Notes: a model not told the origin generated them from the sequence alone. DNA of 64,000 bases from an uncultured Chryseobacterium sp. (GCA_966211705.1 CBIHOC010000024.1:9319-73318), one strand, 5' to 3'; shown: positions 1-64,000, counted from the stretch's first letter. Program-made: numbers and translations.

Positions 1-2786
1 TCAACCCGCTGAGTGCAACGGCAACATCGACCAGCGTGAGCTGCAACGGCGGCTGCAACGGAACGGCAACCGTCACCGCAAGCGGCGGCACCGGGCCGTA
101 TACGTACAGCTGGGCGCCTTCGGGCGGAAACGCGGCGACCGCTTCCTCGCTTTGCGCGGGAACATATACATGCACGATCACGGATAACGTAGGCGCAACG
201 ACAACAGCTTCCGTTACGATCACGCAACCCGCCGCGCTCACTGCAAGCGCCACGCCCACGAACGTGCTTTGCAACGGCCAGTGCACCGGTTCCGCAACCG
301 CATCAGGCAGCGGCGGCACAGGCCCGTACACGTACAGCTGGGCGCCTTCGGGCGGAAACGCAGCAACCGCTTCCTCGCTTTGCGCAGGAACGTACACGGT
401 TACCGTCACCGACAACAACAGCTGCACCACCACGCAGACGGTGACGATCACGCAGCCCACCGCGCTCAGCGCAACCGCAACGCCCGCCGCCATTCTCTGC
501 AACGGCCAATGCACCGGCTCCGCAACCGCATCGGGCAGCGGCGGCACACCGGCGTATTCCTACAGCTGGGCGCCTTCGGGTGGAAACGCGGCAACCGCAT
601 CGTCCCTTTGCGCAGGGACTTACACGGTAACTGTGACGGATAACAATGGCTGTTCCACCACGCAAACTGCTGCGGTCACAGAACCTGTCACCGCGATCAC
701 TGCGGGCGCCACATCGACGCCGGCGACCTGCGGCAACACGAACGGCTCCGCGACAACGACAGCGAGCGGCGGAACGGGCGCGCTCACGTACAGCTGGGCG
801 CCATCGGGCGGCAACGCAGCAACGGCGAGCAACCTTGCCGCAGGAAATTATACCTGCACGGTGACGGATGCGAACGGCTGCACGCAAACAGCAACGGTCA
901 ACGTCGCCAACACCGGCGCGCCGAATGTTACGCTGCAGGCGCAAACGAACGTTTCCTGCGCAGGCGGATCGAACGGCGACGCGACAGTTTCTCCTTCCGG
1001 CGGAACGCCCCCTTATACGTATGCATGGTCGCCCACCGGCGGCAATGCTGCAACCGGCACGGGTCTCGGCGCGGGAACATACACGTGCACGATCACCGAC
1101 GACGCCGGCTGCACAACGACACAAACCGTAACCATTACCGAACCGGCCGCGCTCAGTGCAAACGCTACATCTACACCGACCGGATGCAGCACAAGCACGG
1201 GCTCGGCCACGGTAACGGAAAGCGGGGGAACGGGGCCGTACACATACAGCTGGGCGCCTTCGGGCGGAAGCGCATCGACGGCGAACAACCTCGCTGCAGG
1301 CACATACACCTGCACGGTCACCGATGCGAATGGCTGCACCACAACCGGTACGACGACAGTTTCATCCACCGGCGGTCCCACCGTCAGCCTGCAGTCGAGC
1401 GTCGACGTGGCTTGCTTCGGCGACACCACAGGCTCTGCAACGGTTAATGCAACGGGCAACGGCCCGTTCACGTACAGCTGGTCGCCCTCCGGCGGATCTT
1501 CTGCAACAGCAACCGCGATGCCGGCCGGAACATACACCGTTACGGTTACGGACATAAATAATTGTCCCACGCTGCAAACCGTTACGATCACCGAACCGCC
1601 GCAGCTGACCGTTTCCGCAACTTCAGTTCCTGCAATGTGCGGGAACAACAACGGCAGCGCAACCGCAACGCCCGCAGGCGGTACAGGCGCATACACGTAT
1701 GCCTGGAGCAATTCGCAGTCGACATCCACGATCAGCGGTCTTGCCGGCGGAACATACAGCGTGACGATCACGGATGCGAACGGTTGCACGACGACGACAA
1801 CAGCGGTCGTAGGAAATACCGGCGCGCCGGTTGTTACCTTGCAATCTTCTGCTGACGTTACGTGCTTCGGCGGCAGTAATGGAACGGCAACGGTGAACGC
1901 TTCTTCCGGATCGCCGCCGTACACGTACGCATGGTCGCCCACCGGCGGAAATGCAGCGACGGCAACAGGCCTTGCTGCGGGAACGTATACCGTGACCGTC
2001 ACGGGAAGCGACGGCTGCTCGCAAACGCAAACGCTGACCATTACACAACCGGCAAGCGCGCTTTCCGGTACGAGCACGGCAACGAATGAAAACTGCGGGG
2101 ACGGAAGCGGCAGCATCGCGCTCAGCGTGAGCGGCGGCACACCGGGTTACACGTATGCATGGAGCAACGGCCCGACGACTTCATCGATCAGCAACCTCAG
2201 CGCCGGAACTTATACGTGTACCGTTACCGACGCGAACGGCTGCACCCAGGTTATCACAGGAATTGTCGGCAACACGGGAAGCGCAACCGCGAATGCCGGT
2301 GTGGACGTTACCATCCTGCAGGGACAAACCACGCTGCTCACCGGCACAGGCGGCGGAACCTACGCATGGTCGCCGTCGACCGACCTGAGCTGCGCGACAT
2401 GCCCTGATCCCATCGCGTCGCCCACCGTGACGACCACGTACATTCTTACGGTGACAGATACGAACGGCTGTACCGATACAGATACGATCACCGTGTTCGT
2501 CGACATCACCTGCGGCGAGCTCTACCTGCCGAATGCATTCTCACCGAATGCGGATGGACGGAATGACGTGCTGTATGTGCGCGGAAATTGCATTAAGGTG
2601 TTGCAGTTCGACGTCTACAACCGGTGGGGCGAACGTGTTTTCTCGACCACCGATCCGGCGCTGGGGTGGGACGGAACGTGGAGGGGAGATGCCTGCGAAA
2701 CGGCGGTGTTTACCTACGTGCTGCGCGCAACGTTGCTCGATGGCACCGAGATCGACAAGCAGGGAAATATTTCACTGGTTAAATAA
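1..2786 (+). CDS. SprB-repeat cell-surface adhesin fragment with T9SS type-B (CHU_C / gliding-motility-associated) C-terminal sorting domain. 5'-partial: the reading frame is open from base 1 and the listed GTG at 36 is not the true start.
   Basis: About 11 tandem ~75-aa repeats of the form SGGTGPYTYSWAPSGGNAATASSLCAGTYTxTVTDxNGC. C-terminus LPNAFSPNADGRNDVLYVRG...YNRWGERVF...GWDG matches the CHU_C/T9SS-B domain. Frame is open upstream to the window edge and continues the repeat. Confidence 0.85.
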   Translation, partial: NPLSATATSTSVSCNGGCNGTATVTASGGTGPYTYSWAPSGGNAATASSLCAGTYTCTITDNVGATTTASVTITQPAALTASATPTNVLCNGQCTGSATASGSGGTGPYTYSWAPSGGNAATASSLCAGTYTVTVTDNNSCTTTQTVTITQPTALSATATPAAILCNGQCTGSATASGSGGTPAYSYSWAPSGGNAATASSLCAGTYTVTVTDNNGCSTTQTAAVTEPVTAITAGATSTPATCGNTNGSATTTASGGTGALTYSWAPSGGNAATASNLAAGNYTCTVTDANGCTQTATVNVANTGAPNVTLQAQTNVSCAGGSNGDATVSPSGGTPPYTYAWSPTGGNAATGTGLGAGTYTCTITDDAGCTTTQTVTITEPAALSANATSTPTGCSTSTGSATVTESGGTGPYTYSWAPSGGSASTANNLAAGTYTCTVTDANGCTTTGTTTVSSTGGPTVSLQSSVDVACFGDTTGSATVNATGNGPFTYSWSPSGGSSATATAMPAGTYTVTVTDINNCPTLQTVTITEPPQLTVSATSVPAMCGNNNGSATATPAGGTGAYTYAWSNSQSTSTISGLAGGTYSVTITDANGCTTTTTAVVGNTGAPVVTLQSSADVTCFGGSNGTATVNASSGSPPYTYAWSPTGGNAATATGLAAGTYTVTVTGSDGCSQTQTLTITQPASALSGTSTATNENCGDGSGSIALSVSGGTPGYTYAWSNGPTTSSISNLSAGTYTCTVTDANGCTQVITGIVGNTGSATANAGVDVTILQGQTTLLTGTGGGTYAWSPSTDLSCATCPDPIASPTVTTTYILTVTDTNGCTDTDTITVFVDITCGELYLPNAFSPNADGRNDVLYVRGNCIKVLQFDVYNRWGERVFSTTDPALGWDGTWRGDACETAVFTYVLRATLLDGTEIDKQGNISLVK

Positions 2787-2803
2787 TCAAGGAGGAACTG
2801 ATC

Positions 2804-3838
2804 ATGAAAACAAAATATCTTCTTCCCGCAACATTCCTGTTCGGCATGACGCTGAACGCGCAGGACGTGCATTTTTCGCAGAGCACGGAAACGCCGCTGC
2901 TGCTGAACCCTGCGCAGGCCGCGCTCGGGCACGATGTGCTTGCCGTCATTAATTTCAAAGACCAGTGGAAAAGCGTGGGCTCGTCGTATCGCACGTTCAA
3001 CGTCAGCACCGATGTCGCCGTTCTGAAAAAATCCACCGGCAGCCGCATGGGCATCGGCATCGATGTGTTTTCCGACAAAGCCGGCGATGCGAAAATGGGC
3101 ACGACGACCGGCGCATTGCATTTGTCGGGCGTGATCGCGGCGAATGATCACAACCTGCTTTCTGCCGGCGTTTCCGGCGGGTTCGGGCAACGCAGCTTAT
3201 CGTACGACAAGTTGTATTGGGACAGCCAGTACAACGGGATGCAATACGACGCGTCGCTTCCTTCGGGTGAGCCGCTGACGTTCGCGAACCATGGCTACAT
3301 GGACCTCAGCGCGGGCGTGGGCTGGTTTTACGGCGATGGGCATTCCACGCTCAGCTCGAACGACGCGCGCACGATCAATCTCGGTTTCGCCGTGCATCAC
3401 CTCAATAAGCCGGTGTACAGCTTTTACGGCGACCAGGACCAGCGTCTGCCGATCAAATATATTTTTCACGGGCAGGCGGACATCGGCATCAAAAATTACA
3501 GCCTGATCCTCGAGCCGTCGTACCTCGTCATGATCCAGGGCGGCCACCGCGAGATCACGCCGGGCATGATCGTGAAGTACACGCCGCGTGAAGCGTCGAA
3601 GTACACGGGGCGCATCAAAGCTTCGGCGTTCCTGCTCGGCGGTTATTTCCGGGTGAAAGATGCTGTGGTGATCGCGACGGGTTACGAATTTTCCAACTGG
3701 TCGGTCCGCATGAGCTACGACGTGAACGTTTCCAACCTGAAAACGGCAACGCAGGCCCGCGGCGGATTCGAGCTGGCGCTGAGCTTCATCGCACCGAACC
3801 CGTTCGGCGGCAGCAAGTCGACACGATTGTTTGATTGA
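2804..3838 (+). CDS. T9SS membrane protein of the PorP/SprF family
   Basis: Signal peptide, then the FSQ...NPA N-terminal motif typical of PorP/SprF. 344 aa. Sits directly downstream of an SprB-like CHU_C protein, as in sprB-sprF pairs. Confidence 0.85.
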   Translation: MKTKYLLPATFLFGMTLNAQDVHFSQSTETPLLLNPAQAALGHDVLAVINFKDQWKSVGSSYRTFNVSTDVAVLKKSTGSRMGIGIDVFSDKAGDAKMGTTTGALHLSGVIAANDHNLLSAGVSGGFGQRSLSYDKLYWDSQYNGMQYDASLPSGEPLTFANHGYMDLSAGVGWFYGDGHSTLSSNDARTINLGFAVHHLNKPVYSFYGDQDQRLPIKYIFHGQADIGIKNYSLILEPSYLVMIQGGHREITPGMIVKYTPREASKYTGRIKASAFLLGGYFRVKDAVVIATGYEFSNWSVRMSYDVNVSNLKTATQARGGFELALSFIAPNPFGGSKSTRLFD

Positions 3839-3920
3839 TACCGTTTCGGGACGGTATTCGTAGTGTGGTACGAAAGGCTCCTTTAAAATGGGAGCTTTTC
3901 GTTTATACAAAATGTTTAAA

Positions 3921-4024
3921 AACCACTGAGAGCACAGAGGAAGTTTCACAGAGAGGCACAGAGGATTTTCTCAGTGTCCTCTGTGTTAACAGGTAGTGGT
4001 CATCCTCTGTGACCTCAGTGGTTT
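3921..4024. terminator. Long imperfect palindrome (aaccactgag...ctcagtggtt, inner cacagagg x3 / cctctgtg x2) between convergent genes. Putative bidirectional terminator and a member of the word-repeat palindrome family.
   Basis: Inverted repeats read directly in the sequence between the PorP stop (3838) and the minus-strand gene stop (4027). Confidence 0.45.
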
Positions 4025-4026
4025 TG

Positions 4027-4536
4027 TTAAGTTTTCGGTTGCTTGTACACCGGCACCGTCGAGCACGGTTCGCCGTACATGATGCTTTTCACCACCGGCC
4101 GCAATTTCCGTGTGAGTTCGATATACGCCGTTTTCGGAACGGGTTTGTCGCCGCAGCCTTTGATCACCACGCGCGCGTCGCGGTAAGGTTCGATGTCGAA
4201 TTTTGAAAGCACTTCTTCGAAGAGCACGGTCTCGAGAACTTCCGTTGTACCGAAAACAATTTTTCTCGCGAACGGCTCGAGTGCGGAAGCGAGCAGCATC
4301 CATGCCCAGTCGGGAATGATCGCGTCGGCGGAGCAGGTGAGCGCGACGTACTTGTCTTTGTATTGCGACCAGTCGTGCGTTTTGATGAATTCCCGGAAAT
4401 CTTTTTCACGCAGGATCAATCCCTGGAAGAGCTGGTCTTTGATGTCGAGCAGCACGCGTTCGCCGGGAGGATAAAGCTCCCCGAGGTCAATGGTGACCAG
4501 GCCGCTGTTGGCTACTTTATTGACGATGTCTTCCAT
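4027..4536 (-). CDS. DUF2480-family protein, commonly found beside suf genes in Bacteroidota
   Basis: The track ORF 4027..4599 is trimmed to the internal ATG at 4536 (MEDIVNKV...). The family call rests on recollection of the suf-neighbourhood DUF2480; there are no catalytic motifs. Confidence 0.5.
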   Translation of the reverse strand: MEDIVNKVANSGLVTIDLGELYPPGERVLLDIKDQLFQGLILREKDFREFIKTHDWSQYKDKYVALTCSADAIIPDWAWMLLASALEPFARKIVFGTTEVLETVLFEEVLSKFDIEPYRDARVVIKGCGDKPVPKTAYIELTRKLRPVVKSIMYGEPCSTVPVYKQPKT

Positions 4537-4622
4537 GTGGAGGGACGTTGAGGGACGGGGGGCGTGGGACGGAAGATGATCGAATTTCTCATGTCTCACG
4601 TCTCATGTCTCACGTCTGTTTT

Positions 4623-4952
4623 TTACATAAATCCAAGTTCGAGCTGGGCGACTTCGCTCATCATTTCTTTTTCCCAGGGCGGCTCGAAAGTGATTTCGAC
4701 TTTGACCGATTTGACACCTTCAACGTCTTTCACTTTCATTTCCACGTCGGAGGGCAATGATTCGGCGGCGGGACAATTCGGGGACGTGAGCGTCATGATG
4801 ACCTTCACGTCGTTCTCTTCGTTGACGTTGATCTCGTAGATGAGCCCGAGCTCCCAGATGTCGACGGGGATTTCCGGGTCATAGCACATCTTGATCGCGT
4901 CGATGACCTTTTGCGCGAGCTCAGCGTTTTGGGATATAATAATAGCCGGCAT
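4623..4952 (-). CDS. SUF-system Fe-S assembly protein of the DUF59 / MIP18 (SufT-like) family
   Basis: MPAIIISQNAELAQKVIDAIKMCYDPEIPVDIWELGLIY...LTSPNCPAAE is a DUF59 signature. Start refined to the ATG at 4952. Confidence 0.75.
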   Translation of the reverse strand: MPAIIISQNAELAQKVIDAIKMCYDPEIPVDIWELGLIYEINVNEENDVKVIMTLTSPNCPAAESLPSDVEMKVKDVEGVKSVKVEITFEPPWEKEMMSEVAQLELGFM

Positions 4953-4964
4953 ATTTTTTTCGAA

Positions 4965-5040
4965 GTCTCCGCGTCCTCCGCGCCGCTGCGGCAAAAAATC
5001 AAGGATGAAATTTGCCGCAGAGGCGCAGGGAGCGCAGAGG
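4965..5040. repeat. Intergenic palindromic element (cctccgcgccgctgcggcaaaaaa...tttgccgcagaggcgcagggagcgcagagg) between sufE and the DUF59 gene
   Basis: Inverted repeat seen in the sequence. Shares the core ctgcggcaaaaaa / gccgca(a/g)aggcgcag with the element at 9768-9832. Confidence 0.4.
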
Positions 5041-5043
5041 TGT

Positions 5044-5463
5044 TTATGTTTTTGAACTCAATGCCAAAGCATCCATTTTCATTTGTTTCACCATCGACAG
5101 CAGGCCGTTGGAGCGGGTGGGCGAGAGGTGCTCTTTCAGACCGATCCTGTCGATGAACATGAGCGGCGCGTCCACGATCTCTTTCGGCGGATGGCCGGAA
5201 AGCACGCGCACCATCAGCGCCACCATTCCTTTCGTGATGATCGCGTCGCTGTCGGCGTGGTAAATGACTTTCCCGTCCTCCAGCTCCGTGTACAGCCACA
5301 CGCGGCTCTGGCAGCCTTTGATGAGGCGGTCGTCCGTTTTGTACCGCTCGTCCAGCGGCGGTAACGATTTCCCCAGGTCGATAATATACTGGTACTTATC
5401 GTCCCACTGGTCGAACATGGAAAACTCGTCCACGATTTCCGCTTCTGTTTCCGCGATGGTCAT
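5044..5463 (-). CDS. sufE: Cysteine desulfuration sulfur-acceptor protein SufE
   Basis: SufE motif LIKGCQSRVWL with the conserved Cys, 139 aa, located in the suf operon. Confidence 0.85.
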   Translation of the reverse strand: MTIAETEAEIVDEFSMFDQWDDKYQYIIDLGKSLPPLDERYKTDDRLIKGCQSRVWLYTELEDGKVIYHADSDAIITKGMVALMVRVLSGHPPKEIVDAPLMFIDRIGLKEHLSPTRSNGLLSMVKQMKMDALALSSKT

Positions 5464-5464
5464 T

Positions 5465-6004
5465 TTACTCCTGGAATAAAACGATTTCGTGCACTTTCAT
5501 TTTTATTGCTTTGTTCTTCGCCTTTTCTGAGATCGGGTATTTTGCCTCGACCGGGACGATGAATTTAATTCCGTCATATTGCTTGATCATGGTGACGCCA
5601 GTGGAATACCATGCGACATCGCCGTACTTATCAACAACGTCCTGCATCGTGGAAACATCCGGAACAATTCCTTTATCCGAAACACCGTTAAACGGGTGGC
5701 GTACGTGGATCGCAAAGAAGACGTCTTTGCCGGGCTTTGAGTAAAAAGAAAGTCCGAGTTTTTCGTATCGCTGCTGGACGGAATAGAGCGTGTCGCTGCC
5801 GTCGGACTTTTTGATATAGTGACTGATCAACTTGAAATCGTCACCATATTTCAGTGTCACCTCCGTGCGGGTTGTTTGCCCGAGGATGACCTCATTGTCG
5901 ATTCCTTTTCCCGGAACCAGCTGGTGCTGCTCTTCCGCCATGAAGGATAAGAAAGAAACGGCTGCGATGAAAAGCAGGAGCGTGCTGAGGAGAGCCTTTT
6001 TCAC
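5465..6004 (-). CDS. Hypothetical secreted protein embedded in the suf operon
   Basis: N-terminal signal peptide MKKALLSTLLLFIAAVSFLSF and no recognised domain. Overlaps neighbours by 1-4 nt, as in an operon. Confidence 0.5.
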   Translation of the reverse strand: MKKALLSTLLLFIAAVSFLSFMAEEQHQLVPGKGIDNEVILGQTTRTEVTLKYGDDFKLISHYIKKSDGSDTLYSVQQRYEKLGLSFYSKPGKDVFFAIHVRHPFNGVSDKGIVPDVSTMQDVVDKYGDVAWYSTGVTMIKQYDGIKFIVPVEAKYPISEKAKNKAIKMKVHEIVLFQE

Positions 6005-7245
6005 GATAACATTTTAATCGCTTTTTTCAAAGCGGTGATGAATACGTCGATCTCTTCTTTTGTATTGTAAAGCGCGAATGAAATGCGGACCGTTCCCGGA
6101 ACCTGGAAACATTCCATCAGCGGCTGCGTGCAATGATGCCCCGTGCGCACCGCCACGCCCTGCTGGTCGAGGATCGTGCCCACGTCGAAAGGATGAAGAT
6201 TTCCCACGACGAACGAGATCACGCCTGCTTTTTCTTTTGCCGCGCCGATGAAACGAATGCCTTCGATCTGCGACAATTGCTCCGTCGCGTAGGCCAGCAG
6301 CGCATGCTCGTGCGCCGCGATGTTTTCCATGCCGATGTTGTCCACGTAATCCAGCGCCGCCGCCATGCCGATCGTGCCTTCGATGTTCGGCGTGCCGCCT
6401 TCGAATTTCAGCGGGCCTTCGACGTAGACCGTTTTGATGAACGAAACGGTTTTGATCGTTCCTCCCCCGGCCTGGTAGGGAAGCATGTCGTTGACCAGCT
6501 CGCCTTTTGCATACAGCGCGCCGATGCCGGTGGGGCCGTACACTTTGTGCGCGGAGAAGCAGTAAAAATCGCAGCCGAGGTCGCGAACGTTCACCGGCAA
6601 ATGCGGGACCGCCTGCGCGCCGTCGATGAGGACGGGAATGTTGTGCGCGTGCGCCAGCTCCACCAATTCTTTCACAGGATTGACCGTGCCGAGCGTGTTG
6701 GAAACGTGCGTGAACGCAAACAGTTTTGTTTTCGGTGAAAGCATTCGCTCCACCGCGGAAAGTTCGAGCTCGCCGTTTTGATTTACGGGAACGTAACGCA
6801 GGTTCGCGCCGCGTTCCTCGCACAGCTGCTGCCAGGGAAGGATGTTGGAGTGATGTTCCATCTCCGTCACCAGCACGTCGTCGCCGGGGTTGAGGCGGAG
6901 GCGGAGGAAAGAATGCGCGACGAGGTTGATGCTTTCGGTGGTGCCGCGCGTGAAAATAATTTCGTCGGGTGAAGCTGCGCCGAGGTGACGCTGCACGGTG
7001 GCGCGTGCGTCTTCGTAAGCTTTCGAAGCTTCCTGGCTGAGCGTGTGCACGCCGCGGTGGATGTTGGCGTTGTAGCGGGAATAATAATCGACGATCGAAT
7101 CGATGACGGCTTTCGGTTTCTGCGTGGTGGCGCCGTTGTCGAAATACACGAGCGGTTTCCCGTGCACCGTGCGCGAAAGAATGGGGAAGTCGGCGCGGAC
7201 GCTGTTCGCTAGGAGTTTATCGTGTATGGAGGTCGACGGGATCAT
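6001..7245 (-). CDS. sufS: Cysteine desulfurase SufS (class V aminotransferase, group II)
   Basis: HRGVHTLSQEA..., PLP-lysine region FSAHKVYGPTGIGALY, C-terminal RTGHHCTQPLM with the active-site Cys. 414 aa. Confidence 0.9.
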   Translation of the reverse strand: MIPSTSIHDKLLANSVRADFPILSRTVHGKPLVYFDNGATTQKPKAVIDSIVDYYSRYNANIHRGVHTLSQEASKAYEDARATVQRHLGAASPDEIIFTRGTTESINLVAHSFLRLRLNPGDDVLVTEMEHHSNILPWQQLCEERGANLRYVPVNQNGELELSAVERMLSPKTKLFAFTHVSNTLGTVNPVKELVELAHAHNIPVLIDGAQAVPHLPVNVRDLGCDFYCFSAHKVYGPTGIGALYAKGELVNDMLPYQAGGGTIKTVSFIKTVYVEGPLKFEGGTPNIEGTIGMAAALDYVDNIGMENIAAHEHALLAYATEQLSQIEGIRFIGAAKEKAGVISFVVGNLHPFDVGTILDQQGVAVRTGHHCTQPLMECFQVPGTVRISFALYNTKEEIDVFITALKKAIKMLS

Positions 7246-7694
7246 GAAGGAAGCAGTGCTTTCGGGATGGAATTTTTTGCAAGAAGAATTCCTTCGGACG
7301 GCATGGCAAAATCAAAATGCGGGTTCAGTGTGGCGTGCAGCTCGATGGAGTAATAACGCGTGAGCCCTTTCTGCAGCGGGCGAACGGAGCCTTCAGCGGC
7401 GATAAGTTCTTCGGAAACGGCGAACGTGGAAATTTCCCCGTTGCCGTGGCTGAAGCGGTAAACACGCATGCCGGGGATCGTGAATTCAAATTCTTCTTCC
7501 GTCGTCAGGAATTTTCCCCTCATCACGTATTCCCCGTTCACGTCCTCTTCGATCTTCAGCACCTCTTCCATTTCATAACCGACTGCCCAGGAAAAGCGCA
7601 TGTTGTTCTCGCTTTCCATGCCATTATTATTTTCATCCGCATATGCCTGGCTGAAATCCGGGTTGGCGATTGAAAATTTGATCGTGACGTTCAT
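7242..7694 (-). CDS. Hypothetical acidic protein between sufD and sufS
   Basis: 150-aa ORF, translationally coupled on both sides (4-nt overlaps). No signal peptide and no known motifs. Confidence 0.45.
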   Translation of the reverse strand: MNVTIKFSIANPDFSQAYADENNNGMESENNMRFSWAVGYEMEEVLKIEEDVNGEYVMRGKFLTTEEEFEFTIPGMRVYRFSHGNGEISTFAVSEELIAAEGSVRPLQKGLTRYYSIELHATLNPHFDFAMPSEGILLAKNSIPKALLPS

Positions 7695-8992
7695 TTGAGC
7701 AGGTCGTCAATGCGTTTGTCGATGTATTCCCGCAACGCATCGATCTTTACGTGGTTCACCACTTCTTCCGCAAACGCGCGGATGAGCAGCGCGTGGGCAT
7801 CTTCTTTGCCGATGCCGCGTGAGCGAAGATAGAACAGCGATTCCTCGTCGATGCGGCCGGTGGAAGTTCCGTGCGAGCACTTCACGTCGTCGGCGTAGAT
7901 CTCGAGCTGCGGCTTCGTGTTCACCGTTGCGTCGTCGCTGAGAAGAATGTTGCGGTTGGTCTGGAATGCGTTCGTTTTCTGCGCGTCGGGGCGGACGAAA
8001 ATTTTGCCGTTGAATACCGCCGTTGCTTTCCCGCTGATGACGCCTTTGTACAGCTCGTTGCTCATGCAGCCGGGAACCTTGTGGTCGACGACCGTATGGT
8101 TGTCCGCAACCTGCGTTCCATCGAGCAGGTACAACCCGAACAAATGCGCTTCCCCGTTCCTGCCGCTCATCACGACTTCGAGGTTGTTGCGCACCCACGT
8201 GCCGCCGAGGATGAATGTGTACGTATTGTACAGCGCGTTCGCGGCGACATCCGCCTGCACGGTGCTGAGCAATTGGCCGGATTCTCCGCCTTCCTGGATG
8301 CGGTAATGGTCGAGCTTCCCGCCGGGAGCAATGGCGATCTCCGCCAGCGCGTTGTTGAAGGAACGCACCGGGCCGATCGTTTCGAACGATTCGATGATCG
8401 TCGCCTGCGCGTTTTCTTCGATCACGACGAGGTTGCGCGGCTGGAAAAAAGCTTCGGTCTCGTTGTCGGTAATGTGAAGCAGGTGGAACGGTTTTTCAGC
8501 CACGGCATTTTTCGCGGCATGGATGAACACGCCGCCTTCGTTCAGCGCGGTGTTCAGCGCAGCGAACGGGTCTTTGTCCACCGGCGTAAATTTCGCGTAA
8601 TGCTGCTGCGCGCGCTTGTCTGACGCAACGGCATCGGCGATGCTGTTTACCGTTACGCCCGCAGGCAATTCGTCCTTCGAAGAAAGTTCCGGCACGAAGA
8701 TGCCGTTGACGATCACCAGCACGTGCGCCTCCTTCACGATCACCAGCTTTTCAATATCCGAAGCGGCGATGCCGCGCATCAGTTCCGTGCGGAAGCCGAG
8801 CTCTTTTTTGAAGAGCGTGTCGGGGGCGATGTATTTGTAATCTTCGGAACGCCGCGTGGGAAAGCCGTTCTCCGAAAAGAAACGCGCCGCATCCTTGCGC
8901 AGGGCCGCATCGCCGTAAAGCGAAGGAAGACGCTGCGTGAAATGCGCGAGAAGCTGTTCTTTAAATGTCGTTTTTTCTGCCGTGGTGCTCAT
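7691..8992 (-). CDS. sufD: Fe-S cluster assembly protein SufD
   Basis: 433 aa in the SufB/SufD family (C-terminal beta-helix region ...GTSTGRIDEESLFYLRSRGI). Lies between sufC and sufS. Confidence 0.85.
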   Translation of the reverse strand: MSTTAEKTTFKEQLLAHFTQRLPSLYGDAALRKDAARFFSENGFPTRRSEDYKYIAPDTLFKKELGFRTELMRGIAASDIEKLVIVKEAHVLVIVNGIFVPELSSKDELPAGVTVNSIADAVASDKRAQQHYAKFTPVDKDPFAALNTALNEGGVFIHAAKNAVAEKPFHLLHITDNETEAFFQPRNLVVIEENAQATIIESFETIGPVRSFNNALAEIAIAPGGKLDHYRIQEGGESGQLLSTVQADVAANALYNTYTFILGGTWVRNNLEVVMSGRNGEAHLFGLYLLDGTQVADNHTVVDHKVPGCMSNELYKGVISGKATAVFNGKIFVRPDAQKTNAFQTNRNILLSDDATVNTKPQLEIYADDVKCSHGTSTGRIDEESLFYLRSRGIGKEDAHALLIRAFAEEVVNHVKIDALREYIDKRIDDLLK

Positions 8993-8995
8993 ACG

Positions 8996-9751
<756 letters not shown>

Positions 9752-9767
9752 AGTTCTTTGCGATAAA

Positions 9768-9832
9768 CTCTGCGCTCTCTGCGCCTCTGCGGCAAAAAAA
9801 TGTTCGCCGCAAAGGCGCAGAGGACGCGGAGG
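9768..9832. repeat. Intergenic palindromic element (ctctgcgctctctgcgcctctgcggcaaaaaaa...gccgcaaaggcgcagaggacgcggagg) between sufB and sufC
   Basis: Inverted repeat read in the sequence and related to the 4965-5040 element. Located inside the operon, not at its end. Confidence 0.4.
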
Positions 9833-9835
9833 ATT

Positions 9836-11299
9836 TTAGCCTACGCTGCCTTCCAGGGAGACAGACAATAATTTCTGCGCTTCGACGGCGAATTCCATCG
9901 GGAGCTGGTTTAATACTTCGCGGCAATACCCGTTCACGATAAGCCCGATCGCCTTTTCCGTGTCGATGCCGCGCTGGTTGCAGTAGAAGATCTGGTCTTC
10001 GCCGATCTTGGATGTCGTGGCTTCGTGTTCCACCACCGCGCTCTTGTCGTGGATCTCGATGTACGGAAACGTGTGCGCGCCGCATTTGTCGCCCATCAGC
10101 AACGAGTCGCACTGGGAGAAATTGCGCGCGTTCGATGCGCCTTTGGCAATGCGGACGAGACCGCGGTAGCTGTTGTTGCTCTTGCCGGCGGAAATCCCTT
10201 TCGAGATGATCGTGCTGCGCGTGTTGCGGCCGAGGTGGATCATCTTCGTGCCGGTGTCGGCCTGCTGCATGTTGTTCGTGACGGCCACGGAATAAAATTC
10301 ACCGACGGAATTATCGCCCTTGAGGATCACCGACGGATATTTCCACGTGATGGCTGAGCCGGTTTCGACCTGCGTCCAGGAAATTTTGGAGTTCGCGCCG
10401 AGGCAGATGCCGCGTTTGGTGACGAAGTTGTAGATGCCGCCTTTGCCTTCTTTGTCGCCGGGATACCAGTTCTGCACGGTGGAATATTTCACCTCCGCAT
10501 TTTCCAGCGCCACAATTTCCACCACTGCGGCGTGCAGCTGGTTCTCGTCGCGTTTCGGGGCGGTGCAGCCTTCGAGGTAGCTCACGTATGCGCCGTCTTC
10601 GGCCACGATGAGCGTGCGTTCGAACTGGCCGGTGCCGGCGGAATTGATCCGGAAATACGTGCTCAGCTCCATCGGGCAGCGAACGCCTTTCGGGATGAAA
10701 CAAAATGATCCGTCGCTGAACACGGCGGAATTGAGCGCGGCGTAATAGTTATCGGTGTAAGGCACGACCGAGCCCATGTATTTTTTGATCAGTTCGGGAT
10801 GTTCCTGCACGGCTTCGCTGAACGAGCAGAAGATGATGCCTTTTTCAGCAAGCACTTCCTTGAATGTCGTTTTCACCGAAACGCTGTCGATGACGGCATC
10901 CACGGCGATCTTCGATTCCATTCCCACGAGACGTTTCTGCTCTTCGAGTGAAATGCCGAGCTTCTCGAACGTTCTGCGCAGCTCGGGATCGACCTCGTCC
11001 ATGCTCGCCACCGTTTTGGATTTTTTCGGCGCGGCGTAATAGCTGATGCCCTGGAAATCGATTTCGGGATAATAGATGTGCGCCCAGTGACGGGGCTCTT
11101 CCATTTTCAGCCAGTGACGAAACGCTTTAAGCCTGAACTCGAGCATCCATTCCGGTTCGTTCTTTTTTGCCGAGATAAACCGCACGATGTCCTCGTTCAG
11201 TCCCATCGGCGCAAATTCCGTATCGATATCGGAAACGAATCCGTATTTGTATTCGCCCTGCGTGAATTCTTCTAATATGCTGTCCTGTTCGGATGACAT
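9836..11299 (-). CDS. sufB: Fe-S cluster assembly protein SufB
   Basis: 487 aa with a highly conserved SufB core (...[28 protein letters not shown]...). Confidence 0.95.
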
Positions 11300-11325
11300 T
11301 TAATTCCTGTTAACTGTGTCGCACA

Positions 11326-11652
11326 CTACACCGAAAAGCTTTCCCCGCAGCCGCACGTCCGCGACGCATTCGGGTTGACGAATACGAACCCTTTCCCGTT
11401 CAGCCCCGTGGTATAATCCAGCTCGGTGCCGACGAGGTAGAGGAAACTCTTTTTATCGACAACGATCTTGATCCCTTTGTCTTCGAACACCTGGTCCGTC
11501 GGCTGGAGGTTATTGTCGAACTCGAGCTTGTAAGACAGGCCGGAGCATCCCCCGCTTTCCACGCCTACACGTATAAATGTATCTGCCGGGCGGTTTTCCT
11601 CCTTAATCAAGGTAATTGCCCTGTCCCGGGCATTTTCAGTTACGGTGATCAT
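11326..11652 (-). CDS. sufA: A-type Fe-S carrier (HesB/IscA/SufA family)
   Basis: 108 aa with a GGCSG motif and a C-terminal CGCGESF, the three-Cys signature of A-type carriers. First gene of the suf operon. Confidence 0.8.
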   Translation of the reverse strand: MITVTENARDRAITLIKEENRPADTFIRVGVESGGCSGLSYKLEFDNNLQPTDQVFEDKGIKIVVDKKSFLYLVGTELDYTTGLNGKGFVFVNPNASRTCGCGESFSV

Positions 11653-11657
11653 TGGTT

Positions 11658-11678
11658 TTCAGTATTTTATATTCTGAA
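11658..11678 (-). promoter_or_regulatory. Imperfect palindrome TTCAGTATTTTATATTCTGAA immediately upstream of the sufA start codon. Candidate operator for an Fe-S- or iron-responsive regulator.
   Basis: Dyad symmetry seen in the sequence 6-26 nt upstream of the sufA ATG. No binding data. Confidence 0.3.
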
Positions 11679-11799
11679 ACTTATTTAGACTAAATCTAAA
11701 TTCAGTACAAAAATACCTACTTTTTGGTAGTCCGCCAAACGGAATGAACAGGAAATGAACAGGAGCAGATCACCCCTGTCAAGGTTAAGAAGATAAAAA

Positions 11800-12912
11800 T
11801 CAATGAATTACCTGCTCCGTAGCCGGAATGCCGCTGGGCAGGTAAATGGTGAAAACCGTGCCTTTCCCGGGTTCGCTCTTGAGGTCGATCAAACCGCCCA
11901 GGCGCTGGATGCCGTTCTTGACAAGGTAAAGCCCGAGCCCGGAACCCTGGGAACCGTCGCTGCCGCGGTAGAACATGTCGAAGATCTTGTCCTGGATCGC
12001 CGCGGGAATGCCGATGCCGTTGTCGGCGATTTCGATCTTTACGCCGTCGTTCGTGTCGGTGATCATGACGTTGAGGTAGGGGTTGGTGGAGGAACGGTCC
12101 TGGTACTTGACGGAATTTTCGATGACGTTTTGCAGGATCGAGTTGAGGATCTTGTCGTCGGAGAAAAATGTTTTGTGCGTGGCGACCTTGACGTTGACGA
12201 CGAGGCGTTCGAAGCCGGGCGTGAACTCGAGGCGTTCGAGAATGTTGTTCAGCGCCTGGCCGAAGTCGATCCGGCTGCTCACCAGGTGCGCATTTTTCAT
12301 CGCCATGGTTTCGATCAGCGACACGAGAATTTCGTCGAGCTTCTGCGTGCATTCCGAGATCATGCGTACGTACGCGGTGGTTTGCCGGAGATTTTCCTCG
12401 CGGCCTGCGAGGTTGGCAAGGCCCATGATGGACGTGAGCGGGCCGCGCAGGTCGTGGGTGGCTTTGTACACGAACGTGTTGAGCTCGTTGTTGGTGTTGA
12501 GCAGCTGCGCGAGCATTTCTTCCCGTTCGCGTTCCGCCACTTTTTTCTTCAGCGCGTTGGTGATCGCGGAAGGCAGGCGCATGAGATGGTCTTTCAGGAT
12601 GTAATCGTCGGCGCCGTCCTGGATAACCTGCACGGCGAATTCCTCGGAAACCGCGCCGGTCACCAGCAGGAACGGCACGCCGGGCCGCATTTCTTTGGCG
12701 ATCCTGAGCGCTTCGATGGAATTGAATTGAGGCAGCGAATGATCGGAAAGGATCACATCGGGCAGGAACTCGGCTATCGCCTGCACGTACTCGCCACGGC
12801 TGTCGGCAATGCGCTTCACAAAATCGAACCCTGCCTTCCGCAGCTCGCGCCCGATGAACTCGACGTCCGCGGGGTTATCCTCGAGGATCAGTATTTTCAG
12901 CGGCTCTCCCAT
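11800..12912 (-). CDS. Hybrid two-component protein: N-terminal receiver domain fused to a HisKA + HATPase_c histidine kinase
   Basis: ILILEDNPADVEF...D...LPDVILSDHSLP receiver. H-box ATHDLRGPL. G-boxes DNGIGIP and GSGLGLYLV. Start refined to MGEPLK at 12912. Confidence 0.8.
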   Translation of the reverse strand: MGEPLKILILEDNPADVEFIGRELRKAGFDFVKRIADSRGEYVQAIAEFLPDVILSDHSLPQFNSIEALRIAKEMRPGVPFLLVTGAVSEEFAVQVIQDGADDYILKDHLMRLPSAITNALKKKVAEREREEMLAQLLNTNNELNTFVYKATHDLRGPLTSIMGLANLAGREENLRQTTAYVRMISECTQKLDEILVSLIETMAMKNAHLVSSRIDFGQALNNILERLEFTPGFERLVVNVKVATHKTFFSDDKILNSILQNVIENSVKYQDRSSTNPYLNVMITDTNDGVKIEIADNGIGIPAAIQDKIFDMFYRGSDGSQGSGLGLYLVKNGIQRLGGLIDLKSEPGKGTVFTIYLPSGIPATEQVIH

Positions 12913-12919
12913 CTCACGT

Positions 12920-13369
12920 TCAGATTTTTCTCGGCATTTCATTGAGCAGCATCCAGTAGAGTCCAAGATCGGCCACTGCTTTCACAAAGTTTTCAAATTC
13001 CACAGGCTTCACGACATAGCTGTTGACGCCGAGGCGATAGCCTTCCACGAGGTCACGCTCTTCACGTGAAGAGGTCATGATCACGACGGGGATCGCTTTC
13101 ATCACGTCGTCGTTCTTCAGGATCCGCAACACTTCGAGCCCGTCCACCTTCGGCAGCTTGAGGTCGAGGATGATGAGCTTCGGAAGCGCCAGGCCCGTGC
13201 GGTGCTCGAACGGCCCGCGGCAGTAAATAAAGTCGAGCGCTTCCGCACCGTCCTTTACATGAAAGAGGTTGTTGACGAGGTGGTGTTTTTTCAGCGCGCG
13301 GACGGTAAGCTCGGCGTCGCTGGGATTGTCCTCGACAAGGAGGAGATCAACGTTGTGTGTTGTAATCAT
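12920..13369 (-). CDS. Single-domain CheY-like response regulator
   Basis: [15 protein letters not shown]...[16 protein letters not shown]...VVIMTSS. 149 aa with no output domain. Confidence 0.85.
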
Positions 13370-13372
13370 GGG

Positions 13373-14905
13373 TTAATTAGGATTAATTGCCGGGAGTGCA
13401 ACAAAAAATGACGCGCCTTTATCCACTTCTGCTTCCGCCCAGGCCCGCCCGCCGTGCCGCGATACGATACGCTGCACGATGGCAAGGCCTACGCCGGTTC
13501 CTTCAAACTCATCCATCGCATGCAAACGCTGGAACACGCCGAACAGCTTGTCCACGTACATCATGTCGAAACCTACGCCATTGTCTTTTACGCAAAAAAC
13601 CACTTCGCCGTTTTTTCGTTCCGAGGTAACCTCCACCACGGGTTTTTCTTTTTTGGAAGAATATTTCACCGCGTTGGAGATCAGGTTCAGCATCACCTGG
13701 TGCATCAGCCCGTAATCGACCTTCACCTTGTCGAGCTTGCCGACTTTTATTTCGGCATGATGCTGGAAACTTTTATTCAGTTCGATCAGCACGCCTTCCA
13801 CGAGCTGGTTCATGTCTTCCACCGATTTATCCAGCTCCTTGCGGCCCAGTCTCGAGAACGCGAGCAGGTCGTCGATGAGGCGGCCCATTTTTTCGGCGTT
13901 GTAACGGATCACACCGAGCAGGCGCCGTCCTTCGTCGTCCATCGAGTTCCCGTAATCTTCCTCCAGCATCGTTGCATAGCCGTTCACGGCGCGGAGGGGC
14001 GCGCGGAGGTCGTGGGAGACGGAATAAGTGAACGCCTCCAGCTCTTTGTTCAGCTGCAGGATGGCGTCTTCCTGCTTTTTCTGCTCGGTGATGTCTTCGG
14101 AGATCCCAAGCAGGAATTGCGGTTTCCCGTCTTCGCCCGTAACGGGAATTTTTTTGGTGTGCAGCCAGCGCATGCCATGCGCGCGGGTGCTGATCGGCTC
14201 TTCTTTGATGTCGACGAGCTTTCCTTTCTCCAGCACGTCGCGGTCTTTCGCGGTGAAAAATTCCGCTTCGTCCTTCGGGAAAAAATCGAAATCGTTCTTC
14301 CCGATCAGGTCGCTTTTTTTATGACCGAGAAGCTCTTCGCCGGCTTTGTTGAAACGGACAAAACGAAGGTCCTTCGCATCTTTCACGAAGATCATGTTGG
14401 GGATGTACTCGAGCACCGTGTCGAGAAATTTATTCGCCTGCTCGAGCGCGGCCTCGGTTTCCCTGCGCCATTTGAACATCATGTTGATGGCGGCATTCTG
14501 CGATTCGGAATGCACCTTTTCCAGCTCATCGACGATCCCGATCACTTCTTTCGGGTCGGAAGTGTAATCGGGGATAAAACGGTGAAGCGCTTTTTTCTGC
14601 GCCACATAAATCAGCACGAGATCGGTGGGCTGGATGCTTTCTTTCGGAATGCCGCCGTCGAGACGGTCCTCTTCCCACTTCCGGAGATTTTCTTCCTGCA
14701 CCTCCCTGTATGTGCCATCCTCCAGCTGACCGGCAAAATCCCGGAGCGATTTCATCGATTGCGGAATGAGCACCTCGTCGGGGACGGATGCAAAAAGCTT
14801 CATCAGCGGGAAGTCCATCTCGCGGGATATGCGCAGGCTTTCCCGTGCGGCTTCTTCCAACCGGGTGTCTTTAATGTAAGACAGGAATTTTATCAGTTTT
14901 TGCAT
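13373..14905 (-). CDS. PAS-domain sensor histidine kinase
   Basis: PAS-like segment (...IFVKDAKDLRFVRFNKAGEELLGHKKSDLIGKNDFDFF...). H-box SVSHDLRAPL. HATPase_c DNGVGFD...GTGVGLAIV. 510 aa. Confidence 0.85.
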   Translation of the reverse strand: MQKLIKFLSYIKDTRLEEAARESLRISREMDFPLMKLFASVPDEVLIPQSMKSLRDFAGQLEDGTYREVQEENLRKWEEDRLDGGIPKESIQPTDLVLIYVAQKKALHRFIPDYTSDPKEVIGIVDELEKVHSESQNAAINMMFKWRRETEAALEQANKFLDTVLEYIPNMIFVKDAKDLRFVRFNKAGEELLGHKKSDLIGKNDFDFFPKDEAEFFTAKDRDVLEKGKLVDIKEEPISTRAHGMRWLHTKKIPVTGEDGKPQFLLGISEDITEQKKQEDAILQLNKELEAFTYSVSHDLRAPLRAVNGYATMLEEDYGNSMDDEGRRLLGVIRYNAEKMGRLIDDLLAFSRLGRKELDKSVEDMNQLVEGVLIELNKSFQHHAEIKVGKLDKVKVDYGLMHQVMLNLISNAVKYSSKKEKPVVEVTSERKNGEVVFCVKDNGVGFDMMYVDKLFGVFQRLHAMDEFEGTGVGLAIVQRIVSRHGGRAWAEAEVDKGASFFVALPAINPN

Positions 14906-15067
14906 AAACTAGTAGCTTGAAAGCAAAGGCTTACAAGTTGAGGGAACATTATGCAATGCGAAAAGTAGTCAATTTGACAATATAGGATATAGATCTTTGT
15001 CCCCTGACCCTCATTCGACCGTTTGCTTCCAGTATTCGACAACCTGCATTCAGCTTACCTTTGCACC

Positions 15068-16111
15068 ATGCTTGACAACCAATCGAAAACAGAACTTTCC
15101 CGCCTCGGCGAATTCGGACTTATCCGTCACCTTACTTCTGCCATTGAGCTGAAGAACCCGTCATCGCTGAAAGGCGTGGGCGACGACGCCGCCGTGATCG
15201 ACTACGGCGGACCGAAGGTGAGCGTCGTTTCCACCGACATGCTGGTGGAAGGCGTTCACTTCGACCTTGCTTATGTTCCCCTGCGGCACCTCGGCTATAA
15301 GGCCGCCATTGTAAATTTCTCCGACATCTACGCCATGAACGCGCAGCCGAAGCAGCTGCTCGTGTCGATCGCGATCTCCAGCAAATTCCCGCTCGACGCG
15401 GTGGAGGAATTGTATTCCGGGTTATTGCTTGCCTGTGAACGTTACGGCGTCGACCTCGTGGGCGGCGATACCACTTCCTCGCAGATGGGCATGGTGATCT
15501 CCTGCACCGCGATCGGGGAAGGAGAGAAAGAAAAGCTGGCGTACCGCAACGGCGCAAAAGAAAAAAACCTGCTCTGCGTTTCCGGCGATCTCGGCGGCGC
15601 TTACATGGGGCTGCTCCTGCTCGAGCGTGAAAAAGAAGTGTTCAAATCCGACCCGAAGATCCAGCCCGACCTGGAAGGCAACGATTACATTCTCGAGCGC
15701 CAGCTCAAACCCGAAGCCCGTCCCGATGTGATCCAGATGCTGAACGACCTGGGCATCAGACCGACTTCGATGATCGACGTGTCCGACGGGCTTGCCTCCG
15801 AGCTGCTTCACATCTGCGACCAGTCGAACGTGGGCGCGCAGCTTTACGAAGAAAAAATTCCCATCGACCCGATGACGTACAACCGCGCGCGGGAATTCAA
15901 CCTCGACCCGACCATGTGCGCGCTGAGCGGCGGTGAAGATTACGAGCTGCTGTTCACGATCGACATGAACGATTACGAAAAGCTGAAGAACAACGCCGAC
16001 ATCACGGTCATCGGCCACATCACCGCGAAAGAATCAGGCGTGAACATGGTCTCGAAATCGAACACGGTTCACCCGGTGACGGCGCAGGGATGGGATGCGT
16101 TGAGAAAATAA
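15068..16111 (+). CDS. thiL: Thiamine-monophosphate kinase ThiL
   Basis: GEFGLIRHL...GVGDDAAVID...VSTDMLVEGVHF...GYKAAIVNFSDIYAMNAQP...LVGGDTT, an AIR-synthase-related fold with ThiL motifs. Start refined to the ATG at 15068 (track ORF begins at 15023). Confidence 0.8.
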   Translation: MLDNQSKTELSRLGEFGLIRHLTSAIELKNPSSLKGVGDDAAVIDYGGPKVSVVSTDMLVEGVHFDLAYVPLRHLGYKAAIVNFSDIYAMNAQPKQLLVSIAISSKFPLDAVEELYSGLLLACERYGVDLVGGDTTSSQMGMVISCTAIGEGEKEKLAYRNGAKEKNLLCVSGDLGGAYMGLLLLEREKEVFKSDPKIQPDLEGNDYILERQLKPEARPDVIQMLNDLGIRPTSMIDVSDGLASELLHICDQSNVGAQLYEEKIPIDPMTYNRAREFNLDPTMCALSGGEDYELLFTIDMNDYEKLKNNADITVIGHITAKESGVNMVSKSNTVHPVTAQGWDALRK

Positions 16112-16138
16112 ATTGTAGGTGCACGATGCATCGTGCAC

Positions 16139-16501
16139 CTACAATTTCGAATCGGTAACGACCATTGTCCCGATCGGCCCTTTTTGTATGATCTTCTTCC
16201 CCTTCTTTTTTGCTTTTTTGTAGAGGCGAACGGTGAATGTCTGTTCCTCTTTTCCTTTCAGCAGCGAGCTGAATTCCGCGCTCTCGCCGACGCCGCGCCT
16301 GACGCAGTCGCCCGACTGGTCGTAAATTTCATAGGAGACTTCCTGGCTGAATACGAGCTTGTGCTTTTCGCTGTCGTAATTAGCCGTGTAGGTTTTTCCC
16401 TGCACTTTGAACGTCGCGGAGTTCGTTGCGGCATCCTGGGCGGAAAGGAAATGGGCCGGGAGGCAGAACAGCAAAAGGAGAAGCAGCTTTTTCATGGTCA
16501 A
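16139..16501 (-). CDS. Hypothetical small secreted protein
   Basis: Signal peptide MTMKKLLLLLLFCLPAHFLSAQ. 120 aa, no known domain. Confidence 0.5.
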   Translation of the reverse strand: MTMKKLLLLLLFCLPAHFLSAQDAATNSATFKVQGKTYTANYDSEKHKLVFSQEVSYEIYDQSGDCVRRGVGESAEFSSLLKGKEEQTFTVRLYKKAKKKGKKIIQKGPIGTMVVTDSKL

Positions 16502-16564
16502 ATTTATACGTTCGATGTGAACTTAAGGTTCGAACGAAATGAAGTGCGCAATTAAAGGACACAA

Positions 16565-16765
16565 AAAAGAATTCTCACCGGGAAACCAATTTCCATCTGC
16601 CAGGAATTTCTTTGTGCCTTCGTGCCTTTGTGGCTTTCATTCTTATCGATCCGGCGAGGAAATTTCAACCTTCAAAAACGACATTCTCAGTGAGAGAAAA
16701 TTAATAATGCCACAAAGACACGAAGGCACAAAGGCTTTTCACCGGGGAAACCAATTTCCATCCAC
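16565..16765. repeat. Composite repeat element: 24-nt direct repeats (tcaccggg[g]aaaccaatttccatc at ~16574 and ~16741) flanking a 25-nt inverted repeat (ctttgtgccttcgtgcctttgtggc / gccacaaagacacgaaggcacaaag)
   Basis: Read directly in the sequence. Non-coding gap between two minus-strand genes. The architecture resembles a MITE or cassette-like element, or a large structured RNA. Confidence 0.45.
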
Positions 16766-16798
16766 ACCGAATGCCGCAAAATTTTCTCACGGCGGCAA

Positions 16799-18382
16799 TC
16801 ACATCTCTCCCGCTTCCGCTTTCTCTTCCACGATCTCACGGAACGCTTTGTTCTTCAGCTTGCTTTCGGCCCATGCGGGAAAGTCGAAATATTCGAACGC
16901 GGTTTTTTCGAACGGGTCCTGCTCGAGCTTCTGTAAATTTTCAAACAGCTCGGCGTAAAGCGGTGCGATCGCTTTTACATCGTCCGTTTTCGAAATTTTT
17001 TCGGCGAAGCGCAGGAACACGTTCTCGAACTGGTATGCGCGGTTCCTCGTTTTCAGGTAGCGCTGCACCGAACGCCCGACATACGGCAGCAGGTCGCGGT
17101 GGTCGAGCTCGATGTGCAGGATGAGCGCAAACACCTGCGCCACGGCGAAGATCCACTCGTTCTGCCCGACGCCGGGGTCGTTCACCAGGCGCGTGGTCCA
17201 GCGCAGCGCTTCGTGAAATTTCCCCGCGCCGTAATAGGCCACGGCCACGCTGATGCAGAAATGCGCCTCGCGCAGCTTGCTGAGCCGCCCCTCGAACCGC
17301 GTCAGCCCTTCCACGATCTTCGGCACGAGCGCCATCGCTTTGTCGAAATGCCCGATGGAGTTGTACAGCGTCAGCTCAAGGCTGTAGGCGCTGGAGAAAA
17401 GCTTGATCTCGAGGTCTTCGTTGCGCGCGGTGTCGAGCTTTTCGGGGAGCGCGCGCAGCTTGCTGAGGTATTTCAGCACCTCGCTGTAGCGCTTGAGGCG
17501 GCTGCACACGTAGATGAGATTGGTGAGCACGCCGAAATAAACGTTGGGCTCGTCGCGGAAAATTTCCGTATTCGCTTCGATGAGCAGCACGTTGGCGGCG
17601 AGGTGAGCATGGCAGCGTTCGGCATCGGCGATGGCGAAGTAATACGCGCTGTATGTGTGGTGGTAAAGGAAACGCGCGTTCACGCTCATGCCGTCCAGCG
17701 CCCGGTCCTTCAGCGACGCGTCGATAAGGTGGCGGAATTCGTCGAGCTCGCCGGATGCGCGGGCGCGGCCTTTGGTGTTGAGTATCAGGAAAAGGCGGCT
17801 CTTCACGTTCCACAGCTCGTTATAAACGCGGATATCTTCGGCCACTTTCCGGTCCTGCCCGAGCACGCGCACGATGCTTTCGTCGGTCATGCCGGCGTAG
17901 CTGTCTTTTTCCGCAAGCGCTTTTTCCATCTCGTGGATCTGCACCAGCACTGCATGCTTCTCGTATTTTTCCGCCAGCTTTTTCGCGCTGCGCAACCGTT
18001 TTGCGCATTGATCGTACAGCGTTTTTTTGTACAGGATCTCCGCGTAATGCAGCTCTTTCCACAGCTGCGCATCGATCGAACTGTTGTGGTGGAACACGTC
18101 GAGGCTGCGCAGGATCGTTTCGAAGAGGCGCGATTTGGTAATGCTGAGATTGTTGAGCAATGCTTCGCCTGCAAATTTTTTCAGGAGAACATCTTCATCG
18201 TACGCCGCCATTTTTTCGATCGCGTCGAACAGCGCCACGTACGTATTCTGCTCACCGATCGTGTGCCTGCCGGCGAAGATCTTGAAATGCCTTTTTTCCT
18301 GCTTGGTGAGCGAGTTGATCAGGCGGTGGAGCTGGTCGGAAGATTTGCCGGACATGTATAAAGATCGGATATGTTTGTGCAC
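16799..18382 (-). CDS. Hypothetical helical, TPR-like protein
   Basis: 527-aa ORF with no signal peptide and no recognised catalytic motif. Alternative start MSGKSS at 18355. Confidence 0.5.
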   Translation of the reverse strand: MHKHIRSLYMSGKSSDQLHRLINSLTKQEKRHFKIFAGRHTIGEQNTYVALFDAIEKMAAYDEDVLLKKFAGEALLNNLSITKSRLFETILRSLDVFHHNSSIDAQLWKELHYAEILYKKTLYDQCAKRLRSAKKLAEKYEKHAVLVQIHEMEKALAEKDSYAGMTDESIVRVLGQDRKVAEDIRVYNELWNVKSRLFLILNTKGRARASGELDEFRHLIDASLKDRALDGMSVNARFLYHHTYSAYYFAIADAERCHAHLAANVLLIEANTEIFRDEPNVYFGVLTNLIYVCSRLKRYSEVLKYLSKLRALPEKLDTARNEDLEIKLFSSAYSLELTLYNSIGHFDKAMALVPKIVEGLTRFEGRLSKLREAHFCISVAVAYYGAGKFHEALRWTTRLVNDPGVGQNEWIFAVAQVFALILHIELDHRDLLPYVGRSVQRYLKTRNRAYQFENVFLRFAEKISKTDDVKAIAPLYAELFENLQKLEQDPFEKTAFEYFDFPAWAESKLKNKAFREIVEEKAEAGEM

Positions 18383-18935
18383 CCCGGGAGAAGCGCGGCT
18401 GTATCTTCGACGCAGGCCGGGTGAAAAATTCCTTCGCGGGATGCAGCCTTTGTGTTCCTTTGTAGTAAAGGGTTCTATGAAATAGTGATTTTTTCGTTTA
18501 CAATGAAGTTAGACTTATTCCAACTGAATGTCAAGAATGAACGTCAGCCCGGCGGCCGGATAATATTGCTTTGGACATGTTAAAAGATGGCAGAAGTGTG
18601 AAAATCAGCTGGAGCTGTTGGATATGCAATACGCAAATTGCTGATTAGTAGTAAATTGTAAAAAATAATGCGATAAAATTCCCATGTTGACATGTTTAAA
18701 ACCGTCTTACTCTGGTTTGATAACCGTTTACAGCGGGAATAGCTTTGTCACGTATTGGTAAATTTCATGCGATCCGCCGAGGGGTCCGGTTCAATGGGGA
18801 TGTTGGCCGGGCCCCCGGCAATCGCGGAAAAAAAGCGGAGCACGTCTCCGAACCTGTTCATCTCCTTTGCCGCTCAGCGGGCCATCGCATCTTTTCGGAA
18901 ATTTCTTCGCCACGGAACTGCTATCTTTATAATTC

Positions 18936-21929
18936 ATGTTCCGCGGAAAGGCCCCTGATCCTTCTTTTCTACGCCTGTTGCGTGCTGCGCTGATATTCCT
19001 GGTGTTTGCGCCCCGGATTTCTTTTGCCCAGTCGCTCAACTTCCGCAACTATTCCGTCGACGACGGGCTGCCGTTCGTGCAGGTGTTCACCATTTTCCAG
19101 GACAGCAAAGGTTATCTCTGGTCGGGCGGTTACGGCGGACTGAGCCGCTTCGACGGGCGCACGTTCACCAACTTTTCTCCCAGCAACGGCGGACTTCCGA
19201 ACCACTGGGTCACATCGATCACCGAAGACAGCCGCGGCGATCTCTGGGTGGGAACGATCGAGGGCGCATCACGTTATTCAGAAGGCGTTTTCACGAACTA
19301 TTCCGAAAAAGACGGGTTGCCGAGCGAGTATGTGAATTGCCTCCTCCGCGACGAGCGCGACATGCTCTGGTTCGGAACTGCGAAAGGACTTTGCCGCTAC
19401 GACGGCCAGAAATTTTCCGGCATGGGCGACGACGGCCCGGGAAAAGCTTCCGTGCTTTGCTTTTTCCAGGAGCCGAACACCGGGCGCATCTGGATGGGCA
19501 CGTCGAGGGGCGTGTACAAATACGAGAACCATGCATTCACGCATTACCCGTTTTCTCCGTTCCTCGACAGCACGGTGACAGCGATCACGCGCGATGCGGA
19601 AGGACACATCATCGCCGGGACTGCCGACGGGCTTTTCCGTTTCGGGAACGGGCACTTCGAGCTGATGCTTACGCCGCCGGGCTTCGAAATGCCTGCCGTT
19701 GCCGATCTCGTGAGCGATCGCTTCGGGATGACATGGATCGCCGCCGATAACGGGTTGTTTTCTTTCGACGGGAAAAATTTCAGGCAGTACGACGTGTCGG
19801 GAGTTGTCGGCGCAAATTCCATCATCAGCCTGTACGTCGACTACGAAGGCAGCCTGTGGCTGGGCACGCATGCGGGGCTGTTCCGTTACCGCGGGGAAGG
19901 ATTTATCAGCTACACGGTGAAGGACGGGCTGGAAAGTAATTTCGTTTTCGGCATCACCGAAGACCGCGCGGGCACATTGTGGGTATGCACGGAAACGAAC
20001 GGCGTGTACCGCTACGATGGGAAAACGTTTTCTTCACTTGCAAAAAAAGAGGGGCTTGCTTCCGACGAATCGAACGCATGTATGTTGCTGCCGGACGGCG
20101 ACGTGCTGGTCGGAACAGACAACGGGCTGAGCCGGATTACGGAAAAAGGGAAGATCACGAATTTCCGCCGCGCCGACGGGTTGCATTCCGATTCGGTCAA
20201 CTGCATGCTGCGCGATCATCGCGGGCGTGTGTGGCTGGGCGGGGGAAAGGGACTGACCTTGTATGAAGAGGACGGAACGTTTACGCAGTTCATCATCCCG
20301 TCGGGCCCCGAAGAAAGTTTCGATGTCTGGTATTTGCACGAGGACCGCCGCGGCACGATCTGGGTGGGAACGTACAATGGCGGGCTCTATACGTTCGACG
20401 GGAAAACATTTACGGACGCCGATGCGCAGCTGGGCATGATGGCCGATTCGTATTTCTCGATCTGCGAAGACAGGCGCGGAAAACTTTACTTCGGCACGCT
20501 CGACGGCGTCTTTATTTACGACCCGCACAGCACAGGCGGCAAAGCCGTCGACCGGCTCAGCGAGTCGGACGGCATGAGCTCCGAGCTCGTGTATTGCATG
20601 ATCATCGACAACCCCGGGCGCTACCTGTGGATCGGCACCAACCAGGGCCTGGCCCGTTTCGACATCGAAACGTACAACAAGAGCGGGAGCAAGATCGTTT
20701 CCACGTACGGGAAGGAAGAAGGATTTACAGGCGTGGAAACGAATTCGAACGGCGCCTACATCGACCGCCGCGGCATGATCTGGTTCGGAACGGTGAACGG
20801 GCTCGTGCGTTATTCCGAAAAAGATTTCCGTCACAACCCTGCGTATGCGAAAACGAGCATCACCGGTGTCCGCCTGTTTTACAACAAAGACCATCTTCCG
20901 CCCGACGTGGAGCTCGAGTACGACATGAACAACGTGTCGTTCGAATACGTCGGCATCTGCCTCACCAACCCGGCCAAGGTGCGTTACCAATACATGCTCG
21001 CGGGTTTCGACACGGGCTGGTCGCCTCCGACTGCCGATCGCGTGGCGCGTTATTCCAACCTCCCGCCCGGCACGTACACGTTTAAGGTGATCAGCTGCAA
21101 CAACGAAGGCTTGTGGAACCCCGAGCCGGTCACGTATTCCTTTACGATCAACACGCCGGTATGGAAACGCCCGTGGTTCTGGCTTTTGCTGACGGGTGTT
21201 TCCGTGCTCATCCTCAGCCTTGCGATCGTTTACCGCATCCGCCAGATCAAGAAGAAAGAGCGCATCGAGACCGAAGCCCAGGTGGCGATGGCGCGGAACG
21301 AGCTGAAAGCGCTGCGCGCACAGATGAACCCGCACTTCGTATTCAACTCGCTCAATTCCATCCAGCATTTTATCCTCACCAACAAATCTGCCGACGCCGG
21401 GAAATACCTCAACAAGTTTGCCCGCCTCATGCGCGTGATCCTGAACAATTCCGAAAAATCCCTCATCACCATCCGCGAAGAGCTCGAATATTTACAACTG
21501 TACCTCGAGCTGGAGGAGATGCGCTTCGAAGGAAAGTTCAGCTGGTCGGTGGATGTCAGCAAGGACATCGACATGGATTATTTCGAGATCCCGGCGATGC
21601 TGCTGCAGCCTTACGTGGAGAATGCGATCCTGCACGGGCTGATGCCGAAGAGCGGGGGCGGGAAATTGCAGATCGTCATGCGCCTGCAGGGGAACACGAT
21701 CGTGTGCAGCATCATCGACGACGGCATCGGGCGGGAGAAGGCGTGGGAGATGCGCCAGCTTTCCAAGCGCAAGGACCACCAGTCGCTGGGGATGAAGATC
21801 ACGCACGACCGCCTCGAGCTGATCAATCGCCTGCACGGCTCGCAGCTGAGCCTTACAATTACCGATCTTTACGCTGAAGACGGTTCTGCCGCCGGCACCC
21901 GTGTTGATATATTCATACCCGTTTCCTAA
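18936..21929 (+). CDS. Sensor histidine kinase with a two-component-regulator beta-propeller (Y_Y_Y) periplasmic domain, one TM segment, and LytS/YehU-type His_kinase + HATPase_c
   Basis: Repeated DG(L/F)...GLxRFDG propeller blades. TM WFWLLLTGVSVLILSLAIVY. MNPHFVFNSLNSIQHFI matches the His_kinase PF06580 family. C-terminal ATPase. 997 aa. Confidence 0.85.
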   Translation: MFRGKAPDPSFLRLLRAALIFLVFAPRISFAQSLNFRNYSVDDGLPFVQVFTIFQDSKGYLWSGGYGGLSRFDGRTFTNFSPSNGGLPNHWVTSITEDSRGDLWVGTIEGASRYSEGVFTNYSEKDGLPSEYVNCLLRDERDMLWFGTAKGLCRYDGQKFSGMGDDGPGKASVLCFFQEPNTGRIWMGTSRGVYKYENHAFTHYPFSPFLDSTVTAITRDAEGHIIAGTADGLFRFGNGHFELMLTPPGFEMPAVADLVSDRFGMTWIAADNGLFSFDGKNFRQYDVSGVVGANSIISLYVDYEGSLWLGTHAGLFRYRGEGFISYTVKDGLESNFVFGITEDRAGTLWVCTETNGVYRYDGKTFSSLAKKEGLASDESNACMLLPDGDVLVGTDNGLSRITEKGKITNFRRADGLHSDSVNCMLRDHRGRVWLGGGKGLTLYEEDGTFTQFIIPSGPEESFDVWYLHEDRRGTIWVGTYNGGLYTFDGKTFTDADAQLGMMADSYFSICEDRRGKLYFGTLDGVFIYDPHSTGGKAVDRLSESDGMSSELVYCMIIDNPGRYLWIGTNQGLARFDIETYNKSGSKIVSTYGKEEGFTGVETNSNGAYIDRRGMIWFGTVNGLVRYSEKDFRHNPAYAKTSITGVRLFYNKDHLPPDVELEYDMNNVSFEYVGICLTNPAKVRYQYMLAGFDTGWSPPTADRVARYSNLPPGTYTFKVISCNNEGLWNPEPVTYSFTINTPVWKRPWFWLLLTGVSVLILSLAIVYRIRQIKKKERIETEAQVAMARNELKALRAQMNPHFVFNSLNSIQHFILTNKSADAGKYLNKFARLMRVILNNSEKSLITIREELEYLQLYLELEEMRFEGKFSWSVDVSKDIDMDYFEIPAMLLQPYVENAILHGLMPKSGGGKLQIVMRLQGNTIVCSIIDDGIGREKAWEMRQLSKRKDHQSLGMKITHDRLELINRLHGSQLSLTITDLYAEDGSAAGTRVDIFIPVS

Positions 21930-21963
21930 TTTGGCCCTCCCTGTAACCGATACCTGACCTCCC

Positions 21964-22713
21964 ATGATCAATGCTGTAATTGTTGAAGATGAAAAGAAAA
22001 GCCGCGAAGTGCTCGAGGCGCTGGTAAAAACCAACTGCCCCGAAGTGAACCTCGTCGGCAGCGCGGATTCCGTGGCCGGCGGCGTTGATCTCATCCGCAA
22101 AACCAATCCCCGCCTCGTGTTCCTCGACATCGAGATGGCCGACGGCAGCGGGTTCGACCTGCTCGAGCAGGTGCCCAACACCGGCTTCGAGGTGATCTTC
22201 ACCACCGCTTCCGACGCGCATGCCCTGCGCGCCATCAAGTACAGCGCGATCGATTATCTCCTCAAGCCGATCGACGCCGACGAGCTGAAAGCGGCGGTGG
22301 AAAAGATCAAAACCAGGCAGACGGTAAACGAGAACCTCGAAAATCTGAAATTCCTCCTGCAGAATTTCCGCCGCCCGAACGAGCAGTACACCAAGATCAC
22401 GCTGCCCACCGGGAATGCATACGAGATCGTGAATGTGAAAGACATCATCCGCTGCGAAGCCGACGGCAGCTACACGAGCTTCTTCCTCGAGAACAAAAAG
22501 AAGCTGCTCGTTTCCGCCAGCCTCAAGCATTACGAGGATCTTCTCCCGCCCGACGATTTTATCCGCGTGCACCATCACCACCTCATCAACATGAGCCACG
22601 TCGTACGTTTCCTGAAAACCGACGGAGGCTACGCCGTGATGAGCGACGGCACACAGATCGAAATTTCCCGCCGCAAAAAAGACGCATTCATCCAGCGGCT
22701 GAATAAGATCTGA
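21964..22713 (+). CDS. LytTR-family DNA-binding response regulator
   Basis: Receiver INAVIVEDEKKSREVL...VFLDIEMADGSGFDLL plus a C-terminal LytTR domain. 249 aa, adjacent to its kinase. Confidence 0.9.
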   Translation: MINAVIVEDEKKSREVLEALVKTNCPEVNLVGSADSVAGGVDLIRKTNPRLVFLDIEMADGSGFDLLEQVPNTGFEVIFTTASDAHALRAIKYSAIDYLLKPIDADELKAAVEKIKTRQTVNENLENLKFLLQNFRRPNEQYTKITLPTGNAYEIVNVKDIIRCEADGSYTSFFLENKKKLLVSASLKHYEDLLPPDDFIRVHHHHLINMSHVVRFLKTDGGYAVMSDGTQIEISRRKKDAFIQRLNKI

Positions 22714-22771
22714 AATTCAAAGATTCAAACGTCTCGTCATGCATGACGAGACTATTCAAAGATTCAAAGAT

Positions 22772-22803
22772 TCGGATTGGCTGAGGTCAATCCGATTTTT
22801 TTT
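22772..22803 (+). terminator. Rho-independent terminator (tcggattggctgaggtcaatccga followed by TTTTTTTT)
   Basis: GC-rich hairpin plus T-run 60 nt downstream of the LytTR stop. It lies inside a larger palindromic block (22717-22890) built from ttcaaagattcaaa words and the perfect palindrome gtctcgtcatgcatgacgagac. Confidence 0.6.
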
Positions 22804-23321
22804 GCCCTGTCGCGATACTATTTGAATTTTGAATCTTTGAATAACAAGGCTCGTCGGAGACGAGACGAGTGATTGAATTTTTGAATTCGTGACACTTCTC
22901 TGACAATACGCGCTTCAGGAAAACTCCGCTCATCCGGCGCTTTCGCCACTTATACCAATTTCGTTTCCGGTTACCGCATGCGCTCAGCCACCTGTTAAAA
23001 GTGACTATCCTTTCCGTGTTTACAAGCGTAATATTGAATGGAAATCAGCTACAGGAATAGAATACGCTGATCGACAGGAAATCCGCTCATTGAAAAGCTG
23101 CTTTAAAAAAGAAAAGAGAAAAAGGCCCTGAGCCTTTGGGGTGCAACCGGATAGCTGACGTATTCGGGGATGTTGCGTCTACCGTTCGGTTCACCCTGCT
23201 CTTTCTTTCAAAATAATTCTGTAACGAAATCCAGCTGCGACGTTATAGAACAAAGAAGGAAGTCCGCTCTTCGGCAAGCAACGCGGGCAGTGAAGTCAAA
23301 ACCCCTATAAAATTGAGTGCC

Positions 23322-23439
23322 ATGAAAAAGGTAACCCATCGGAAAGGCCACCAGTATCACATCGACGGCCTCGGCACCATCAGCATCATTTTCGGAATTG
23401 CATGCGTTGGTTTTATTATCTATAATGTTTGTCATGTGA
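23322..23439 (+). CDS. Candidate 39-aa small protein (MKKVTHRKGHQYHIDGLGTISIIFGIACVGFIIYNVCHV) with a hydrophobic C-terminal helix
   Basis: Below the ORF-track threshold. ATG..TGA is in frame and is followed 20 nt later by a hairpin + TTTT terminator. No homology assessable. Confidence 0.3.
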
Positions 23440-23460
23440 TTTTTTCCTGAGTGTGTGTGG

Positions 23461-23504
23461 AACCCCGGTCCTGTTTTTAACCCCAAGGGACCGGGGTTTT
23501 CTAA
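23461..23504 (+). terminator. Hairpin aaccccggtcc...ggaccgggg + tttt
   Basis: Perfect 9-bp GC stem followed by a T-run, downstream of the candidate small ORF. Confidence 0.5.
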
Positions 23505-23546
23505 AAAGTAACTCCAGGTTGCGCTGCAGCCGTCTCAATAAGAATG

Positions 23547-23573
23547 ACCCGTCCCGTAAGACGGGTTTTTTTC
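23547..23573 (+). terminator. Rho-independent terminator acccgtcccgtaagacgggt + ttttttt
   Basis: Classic stem-loop with a T7 run, 45 nt upstream of the next gene. Confidence 0.55.
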
Positions 23574-23619
23574 TTCGGAACAGCACAATGTATCCATCAT
23601 CCACTTGTTTACCTGACCT

Positions 23620-25299
23620 ATGAAAAGAACGCTACTCTCTATTACCGTGGTTGCTATTTGCGGAACACTGAACGCACAAACCTGGGTCACCGCCTCCCTC
23701 GACATCAACGGCGTAAGCGCCATGGCTGTTTCCAACGGTGATTTGTTCTGGGATTATACGAACACGCAGTTCGAAGTGCCGAAAGGCAATCAAACCTCCA
23801 CCATCTTCGCCGGCGCATTATGGGTCGGCGGACTCGACACGTCCGGCCAGCTGCACCTCGGCGCGCAAACGTACCGCCAGTCCGGCAACGACTTTTATCC
23901 CGGCCCTGTCATGAACCCTGCGAATTATTCCGCCGCCAACGATGCGCTGTGGAACAAGGTGTGGAAGGTGAACAAGTCTACGATCGACAGCTTCCGTCTT
24001 GGGCTTTTCACCTCCACACCTCCCGTGATCCTCGACTGGCCGGGCAACGGCGATGTGTCGCAGGGACAGGCTGCGCAGCTCGCGCCGTATGTCGACGTGG
24101 ATGCCGACGGCGTGTACGATCCATCTGCAGGCGATTATCCTTGCATCAAAGGCGACCAGGCGGTGTTCGTGATCTTCAACGATGACCGCAACACGCACAC
24201 GGAAACCGGCGGACAAAAGCTCGGCTTCGAATTTCATGCGATGTTGTATGCGTATAGCGCGCCCGGTTCCTGGCTCGACAGCGCCGTGTTCCTCAATTAC
24301 AAAATGTACAACCGCTCGGGCCGTGATTACTCCGACGCGTACATCGGCTCGTGGACGGATTTCGACATCGGCGCTTACGATGATGATTACATCGGCTGCG
24401 ATGTAACGCGGAACATTTATTATGGTTACAACGGAGATGTGAACGACGGTAGTTCGCCGTTCGCCACAATCGGGACGTACGGTGCAAATCCGCCGGCGCA
24501 GGGCGTCGTGTTCCTTCGCGGACCGGTTGCGGACCCCGGGGACGGTGTCGATAACAATCATGACGGACTTATCGACGAGGCAGGTGAAGTGTGGCTGATG
24601 AGCAAATTTGTTTCTTACAACAACGACTTCACCGTCACCGGGAATCCCGTCACCGCATGGGATTACCACAAGTACATGTCGGGTCGTTGGAAAGATAGCA
24701 TTCCTGTCACTTACGGCGGTACAGGTTATGGCGGATCTCCCCCATGCGATTACATGTTCCCCGGCACCAGCGACCCGCTCGCCTGGGGAACGAACGGCAT
24801 GCCGCAACCGCCGTGGGATGAGGCGAGCGCCGGCAATACGCCGTTCGATCGTCGTGGTTTTGCCGCTTCGGGTCCGTTTACCATCACGGCGGGACAAGTC
24901 ATGTGCGTGGATTATGCCTACGTCTACGCACGCGGAAACGCGGGGCCACTGTCGAGCGTAGCGGCGATACAAAACTTTTCAGACAGCGCGCGTGCGTTTT
25001 ACGGCACAACTTCACCCTGCACATGCGTAACTTATCCGCTGGGTGTCGATGATGACATGCAGGAATTCACCGTTCCTATTTATCCCAATCCTGCGGCCTC
25101 AGCCATCACGGTTACCTGGCAGCCGCAAACCGTCGGCGCAAAGTTGGGGCTTTATGACATGACGGGGCGAATGGTGCACAGCGAAACAATCGTGAAAAAA
25201 GAAACGACGGTGAGCCTGGAAAAATTTCCTGCAGGGATTTACCTGGTTCGTGTCACCGACGGACAACGTACAGGGGTTTCCAAAGTGTTAAAACAGTAG
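23620..25299 (+). CDS. Secreted protein with a T9SS type-A C-terminal sorting domain. The N-terminal domain is uncharacterised.
   Basis: Signal peptide. C-terminus IYPNPAASAITV...GLYDMTGRMVHSETIVKKETTVSLEKFPAGIYLVRVTDGQRTGVSKVLK is the TIGR04183-type Por secretion tail. 559 aa. Confidence 0.8.
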   Translation: MKRTLLSITVVAICGTLNAQTWVTASLDINGVSAMAVSNGDLFWDYTNTQFEVPKGNQTSTIFAGALWVGGLDTSGQLHLGAQTYRQSGNDFYPGPVMNPANYSAANDALWNKVWKVNKSTIDSFRLGLFTSTPPVILDWPGNGDVSQGQAAQLAPYVDVDADGVYDPSAGDYPCIKGDQAVFVIFNDDRNTHTETGGQKLGFEFHAMLYAYSAPGSWLDSAVFLNYKMYNRSGRDYSDAYIGSWTDFDIGAYDDDYIGCDVTRNIYYGYNGDVNDGSSPFATIGTYGANPPAQGVVFLRGPVADPGDGVDNNHDGLIDEAGEVWLMSKFVSYNNDFTVTGNPVTAWDYHKYMSGRWKDSIPVTYGGTGYGGSPPCDYMFPGTSDPLAWGTNGMPQPPWDEASAGNTPFDRRGFAASGPFTITAGQVMCVDYAYVYARGNAGPLSSVAAIQNFSDSARAFYGTTSPCTCVTYPLGVDDDMQEFTVPIYPNPAASAITVTWQPQTVGAKLGLYDMTGRMVHSETIVKKETTVSLEKFPAGIYLVRVTDGQRTGVSKVLKQ

Positions 25300-25321
25300 C
25301 TGCGAGCTGTGGCGCCCCGAA

Positions 25322-25353
25322 GCCTGTAAATTCACATTTACAGGCTTTTTTTT
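25322..25353 (+). terminator. Rho-independent terminator gcctgtaaattcacatttacaggc + tttttttt
   Basis: Perfect 9-bp stem with a T8 run 23 nt after the stop. Confidence 0.7.
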
Positions 25354-25483
25354 GCGCCCGCCGAAACCGTGGTTGATCAGGGGAGAAGGTTCATCCTCGT
25401 TTTACCCGTGTTGATCGAATTGTATGAACTTCCCCGGCCGGGTGGGCGTATACCTATTAAGTTTCCCCCCAAAGACCCGAAAT

Positions 25484-25735
25484 ATGACAATTGGCGTCCA
25501 GTCAGTAATGATTGAATTCAGGATAGTCGGTAAAGAGATTTTGCTGGACTACGAGCTTGTTACCGAAAAATGCTCCTGGAGTATTTTCGATATCGGGGGA
25601 GTGGAACTGAGCAAAGGATCGCTGGATGGCCCGCCGCCTCACCGGATCTCCGTGGCGCACCTTGCACCGAACGTTTACCAGCTTTGCGTGATCGACGGCG
25701 ACAAGCTGCTCAATTCACGTTTCCGCATCGGCTGA
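25484..25735 (+). CDS. Hypothetical small protein. Weak resemblance to a T9SS CTD tail.
   Basis: 84-aa ORF (track gives 25424..25735). The tail APNVYQLCVIDGDKLLNSRFRIG loosely resembles the GxYxxxVxDG...K end of T9SS sorting domains. Could be a gene remnant. Confidence 0.3.
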   Translation: MTIGVQSVMIEFRIVGKEILLDYELVTEKCSWSIFDIGGVELSKGSLDGPPPHRISVAHLAPNVYQLCVIDGDKLLNSRFRIG

Positions 25736-25771
25736 ACCTTTGACATTTTCTGTCAACAGCATTCCGGCACA

Positions 25772-26629
25772 TCAACCCATTTTCGTTTTGTAGCAGAAGC
25801 CTGCGAACGCGCGGAGTTTTTTCAGCGTTGTTTCCCGCGCTTCGATGAAGCCCATGTGCCCGGTGCGTTCCAGGGGCACGAAACGGCAGACCTTCGGTAA
25901 TTCCGCCTGCTCTTTCAGTGAATCGAACGGGATGACGTTGTCGCGCTTGCCGGCGATGATCTGCACGGGGTAATGCGCGAACTTCAGCACGATCTCGCGG
26001 TTGGTACGGATCTTCATGCCTTCGAGGCACGCCACGATGCCCTGCTTTTTCGTTTTGGCCGCCATGCGCCGCAGCCAGTTGATCTCTTTTTTGTAATAAC
26101 GCTGGTTGGCGAGCGCGAATAAATTGATCACGAGCTGGTTCGTGTATTTCGCGGGATCGCGCTTCACGATGCGGATCGCGCGCTCGCGGTCGAGTTTTTT
26201 CTCCGCGCTGTCGGGCAGGGCGGTGGAGTGGAAGAGGCAAAGCCCGCGCAGGTTGTCGGAATATTTTTCGGCGAATGCCAGCGCGACGTAACCGCCCATC
26301 GAGTGGCCCGCGATGATGTAGCGCCGGAGACCGAGCCCGTCCATCACGTCTTTCACCACGTCGGCCATGCGCTCCATCTTGTGCACGTAGCCCAGGCATT
26401 CCGACTTGCCGTGCCCCGGGAGATCGATGGCGATCACGCGGAATTTTTTTGCGAGGTCGTTGGCAAAACCATTCCCGAACCACACTTCCAGCGATTCGAG
26501 AAACCCATGCACGAGCACGATCGCGCGGCCCTTTCCCACATCCGCATAACGGATCTTCGCACCGCGGCAAACCATAAACTTCGTTTCCGGTACGATGGGT
26601 TTGAAGACGGGAACGGTCAGCGCCACCAT
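25772..26629 (-). CDS. Alpha/beta-fold hydrolase
   Basis: VLVHGFLES...IDLPGHGKSE...IAGHSMGGYVAL nucleophile elbow GHSMGG. 285 aa. Confidence 0.85.
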   Translation of the reverse strand: MVALTVPVFKPIVPETKFMVCRGAKIRYADVGKGRAIVLVHGFLESLEVWFGNGFANDLAKKFRVIAIDLPGHGKSECLGYVHKMERMADVVKDVMDGLGLRRYIIAGHSMGGYVALAFAEKYSDNLRGLCLFHSTALPDSAEKKLDRERAIRIVKRDPAKYTNQLVINLFALANQRYYKKEINWLRRMAAKTKKQGIVACLEGMKIRTNREIVLKFAHYPVQIIAGKRDNVIPFDSLKEQAELPKVCRFVPLERTGHMGFIEARETTLKKLRAFAGFCYKTKMG

Positions 26630-26915
26630 GCGGCTAAGTTAATTCATCTGCAGGGTTCACCTGAAACTTTTAGAGACTGTTTAAGATTCATCTTTCAAAA
26701 TGCTTATGCGTCTTTTTGCACCATACTTCGTTGTCCTTCTTGACCAGATTCTCTCCGATATGGCCTGCGAAGGACGCCTCGTCTGGCACAAAAATCCCCT
26801 TATAATCATTTCGAAATCTAAATCTTAAACAGTCTCTTAGTGGAGCGAGAATAATTTCCTGGCGATTAAACCTTTGGCGTGTTTCCCTGTCTTATGCAGG
26901 ATAACCGATGTCCCC

Positions 26916-29159
26916 ATGAAAAAAACCGTTACGCTCCTCGCAGCCATTTTGTCTTTTTCCCTCGCAGCCCAGAATAATTTACAATATGTCAGCTCCACGA
27001 AAGGCGGCGGCTGTTACGAGGTGTGTTATTACAACAACTACTTGTATGCCGGCGCGGGCAGCACGCTTACCGTGTATGATGTAACCGTTCCCGTGCCGTA
27101 TCCCAAAGTAGGCGAGTATCGTTTCCGCTCCTTCATCGACAAGATCCAGGTGGAGAACGGCTACCTGTATGTTTCGGCCAACCATTCCGGGCTTTTCAAG
27201 ATGGACATTTCCAGCCCGGCCAATCCTTTCGTGGAGGCTTTCTATACGCCGGCGCAGAACAGCGAAGCGGTGTACGACGTGGCTTTTTACGGCGGCGATA
27301 CGTTGTTCGTGGCGTATAAATCGAATGTGACCGTGCTGCGCGATATGGGAAATTATTTCCAGTTCGTCACCACGATCAATCCGCCGGTGAGCGGGGGAAA
27401 AATACGCGGGATCGATGTAAAGGACAGCCTGCTGGCGTTTACGCTCGGGTACGATAATGTACAGGCGAATGAAGGCGTGTATGTTTACGATGCCCGCACA
27501 TTTACGCAGAAAGATTTTTACAGCTACGGCTACTGCGACCCGGAAGGCGTGTTCTTCGGTCAGAATACAAATTTCATTCACGTGATGGGAGGGAGCAATT
27601 CCATAACCAGCGGCGGCGGTGATGTGCAGGGCTTGTATTACGTGCTGAACTGCGCCGACCCGTCCAACCTCCAGTTTGTTTACGGCGACACGCTTCCCGC
27701 TGTTCCCGGCTTCGAGATCGCTTCCGGGATGAACGCGGAGATCGTGAACGACACCGTTTACCTTGTCACGCAGGCATCGGGCGATATGGCCAATCCCAAT
27801 TGGCCGATTGCCGGCCACGTGTACGTGTACGACGCCACCGGCGCTGCGGTCATCCCGCTTACAGGCATCTACGCCGGGCTCTGGTTCTTCGACATCGCCA
27901 TCAACAACGATACGATGTTCGTCGCGTCCGAATGGTACGGCGTCAAAACGGTCGACATCAGCGATATTTACAACGAGGTGGACCTGGGCAACACGCTCAC
28001 CGGCGGCTGGAACCTCGGGGCCGACAAGCTGGGCAACCGCATGGTGCTCGCGAACGAAGGCAACGGCATCAAGCTGTACGACGTGAACAGCATCTACAAT
28101 CCCGTGCTGCTCGCCGAAGACAATCCCGTCGGCTTCTGCGCCAGCGCCGATTTCTCCGCCACCGGGTCGCACATCTACAGCCATTACCTCACCGACACGA
28201 GCTTCCGTGTGTACGACACCAGCCTTAACGTGGTCGGTTCGCTCACCACGTTCGCCGCTGTCAGCGCAACGCGCACGCAGGTCTGGCAGGACAAGCACGT
28301 TTGTTTCCGCACGCCCATTTTCGGGGCAGGACAAATTCAGCTCATCGATGTAAGCACGCCTTCCGCTCCGCAGCTCGACACCGCTTTTACGCAGGGACTC
28401 TTCAAAGACATGGTGGTGACGACCGGCGGAAAGCTGCTGGTGTCCATTCCCGGCAGCATCCGCGTATTCGACATGTCCACCAATCTCAGCCTGCTCAATA
28501 CCGTCAACGGGCAGGTTTTTAAGAACTTCGACCGCATGGCGTATTACAAAGACACGCTTTATGTCTACGTGGATGATGTCCTGGCCGCCAACGCCGACGT
28601 CATTAAACGTTACAAGTTCGACGATGCAACGAATTCGTTGACCTATATCGATGAATTTGCGCCCCCGCAGCCCGAGCCGCAGTTCATGTACATGGCAGTG
28701 GATTCATTCGGGCTGTATGTGGCCTACACCAAATACGGTTTTTATGCGCTCAACAAAAACACCGGGCAGCAGACGGGCTATTACGAGCACGGCAAGGAGC
28801 ACATCCATGATTTCCTCTGGGGCGTGCAGGACCTGTTCTGCAGGGATGGATATATTTTCCTGGTGGAATATTTCAGCCAGACGACGGTGCTCACCAACAA
28901 TGACGGGGTGATGAGCCTGCAGGAGCCTGCGCGCAACGATGCATTTTCTGTTTTTCCGAATCCCGGCAACGGCAACTTCACCGTTCACGGACTTGATGGC
29001 CCGGGCGTGGTAGAAGTATTCACCTCCACCGGCCAGTTGCTTTACCAGCTCAGGTATGAAGGCGAAGAAAATGTAAAGTTGGACATCTCTTTTCTGCCTC
29101 CCGGCATTTACCTTCTGAAAGCAGGAGCGGGAACTCAAAAGATCGTCATCGGGGAATAA
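26916..29159 (+). CDS. Secreted beta-propeller-type repeat protein with a T9SS type-A C-terminal sorting domain
   Basis: Start refined to MKKTVTLLAAILSFSLAAQ (signal peptide). C-terminus FSVFPNPGNGNFTV...GIYLLKAGAGTQKIVIGE is a T9SS CTD. Confidence 0.8.
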   Translation: MKKTVTLLAAILSFSLAAQNNLQYVSSTKGGGCYEVCYYNNYLYAGAGSTLTVYDVTVPVPYPKVGEYRFRSFIDKIQVENGYLYVSANHSGLFKMDISSPANPFVEAFYTPAQNSEAVYDVAFYGGDTLFVAYKSNVTVLRDMGNYFQFVTTINPPVSGGKIRGIDVKDSLLAFTLGYDNVQANEGVYVYDARTFTQKDFYSYGYCDPEGVFFGQNTNFIHVMGGSNSITSGGGDVQGLYYVLNCADPSNLQFVYGDTLPAVPGFEIASGMNAEIVNDTVYLVTQASGDMANPNWPIAGHVYVYDATGAAVIPLTGIYAGLWFFDIAINNDTMFVASEWYGVKTVDISDIYNEVDLGNTLTGGWNLGADKLGNRMVLANEGNGIKLYDVNSIYNPVLLAEDNPVGFCASADFSATGSHIYSHYLTDTSFRVYDTSLNVVGSLTTFAAVSATRTQVWQDKHVCFRTPIFGAGQIQLIDVSTPSAPQLDTAFTQGLFKDMVVTTGGKLLVSIPGSIRVFDMSTNLSLLNTVNGQVFKNFDRMAYYKDTLYVYVDDVLAANADVIKRYKFDDATNSLTYIDEFAPPQPEPQFMYMAVDSFGLYVAYTKYGFYALNKNTGQQTGYYEHGKEHIHDFLWGVQDLFCRDGYIFLVEYFSQTTVLTNNDGVMSLQEPARNDAFSVFPNPGNGNFTVHGLDGPGVVEVFTSTGQLLYQLRYEGEENVKLDISFLPPGIYLLKAGAGTQKIVIGE

Positions 29160-29350
29160 TTCCATTTGTCGCGCCGGTGACATTTCTCAATTTTTGCGAA
29201 ACGGGTTTTCACCGCAATGCCCGTCATTGTTAAAAGTGCCGCACAAAGTCAGCGGTAATACTGATCCTTGTCAAGAGCGCTCTTTCCGGCGAAGTGTTAA
29301 TTTGCAGCTCCGGAGCGCAATCACTTTTGCGATTCCGCGCGATTTTATTT

Positions 29351-39399: not shown

Positions 39400-41037
39400 T
39401 TGGTACGATCCATTTCCGCGATGATGTCCGTACGCAAGCCCCTCGCTGTAATCGTCAGCCTTTTCCTGCTCACCGCGCTGCATGCGCTTCCGGCGCGCGT
39501 GTACGTGCTGCAGCCGCAGGAAACGGAAACCGATCTCACCTCGTATTGCATGCTGCTGAGCGATCCCGGGAACAAGCTCGGCATTGAAGAGGTGCTTGCC
39601 GGCCGGAGTTCCGCCTTGTTCACGGAGAATAAATTGCACCAGCCGTTCCTGCAGGCCCATCCGCCCGGCTTCAATGGCTGGGTAAAGCTCAGCATCTGCA
39701 ACCCGGGCCAGTCCGCGCGGTCGATCTTTCTCTCCCCGAGCCGCGACGTCGATTCCGGCATGATCTACTGGAAGGAGCGCGACGGGCTGTATTCCGGGCA
39801 ATGGGGAACGCTGGTGAAAACATCCGGCCGCACCTACCCGCGCATCGGCATGACCATCGCCCCGCGCGATACGCTGCAGCTGCTGATGCGGATCCGCGGC
39901 GACGGCTTCAGCACGTTCAACAACCGCGACATATCCGTCACCGTCAGCGACCAGCAAACCTGGCTGAAGCAGGACGAATCGGCGCTGCTCATCTTCGGGA
40001 TCTTTTACGGCGTGCTGTTCGCGCTCATCTGCTATTCGTTCGCGGTGTATTTTGTCGTGCGCCGGCCCATTTATTTTTATTTCATCGCATTTATTTTTTC
40101 GGCGCTGCTCTTTTACATCAAGGAGAATGAGATCGGCGCGGCTTACATCTGGGGCGATAGCGCGCTGGTGTGGCTGAACAAATACGGGAACAACCTGCTG
40201 TTCGGCCCGCTGGCGATCGTGACGGGTTTTACCTTCTGCCGGAAATTTCTCCACCTCCGGCACTATTACCCGAAGCTCGACCGGGTGATCGCGGTGCTTT
40301 CGTATGTCCAGCTGTTTTCTTTTCTGCGCCTGTTCATCGGCCTCCACGAGCTGATGCGCTTCGTGCAGAACGGGCTGGTGGTGGTGGGAGTCGTTCTGCT
40401 GGTGGGCGGCGCGCTGGCGATGGCGCGGCGGAAAAATCCCGACGCCCGGTTGTTCCTCCTCGTGTTCCTGTTCGCGCTGGCCGGCATTGCGATCCACGCC
40501 CTGCGCTATTCGCAGCTGTTGCCGCAGAACGTATTCACCCAGTATGCCGCGCAGCTGGGCATCGGCATCACCGCTCTCGCTTTCGCGATGGCCATCGGCG
40601 CGCAGGTGCGGCAGATCAACAAGGCCAAGCGCGCTGCGGAGAAAGATGCGCTTGAAAAATCGAAAGAGATCGAACGGCTCACCAAAGAGCAGAACATTTT
40701 GCTCGAGCAGAAAGTGGAGGAGCGCACGCGCGAATTGCAGGAGGCGCAGGACGAGCTGCTGCGCCAGGAAAAGCTGGCCTCGCTCGGCAAGCTGGCCAAC
40801 CGCATCGCCCACGAAATGCAGAACCCGCTCAACTTCGTCAATAATTTTTCCGAGCTGTCTGCCGAGCTCATCGCGGAATACATGTCCGCCACCACCGAAG
40901 AGCGCCTCCACATTCTCAACCAGCTCAAAGAGAATATGGAGAAGATCAACCACCACGGCCAGCGCGCCGACCAGATCGTGAAAAGCATGCTGCAGCATCT
41001 GAACGAGCGGAAGGAAGGGAGTTTGTTCGGGGAATGA
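39400..41037 (+). CDS. 7TM-DISM receptor (extracellular 7TMR-DISMED2 domain + 7 TM helices) with a cytoplasmic HisKA dimerisation/phospho-acceptor domain and no HATPase_c catalytic domain
   Basis: Signal peptide, about 190-aa extracellular domain, seven hydrophobic helices, coiled coil, H-box LANRIAHEMQNPL. The ORF terminates about 60 aa after the H-box, with no N/G1/G2 boxes. Confidence 0.7.
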   Translation: MVRSISAMMSVRKPLAVIVSLFLLTALHALPARVYVLQPQETETDLTSYCMLLSDPGNKLGIEEVLAGRSSALFTENKLHQPFLQAHPPGFNGWVKLSICNPGQSARSIFLSPSRDVDSGMIYWKERDGLYSGQWGTLVKTSGRTYPRIGMTIAPRDTLQLLMRIRGDGFSTFNNRDISVTVSDQQTWLKQDESALLIFGIFYGVLFALICYSFAVYFVVRRPIYFYFIAFIFSALLFYIKENEIGAAYIWGDSALVWLNKYGNNLLFGPLAIVTGFTFCRKFLHLRHYYPKLDRVIAVLSYVQLFSFLRLFIGLHELMRFVQNGLVVVGVVLLVGGALAMARRKNPDARLFLLVFLFALAGIAIHALRYSQLLPQNVFTQYAAQLGIGITALAFAMAIGAQVRQINKAKRAAEKDALEKSKEIERLTKEQNILLEQKVEERTRELQEAQDELLRQEKLASLGKLANRIAHEMQNPLNFVNNFSELSAELIAEYMSATTEERLHILNQLKENMEKINHHGQRADQIVKSMLQHLNERKEGSLFGE

Positions 41038-41232
41038 CAACTCTATTTAGAATCATTTCGAATAAGCCCCATTTTGCTGAAATTCAGTGAGCTTCCTCAT
41101 AATTCCGGAAAATTTCTTCCCCCTGTAAACTTGATACAACCCTGCACGGTGAGTACATTTGTCCCCGCCTGCCGGTTTCCGAATCCCATTTAAATCATCG
41201 CCGGCGGAGACACGTCTAATCTCGTTCGGTAT

Positions 41233-41925
41233 ATGACCAAATTCCTCACCTCCTCCATCGGCAAAAAAACGGTGATGGCCCTTTCCGGCCTGTTCCTTAT
41301 CCTTTTCCTGCTGGAGCACCTGTACACCAACGTACATCTTTTCTTCGGCGACGGCGGCGAAGAATTCAACGAAATGTCTCACTCCATGGTGCGCATGATC
41401 ATCATCCGCATCATCGAGATCGTCCTCTTCCTCGCCATCGTGGTCCACGTGGCGCAGGCCATCCTGCTCACCCGCGAGAACGCACAGGCCCGCCCGATCA
41501 AATACGCCATCAACCGCACCGACCAGACGAGCGTGTGGATCTCCCGCAACATGGGCTTCACGGGGAGCGTCATATTCTTCTTTATCGTAGTTCACCTCTG
41601 GCAGTTCTTCCTGCCTTACCGCGTCACCGGCACCGTCGGTGCGGAAGGACATGAAACGCTGGCCCAGGAAGTGGTCGAAGCGCTGGAAAACCCGCTTTAC
41701 GCCGGCATTTACCTCGTGTCGGTTATTTCCCTTGCCTTCCACCTCAGCCACGCGCTGCAGTCGGCCGCGCAAACGCTCGGGGTCAACAACAAAAAATACG
41801 CGCCCCTGTGGCACAAGCTTTCCATGGGCCTCGCATGGCTGATGGGCATCGGCTTCGGCTCTTTCCCGGTCCTGTTCTACGGCGCGAAGCTGCTGAACAA
41901 AGACCTCCTGAACTGGGCGATGTAA
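41233..41925 (+). CDS. sdhC: Succinate dehydrogenase / fumarate reductase cytochrome b subunit, b558 family
   Basis: 230 aa and five TM helices with conserved His ligands, directly upstream of sdhA and sdhB as in Bacteroidota. Confidence 0.85.
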   Translation: MTKFLTSSIGKKTVMALSGLFLILFLLEHLYTNVHLFFGDGGEEFNEMSHSMVRMIIIRIIEIVLFLAIVVHVAQAILLTRENAQARPIKYAINRTDQTSVWISRNMGFTGSVIFFFIVVHLWQFFLPYRVTGTVGAEGHETLAQEVVEALENPLYAGIYLVSVISLAFHLSHALQSAAQTLGVNNKKYAPLWHKLSMGLAWLMGIGFGSFPVLFYGAKLLNKDLLNWAM

Positions 41926-42019
41926 AAATGAAAAAGCAAAACTCAAAACTCCAAATGCCCAAAATGTCGGGCGCTACACGTTTGAGATTTGAACGTTTGA
42001 ATTTTTTGAAATTTCAACT

Positions 42020-43996
<1,977 letters not shown>

Positions 43997-43997
43997 A

Positions 43998-44062
43998 ACC
44001 CTCCGTGCCTCCGTGTCTCCGTGGTGAAAGATCGTCAACCACGGAGACACGGAGGCACGGAG
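43998..44062. repeat. Near-perfect 25-nt inverted repeat (ctccgtgcctccgtgtctccgtggt / accacggagacacggaggcacggag) between sdhA and sdhB
   Basis: Read directly in the sequence. Intra-operon hairpin and a member of the word-repeat palindrome family. Confidence 0.5.
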
Positions 44063-44079
44063 AAAAACAACAGCGTATC

Positions 44080-44823
44080 ATGAATCTCACGCTCAAAGTC
44101 TGGAGACAGAAAAACGCGAACGACAAAGGCGGGTTCACCACCTACAAGGTGAATGACATTTCCCCCGACATGTCTTTCCTCGAAATGTTCGACGTGCTCA
44201 ACGAGCGCCTCATCAGCGAAGGACAGGAACCCATTGCGTTCGACCACGACTGCCGCGAAGGCATTTGCGGCATGTGCAGCATGTTCATCAACGGTCGTGC
44301 GCACGGTCCGCAGCGCGCCACCACCACCTGCCAGCTGCACATGCGCCAGTTCAAAGACGGAGACACGATCACCGTTGAGCCCTGGCGCGCCAAATCGTTC
44401 CCGGTGATCAAGGACCTCGTCGTGGACCGCACCGCGTTCGACAAGATCCAGTCTGCCGGCGGTTTTGTTTCCGTCAACACCGGCAACGCGCAGGATGCGA
44501 ACTGCCTTCCCATTCCGAAGACCGACGCCGACAAGTCATTCGCTGCTGCGGCCTGCATCGGCTGCGGGGCCTGCGTGGCTGCGTGCAAGAACGCTTCCGC
44601 CATGCTGTTCGTTTCCGCCAAAATTTCCCAGTACGCCCTCCTTCCCCAGGGACAGGTCGAGCGCGTGGACCGCGCGCTGAACATGGTGAAGGAAATGGAC
44701 GCGATGGGCTTCGGCAATTGCACGAACACCGGTTCCTGCGAAGCTGCCTGCCCGAAGGAAATTTCGCTGGAAAATATCGCGACGATGAACCGCGAATATA
44801 TTATGGCGAATTTGAAGAAGTAA
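44080..44823 (+). CDS. sdhB: Succinate dehydrogenase / fumarate reductase iron-sulfur subunit
   Basis: 2Fe-2[11 protein letters not shown] and 4Fe-4S/3Fe-4[12 protein letters not shown]...[12 protein letters not shown] cysteine clusters. Start refined to MNLTLKVW at 44080. Confidence 0.9.
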
Positions 44824-45370
44824 TTGTTCGGAAAAATTTTGTGGAAGCCATCCTGCAGGAATGCGGGGTGGCTTTTGTGTTTTCAAAGGTGTCGAATTCT
44901 GCCCCTTTGAAATCATTATTCAGTTGCGATCAAAAAACCGTTCAGTTCAAATGTGGCGAAATCGCTGTAATTAAATAACCCGTCGAATTCGACGGGTTTA
45001 AAATCTCGCTCTGTTGTTTAATAAACTCAGCCAGTCGTTCTTGTAATGCTGCTTGCCCGCAATCGAGGGCTCTTCCTCTCTCAGCACTCATAAAAACTGT
45101 CGCGCCGATATGATTTATTGGTGACCAGATAATTCCTTCCCGGGCTTCTCCCCATTCCGGGAGGAAAAATCCCCATCGTGGAAAAATTCCCCATTCTTTT
45201 TAATTCGCTGGGCGGATGGACGGATGCCCGGGAAGCGCTTACCGGCTTTGGGCTTTTCAGAATTATTTACAAATGAAAACCGCTGTAATCCAAGCGGAAA
45301 ACAGCGGTTGTATAGTTATATCCCGCAAAAATCATTCCTTTTTTCAATTATTGTGTAATTTGGTAGCAAT

Positions 45371-46852
45371 ATGCTCAGGCAAGGACTACACCAGAAGTTA
45401 TTACAGAAGCTGTCGCCACAGCAGATCCAGTTGATGAAGCTGCTGCAGCTGCCCACGGTGGCGCTGGAACAACGCATCAAGGAAGAGCTGGAAGTGAACC
45501 CTGCGCTTGAAGAAGGCGAGGAGAGCAGCGAAGAGGATAAAAAAGACGAGATCGACGAGGACGACGACGGGCTGTTCGAAGACGGTGCGGAAGGTGATGA
45601 TGAAAAAGAATCGGTCAAGGACGAAGACTTCGCGCTCGGCGATTACATGGACGAGGACGAAGGTTATTCGTACCGCGAGCATGTGAACAACAGCAGTCCC
45701 GACGACGAGCGCCGCGAAATGCCGCTCTCGCAGGGCCCCGGCTTCCACGACCAGCTCCTCAGCCAGCTTGGCCTCCAGCCCATCGACGACCACCAGTACC
45801 AGGTGGCTTCGTACCTCATCGGCAACATGGACGAGGACGGCTACATGCGCCGCGAGCTGGGCGCGATCGTCGACGACATTGCATTCTCACAGAATATCAC
45901 CACGACGGAAGAAGAGCTGAAGGAATTGCTCGGGCTCATCCAGACGTTCGATCCCCCGGGCGTGGGCGCGCGCGACCTGCAGGAATGCCTGCTGCTGCAG
46001 CTCCAGCGGAAAAACCCGAAGACGCCGGAAGTGGTGCTCGCCATGCGCGTGGTGCAGGAGCACATGGAAGAGTTTTCAAAAAAACATTACGATAAAATTT
46101 CCCGCCGCCTCGGCATCGACGACGAATCGCTCAAGCGCGTGATCCGTGAAGTGACGCATCTCAATCCCCGCCCGGGCAGCTCCGCGATCGACTCCGCGCG
46201 CTCCGTGCAGGATGTCGTTCCCGATTTTATCGTGAGCAATTCCGACGGCAAGCTCGACCTCACGCTGAACGAACGCAACATGCCCGAGCTGCGCGTGAGC
46301 GGGATGTATTCCAACATGCTGCAGGAATATGCGCGCAGCAAAGACAAGAGCAGCAAAGAGGCCGTCAACTTCATCAAGCAGAAGATCGACTCCGCGAAAT
46401 GGTTCATGGACGCCCTTCGCCAGCGCCAGCAAACATTGCTGCTGACGATGGAAGCGATCATGGAATACCAATATGAATATTTCCTGGAAGGCGACGAGAC
46501 GAAGCTGCGCCCGATGATCCTCAAGGATATCGCGGACCGCGTGGGGCTCGACATTTCCACCGTTTCCCGCGTGGCGAACAGCAAATACGTGCAGACACAA
46601 TTCGGCACGTTCCTCCTCAAAAGCTTTTTCTCCGAATCGCTTTCCACCGACAGCGGTGAAGAAGTGTCGACGCGCGAAGTGAAGAAAATTCTTTCCGACT
46701 GCATCGCCGCCGAAGACAAGCGCCGCCCGCTCACCGACGACCGCCTGGCGAAGATCCTCAAGGACAAAGGATACAACATCGCGCGCCGCACCGTTGCCAA
46801 ATACCGCGAGCAGCTCGACATCCCGGTGGCGCGACTGCGCAAGGAGCTCTGA
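45371..46852 (+). CDS. rpoN: RNA polymerase sigma-54 factor
   Basis: N-terminal Gln/Leu-rich activator-interacting region, acidic linker, core-binding domain, HTH and C-terminal RpoN box ARRTVAKYREQLDIP. 493 aa. Confidence 0.95.
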   Translation: MLRQGLHQKLLQKLSPQQIQLMKLLQLPTVALEQRIKEELEVNPALEEGEESSEEDKKDEIDEDDDGLFEDGAEGDDEKESVKDEDFALGDYMDEDEGYSYREHVNNSSPDDERREMPLSQGPGFHDQLLSQLGLQPIDDHQYQVASYLIGNMDEDGYMRRELGAIVDDIAFSQNITTTEEELKELLGLIQTFDPPGVGARDLQECLLLQLQRKNPKTPEVVLAMRVVQEHMEEFSKKHYDKISRRLGIDDESLKRVIREVTHLNPRPGSSAIDSARSVQDVVPDFIVSNSDGKLDLTLNERNMPELRVSGMYSNMLQEYARSKDKSSKEAVNFIKQKIDSAKWFMDALRQRQQTLLLTMEAIMEYQYEYFLEGDETKLRPMILKDIADRVGLDISTVSRVANSKYVQTQFGTFLLKSFFSESLSTDSGEEVSTREVKKILSDCIAAEDKRRPLTDDRLAKILKDKGYNIARRTVAKYREQLDIPVARLRKEL

Positions 46853-46870
46853 GCGTAAAAAACCAAAACA

Positions 46871-46917
46871 AAAATTCCAAATCCCAAAGCAGCTGCGATT
46901 TTGGGATTTGGAATTTT
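46871..46917 (+). terminator. Hairpin aaaattccaaatcccaaa-gcagctgcga-ttttgggatttggaatttt downstream of rpoN
   Basis: 18-bp inverted repeat with a T-rich 3' flank, 19 nt after the rpoN stop. A/T-rich stem, so the terminator call is moderate. Confidence 0.5.
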
Positions 46918-46945
46918 GAGCTTTGTATTTTTTTGAGACCTGCTT

Positions 46946-47557
46946 TTGACTGTGAAAATTACTTCTTTAACCCTCTCCGTAATTCTTCACCCCATGCTGA
47001 TGGTGACGTACGCCGCCGCCATCTTCCTGTTCGTGCTCCCTTCCGATTTCCAGCCCGTTTCGCCGGGGCTGCCGTGGAAGATCCTCGGCCTGCTCTTCAT
47101 CAGCACCGTGCTCATGCCGCTTACGTTCGTATTCATGATGCTGCGTATGGGACGCATCGACACCATGCAGATGGAACGGCAAAAGGAACGCAACTGGCCC
47201 CTGCTCACCACGGCGATGATCTACGCCGGCGGTTATTACGCGATCCGCTCCAGGGCGGTGCCCGATTTTATCCAGCTCTTTCTTCTCGGCGCGGTGATCG
47301 GCATGCTGCTCGCGCTGGTCGTGAACCTGAAATGGAAGATCAGCCTGCACATGATCGGCATCGGCGGGTTGTGCGGGGGAATTACAGCCGCGCTCATGCT
47401 GGGCATCGACGGAAGCCCGTGGCTGGTCGCCGGATGTTTTCTTGCGGCAGGATTGCTCGGCACGGCGCGCCTGTACCTTCATGCGCATTCGCCCGTGCAG
47501 GTGCTCGCCGGTTTCCTTGCAGGATTTGCCGTGGAGTTTGGACTGATGATGATGTAA
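46946..47557 (+). CDS. Polytopic membrane protein, possibly PAP2-like
   Basis: About 6 TM helices. SLH and R-x5-H-x3-Q resemble PAP2 motifs C2/C3, but the third-motif Asp is replaced. Tentative. Confidence 0.4.
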   Translation: MTVKITSLTLSVILHPMLMVTYAAAIFLFVLPSDFQPVSPGLPWKILGLLFISTVLMPLTFVFMMLRMGRIDTMQMERQKERNWPLLTTAMIYAGGYYAIRSRAVPDFIQLFLLGAVIGMLLALVVNLKWKISLHMIGIGGLCGGITAALMLGIDGSPWLVAGCFLAAGLLGTARLYLHAHSPVQVLAGFLAGFAVEFGLMMM

Positions 47558-47562
47558 AGGGT

Positions 47563-47700
47563 GCGAATTACGAATCGCTGCGAATCTACGAATTACGAAT
47601 CGCTGGCGGAATGCTATGCCCTCAAAGGGTTGCGCGCAGCCATGCGCACCGGCAACCCTTTGAGGGTTTAGCATTCGTATCCGGAAAGAAATCGTAAATC
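47563..47700. repeat. Palindromic/repeat block (gcgaattacgaatcgct x2, gccctcaaagggttgc...ggcaaccctttgagggt, cgaatgctatgcc / ttagcattcg)
   Basis: Direct and inverted repeats seen in the sequence between convergent genes. Confidence 0.35.
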
Positions 47701-47734
47701 CGCGCCATTCGCATTCGCACGCGGCAGACGTACC

Positions 47735-47932
47735 CTATTTCACAAGGTCCGCCACCTTATCATAATTGGCTTTCACGAGGATTTCCTCGCCGGAGACAAG
47801 GACGATTTTGCAGCCTTTGCCGAAGCGGACAACAGAGCGAACGTGTTTCTGCGGGATAAAATGGTTATCGACCTTGATGAGGACAGGGATATCGGCAGCG
47901 GGGGAGGTGAATTCGTCTTGCTTGGATGCCAC
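47735..47932 (-). CDS. Small (65 aa) hypothetical protein
   Basis: Short ORF with a plausible beta-rich pattern (VLIKVDNHFIPQKHVRSVVRFGKGCKIVLVSGEEILV). Unsupported beyond ORF integrity. Confidence 0.35.
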   Translation of the reverse strand: MASKQDEFTSPAADIPVLIKVDNHFIPQKHVRSVVRFGKGCKIVLVSGEEILVKANYDKVADLVK

Positions 47933-48086
47933 GGGGTTTCTTCTTATATTTCGTGTGTAAAGGTAACGAATCGCCCCCCGGTTTCGCCAACTGTTAACAA
48001 CCTTGTTGATGATCAGCGGTTAGCGGAATCCGACGGCAAACGGGTTTCGCTGAACTTTACGGGCAAACACATTAAACGAGTATAGT

Positions 48087-51000
48087 TTGAAACAGCGTTT
48101 ACCTGCTTTCATTTTATCCCTTTTCATCGCCACGACGCTGTTCGCGGAGGACCGTTACTGGGTGGGCGGATCGGGAAGCTGGCATGATGCCGCGCACTGG
48201 TCCGGCGTTCCTTACGGTAAAGGCGGTGCAGGCGTTCCCACTGCGAATGACCGGGTCTATATCGGTTACGCCGGAGGACATCAGCACGACACGATCACCG
48301 TCAACGGCATCGCCGACTGTGGAGGAATTAATTATAACCGCACGCCTTCGGAGATCGGTATTGAAAATGCCGCCATCCTGCTCGCTGGTAACGGCGAGAT
48401 CAACGTCAACGGTTCGTTGTATTTCGCAAAACCCTTCGCCGACCTCTTTACCGGCACCTGGAAATTCCTCGATCGCAACGCATGTTTCCGCGACAGCTCC
48501 GTTCCTGAGATCGAAACTTCCGGCCACGTTTTCACCGGCAAAATCGTATTCGCTTCACCGGAATCGACCGAATCTTCCGGCTGCCTGAACAGCTGGATGG
48601 TCAAGGATCAGCTGTATGTGAACAATACTATCGAAGCTCAGAAAGGATCGCAGCTCATTGTTCCGGAGAACGCAAAAGTCGCCGCGCCGAATGTTGCCCG
48701 TCATGCTGAAGGCGAACTGCTCGTACAGGGTGGAACCGTGATCGACGGCAGCACGCAGCGTGTCCATTCCCCCAATTCCCCGCAAAGCCATACCGTCACC
48801 ACGGTCATCGTTCCCAACCTCTGCAACGGCAACTGCAACGCCACGGCCACCGCAGTAGTAACGGGCGGTTCCGGCAGCTTCTCGTACCAGTGGAGCAACG
48901 CGCAGACCACGCAGACGGCCACGAACCTATGCGCCGGCACATACCTGGTCGTTGTGACCGACCTGGTCAACGGCGACCAGATCCCCGCTTTCGCGATCGT
49001 CACCGACCCGCCGCCGCTCGTCATCTTCTTCTTCAACACACCCGCCACCTGCTTCGGCAACTGCGACGGCACCAGCAGCGCGACCGTCGCCGGCGGAACT
49101 CCCGGCTACACGTATGCCTGGTCTCCCGCGCCCGGCGGCGGACAGGGAACGCCCAACGCCACCGGCCTCTGCGCAGGCATATACACGCTGACGGTGACCG
49201 ACAGCAACGGCTGCCAGATCAGCATGCAGTCGATCATCCTTCAGCCCGCGCTGCTCATTGACAATGGAACATTCACCAACGTCTCCTGCTTCGGGTTTTG
49301 CGACGGCACGGCAAGCGTAGCGCCCACCGGGGGCACCGCGCCATATACCTACGACTGGCTGCCCGGCAGCCCGATCGGGGACGGCACGCCTAACATCTCC
49401 AACCTTTGCCCCGGAACGTACACGTGCAACATTACGGATGCGAACGGCTGCACGGATTCGTATGTCGCGACGATCACGCAGCCGCAACCTCTGCAGGCCA
49501 CGCTCAGCAGCACCAACGCATCCTGCTTCGGCGTCTGCGACGGGACTGCCTCTTCGACCGTTTCCGGCGGCACCACGCCGTACAATTACAACTGGATGCC
49601 GGGGAACCTGAACACGCCCAACATCACAGGGCTGTGCGCCGGTACCTACACGCTTACGGTAACCGACAACAACGGTTGTGTGACGACGCAACAGGTAACC
49701 GTCACGGAACCCAACCAGCTGAATGTCACCCCCACAGGAATAAACATTGCCTGCTTTGCGACGTGTACGGGAATAGCCTCGGCCAACGCATCCGGCGGAA
49801 CACCCGGGTATGCTTATTCCTGGGCGCCGGCCGGCGGCACCGGGCCTGTGGCAAACAACCTTTGCCCGGATACATATACGGTCACGGTCACCGACACGAA
49901 CGGGTGCACGACAAACGGCACCGTGGTCATTACGGAACCCACGCAGCTTTTCGGAAATGCAGCCGGAACGGACATCACCTGTTTCGGGGCCTGCAATGGA
50001 TCAGCGACGGCAAACCCTTCAGGAGGAACCGGGCCATACACGTATCTGTGGATGCCCGGGAACCTGACGACACAAACGATTTCAAATTTATGCCCCGGAA
50101 CCTATACGGTTACCGTCACCGATGCGAATAACTGCTCCGACCCGGAAGTGGTGACCATCACCGAGCCGACGCAGCTGCAGACCAATGCGGTGTCGAACAT
50201 GGTTTCCTGTTTCGGCGCCTGCGACGGCACGGCTACAGCGAGTCCCAGCGGCGGCACACCGGGATACACGTATCTCTGGATGCCCGGCGGGCAAACGACG
50301 CCTTCCGTTTCCGGGTGGTGCCCGGGAACGTACACGCTTACGGTAACCGACGCGAACGGCTGCACACGCAACCAGGTGATCACGATCACGCAGCCGAACC
50401 AGCTTACGGTAGGCATCAACGCGACTTCCATTTCCTGCAACAGCGCCTGCAGCGCCGTGCTTTCCGCCACCGTCTCGGGCGGAACACCGGTGTTCACGTA
50501 TTCGTGGGCGCCGGGCGGGCAGACGACGCCCAGCATCAGCAACCAATGCGCCGGCAGCTACACGGTCGACATTACCGACGCAAACGGGTGCACCACGACG
50601 AACAGCATTTCCATTACCCAGCCCACGCCTTTCCAGATCACCACGACGGTTACCGACGTCACCTGCAACAACCTCTGCAACGGCGCGATCACGGTGAGCG
50701 TTTCGGGATCTTCCCCGCCTTACACCTACAGCTGGGCGCCGGGCGGGCAAACCACGCCGACCATTAACGGATTATGCGCAGGATCGTACACGCTTACGAT
50801 CAACGACGCGAGCGGTTGCGACAGCACGATCGTAGTTACGGTAACCGAGCCGACACAGATCACGACCAACGCCACGTTCACCAATGCGACCTGTTCGGGC
50901 GTGTGCAACGGAACAGCTGCGGCAGTGCCGTCCGGCGGCACGGGACCATATACATACCTGTGGATGCCGGGGTCGCTCAATACGCCTTCGGTAAGCGGCC

Positions 51001-54000
51001 TGTGCGCAGGAACGTACACGCTGACGGTGACGGACGCGAACGGCTGCACGGCGAACCAGACTATTACCATCACGCAGCCGCCACCGCTCTCTGCGATCGT
51101 TACCAGCTCTACAGCAAGCTGCGGAAGCTGCAACGGTTCGGCAACGGTAAGTGTAAGCGGCGGAACTTCCCCGTATGCCTATTTCTGGACACCGGCCGGC
51201 GGCACGAACCCGACCGCAACCAATCTTTGCATCGGCAACTACACCTGCACGGTAACCGACGGGCAGGGCTGCACCACCACCGCGACGGTGACCATCGTGC
51301 AGGTGGTGAACATTACGATCACACCGTCGGCCAGCACGCCGAGCTGTTTCGGAAGCTGTGATGCCGTGGCAAGCGCCAACGCTGCGGGCGGCGCGCCACC
51401 GTATACGTACCTGTGGCAACCGGGGAACGTCGTTTCGCAAAACCTCACCGGGCTTTGCGCAGGCTCGTACACAGTTACCGCAACCGACGCGAACGGCTGC
51501 TTCAATTCCGACACGATCATTTTTACCAACCCGGCCCAGCTCGCGCCGACGCCTTCATTCACGAACGTAACGTGTAACGGCGCATGCGACGGAACCGCAT
51601 CCGTAAGCGTAACGGGCGGAACAGGCGGATACAGCTACCTGTGGTCGCCGGGAAATCAAACGACGGCTTCCATCTCCGGGCTTTGCCCGGGAACGTATTC
51701 GGTCACGATCGATGATGCGAACGGTTGTGATACGACTGTCGTTTTCAACATTACCGAACCGACGCTGATCACCGCAAACGAAACGAGCACACCGGCGAAC
51801 TGCACGCTCTGCGACGGAAGCATCACCACCTCGACATCCGGCGGTGTCGGGCCGTACACCTACAGCTGGGCGCCCGGCGGACAAACCACGCCATCCGTGA
51901 CGAATTTATGTCCCGGCGTTTACACCGTTACCATTACCGACGCGTCAGGCTGCCCGGTCAACATACCGATCGCAGTCAGCAACCTCAACGGACCGACACT
52001 TTCTTCATCCTCCACCAACGTCAGCTGTAACGGAGGTTCAGACGGAACGGCTACTGTGGTTGTTACCGGCGGCGCTGCACCGTTCACCTATGACTGGACA
52101 CCCGGCAGTCCCGCCGGCGATGGAACTCCGTCAGTGACAGGTCTTACTGCCGGAACATGGTTCGTGCAGGTCACCGACGCGGTCGGTTGCATCACGTTCG
52201 AGGCGTACACGATCACCGAGCCCCAGCCTTTGCAGGCGAACGCGACGATCACGAACGCCAGCTGCGGCGGCATTTGCGACGGTTCGATCTCGCTCGTCCC
52301 ATCGGGCGGAACAGGGCCGTTCACGTACAGCTGGACCGGCCCGTCGAGCTTCACGGCCACAACGGCAACCATTACCGGCCTCTGCGCAGGAACCTACACG
52401 GTGGACATTACCGACGCCAACAACTGCGTGGTGAACATGACGTTCGCCGTGACGGAACCGCTCACCGTTTCACCGAACGTCACATACACGGATATTACGT
52501 GTAACGGGGCAAGCAACGGAACAGCGCAGGCCAACGTCACGGGAGGAACCGCGCCATACAGCTATAGCTGGACGTCGGGCCAGCTCGTTTCTTCGGTCGT
52601 CAACCTTAGCCCGGGAAGTTATACCGTGACCGTGACCGATGCGAATGGTTGCAGCTCGCAGCAGAGCATTACAATAACAGAACCGCCTGCGCTCGTCAGC
52701 GTCATCACGTCGACCAATGCGCTCTGCAACGGCAGCTGCGACGGAACGGCATCGGTTTTTGCAGCAGGCGGATCGCCGGGATATGCGTTCCTGTGGTCGC
52801 CGGGCGGGCAAACCACTTCCGCGGTGAACGGGTTGTGCGCAGGTGCATATAGCGTCACCACTTCCGACACGAACGGCTGCACGTCGGTGCAATCGGTTAC
52901 GATCTTACAGCCCAATGCAATGACGTTGTCCACGAGCGTAAATGCGGTTTCCTGTTTCGGAAATTGCGACGGTGTGGCAATGGCGAACGCGAACGGCGGA
53001 ACACCGTCTTATTCATATAGCTGGGCGCCTTCCGGTGGAACAGCAGCAACCGCGACCGCGCTTTGCCCCGGCATTTACACGGTAACGCTTACGGATGCGA
53101 ACGGCTGCGTGCAGACAGCGACGGCGAACGTCACACAACCTGCGCAGCTCCAGTCGAACACAGGATTCACAAGCCCGCAATGCAACGGCAACTGCGACGG
53201 CGCTGCCTGGGCCAACCCGATCGGCGGGACCGGGCCGTTTACGTACCTGTGGGCAACCGGCGGGCAGACGACAGACACCATCACCAACCAATGCCCGGGA
53301 ACATACACCGTCACGGTGCGCGATGCGAACGGCTGCCAGGATGTTCAGACGGTGAATGTGCTCGCCACAACCCCCATGACCTTGTCGGTCGCCAGCGCGC
53401 CGGCCAACTGCGGATCCTGCAACGGCACGATCAACGTTGTTCCTTCGGGCGGAACAGGACCGTACACCTATTCATGGACCGGCGGCCTTCCGCCGCAGGC
53501 GAACCAGGTGAACGTCTGCGCGGGCGTTTATACCGTGACGGTTATCGACGCGATGTTATGCTCCGATACATTCGTCATCGCGCTCAACAACTCGGGCGGC
53601 CCGACCGGCGAAACCGTCGTCACTACCCCGGTCAGCTGTCCTTCCGGTTGCGACGGTACGGCAACTGTCACACCGGTCGGCGGAACTTCGCCGTACACGT
53701 ATTCCTGGATCCCCGGCGGGCAGACGGTGAACAGCCTCACGAACATGTGCGGCGGCAGCTACTTCCTGCAAGTGACCGACTCGAACGGCTGCATCCGCTT
53801 TTCGCCCGTGACGATCGCTGAACCCGCACCGATACTTGCCAACGCATTTGTGACCAACGCCTCCTGCTCCGGCATCTGCGACGGCGCGATCACCGTTACG
53901 CCTTCGGGCGGAACGGGCCCGTACACGTACGTATGGGCGCCCGGCGGGCAAACGACTGCGACGATCAGCAACCTTTGCACGGGAACGTACACCGTTTACA

Positions 54001-56417
54001 TCACCGACGCCGGCGGTTGTGTCGACAGCGCAACTGCCACGGTGAATCCATGGAACTCGCTTATTGCAGCCATTACATCGGCAAACCCAACCTGCAGCAA
54101 TCTCTGCAACGGAACTGCAACAGCCAACATTTCATCGGGAACTGCGCCGTTCATCTTCCAGTGGAATGATCCGCTCGGGCAAAGCGCGCAAACGGCCACA
54201 GGACTTTGCGCAGGAACTTATTCGGTGCTGGTGACGGATGCGGCAGGATGCAATTCCACAATCCCCGTTACACTTACCGGTCCCACGCCGATCGTAATTA
54301 ACCCTGCGATCACGCCGACGACCTGCGGACAGTGCAATGGAAGCGTTACGCTCAATGCCGCGGGCGGCACTGCGCCGTATTCGTACACGTGGAGCAACGG
54401 CGCGCCGACCTCTACCGTAAGCAACCTCTGTGCAGGCGTCTACACAGTGGACGTTTCGGATGCAACCGGCTGCACGGCTTCATTCACGATCAACATCAGC
54501 AGCAGCGGCGGACCGACAGCGACGAACGGAACGGTGACCAATGCTTCCTGCAGCGGCGTTTGCGACGGCGCGATCACGGTTGCGCCCGCCGGCGGAATTC
54601 TTCCGTACACCTACAACTGGTTGCCGGGCGGGCAGACCACGCCATCCGTCACCAGCCTCTGCGCGGGAACGTACACGGTGCAGGTCATGGATTCGGCCGG
54701 CTGCGTGCGCGTTGACAGCTTCAACATTACCGCACCGCCTGCAATTCTCCCGAACCAATCGATCACGAACGCGGATTGCGGGGTTTGCAACGGAAGCATC
54801 GTGCTTAACCCGACCGGCGGCACCGGGCCCTACACCTACAACTGGCTTCCCGGCGGACAAACAACATCTTCGATCACCGGCCAGTGCGGCGGCCTTTACA
54901 CGGTCACGATCACGGATGCGACCGGTTGCTCCGTCACGCAATCGGTCCCGGTGAGCAGCCTGAATTCCACGACAGCGATCACCGTGTCGGGCACAGATCT
55001 CAGCTGCGACGGAACATGCGATGGCTCAGCAACCGTTACGATCACCAGCGGAACCGGGCCGTTTACATTCAGCTGGAGTAATGGCGCGACGAACGACACG
55101 CTCACAGGTCTCTGCGCCGGAACGTATCTCGTGCAGGTCACGGACGGCGCCGGTTGCATAACGACGGCGCAGGTGACGATCACGCAGCCGCCGCCGCTTG
55201 CGGGTTCTTTCCTCTTCGTGCAGGATGAGCTTTGCACCGGCGCATGCGATGGTTTCATTACGGCAATCCCTTCCGGCGGAACGTTGCCGTACCAGTATAG
55301 CTGGAGCACTTCACCGGCACAAACCACGGCGACTGCGGTGAACCTGTGCAACGGCATATACACAGTGACAATAACGGATGCGAACGGCTGCTCCATCGTG
55401 CAAAGCGACACCATCGTTTCCCCGGTCGTGCTGGTGCAAGGCGTGCCCGTTGTGACGGACGCAATCTGCAGCAACTCGCCCGACGGCGCGATCGATATTA
55501 CGATCACCGGCGGCGCATTGCCGTACACGTATTCATGGACCGGTCCTGCGCCGTTCGTGGCGAATACGGAAGACGTCACCGGCCTCTATGCGGGAACTTA
55601 TACGGTGGTCATTACCGATGCGAACGGTTGCCAGGTTTCGGACACGATCACCGTCAACGCGACGACGACGGTAATTGCGAATGCAGGCAGCGACACTACT
55701 TCCTGCCAGCTGGGAAGTGTGACGCTTGACGGAACGGGAAGCATAAACGCGCTGTCGTACCAATGGATCGAGCTTCCGTCGATGACGGTGGTCGGAACGA
55801 CGGCGAACCCGACGGTGAACCCGCCGGCAGGAGCGACATCGTATGTGCTCATCGTGACGAACGGCATCTGCACGGATTCCGACACGGTAACGGTCACCAC
55901 GCTGACACCGCCGGTTGCCAACGCAGGCCCGGACGTGGAAATTATTACGGGCATGACGGCAACGATCGGCGGAACACCGACCGGTCCTTCCGGCTCGACA
56001 TACGCATGGGGCCCGTCGACCGGCCTGGGCGACCCGACGCAGGGAAACCCGGTGGCATCGCCGTCCGCGACGACAACTTACACCGTGGTCGTCACGGATG
56101 CGAACGGCTGCACCGACAGCGACACGATGACGGTGATCGTGGTTCCCGAGATCGATTTCCCGAACGGCTTCACGCCGAACGGCGACGGCATCAACGACGT
56201 GTGGGTGATCGACAACATTTATCTTTTCCCGAATTGCCAGGTGGAAGTGTACAACCGCTGGGGTGAATTGCTTTTCGTATCCATCGGCTACAACACGCCG
56301 TGGGATGGAAGGTATGACGGGAAAGATCTTCCTGTCGGCACATATTATTACATCATCCAGCTGAACGACCCGATGTTCCCTGAAGTCTACACCGGTCCGA
56401 TCACGATCATCCGTTAA
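48087..56417 (+). CDS. Giant (2776 aa) SprB-repeat cell-surface adhesin with T9SS type-B (CHU_C) C-terminal sorting domain
   Basis: Signal peptide. More than 30 tandem ~75-80-aa repeats of the form C.G.CDG.A...SGGT.PYTY.W.PGG.TT......LC.GTYT.TVTD.NGC. C-terminus EIDFPNGFTPNGDGINDVWVI...VYNRWGELLF...PWDGRYDGK. A PorP/SprF gene follows. Confidence 0.9.
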   Translation: MKQRLPAFILSLFIATTLFAEDRYWVGGSGSWHDAAHWSGVPYGKGGAGVPTANDRVYIGYAGGHQHDTITVNGIADCGGINYNRTPSEIGIENAAILLAGNGEINVNGSLYFAKPFADLFTGTWKFLDRNACFRDSSVPEIETSGHVFTGKIVFASPESTESSGCLNSWMVKDQLYVNNTIEAQKGSQLIVPENAKVAAPNVARHAEGELLVQGGTVIDGSTQRVHSPNSPQSHTVTTVIVPNLCNGNCNATATAVVTGGSGSFSYQWSNAQTTQTATNLCAGTYLVVVTDLVNGDQIPAFAIVTDPPPLVIFFFNTPATCFGNCDGTSSATVAGGTPGYTYAWSPAPGGGQGTPNATGLCAGIYTLTVTDSNGCQISMQSIILQPALLIDNGTFTNVSCFGFCDGTASVAPTGGTAPYTYDWLPGSPIGDGTPNISNLCPGTYTCNITDANGCTDSYVATITQPQPLQATLSSTNASCFGVCDGTASSTVSGGTTPYNYNWMPGNLNTPNITGLCAGTYTLTVTDNNGCVTTQQVTVTEPNQLNVTPTGINIACFATCTGIASANASGGTPGYAYSWAPAGGTGPVANNLCPDTYTVTVTDTNGCTTNGTVVITEPTQLFGNAAGTDITCFGACNGSATANPSGGTGPYTYLWMPGNLTTQTISNLCPGTYTVTVTDANNCSDPEVVTITEPTQLQTNAVSNMVSCFGACDGTATASPSGGTPGYTYLWMPGGQTTPSVSGWCPGTYTLTVTDANGCTRNQVITITQPNQLTVGINATSISCNSACSAVLSATVSGGTPVFTYSWAPGGQTTPSISNQCAGSYTVDITDANGCTTTNSISITQPTPFQITTTVTDVTCNNLCNGAITVSVSGSSPPYTYSWAPGGQTTPTINGLCAGSYTLTINDASGCDSTIVVTVTEPTQITTNATFTNATCSGVCNGTAAAVPSGGTGPYTYLWMPGSLNTPSVSGLCAGTYTLTVTDANGCTANQTITITQPPPLSAIVTSSTASCGSCNGSATVSVSGGTSPYAYFWTPAGGTNPTATNLCIGNYTCTVTDGQGCTTTATVTIVQVVNITITPSASTPSCFGSCDAVASANAAGGAPPYTYLWQPGNVVSQNLTGLCAGSYTVTATDANGCFNSDTIIFTNPAQLAPTPSFTNVTCNGACDGTASVSVTGGTGGYSYLWSPGNQTTASISGLCPGTYSVTIDDANGCDTTVVFNITEPTLITANETSTPANCTLCDGSITTSTSGGVGPYTYSWAPGGQTTPSVTNLCPGVYTVTITDASGCPVNIPIAVSNLNGPTLSSSSTNVSCNGGSDGTATVVVTGGAAPFTYDWTPGSPAGDGTPSVTGLTAGTWFVQVTDAVGCITFEAYTITEPQPLQANATITNASCGGICDGSISLVPSGGTGPFTYSWTGPSSFTATTATITGLCAGTYTVDITDANNCVVNMTFAVTEPLTVSPNVTYTDITCNGASNGTAQANVTGGTAPYSYSWTSGQLVSSVVNLSPGSYTVTVTDANGCSSQQSITITEPPALVSVITSTNALCNGSCDGTASVFAAGGSPGYAFLWSPGGQTTSAVNGLCAGAYSVTTSDTNGCTSVQSVTILQPNAMTLSTSVNAVSCFGNCDGVAMANANGGTPSYSYSWAPSGGTAATATALCPGIYTVTLTDANGCVQTATANVTQPAQLQSNTGFTSPQCNGNCDGAAWANPIGGTGPFTYLWATGGQTTDTITNQCPGTYTVTVRDANGCQDVQTVNVLATTPMTLSVASAPANCGSCNGTINVVPSGGTGPYTYSWTGGLPPQANQVNVCAGVYTVTVIDAMLCSDTFVIALNNSGGPTGETVVTTPVSCPSGCDGTATVTPVGGTSPYTYSWIPGGQTVNSLTNMCGGSYFLQVTDSNGCIRFSPVTIAEPAPILANAFVTNASCSGICDGAITVTPSGGTGPYTYVWAPGGQTTATISNLCTGTYTVYITDAGGCVDSATATVNPWNSLIAAITSANPTCSNLCNGTATANISSGTAPFIFQWNDPLGQSAQTATGLCAGTYSVLVTDAAGCNSTIPVTLTGPTPIVINPAITPTTCGQCNGSVTLNAAGGTAPYSYTWSNGAPTSTVSNLCAGVYTVDVSDATGCTASFTINISSSGGPTATNGTVTNASCSGVCDGAITVAPAGGILPYTYNWLPGGQTTPSVTSLCAGTYTVQVMDSAGCVRVDSFNITAPPAILPNQSITNADCGVCNGSIVLNPTGGTGPYTYNWLPGGQTTSSITGQCGGLYTVTITDATGCSVTQSVPVSSLNSTTAITVSGTDLSCDGTCDGSATVTITSGTGPFTFSWSNGATNDTLTGLCAGTYLVQVTDGAGCITTAQVTITQPPPLAGSFLFVQDELCTGACDGFITAIPSGGTLPYQYSWSTSPAQTTATAVNLCNGIYTVTITDANGCSIVQSDTIVSPVVLVQGVPVVTDAICSNSPDGAIDITITGGALPYTYSWTGPAPFVANTEDVTGLYAGTYTVVITDANGCQVSDTITVNATTTVIANAGSDTTSCQLGSVTLDGTGSINALSYQWIELPSMTVVGTTANPTVNPPAGATSYVLIVTNGICTDSDTVTVTTLTPPVANAGPDVEIITGMTATIGGTPTGPSGSTYAWGPSTGLGDPTQGNPVASPSATTTYTVVVTDANGCTDSDTMTVIVVPEIDFPNGFTPNGDGINDVWVIDNIYLFPNCQVEVYNRWGELLFVSIGYNTPWDGRYDGKDLPVGTYYYIIQLNDPMFPEVYTGPITIIR

Positions 56418-56425
56418 CACAGCAA

Positions 56426-57352
56426 GTGATGAAAAAACTGTTTACACTTCTCGCTTTTTTCCCGCTCGCTCTTTTCGCGCAGCAGCTGCCGCATTACAGC
56501 CAGTACATGCTGAACGATTACGTGATGAACCCGGCGATCGGCGGGAAGAACAATTATTTCGTCGGCATGTCGGCCAACCGTTACCAGTGGAGCGGCATCA
56601 CCGACGCGCCGCGCACATACATCCTGAGCGTTCACGGGCCGCTGAAGTACGATCACATGGGCGTAGGCGGCCAACTGTTCACCGACATCGTGGGACCGAC
56701 GCGCCGCACGGGATTTTATTTGTCGTACGCCTATCACGCCCCGCTCAACGAAAAGCTGAAGCTTTCTTTCGGCTTATCCGCCGGCATCCTGCAGTTCATG
56801 GTCGACGGGCAGAAGATCAACCTGCACGACCCGGGTGACCTGACGATCATGAATTCCCTGCAGTCGGTGCTGACGCCGGATTTCAGCGCAGGATTTTACC
56901 TGCACCATGAACGTTTCTGGATAGGCGCATCGTGTTTACAGATCCAACAGAACAAGCTGAAATTTTTCGAATACATGTCGAACACGACGAGCGTGATGAA
57001 CCGCCATTATTACGGCATGCTCGGCTACCGGCAGCCCATCGGCGAGGATTTCGTGCTCGAGCCTTCCGCGCTGCTCAAGTTCGTCAACCCGGCGCCGTTC
57101 CAGTTCGACATCGGCCTGCGCGCGATTTACAAGGAGAAATTCTGGCTGGGCGGCTCGTTCCGCAACCGGGATGCGTTCGCTGCGTACATGGGATTCATCA
57201 TCAAAGAAAACCTGACGCTCGGCTACGCGCACGATTTCACCACGACAAACCTGAGGAACTACAGCACCGGCACGCACGAGCTGGTGATCGGCGTGCGCTT
57301 TAACAAGCAGGGGTGGGCGAAGAGCGACGGTTCGCAGATGCAGTTCAACTGA
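56426..57352 (+). CDS. T9SS membrane protein of the PorP/SprF family
   Basis: Signal peptide, PHYSQYMLNDYVMNPAIGG N-terminal motif, 308 aa, 9 nt after the adhesin stop. Confidence 0.85.
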   Translation: MMKKLFTLLAFFPLALFAQQLPHYSQYMLNDYVMNPAIGGKNNYFVGMSANRYQWSGITDAPRTYILSVHGPLKYDHMGVGGQLFTDIVGPTRRTGFYLSYAYHAPLNEKLKLSFGLSAGILQFMVDGQKINLHDPGDLTIMNSLQSVLTPDFSAGFYLHHERFWIGASCLQIQQNKLKFFEYMSNTTSVMNRHYYGMLGYRQPIGEDFVLEPSALLKFVNPAPFQFDIGLRAIYKEKFWLGGSFRNRDAFAAYMGFIIKENLTLGYAHDFTTTNLRNYSTGTHELVIGVRFNKQGWAKSDGSQMQFN

Positions 57353-57466
57353 GCTCTATTTCCAAAAGAGATTCAAACTTCTCTGTTTATTAGCATCTGC
57401 ACCTGATCTGATCCGGTATTCGGTTTGGCCAGGATTATACTTAGTTTCCCATTCTTCATTAAGATC

Positions 57467-58726
57467 TTACAATTCACCCAGGTAATGGAATGAGCTTACC
57501 TGGTCATATTCATCATACTGCCGGAATTGTCCTTGCTTATCAATAAACCCTTTTTTGCCATTTTTAGTCACTTTAGCCATGCCACCGGAAAAAGAGGAGG
57601 CGTTTTCATACTCAAACGGAAGTACAACTTTTCCACTGTGATCGATAAATCCATACTTGCCGGCAACGTTTTTCACATGCGCAAGACTATCAGAAAACTG
57701 GTATGCATAAGCAAATTGCAAAGGGATTACTACCTTTCCTGATGTGTCGATGAATCCAAATTTACCGTCTTTTCTGACCGAACATAGTCCTTCTTTGATC
57801 CCAAACATCACTTCATATCTGGGAGGAACTATAGTGTCTCCTGATCCGGACAGTAACCCGTACTTGTGATTTGCGTACGAAAAAAAAATCGCCATGTCGA
57901 GGTCACTGTCATACAGCCATGTGCTGTCAGCGATTTCTCGGATCACCAGGCCCGCTGTATCGATCAGCATTTTTCTCGTGACATAATTTCGAACACTGTC
58001 ATCAAATACCTTACGAATTACGAAAGCCGTGCGTTTATTATCAAAAGCTCTTCCTTCATCATATATACATGGGATCACCAATTTCCCGTTCCGATTTACA
58101 AACCCTATTTTACGTGTGTGCGGATCTATTACGAGTAACCTGTTGCAATGAAATTCGAACGTAGCAACCATTTCCGGAGCGATATCCTTATCTAACATAT
58201 CAGGTGAAATAACGACTTCCCCGGATGTGTCCACGAATGCCAGGCGAAAATGTTGTGGTCCGTTCTTTTTCGAAAGACCGATAGCGGCTAAGTTTTCGTT
58301 AAAGCGACCCAGTCCCTCTACTTCATATTCATTATTAATTCTGACTGTTTTTATTTTATTATTATTTTTTGTAATAATCCAAACGTCATTTCCTAGCCTG
58401 ACCATCGCGCGGCCCTCTCCGAATCTTGCTGCTTCATCATACATGAGCGGTATCGCCAGGTTCCCCAGTGAGTCATAAAACCCCTGCTTACCATTTTCGC
58501 AAACACCATAAAAACCTTCACTCCAGCCTGAAGAACTATAGTTGACAGGGGAAAACCGACATGGTACTATCTCTTTGCCTTCGGCGTTGATATACCCGAA
58601 CTGTTCATTGGTGCCGTTCCTTTTCCTTACTTCAGCTACGGAAATCGGGCCTGTTTTCGTCTCCGTGCAAGAAAAAAAAATCGAGGAGAACGTTGTAAAA
58701 AAAAATAGTTGTCTCAGATATCTCAT
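57467..58726 (-). CDS. WG-repeat (KWG-type beta-repeat) lipoprotein
   Basis: Start refined to MRYLRQLFFFTTFSSIFFSC (lipobox-like Cys). Repeated GKxGFID/YGFIDxSGKVVIP motifs of the WG_beta_rep family. AT-richer than the surrounding genome. Confidence 0.75.
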   Translation of the reverse strand: MRYLRQLFFFTTFSSIFFSCTETKTGPISVAEVRKRNGTNEQFGYINAEGKEIVPCRFSPVNYSSSGWSEGFYGVCENGKQGFYDSLGNLAIPLMYDEAARFGEGRAMVRLGNDVWIITKNNNKIKTVRINNEYEVEGLGRFNENLAAIGLSKKNGPQHFRLAFVDTSGEVVISPDMLDKDIAPEMVATFEFHCNRLLVIDPHTRKIGFVNRNGKLVIPCIYDEGRAFDNKRTAFVIRKVFDDSVRNYVTRKMLIDTAGLVIREIADSTWLYDSDLDMAIFFSYANHKYGLLSGSGDTIVPPRYEVMFGIKEGLCSVRKDGKFGFIDTSGKVVIPLQFAYAYQFSDSLAHVKNVAGKYGFIDHSGKVVLPFEYENASSFSGGMAKVTKNGKKGFIDKQGQFRQYDEYDQVSSFHYLGEL

Positions 58727-58751
58727 GGTCTGTAAAAGTAGGACATCCTCT

Positions 58752-61700
58752 CTATTTCTCATTTTTCTCGACAACAGGCACAGGAGTCCACCAGCGACGT
58801 TTATAATACCAGGAGAACTCCGCACCGGCATTCCACCCGATCTTGTGCTTTTTGGTCCCGTCGGCAAGCTCGATATCCGTAAGCCAGAACCCCTCGACCA
58901 ACTGTATCCGAGCATAGGGCTCATCGCCGTGATAGAGCGGAGTCCCGACCGCAGTGTACACGCTGACGATCTTCACCGGTACTTTGTCATAAAATTTGCC
59001 TAACCCGCCTTTAAACGAAACATGGAAGTTCACCCACACCGCCACTTCGCTCTGCCTGTATATTTCGAGCACCTTGGGATCGTCGAACCCTCCTTCGAAA
59101 TAAACGTCGGCGCCGATCGCGGAGGGTTGTGTGACAGACAATGTTTCGTTGCTTGCGTTGACCGCGGTTTCATTGCTCCCGGCATTTTTATTTTTAGGCA
59201 ATGTGTCGATCCTGGTCGGATAGCTAACGGTCGTATTGTCTTTTTGTTCACGCTTAACCAGGTCCGGCGGCGGCGCAACCGGTTTAATGACGGAAAGCTT
59301 TTTGTAGGGTGTGTCCGTGAACCCTGCTCCATAGGGAGAAATCATTTTGCCGGAATCGGTCAGCACGGAATTATACGACCTGAGGTCGTCGACATTGACA
59401 AGCGCATAACCGCCTGTGTTAAGCGCGTAGTTATACCTGGTGTGGGTTCCGGACGTTTCCATCGATTCGTAGCTGGCGGTGACAATGTAATAATCCATCA
59501 GCAACTCCAGGGTATACGCATCGGCAGCCTGCACCAGCACATAATCGTCGGGGTCGCCGGGATAATGATCCCGGAATGGTTGCCAACTTTGCATGTAATT
59601 AATTTCTGCTTTCCTGAACATGGGTATCCTGTTCTCCATCGTTTTTTCGCCGGTTATCGTTTCCGCCTCGTCCAGTTCGATCGGTTTTGTCCTGAAGTAG
59701 CGGTTGATCGTATATACCGATTCGTCTGTGGAGAACAGCTCCTCATCGCTGTCCATCATATCGAACTGCTGCTGTTCGGCCTGCCTCGCCAGGTGATATA
59801 ACCCGTCGAGCATCTCCTGCTGCTCCTCGCTATAGAAGGAAACCCTTTTCTCATCCCTTGCGAGCCACACATTGTAGCCCCATTTCCCTTCAAGGTAGTG
59901 CAGGCGCCGGTTGCCGGATTCGTCGGTGATATAAGCGAACCACGATTTCAGGTCGAGCACTTCGGCGAACATATCATAAAATACGGCCTCCATACCTCCA
60001 TTATCATAGGTCAGATCGCCTTCGACCACTGCATGGAATCCTTCTACGGATGTGATATTTGCAAAACGGGGATCGTCAACGAGCGCGGCTTTGATCCGGT
60101 CTTCATTCGACATGTTTTCGGTACCGGCGATCTGCTCGTTATCATCATCAAGCAGCATGACCCCGGGTTCAATTCCTTTATCCTTCCACCAGCGTATTTC
60201 GCTCTGTCCTGCCAGGTCTATTTTGGATCGTTCGATATCCTCCATCGCATCCGCAATTTCCTCGTTTTCCATGTACTCACGCGTCATATCCAACAATTGC
60301 ACGATCAGGAAGAACCAGGCAGCGCCCTTTGTGCCAGCCGATGGCGTCGCGGTTCTTGCACTTTTCTCTACCATTTGTTCCAGCTCAACCTGCCTTTTCG
60401 TCACCCTGTTCATTTCCTGTACCGTCCTGCTGTACAGCTGCATTTCCCTTTCACCCGAGCTCAGCTTCGTTCTTCCCAGTTTGTTTCGCATACTTAACGT
60501 AGCCTTGGCCCATACCATCGCATATTGAAACGCCTCCTTCATGAATGTTGTGCCGACAACCATTCCCGCCTGTTGCACGACACTCATCTGGTACGCTTTT
60601 GCTTTCGCCAGTGCGCCCAGGTCTTTCCGTGCCGTCGCATCCCTGATCATTGCGGATGAAAAGGAGATCATCTGCGTGAAGGTCATCACGGACAAATTAT
60701 CGATGTATTCTTTTTCCAGCTTTTCGAACTCCGCCTTGCCCATAGCCTGCTCGACTTTGTTGGCTGCCGCTGTCACCTGTGTCATGTCCATTTCCCCTGA
60801 TCTCAAGCCTCCGGGGTTTGCTTCACCTGCTTTTATCATCTCCAGCCAGAAAGCATTGATCGATGTCTTCAGGCGTGAAATGGGATCCGGAAGACGGGAG
60901 GTGAAATCGGCCAGTGAAGCCGTATAAGTGCTCAGAAGGGTTTTCCCGCCTCCTTTTTCCTGCTTGAGCTGGGGATCAAGAATGCCTTTCAGCATGGTAA
61001 TGTTGCGATGAATCTCCTGGAGCTGGGAAAGCTTCAGTTGAGCGGCCTGCATGCGGGTGATCGTTTCCTTATCCGCGTAGAACCGGTTAAAAAGTCCGCC
61101 GAAATCGACCGTATATTTTTTGCCTCCTTCGTATTTCTTCGTTTTCGAATTTTCAGTTACGGGTTCACTTTTGATGATCTCGGCTTCCTGCAAAATGGTT
61201 ACGGTCCCGGAGGGGGACGATTCAGCGCCCGCTTTCTGCTGGGCGAACATGTTGAGGTTCCCTCCGCTCGCTTCGAAGCTCAGGCGCAGCAGCTCGATCA
61301 TGCCCTTGACGTCTCCTTTCCCTACTTTGCCTCCATGGTGCGCATGCTCCAGCACACGGAGATTCGTTCCGCCCGCTCCCATCAGCTTTATCATTACTTC
61401 GGGCGTTATCGCGTTGATGATCTTCTCCATCCCTTTTCCCGTGAGGTCAGACGTAAAGACCATGCTTGTTCCCAGGGAAAGGTCGTACAGGATGGTAATC
61501 GGGCTCGTTTCATTCACGGTCATTTTCTCCGTGTTCTTCGGGTTCAGGCGCATCTCGATCATCTTGAGCCCATTCATGACGCGCTGTGTCATGTTGACGT
61601 CGCCTCCTTCCACCCGGATTTCCAGAATATTCTCCCCGGCTACGCGCTGCACGTATGCCGTTTTCCATGCCGCAAGGCCTTTGATGTTTTCTTCGTATTT

Positions 61701-62885
61701 ATACCGGGCCACCCGTACGACCATATTTTCCATTCCCGGCAGCAGCTTGAGGCGGTCAAGTTCCGAGAAATGGTCCTTGTCGAAATGCGATATCGTAGTT
61801 TCAAAAGGTAATTGCGAACCGGAAATTTTTGCCGTTTGCTGTACCTGCTCGGTAAGATCTTTTACCCTTAAATTGTAAGGAGCTCCCGCGTCCATCAGTA
61901 ATGAACGGCCATCCTGGTTCAGGGTGACCATGATCGACCGTGCAGCGCCTCTCGGGAGAACATAAACGCTTATTGCCGCTCTCGGCGTTTTTGTTTGCAG
62001 CCGGAACGTTCTTTCCTTAATGGAGACGACATATTCATTGGCGGGCCCTGCCGATGTAATGCAGGAGTCCTCGTAGAGATCAAGTTTGTAATCGGTGCCA
62101 AAAGTATTTGTTACAAGGGTTTTCAGTTCGGGATCGCCGTCGAGCAGTTCCAGGAATTCTTTAATGACGACCGCCGGGTCGACCTTGCGCTGGATCTTTG
62201 CCATTACTCCCTTTCCCTGCTGCACCGTATGTGTCACCTCATGCGCCAGCAAACTCTTCCCCTCCGCCGTACCCGGATTATAATTCCCCCCCTTAAAATA
62301 AATATCCTGTCCATGCGTAAACGCCTTCGCATTGATCCCCTCACTCATCGAACTGGCCGTGCTTCCGGTATGAATTTTCACGCCTGAAAGATCGGTTCCT
62401 GTATGCTGCTCTAGTTCGCCCTTCGTATTGCCGTCAAGGCTTTGCCCCTGTCCCTTTGTCGCCGACAGTTGCTGATCGAACTCCGGTGTGGTTGTCAATG
62501 TCCCGTTTTCTCCTTTCATACTGATCTCCGGCCCCGCCTGCTCCATCGTCATTCGTGACATGTTCACGTCGCCGCGCGAAACCGCATCTGCCAGCTTGTC
62601 CGCCTGCATCTCCGACGAATCATGAGGCTGCGAAATTTCCAGCTTGGCCTGTACGAACATTTTTTGCTGCTCTATTGATTTTCGGAGGATTGCACGGCCA
62701 GTCTGGTCCACATGAGTTTGCGAAAACTGGTTCGCACCATCCTTCATCATCCGCGATATCTGCTCATTGCTGAGCGAAGCGATATAACGAAATACTTGCT
62801 GCCGGCCGGAATTTCCTTTCTTACGGTTAGCCTTTCCTTTGTCCTTTTCTTCTTTATGGCCCTGATCGTAAGTTCTCATATTCAA
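58752..62885 (-). CDS. Large (1377 aa) multidomain protein with an N-terminal DUF4157 domain (putative HExxH zinc metallopeptidase-like). Candidate eCIS-associated effector/toxin.
   Basis: Residues ~90-225: EMQADKLADAV...DLSGVKIHTGSTASSMSEGINAKAFTHGQDIYFKGGNYNPGTAEGKSLLAHEVTHTVQQ matches the DUF4157 consensus, including HEVTH. No signal peptide. Sits immediately downstream of an AAA+ ATPase. Confidence 0.8.
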   Translation of the reverse strand: MNMRTYDQGHKEEKDKGKANRKKGNSGRQQVFRYIASLSNEQISRMMKDGANQFSQTHVDQTGRAILRKSIEQQKMFVQAKLEISQPHDSSEMQADKLADAVSRGDVNMSRMTMEQAGPEISMKGENGTLTTTPEFDQQLSATKGQGQSLDGNTKGELEQHTGTDLSGVKIHTGSTASSMSEGINAKAFTHGQDIYFKGGNYNPGTAEGKSLLAHEVTHTVQQGKGVMAKIQRKVDPAVVIKEFLELLDGDPELKTLVTNTFGTDYKLDLYEDSCITSAGPANEYVVSIKERTFRLQTKTPRAAISVYVLPRGAARSIMVTLNQDGRSLLMDAGAPYNLRVKDLTEQVQQTAKISGSQLPFETTISHFDKDHFSELDRLKLLPGMENMVVRVARYKYEENIKGLAAWKTAYVQRVAGENILEIRVEGGDVNMTQRVMNGLKMIEMRLNPKNTEKMTVNETSPITILYDLSLGTSMVFTSDLTGKGMEKIINAITPEVMIKLMGAGGTNLRVLEHAHHGGKVGKGDVKGMIELLRLSFEASGGNLNMFAQQKAGAESSPSGTVTILQEAEIIKSEPVTENSKTKKYEGGKKYTVDFGGLFNRFYADKETITRMQAAQLKLSQLQEIHRNITMLKGILDPQLKQEKGGGKTLLSTYTASLADFTSRLPDPISRLKTSINAFWLEMIKAGEANPGGLRSGEMDMTQVTAAANKVEQAMGKAEFEKLEKEYIDNLSVMTFTQMISFSSAMIRDATARKDLGALAKAKAYQMSVVQQAGMVVGTTFMKEAFQYAMVWAKATLSMRNKLGRTKLSSGEREMQLYSRTVQEMNRVTKRQVELEQMVEKSARTATPSAGTKGAAWFFLIVQLLDMTREYMENEEIADAMEDIERSKIDLAGQSEIRWWKDKGIEPGVMLLDDDNEQIAGTENMSNEDRIKAALVDDPRFANITSVEGFHAVVEGDLTYDNGGMEAVFYDMFAEVLDLKSWFAYITDESGNRRLHYLEGKWGYNVWLARDEKRVSFYSEEQQEMLDGLYHLARQAEQQQFDMMDSDEELFSTDESVYTINRYFRTKPIELDEAETITGEKTMENRIPMFRKAEINYMQSWQPFRDHYPGDPDDYVLVQAADAYTLELLMDYYIVTASYESMETSGTHTRYNYALNTGGYALVNVDDLRSYNSVLTDSGKMISPYGAGFTDTPYKKLSVIKPVAPPPDLVKREQKDNTTVSYPTRIDTLPKNKNAGSNETAVNASNETLSVTQPSAIGADVYFEGGFDDPKVLEIYRQSEVAVWVNFHVSFKGGLGKFYDKVPVKIVSVYTAVGTPLYHGDEPYARIQLVEGFWLTDIELADGTKKHKIGWNAGAEFSWYYKRRWWTPVPVVEKNEK

Positions 62886-62905
62886 TAGTGTTAATAGTGT
62901 TATTC

Positions 62906-64000
62906 TTAAAAATTCTTCCGGTGCTCATACCCGGCGCCATAACGCCGGGCCGGATTGGTCATTACCATTTCATCGGTACATATTTCATACTTACGCCCTG
63001 TCTTTTTAAACTCATCCGCTATAGCCTGTTCCAGGATTTTGAAGGTGATTGTTTCCATATTCCGATCGAGCGCTTCAATAACGCCCTCCGAAATAATATT
63101 GTAAATCCCTCCCCCGGAAAACTGGTAATCTTTTGCTAACCGGTCAACCAAACCGTCTTCATATTTAAAAGGCTCGTTCAACGCATTTTTCCAGAGAAGA
63201 ATACGTTCAGGATATTCCGGGAAATTAAACGCCACGATTTGACGTATACGACGCTGAAAGGCTTTGTCAAAATACTGGGACAGGTTTTGTACGTTGGTTG
63301 CGAGGATCACTATGCCGTTATATTCTTCTATTTTCTGAAGGAGAAAGGACTGCTCGTTGTTCGCGTGCTTATCATGCGAATCTTTCACTTCAATACGCTT
63401 GCTAAAAATCGATTCGGCTTCATCAAAGAATAAAATACTCGGCTGCCCGCTGAAACGATCAAATACCCGCTCGAGGTTTTTCTCAGTTTCGCCGATGTAT
63501 TTCGAAACGAGTTGTGCAAAATTTACCTTATACACCGGCAGATGCAGTTCGTTACCTATAGCTTCGGCGGTATGGCTTTTTCCCGTTCCGGGATCCCCGC
63601 TAAAAATACCAATGAAGTTTTGCCGATATTTTTGACCATTAGGCAGCGACCATAGTTTTTTCATGTTTCGGGCAAAACGACGAAGCTTTTCCAGTTCAAT
63701 AATCGTCTTTTCATCAAGGACTACATCCTTCATCGTATGCGTGTGCTTGCCACGCCTTACCGGAAAATGGGAATCGCCGTCTAAACTGGGAGCATTACCG
63801 TGCAGTATCGCTGACAAGAACTGTTCGTTGAAGAGCAGCTCATGCTCGAGAAAATTTGTGTTTTCGTGTGTCGGGTGAGAAAGCAGGATATTCGAGGTAA
63901 AAAGTTTGTGGCGGCTGTTGAAAAGACAGAGATAATAGTCGATCAACTCTTCATCCTCACCGGCCAGCAAAAATATAGCTGTGCGAACAGTTGGATAAAA
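62906..64000 (-). CDS. AAA+ ATPase, 5'-partial (N-terminus lies beyond the window end). Afp15/Pvc15-like candidate.
   Basis: Walker A GDPGTGKSH, Walker B ILFFDEAE, second region of homology, sensor residues. The reading frame stays open to base 64000 and the listed start at 63970 is a TTG. Confidence 0.8.
   Translation of the reverse strand, partial: FYPTVRTAIFLLAGEDEELIDYYLCLFNSRHKLFTSNILLSHPTHENTNFLEHELLFNEQFLSAILHGNAPSLDGDSHFPVRRGKHTHTMKDVVLDEKTIIELEKLRRFARNMKKLWSLPNGQKYRQNFIGIFSGDPGTGKSHTAEAIGNELHLPVYKVNFAQLVSKYIGETEKNLERVFDRFSGQPSILFFDEAESIFSKRIEVKDSHDKHANNEQSFLLQKIEEYNGIVILATNVQNLSQYFDKAFQRRIRQIVAFNFPEYPERILLWKNALNEPFKYEDGLVDRLAKDYQFSGGGIYNIISEGVIEALDRNMETITFKILEQAIADEFKKTGRKYEICTDEMVMTNPARRYGAGYEHRKNF

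Follow-up and report, generated by a model that had tools for sequence, protein, structure and literature searches.

We analysed a 64,000-nucleotide stretch of DNA from an uncultured Chryseobacterium sp. (the window), in which a minus-strand gene encodes a large DUF4157 protein. We favour, with moderate confidence, the reading that this protein is a polymorphic cargo of the eCIS type whose effector module is new and nuclease-like, with a trafficking N-terminus joined to a payload of the ComEC/Pce metallo-beta-lactamase (MBL) type. The first ~230 residues, comprising a polar N-terminus and DUF4157, would form the trafficking unit. By analogy with loading into the tube lumen by Alg15/Pvc15, the AAA+ ATPase whose gene lies 26 nt upstream may recognise this unit, and the protein would be delivered by an eCIS with its genes elsewhere in the genome. 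The payload would be a conserved ~890-residue module made of a two-metal MBL-fold phosphodiesterase core, a helical region and an alpha/beta domain. The MBL domain would cut phosphodiester bonds in the target cell, most likely in DNA or RNA, and may in this way be toxic.

The cargo gene and its N-terminal region

The mechanical ORF (58752..62885, minus strand) has 1377 codons, with TTG first and the ATG at 62879 as codon 3. The ATG is the likelier start because the identical database protein P0001 begins there. Residue numbers in this paper follow the 1377-aa count from TTG and not the 1375-aa count. The ORF proposed by the first-pass annotation is real, and two of its other statements held as well: the protein has no TM-like segment (the top 19-aa Kyte-Doolittle mean is 1.15) and no internal repeat by self-BLAST. 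The whole protein had no matches in NCBIfam, PHROGs or PADLOC, a phmmer search of the PDB gave nothing meaningful, and a genome scan of species representatives with the protein as query gave no match. The cargo is not a T9SS substrate, as it has no Por_Secre_tail or CHU_C domain. Proteins with these domains are encoded by neighbours of the cargo gene.

Residues 3–149 are 71% polar and 22% hydrophobic, a composition which suggests that this region is disordered. It is followed by the only Pfam domain of the protein, PF13699 (eCIS_core/DUF4157), which was matched at E=2.9e-27 and 95.1 bits (cutoff 22), over profile positions 2–78 of 79. The HExxH zincin motif is intact as HEVTH at residues 215–219 (62229–62243), within LLAHEVTHTVQQ. 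The earlier assignment of DUF4157 with an intact HEVTH is therefore borne out, also when scored against the Pfam HMM.

The N-terminal ~232 aa, from residue 1, are common to more than 30 proteins at 46–76% identity. The C-termini of these proteins are unrelated and include WHH/colicin-DNase, Ntox35, Het-C, amidase and LysM domains; identity to proteins that end in such other toxin domains is 50–76%. A conserved N-terminus with variable C-terminal effectors is a feature of eCIS cargo of the Cgo/EAT type. The DUF4157 domain and, starting at about residue 76, the N-terminus also align with cargo proteins inside eCIS loci.

Table 1. Coordinates of the cargo gene, its parts and its neighbours in the window.
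Feature	Position	Strand	Basis or remark
AAA+ ATPase gene, cut by window end	62906..64000	minus	26 nt upstream of cargo
Cargo gene, DUF4157 protein	58752..62879	minus	1375 aa from ATG 62879; same as database protein P0001
Polar N-terminal region, putative loading sequence, residues 3–149	62439..62879	minus	composition; pre-DUF4157 motif QAKLEISQPHDSSEMQADKLADAV
DUF4157 / eCIS_core zincin-like domain, residues 150–226	62208..62438	minus	Pfam PF13699
MBL-fold domain, ComEC/Pce-like, residues ~304–586	61128..61976	minus	Foldseek, family profile
Motif 1 LLMDAG, D332	61884–61901	minus	
Motif 2 SHFDKDH, H367 D369 D371 H372	61770–61790	minus	
N458/S461	61500–61517	minus	
Motif 4 FTSD, D480	61446–61463	minus	
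Motif 5 EHAHHGG, E513 H516 H517	61329–61349	minus	
Long-helix region of module, residues ~595–902	60180..61103	minus	conserved in family
C-terminal alpha/beta domain of module, residues ~904–1172	59370..60176	minus	
Lineage-specific tail, ~200 aa	58800..59369	minus	most family members without tail
Cargo gene stop codon	58752–58754	minus	
WG-repeat lipoprotein gene, 419 aa, lipobox MRYLRQLFFFTTFSSIFFSC	57467..58726	minus	25 nt downstream of cargo

The conserved module and its MBL-fold domain

Residues 235–1377 had no Pfam match even at E≤10. In an exhaustive HMMER search, 42 cluster representatives, 39 of them at E<1e-10, proved to share a module of ~890 aa (residues ~285–1172 here) at 19–28% identity. 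The first-pass annotation had left ~1100 aa unassigned, of which ~890 aa belong to this family. The C-terminal region is no orphan, and the module family is rare, conserved and enzyme-bearing; the window protein is its most divergent member, at 19–25% identity. The module is 795–910 aa long in all representatives but one fragmentary member. DUF4157 was present in 28 of 28 members scanned and is N-terminal in nearly all 42; the actinobacterial members are without DUF4157 and lie outside CIS loci. Most members stop 0–30 aa past the module, and therefore the module is the entire C-terminal payload there. These simple members total 1150–1270 aa. Long members (2000–2800 aa) have a second DUF4157 after the module, and some carry toxin or peptidase domains such as PT-HINT, Endonuclease_NS_2 and Aspzincin.

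A word-indexed homologue search with the single sequence recovered the cargo protein alone, and the same search with a trimmed module alignment added one member. A genome scan with a 4-sequence sub-alignment matched five genomes, none of them Algoriphagus. When the whole-protein alignment was used, the word-indexed search was swamped by DUF4157-only proteins.

Structure prediction and profile searches found an MBL fold in a region whose effector domains had been called unrecognisable. The best Foldseek matches of the predicted structure (AF2 models of moderate confidence, pLDDT 65.7 and 72.6) are MBL proteins, with Pce as the second-best match, and the domain has the alpha-beta/beta-alpha sandwich fold. 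The family profile matched the MBL nucleases INTS11, CPSF73 and RNase Z in the PDB at motifs 1–2 (E=1.6e-4). The Pfam Lactamase_B models did not match the window protein at E≤10; one of 28 relatives matched Lactamase_B (9.5e-5) and Lactamase_B_2 (1e-3), and another member is named MBL hydrolase in IMG.

The His-rich stretches, ISHFDKDHF at residues 365–373 and LRVLEHAHHGGKVG at residues 509–522, had been taken to resemble metal-binding motifs only faintly. The stretches are neither faint nor accidental, being near-invariant: no fewer than 33 of the 36 sequences keep D332, H367, D369, D371, H372, D480, E513, H516 and H517, with an overall identity of ~22%. Motif 2 reads H-x-D-x-D-H in 33 of 36 rows and H-x-H-x-D-H in one, with gaps in the other two. 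The first-pass annotation had counted H-F-D-K-D-H as a mismatch to the MBL signature, but it is the same variant as H598-x-D600-x-D602-H603 of ComEC. The ComEC nuclease domain with this variant is a Mn2+-dependent DNase, for which H598, D602, H603 and D700 are essential (PMC12455585). D332, D480 and H516/H517 vary little or not at all, and their order and spacing suggest equivalence to ComEC D700/H725. In hhalign, the family and E. coli YcaI were aligned at the right motifs, although weakly (E=0.0045, probability 7.7%). Judging from the motifs and the model, the MBL domain is probably a metal-dependent phosphodiesterase, and probably a nuclease.

The likeness to ComEC is one of fold and active site and not of family membership. 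Sequence identity to the ComEC beta-lactamase-like nuclease domain (PDB 9IC4, Moorella glycerini) is 13%. The window protein lacks the channel (competence) domain, the OB fold and the membrane segments of ComEC, with no Competence/OB Pfam match, and is instead fused to DUF4157 and ~600 aa of conserved sequence. A housekeeping MBL or competence protein is ruled out by the missing channel domain, the DUF4157 fusion and the homologues in eCIS loci.

The remaining ~600 aa of the module have no assigned function. They hold about 300 aa of long helices, of which residues ~777–878 were modelled at low confidence, and an alpha/beta domain whose confident model has no PDB match. The invariant residues of this domain are W899/W900, P907, W1002, P1088, R1055, T1125 and N1156. 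In the structure model the tail consists of a low-confidence linker (1173–1247) and a small beta-rich domain (1248–1362); only P0039 is similar to it, and weakly.

Cassette, eCIS loci and alternative readings

In L001, an identical metagenome contig, the ATPase is 468 aa long. It shares 31–34% identity over 340–440 aa with ATPases of true eCIS loci, and its likeness to those of L003, L009 and L010 extends N-terminal to the AAA core. It is thus a partner ATPase of the Afp15/Pvc15/Alg15 kind. With ATPases from other orphan cassettes it shares 62–84% identity, and across cassettes the identities of ATPase and cargo N-terminus co-vary (84/76, 75/64, 75/56 and 62/50%). The WG-repeat lipoprotein gene is probably the third gene of the cassette; no terminator-like site lies between it and the cargo gene. 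In four of five cassettes a small or accessory gene is next on the same strand, and no immunity gene was recognisable in the cassette. Cassette G+C is 0.47–0.51, lower than most of the window. A scan for sigma-70 promoters and terminators came out lower than expected from shuffled sequence, and such a scan is not informative in Bacteroidota. The Het-C cassette in L014/L015 likewise has a WG-repeat gene at its flank, convergently oriented. A downstream lipoprotein is an odd partner for a cytoplasmic nuclease.

The first-pass annotation had referred to long DUF4157 proteins near eCIS loci, which does not hold for this copy. We found no eCIS structural genes (sheath, tube, baseplate, spike) in the 58.7 kb downstream of the cargo, nor in the ~1 kb that L001 shows on the upstream side of the ATPase, where a cold-shock gene lies. 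Four further cassettes sharing this ATPase and N-terminus likewise have no CIS genes in the available flanking DNA (10 kb to either side in L014 and L016, shorter elsewhere). Since CIS genes are lacking around all of these, an eCIS in the source genome is assumed and not seen. Module homologues directly follow CIS_TMP in six loci (L003, L004, L006, L009, L010 and L011); in L002 they lie next to baseplate/PAAR genes. The loci with the module after the tape-measure gene come from Saprospiraceae, a Bacteroidales MAG and metagenome contigs. For the proposed cargo toxin, then, the architecture (polar N-terminus, DUF4157, large C-terminal region), the ATPase, the shared N-terminus and the homologues in eCIS loci all stand, whereas proximity of this copy to an eCIS locus does not.

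The cargo role could be the same and the MBL domain not a nuclease but an esterase or phosphodiesterase similar to Pce. Its substrates would then belong to the envelope or be small molecules, for instance phospholipid head groups, cyclic nucleotides, or phosphorylcholine carried by teichoic acids or glycans. Pce is not a nuclease. An accessory nucleic-acid-binding domain, which MBL nucleases usually require, was not identified in the module; the active site is of the ComEC DNase variant. We regard the Pce-like activity as unlikely. A shade less likely still is that the module is not a toxin but a conserved eCIS accessory or delivery part, serving lumen filling, translocation or maturation and sometimes carrying the real toxin behind it. 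The fixed slot after the tape-measure gene in six eCIS-locus fragments is more like that of a core gene than of a variable payload, the 2000–2800-aa members continue past the module, the long helices would suit such a part, and linkers of >1000 aa between DUF4157 and toxin domains were described by Geller et al. (PMC8213781). However, most members have no further domain past the module, the near-invariant residues of catalytic type point to an enzyme, and actinobacterial members occur without DUF4157 and CIS. In the cassette clade of the window, moreover, the module fills the slot of bona fide toxin domains.

It is also conceivable, although we consider it very improbable, that the ATPase and DUF4157 effector act autonomously without a contractile particle, as an abortive-infection or defence pair similar to IetA-IetS or as a toxin released in another way. 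Five independent cassettes (window/L001, L014-15, L016-17, L019 and L020) have no CIS structural gene in the available DNA, the ATPase matches PADLOC IetA at 1.3e-30, and the low G+C is as expected for a mobile island. But the IetA match does not discriminate, because true eCIS ATPases score 108–112 bits against 105 here, and it is no ground for assuming an IetAS-like defence system. An IetS-type protease partner is absent and the cargo has no PADLOC match. The alignment of the N-terminus and DUF4157 with eCIS-locus cargo also argues against autonomy, and T6SS commonly has orphan effector islands at a distance from the machine. In surveys, DUF4157 has very high eCIS specificity (PMC8213781).

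Our preferred reading of an eCIS-type cargo can be extended, more speculatively and with less likelihood than the cargo reading itself, to a dispersed Bacteroidota cassette of 2–3 genes. The cassette would contain a dedicated ATPase, a DUF4157 protein with an N-terminus co-evolving with the ATPase and a freely swapped C-terminus, and sometimes a WG-repeat lipoprotein. It might supply a remote eCIS through a private loader or act without a contractile particle, and its payload might be the founding member of an ~890-aa MBL-nuclease effector family, whose members in eCIS loci follow the tape-measure gene at a constant position.

Related systems and significance

One of the closest known systems is AlgoCIS Cgo1/Cgo2 of Algoriphagus machipongonensis, with the same three parts (NTD-DUF4157-CTD), the same phylum and an AAA+ ATPase partner (Alg15). 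Cgo1/Cgo2 fill the tube lumen (PMC8894135); their NTD is needed for particle loading and DUF4157 is dispensable (bioRxiv 10.64898/2026.05.27.728243). Cgo2, at 1228 aa, is of the size of the simple family members, and a literature search found no published function or fold for its large CTD. Cgo1/2 are encoded inside the eCIS cluster, whereas no such cluster is visible around the window gene.

Tme of Streptomyces davawensis, a DUF4157-nuclease effector associated with a Streptomyces CIS (PMC11126660), and the EATs of Geller et al. likewise have an N-terminal DUF4157, a long region and a C-terminal enzyme that targets nucleic acids. These proteins are associated with CIS, and their expression is toxic (PMC11126660, PMC8213781, PMC11297309). 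Tme differs in its EndA-like endonuclease, TM helices and tape-measure-like region, and our literature search found no MBL-fold EAT. Polymorphic toxin systems and orphan effector islands (T6SS, Rhs, CDI) also combine a conserved N-terminal trafficking part with swapped C-terminal toxins, at several loci per genome. In contrast to these, each island here has its own AAA+ ATPase co-varying with the cargo N-terminus, and no immunity protein was identified.

About half of predicted eCIS toxins are DUF4157 proteins, most of them without a second annotated domain (PMC11297309), and the long sequences that follow DUF4157 have been regarded as linkers (PMC8213781). In the present case one of these sequences resolves into a conserved module that bears an enzyme domain. 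Its ComEC-type two-metal active site predicts a biochemical activity that can be tested, and offers clear choices for point mutants. The recurring ATPase-cargo cassette, with its co-varying N-terminus, is a natural system for cargo recognition by an eCIS AAA+ ATPase, which matters for engineering eCIS as protein-delivery tools. The cassettes also raise the question of whether a contractile particle is needed at all.

The proposed cargo protein and its module family

Counted from a TTG, the cargo ORF contains 1377 codons, the length given in the first-pass annotation. Its third codon is an ATG, and P0001, a 1375-aa protein from public assemblies, is identical to the cargo protein from this ATG onward. 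We therefore took the ATG as the start and retained the 1377-residue numbering. The sole Pfam domain is PF13699 (DUF4157, present name eCIS_core), matched at E=2.9e-27 with 95.1 bits versus a gathering score of 22, which upholds the proposed DUF4157 domain with HEVTH. The remaining 1143 residues had no Pfam match, even at E≤10. The whole protein had no match in NCBIfam, PHROGs or PADLOC, and no meaningful match in a PDB sequence search. The highest 19-residue hydropathy mean was 1.15; no TM-like segment and no internal repeat were found, in agreement with the annotation.

A word-indexed homologue search with the cargo protein returned only itself. When 1.84 billion cluster representatives were scanned exhaustively with HMMER, 42 relatives emerged (E<1e-10 in 39), aligning with the module at 19–28% identity. 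The C-terminal sequence previously described as unassigned thus belongs to a family. Module length was 795–910 aa in the family alignment, with a fragmentary member of 725 aa as the single exception. All 28 family members scanned carry an N-terminal DUF4157. Most members stop 0–30 residues past the module, so that the module is their whole C-terminal payload. About ten long members (1550–2835 aa) have a second HExxH/DUF4157 beyond it, and a few of these also have PT-HINT, Endonuclease_NS_2 or Aspzincin domains. In P0004, P0005, P0008, P0010, P0017, P0020, P0025 and P0037, the second HExxH/DUF4157 is ~1100–1250 residues from the first, just beyond the module; long members repeat the DUF4157-payload order inside a single polypeptide.

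Of all members, the window's protein diverges most. It has an extra tail of ~205 aa, modelled as a low-confidence linker followed by a small beta domain, and a weakly similar tail occurs in P0039 alone. P0039, the closest relative, has a Trypco1 and Trypsin_2 gene pair ~3 kb away.

Positions of the features (residue numbers refer to the cargo protein; L numbers are database DNA loci)
Feature	Sequence	Position	Remark
Cargo ORF	window	58752–62885 (-)	
ATG taken as start	window	62879	
PF13699	cargo protein	150–226	
HEVTH	cargo protein	215–219	
Module	cargo protein	~285–1172	
Long helices	cargo protein	~595–902	partly low-confidence
Tail	cargo protein	1173–1377	
WG-repeat (PF14903) lipoprotein gene	window	57467–58726 (-)	25 nt downstream of cargo gene
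Low-G+C cassette region	window	56001–64000	G+C 0.47–0.52
SprB and PorP/SprF pair	window	48087–57352	
SprB and PorP/SprF pair	window	36–3838	
Large ORF, 945 aa	window	33462–36299 (+)	
Large ORF, 806 aa	window	36347–38767 (+)	
Large ORF, 527 aa	window	16799–18382 (-)	
WG-repeat gene of Het-C cassette	L014	12868–14178	convergent
WG-repeat gene of Het-C cassette	L015	5914–7224	convergent
P0011	L003, L004	region 8492–13735 (L003)	directly 3' of tape-measure gene PF19268
P0044	L006	region 8456–17176	directly 3' of tape-measure gene PF19268
Membranihabitans marinus DP5N28-2 (cultured strain) member	L010	region 5921–12667	directly 3' of PF19268 gene
Saprospiraceae MAG member	L011		directly 3' of PF19268 gene
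Bacteroidales MAG member	L009		directly 3' of PF19268 gene
Micromonosporaceae member	L013	7001–10213	
Trypco1 and Trypsin_2 gene pair	L022	7537–9328	

The MBL domain

The conserved blocks of the module are GKGRSilv..LDAG, SHxDxDH, KNxTSPVTVV.D, FTAD and ExPHHGG. Four findings indicate a metallo-beta-lactamase (MBL) fold. The family profile matched the MBL nucleases INTS11, CPSF73 and RNase Z among PDB sequences at motifs 1–2 (E=1.6e-4), one member matched Pfam Lactamase_B (9.5e-5), and another is annotated as an MBL hydrolase by IMG. AlphaFold2 gave a moderate model of the window's own module from a 15-sequence alignment (pLDDT 65.7), and its best Foldseek matches in PDB were MBL-fold proteins. 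The effector domain, first considered not recognisable, therefore has an assignable fold.

Both His-rich stretches noted in the first-pass annotation are in place. The window's H367-F-D369-K-D371-H372 is the same variant of H-x-H-x-D-H as ComEC's H598-x-D600-x-D602-H603, described with structure 9IC4 (PMC12455585). This ComEC domain is a Mn2+-dependent DNase, for which H598, D602, H603 and D700 are essential (PMC12455585). D332, H367, D369, D371, H372, D480, E513, H516 and H517 are each kept in 33 or more of the 36 family sequences, whose overall identity is ~22%. The two stretches are thus MBL motifs 2 and 5, belonging to a strongly constrained, ComEC-like active site, rather than the faint metal-motif resemblance first suggested. 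The window's protein is not ComEC itself, since the channel domain, OB fold and membrane segment are all missing.

The long helices of the module had only generic coiled-coil matches. In its C-terminal alpha/beta domain (residues 904–1172), which seems to have a new fold, mainly W, P, G, Y, R and N are conserved, and these form no evident catalytic cluster.

A recurring cassette of ATPase and proposed cargo

An AAA+ ATPase gene lies 26 nt upstream of the cargo gene on the same strand and is cut at the window end. Metagenome contig L001, which is identical, gives a full ATPase length of 468 aa and has a cold-shock gene ahead of it. It is 31–34% identical to true eCIS-locus ATPases across 340–440 residues. 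Its PADLOC match to IetA (105 bits) was rejected as a sign of a defence role because eCIS-locus ATPases score equally, at 108–112 bits.

Cargo residues 1–232 recur from residue 1, at 46–76% identity, in over 30 proteins whose C-termini are unrelated and include WHH, colicin-DNase, Ntox35, Het-C, amidase_2 and LysM. Five such proteins were examined. An ATPase of 464–468 aa is immediately upstream in four (L014/15, L016/17, L019 and L020), 62–84% identical to the window ATPase; the fifth, in L018, is without one. The L014 cassette belongs to assembly GCA_900291705.1. No CIS structural gene was found at the five loci (10 kb on both flanks in L014, L016 and L018, shorter elsewhere). Across the cassettes, identities of the ATPase and the N-terminus to those of the window drop together (84/76, 75/64, 75/56 and 62/50%), which fits recognition of the cargo N-terminal region by the ATPase. 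L019 and L020 come from one sequencing run, so several cassettes may be present in a single community or genome.

No terminator-like site was found in the 25 nt between the cargo gene and the WG-repeat lipoprotein gene. The Het-C cassette is also flanked by a WG-repeat gene; the two proteins are ~23–30% identical, a similarity driven by the repeats. The WG-repeat gene may have an immunity or accessory role, or its presence may be coincidental.

The window is a chromosome segment of Bacteroidota type. Its genes include those for SUF, succinate dehydrogenase, sigma-54, histidine kinases and T9SS substrates, and it has two SprB/PorP pairs. In each pair a giant SprB-repeat/CHU_C T9SS surface protein is followed by a PorP/SprF gene; one SprB protein is 2776 aa and the other at least 916 aa, extending toward the window start. 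In L005, too, an SprB/CHU_C gene adjoins a member of the module family. The three large ORFs in the table had no Pfam match at E≤0.001. G+C is ~0.53–0.63 in most of the window and 0.59–0.61 in the adjacent SprB gene, and the lower value across the cassette would fit an island gained by horizontal transfer.

Relatives in eCIS loci and the proposed role of the payload

In each tape-measure locus, the MBL-module gene comes right after the tape-measure gene. Giant upstream proteins are present in L003, L006, L009, L010 and L011, and an eCIS-type AAA ATPase is further down in L003, L009 and L010. A DUF6851/VCPO-like (vanadium chloroperoxidase/PAP2-type) gene follows the MBL-module gene in L003, L004 and L010; after it come, in L003 and L010, a ~615-aa DUF4157 protein and the AAA ATPase. 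The P0002 gene follows baseplate genes, with PAAR close by. P0020 is encoded among clustered giant DUF4157 proteins; within 10 kb there are no structural genes.

We consider it somewhat probable that the window's protein is a polymorphic eCIS-type cargo with a phosphodiesterase payload and an N-terminus read by the AAA+ ATPase. The neighbouring ATPase would recognise the N-terminal ~230 aa as an address, by the precedent of AlgoCIS Cgo1/Cgo2, where the NTD is required for particle loading, the Alg15 ATPase mediates loading and DUF4157 is dispensable. By size alone, Cgo2 (ALPR1_12690; 1228 aa) falls among the simple members of the family. For the payload we propose a two-metal phosphodiesterase, judged from its structural neighbours to act most likely on DNA or RNA; DUF4157-nuclease fusions such as Tme are known among CIS effectors. 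These neighbours include Pce, a non-nuclease, which weakens the nuclease assignment, and a non-nuclease esterase is an unlikely alternative payload. The reading is also weakened by ~600 conserved module residues without explanation. The fixed slot behind the tape-measure gene and the additional toxins of long members suggest a conserved accessory or delivery part that is not a toxin, which we rate slightly lower again. Sheath, tube, baseplate, spike and tape-measure genes were not found in the window, and an eCIS in the source genome is assumed rather than seen, a further weakness of the cargo reading. A cassette acting independently of a particle seems very improbable.

DUF4157 eCIS-associated effectors with a swapped C-terminus are already known (PMC8213781, PMC11297309, PMC8894135). 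In the searchable literature we found no description of a family defined by the ~890-aa module with its MBL domain, of an MBL or ComEC-like enzyme as an eCIS payload, or of a dispersed ATPase and cargo cassette with co-varying partners. DUF4157 is missing from the actinobacteria-type members, P0159 in L007 and one in L013, whose gene neighbours are unrelated, and no CIS genes are in view. Both are high-G+C, with N-termini of ~100 aa; the neighbours are an HTH_3/Peptidase_M78 regulator and a BTAD/NB-ARC/TPR SARP-type regulator, respectively. Since some members are in eCIS loci and others outside, the module is an autonomous unit, linked to eCIS often but not always.
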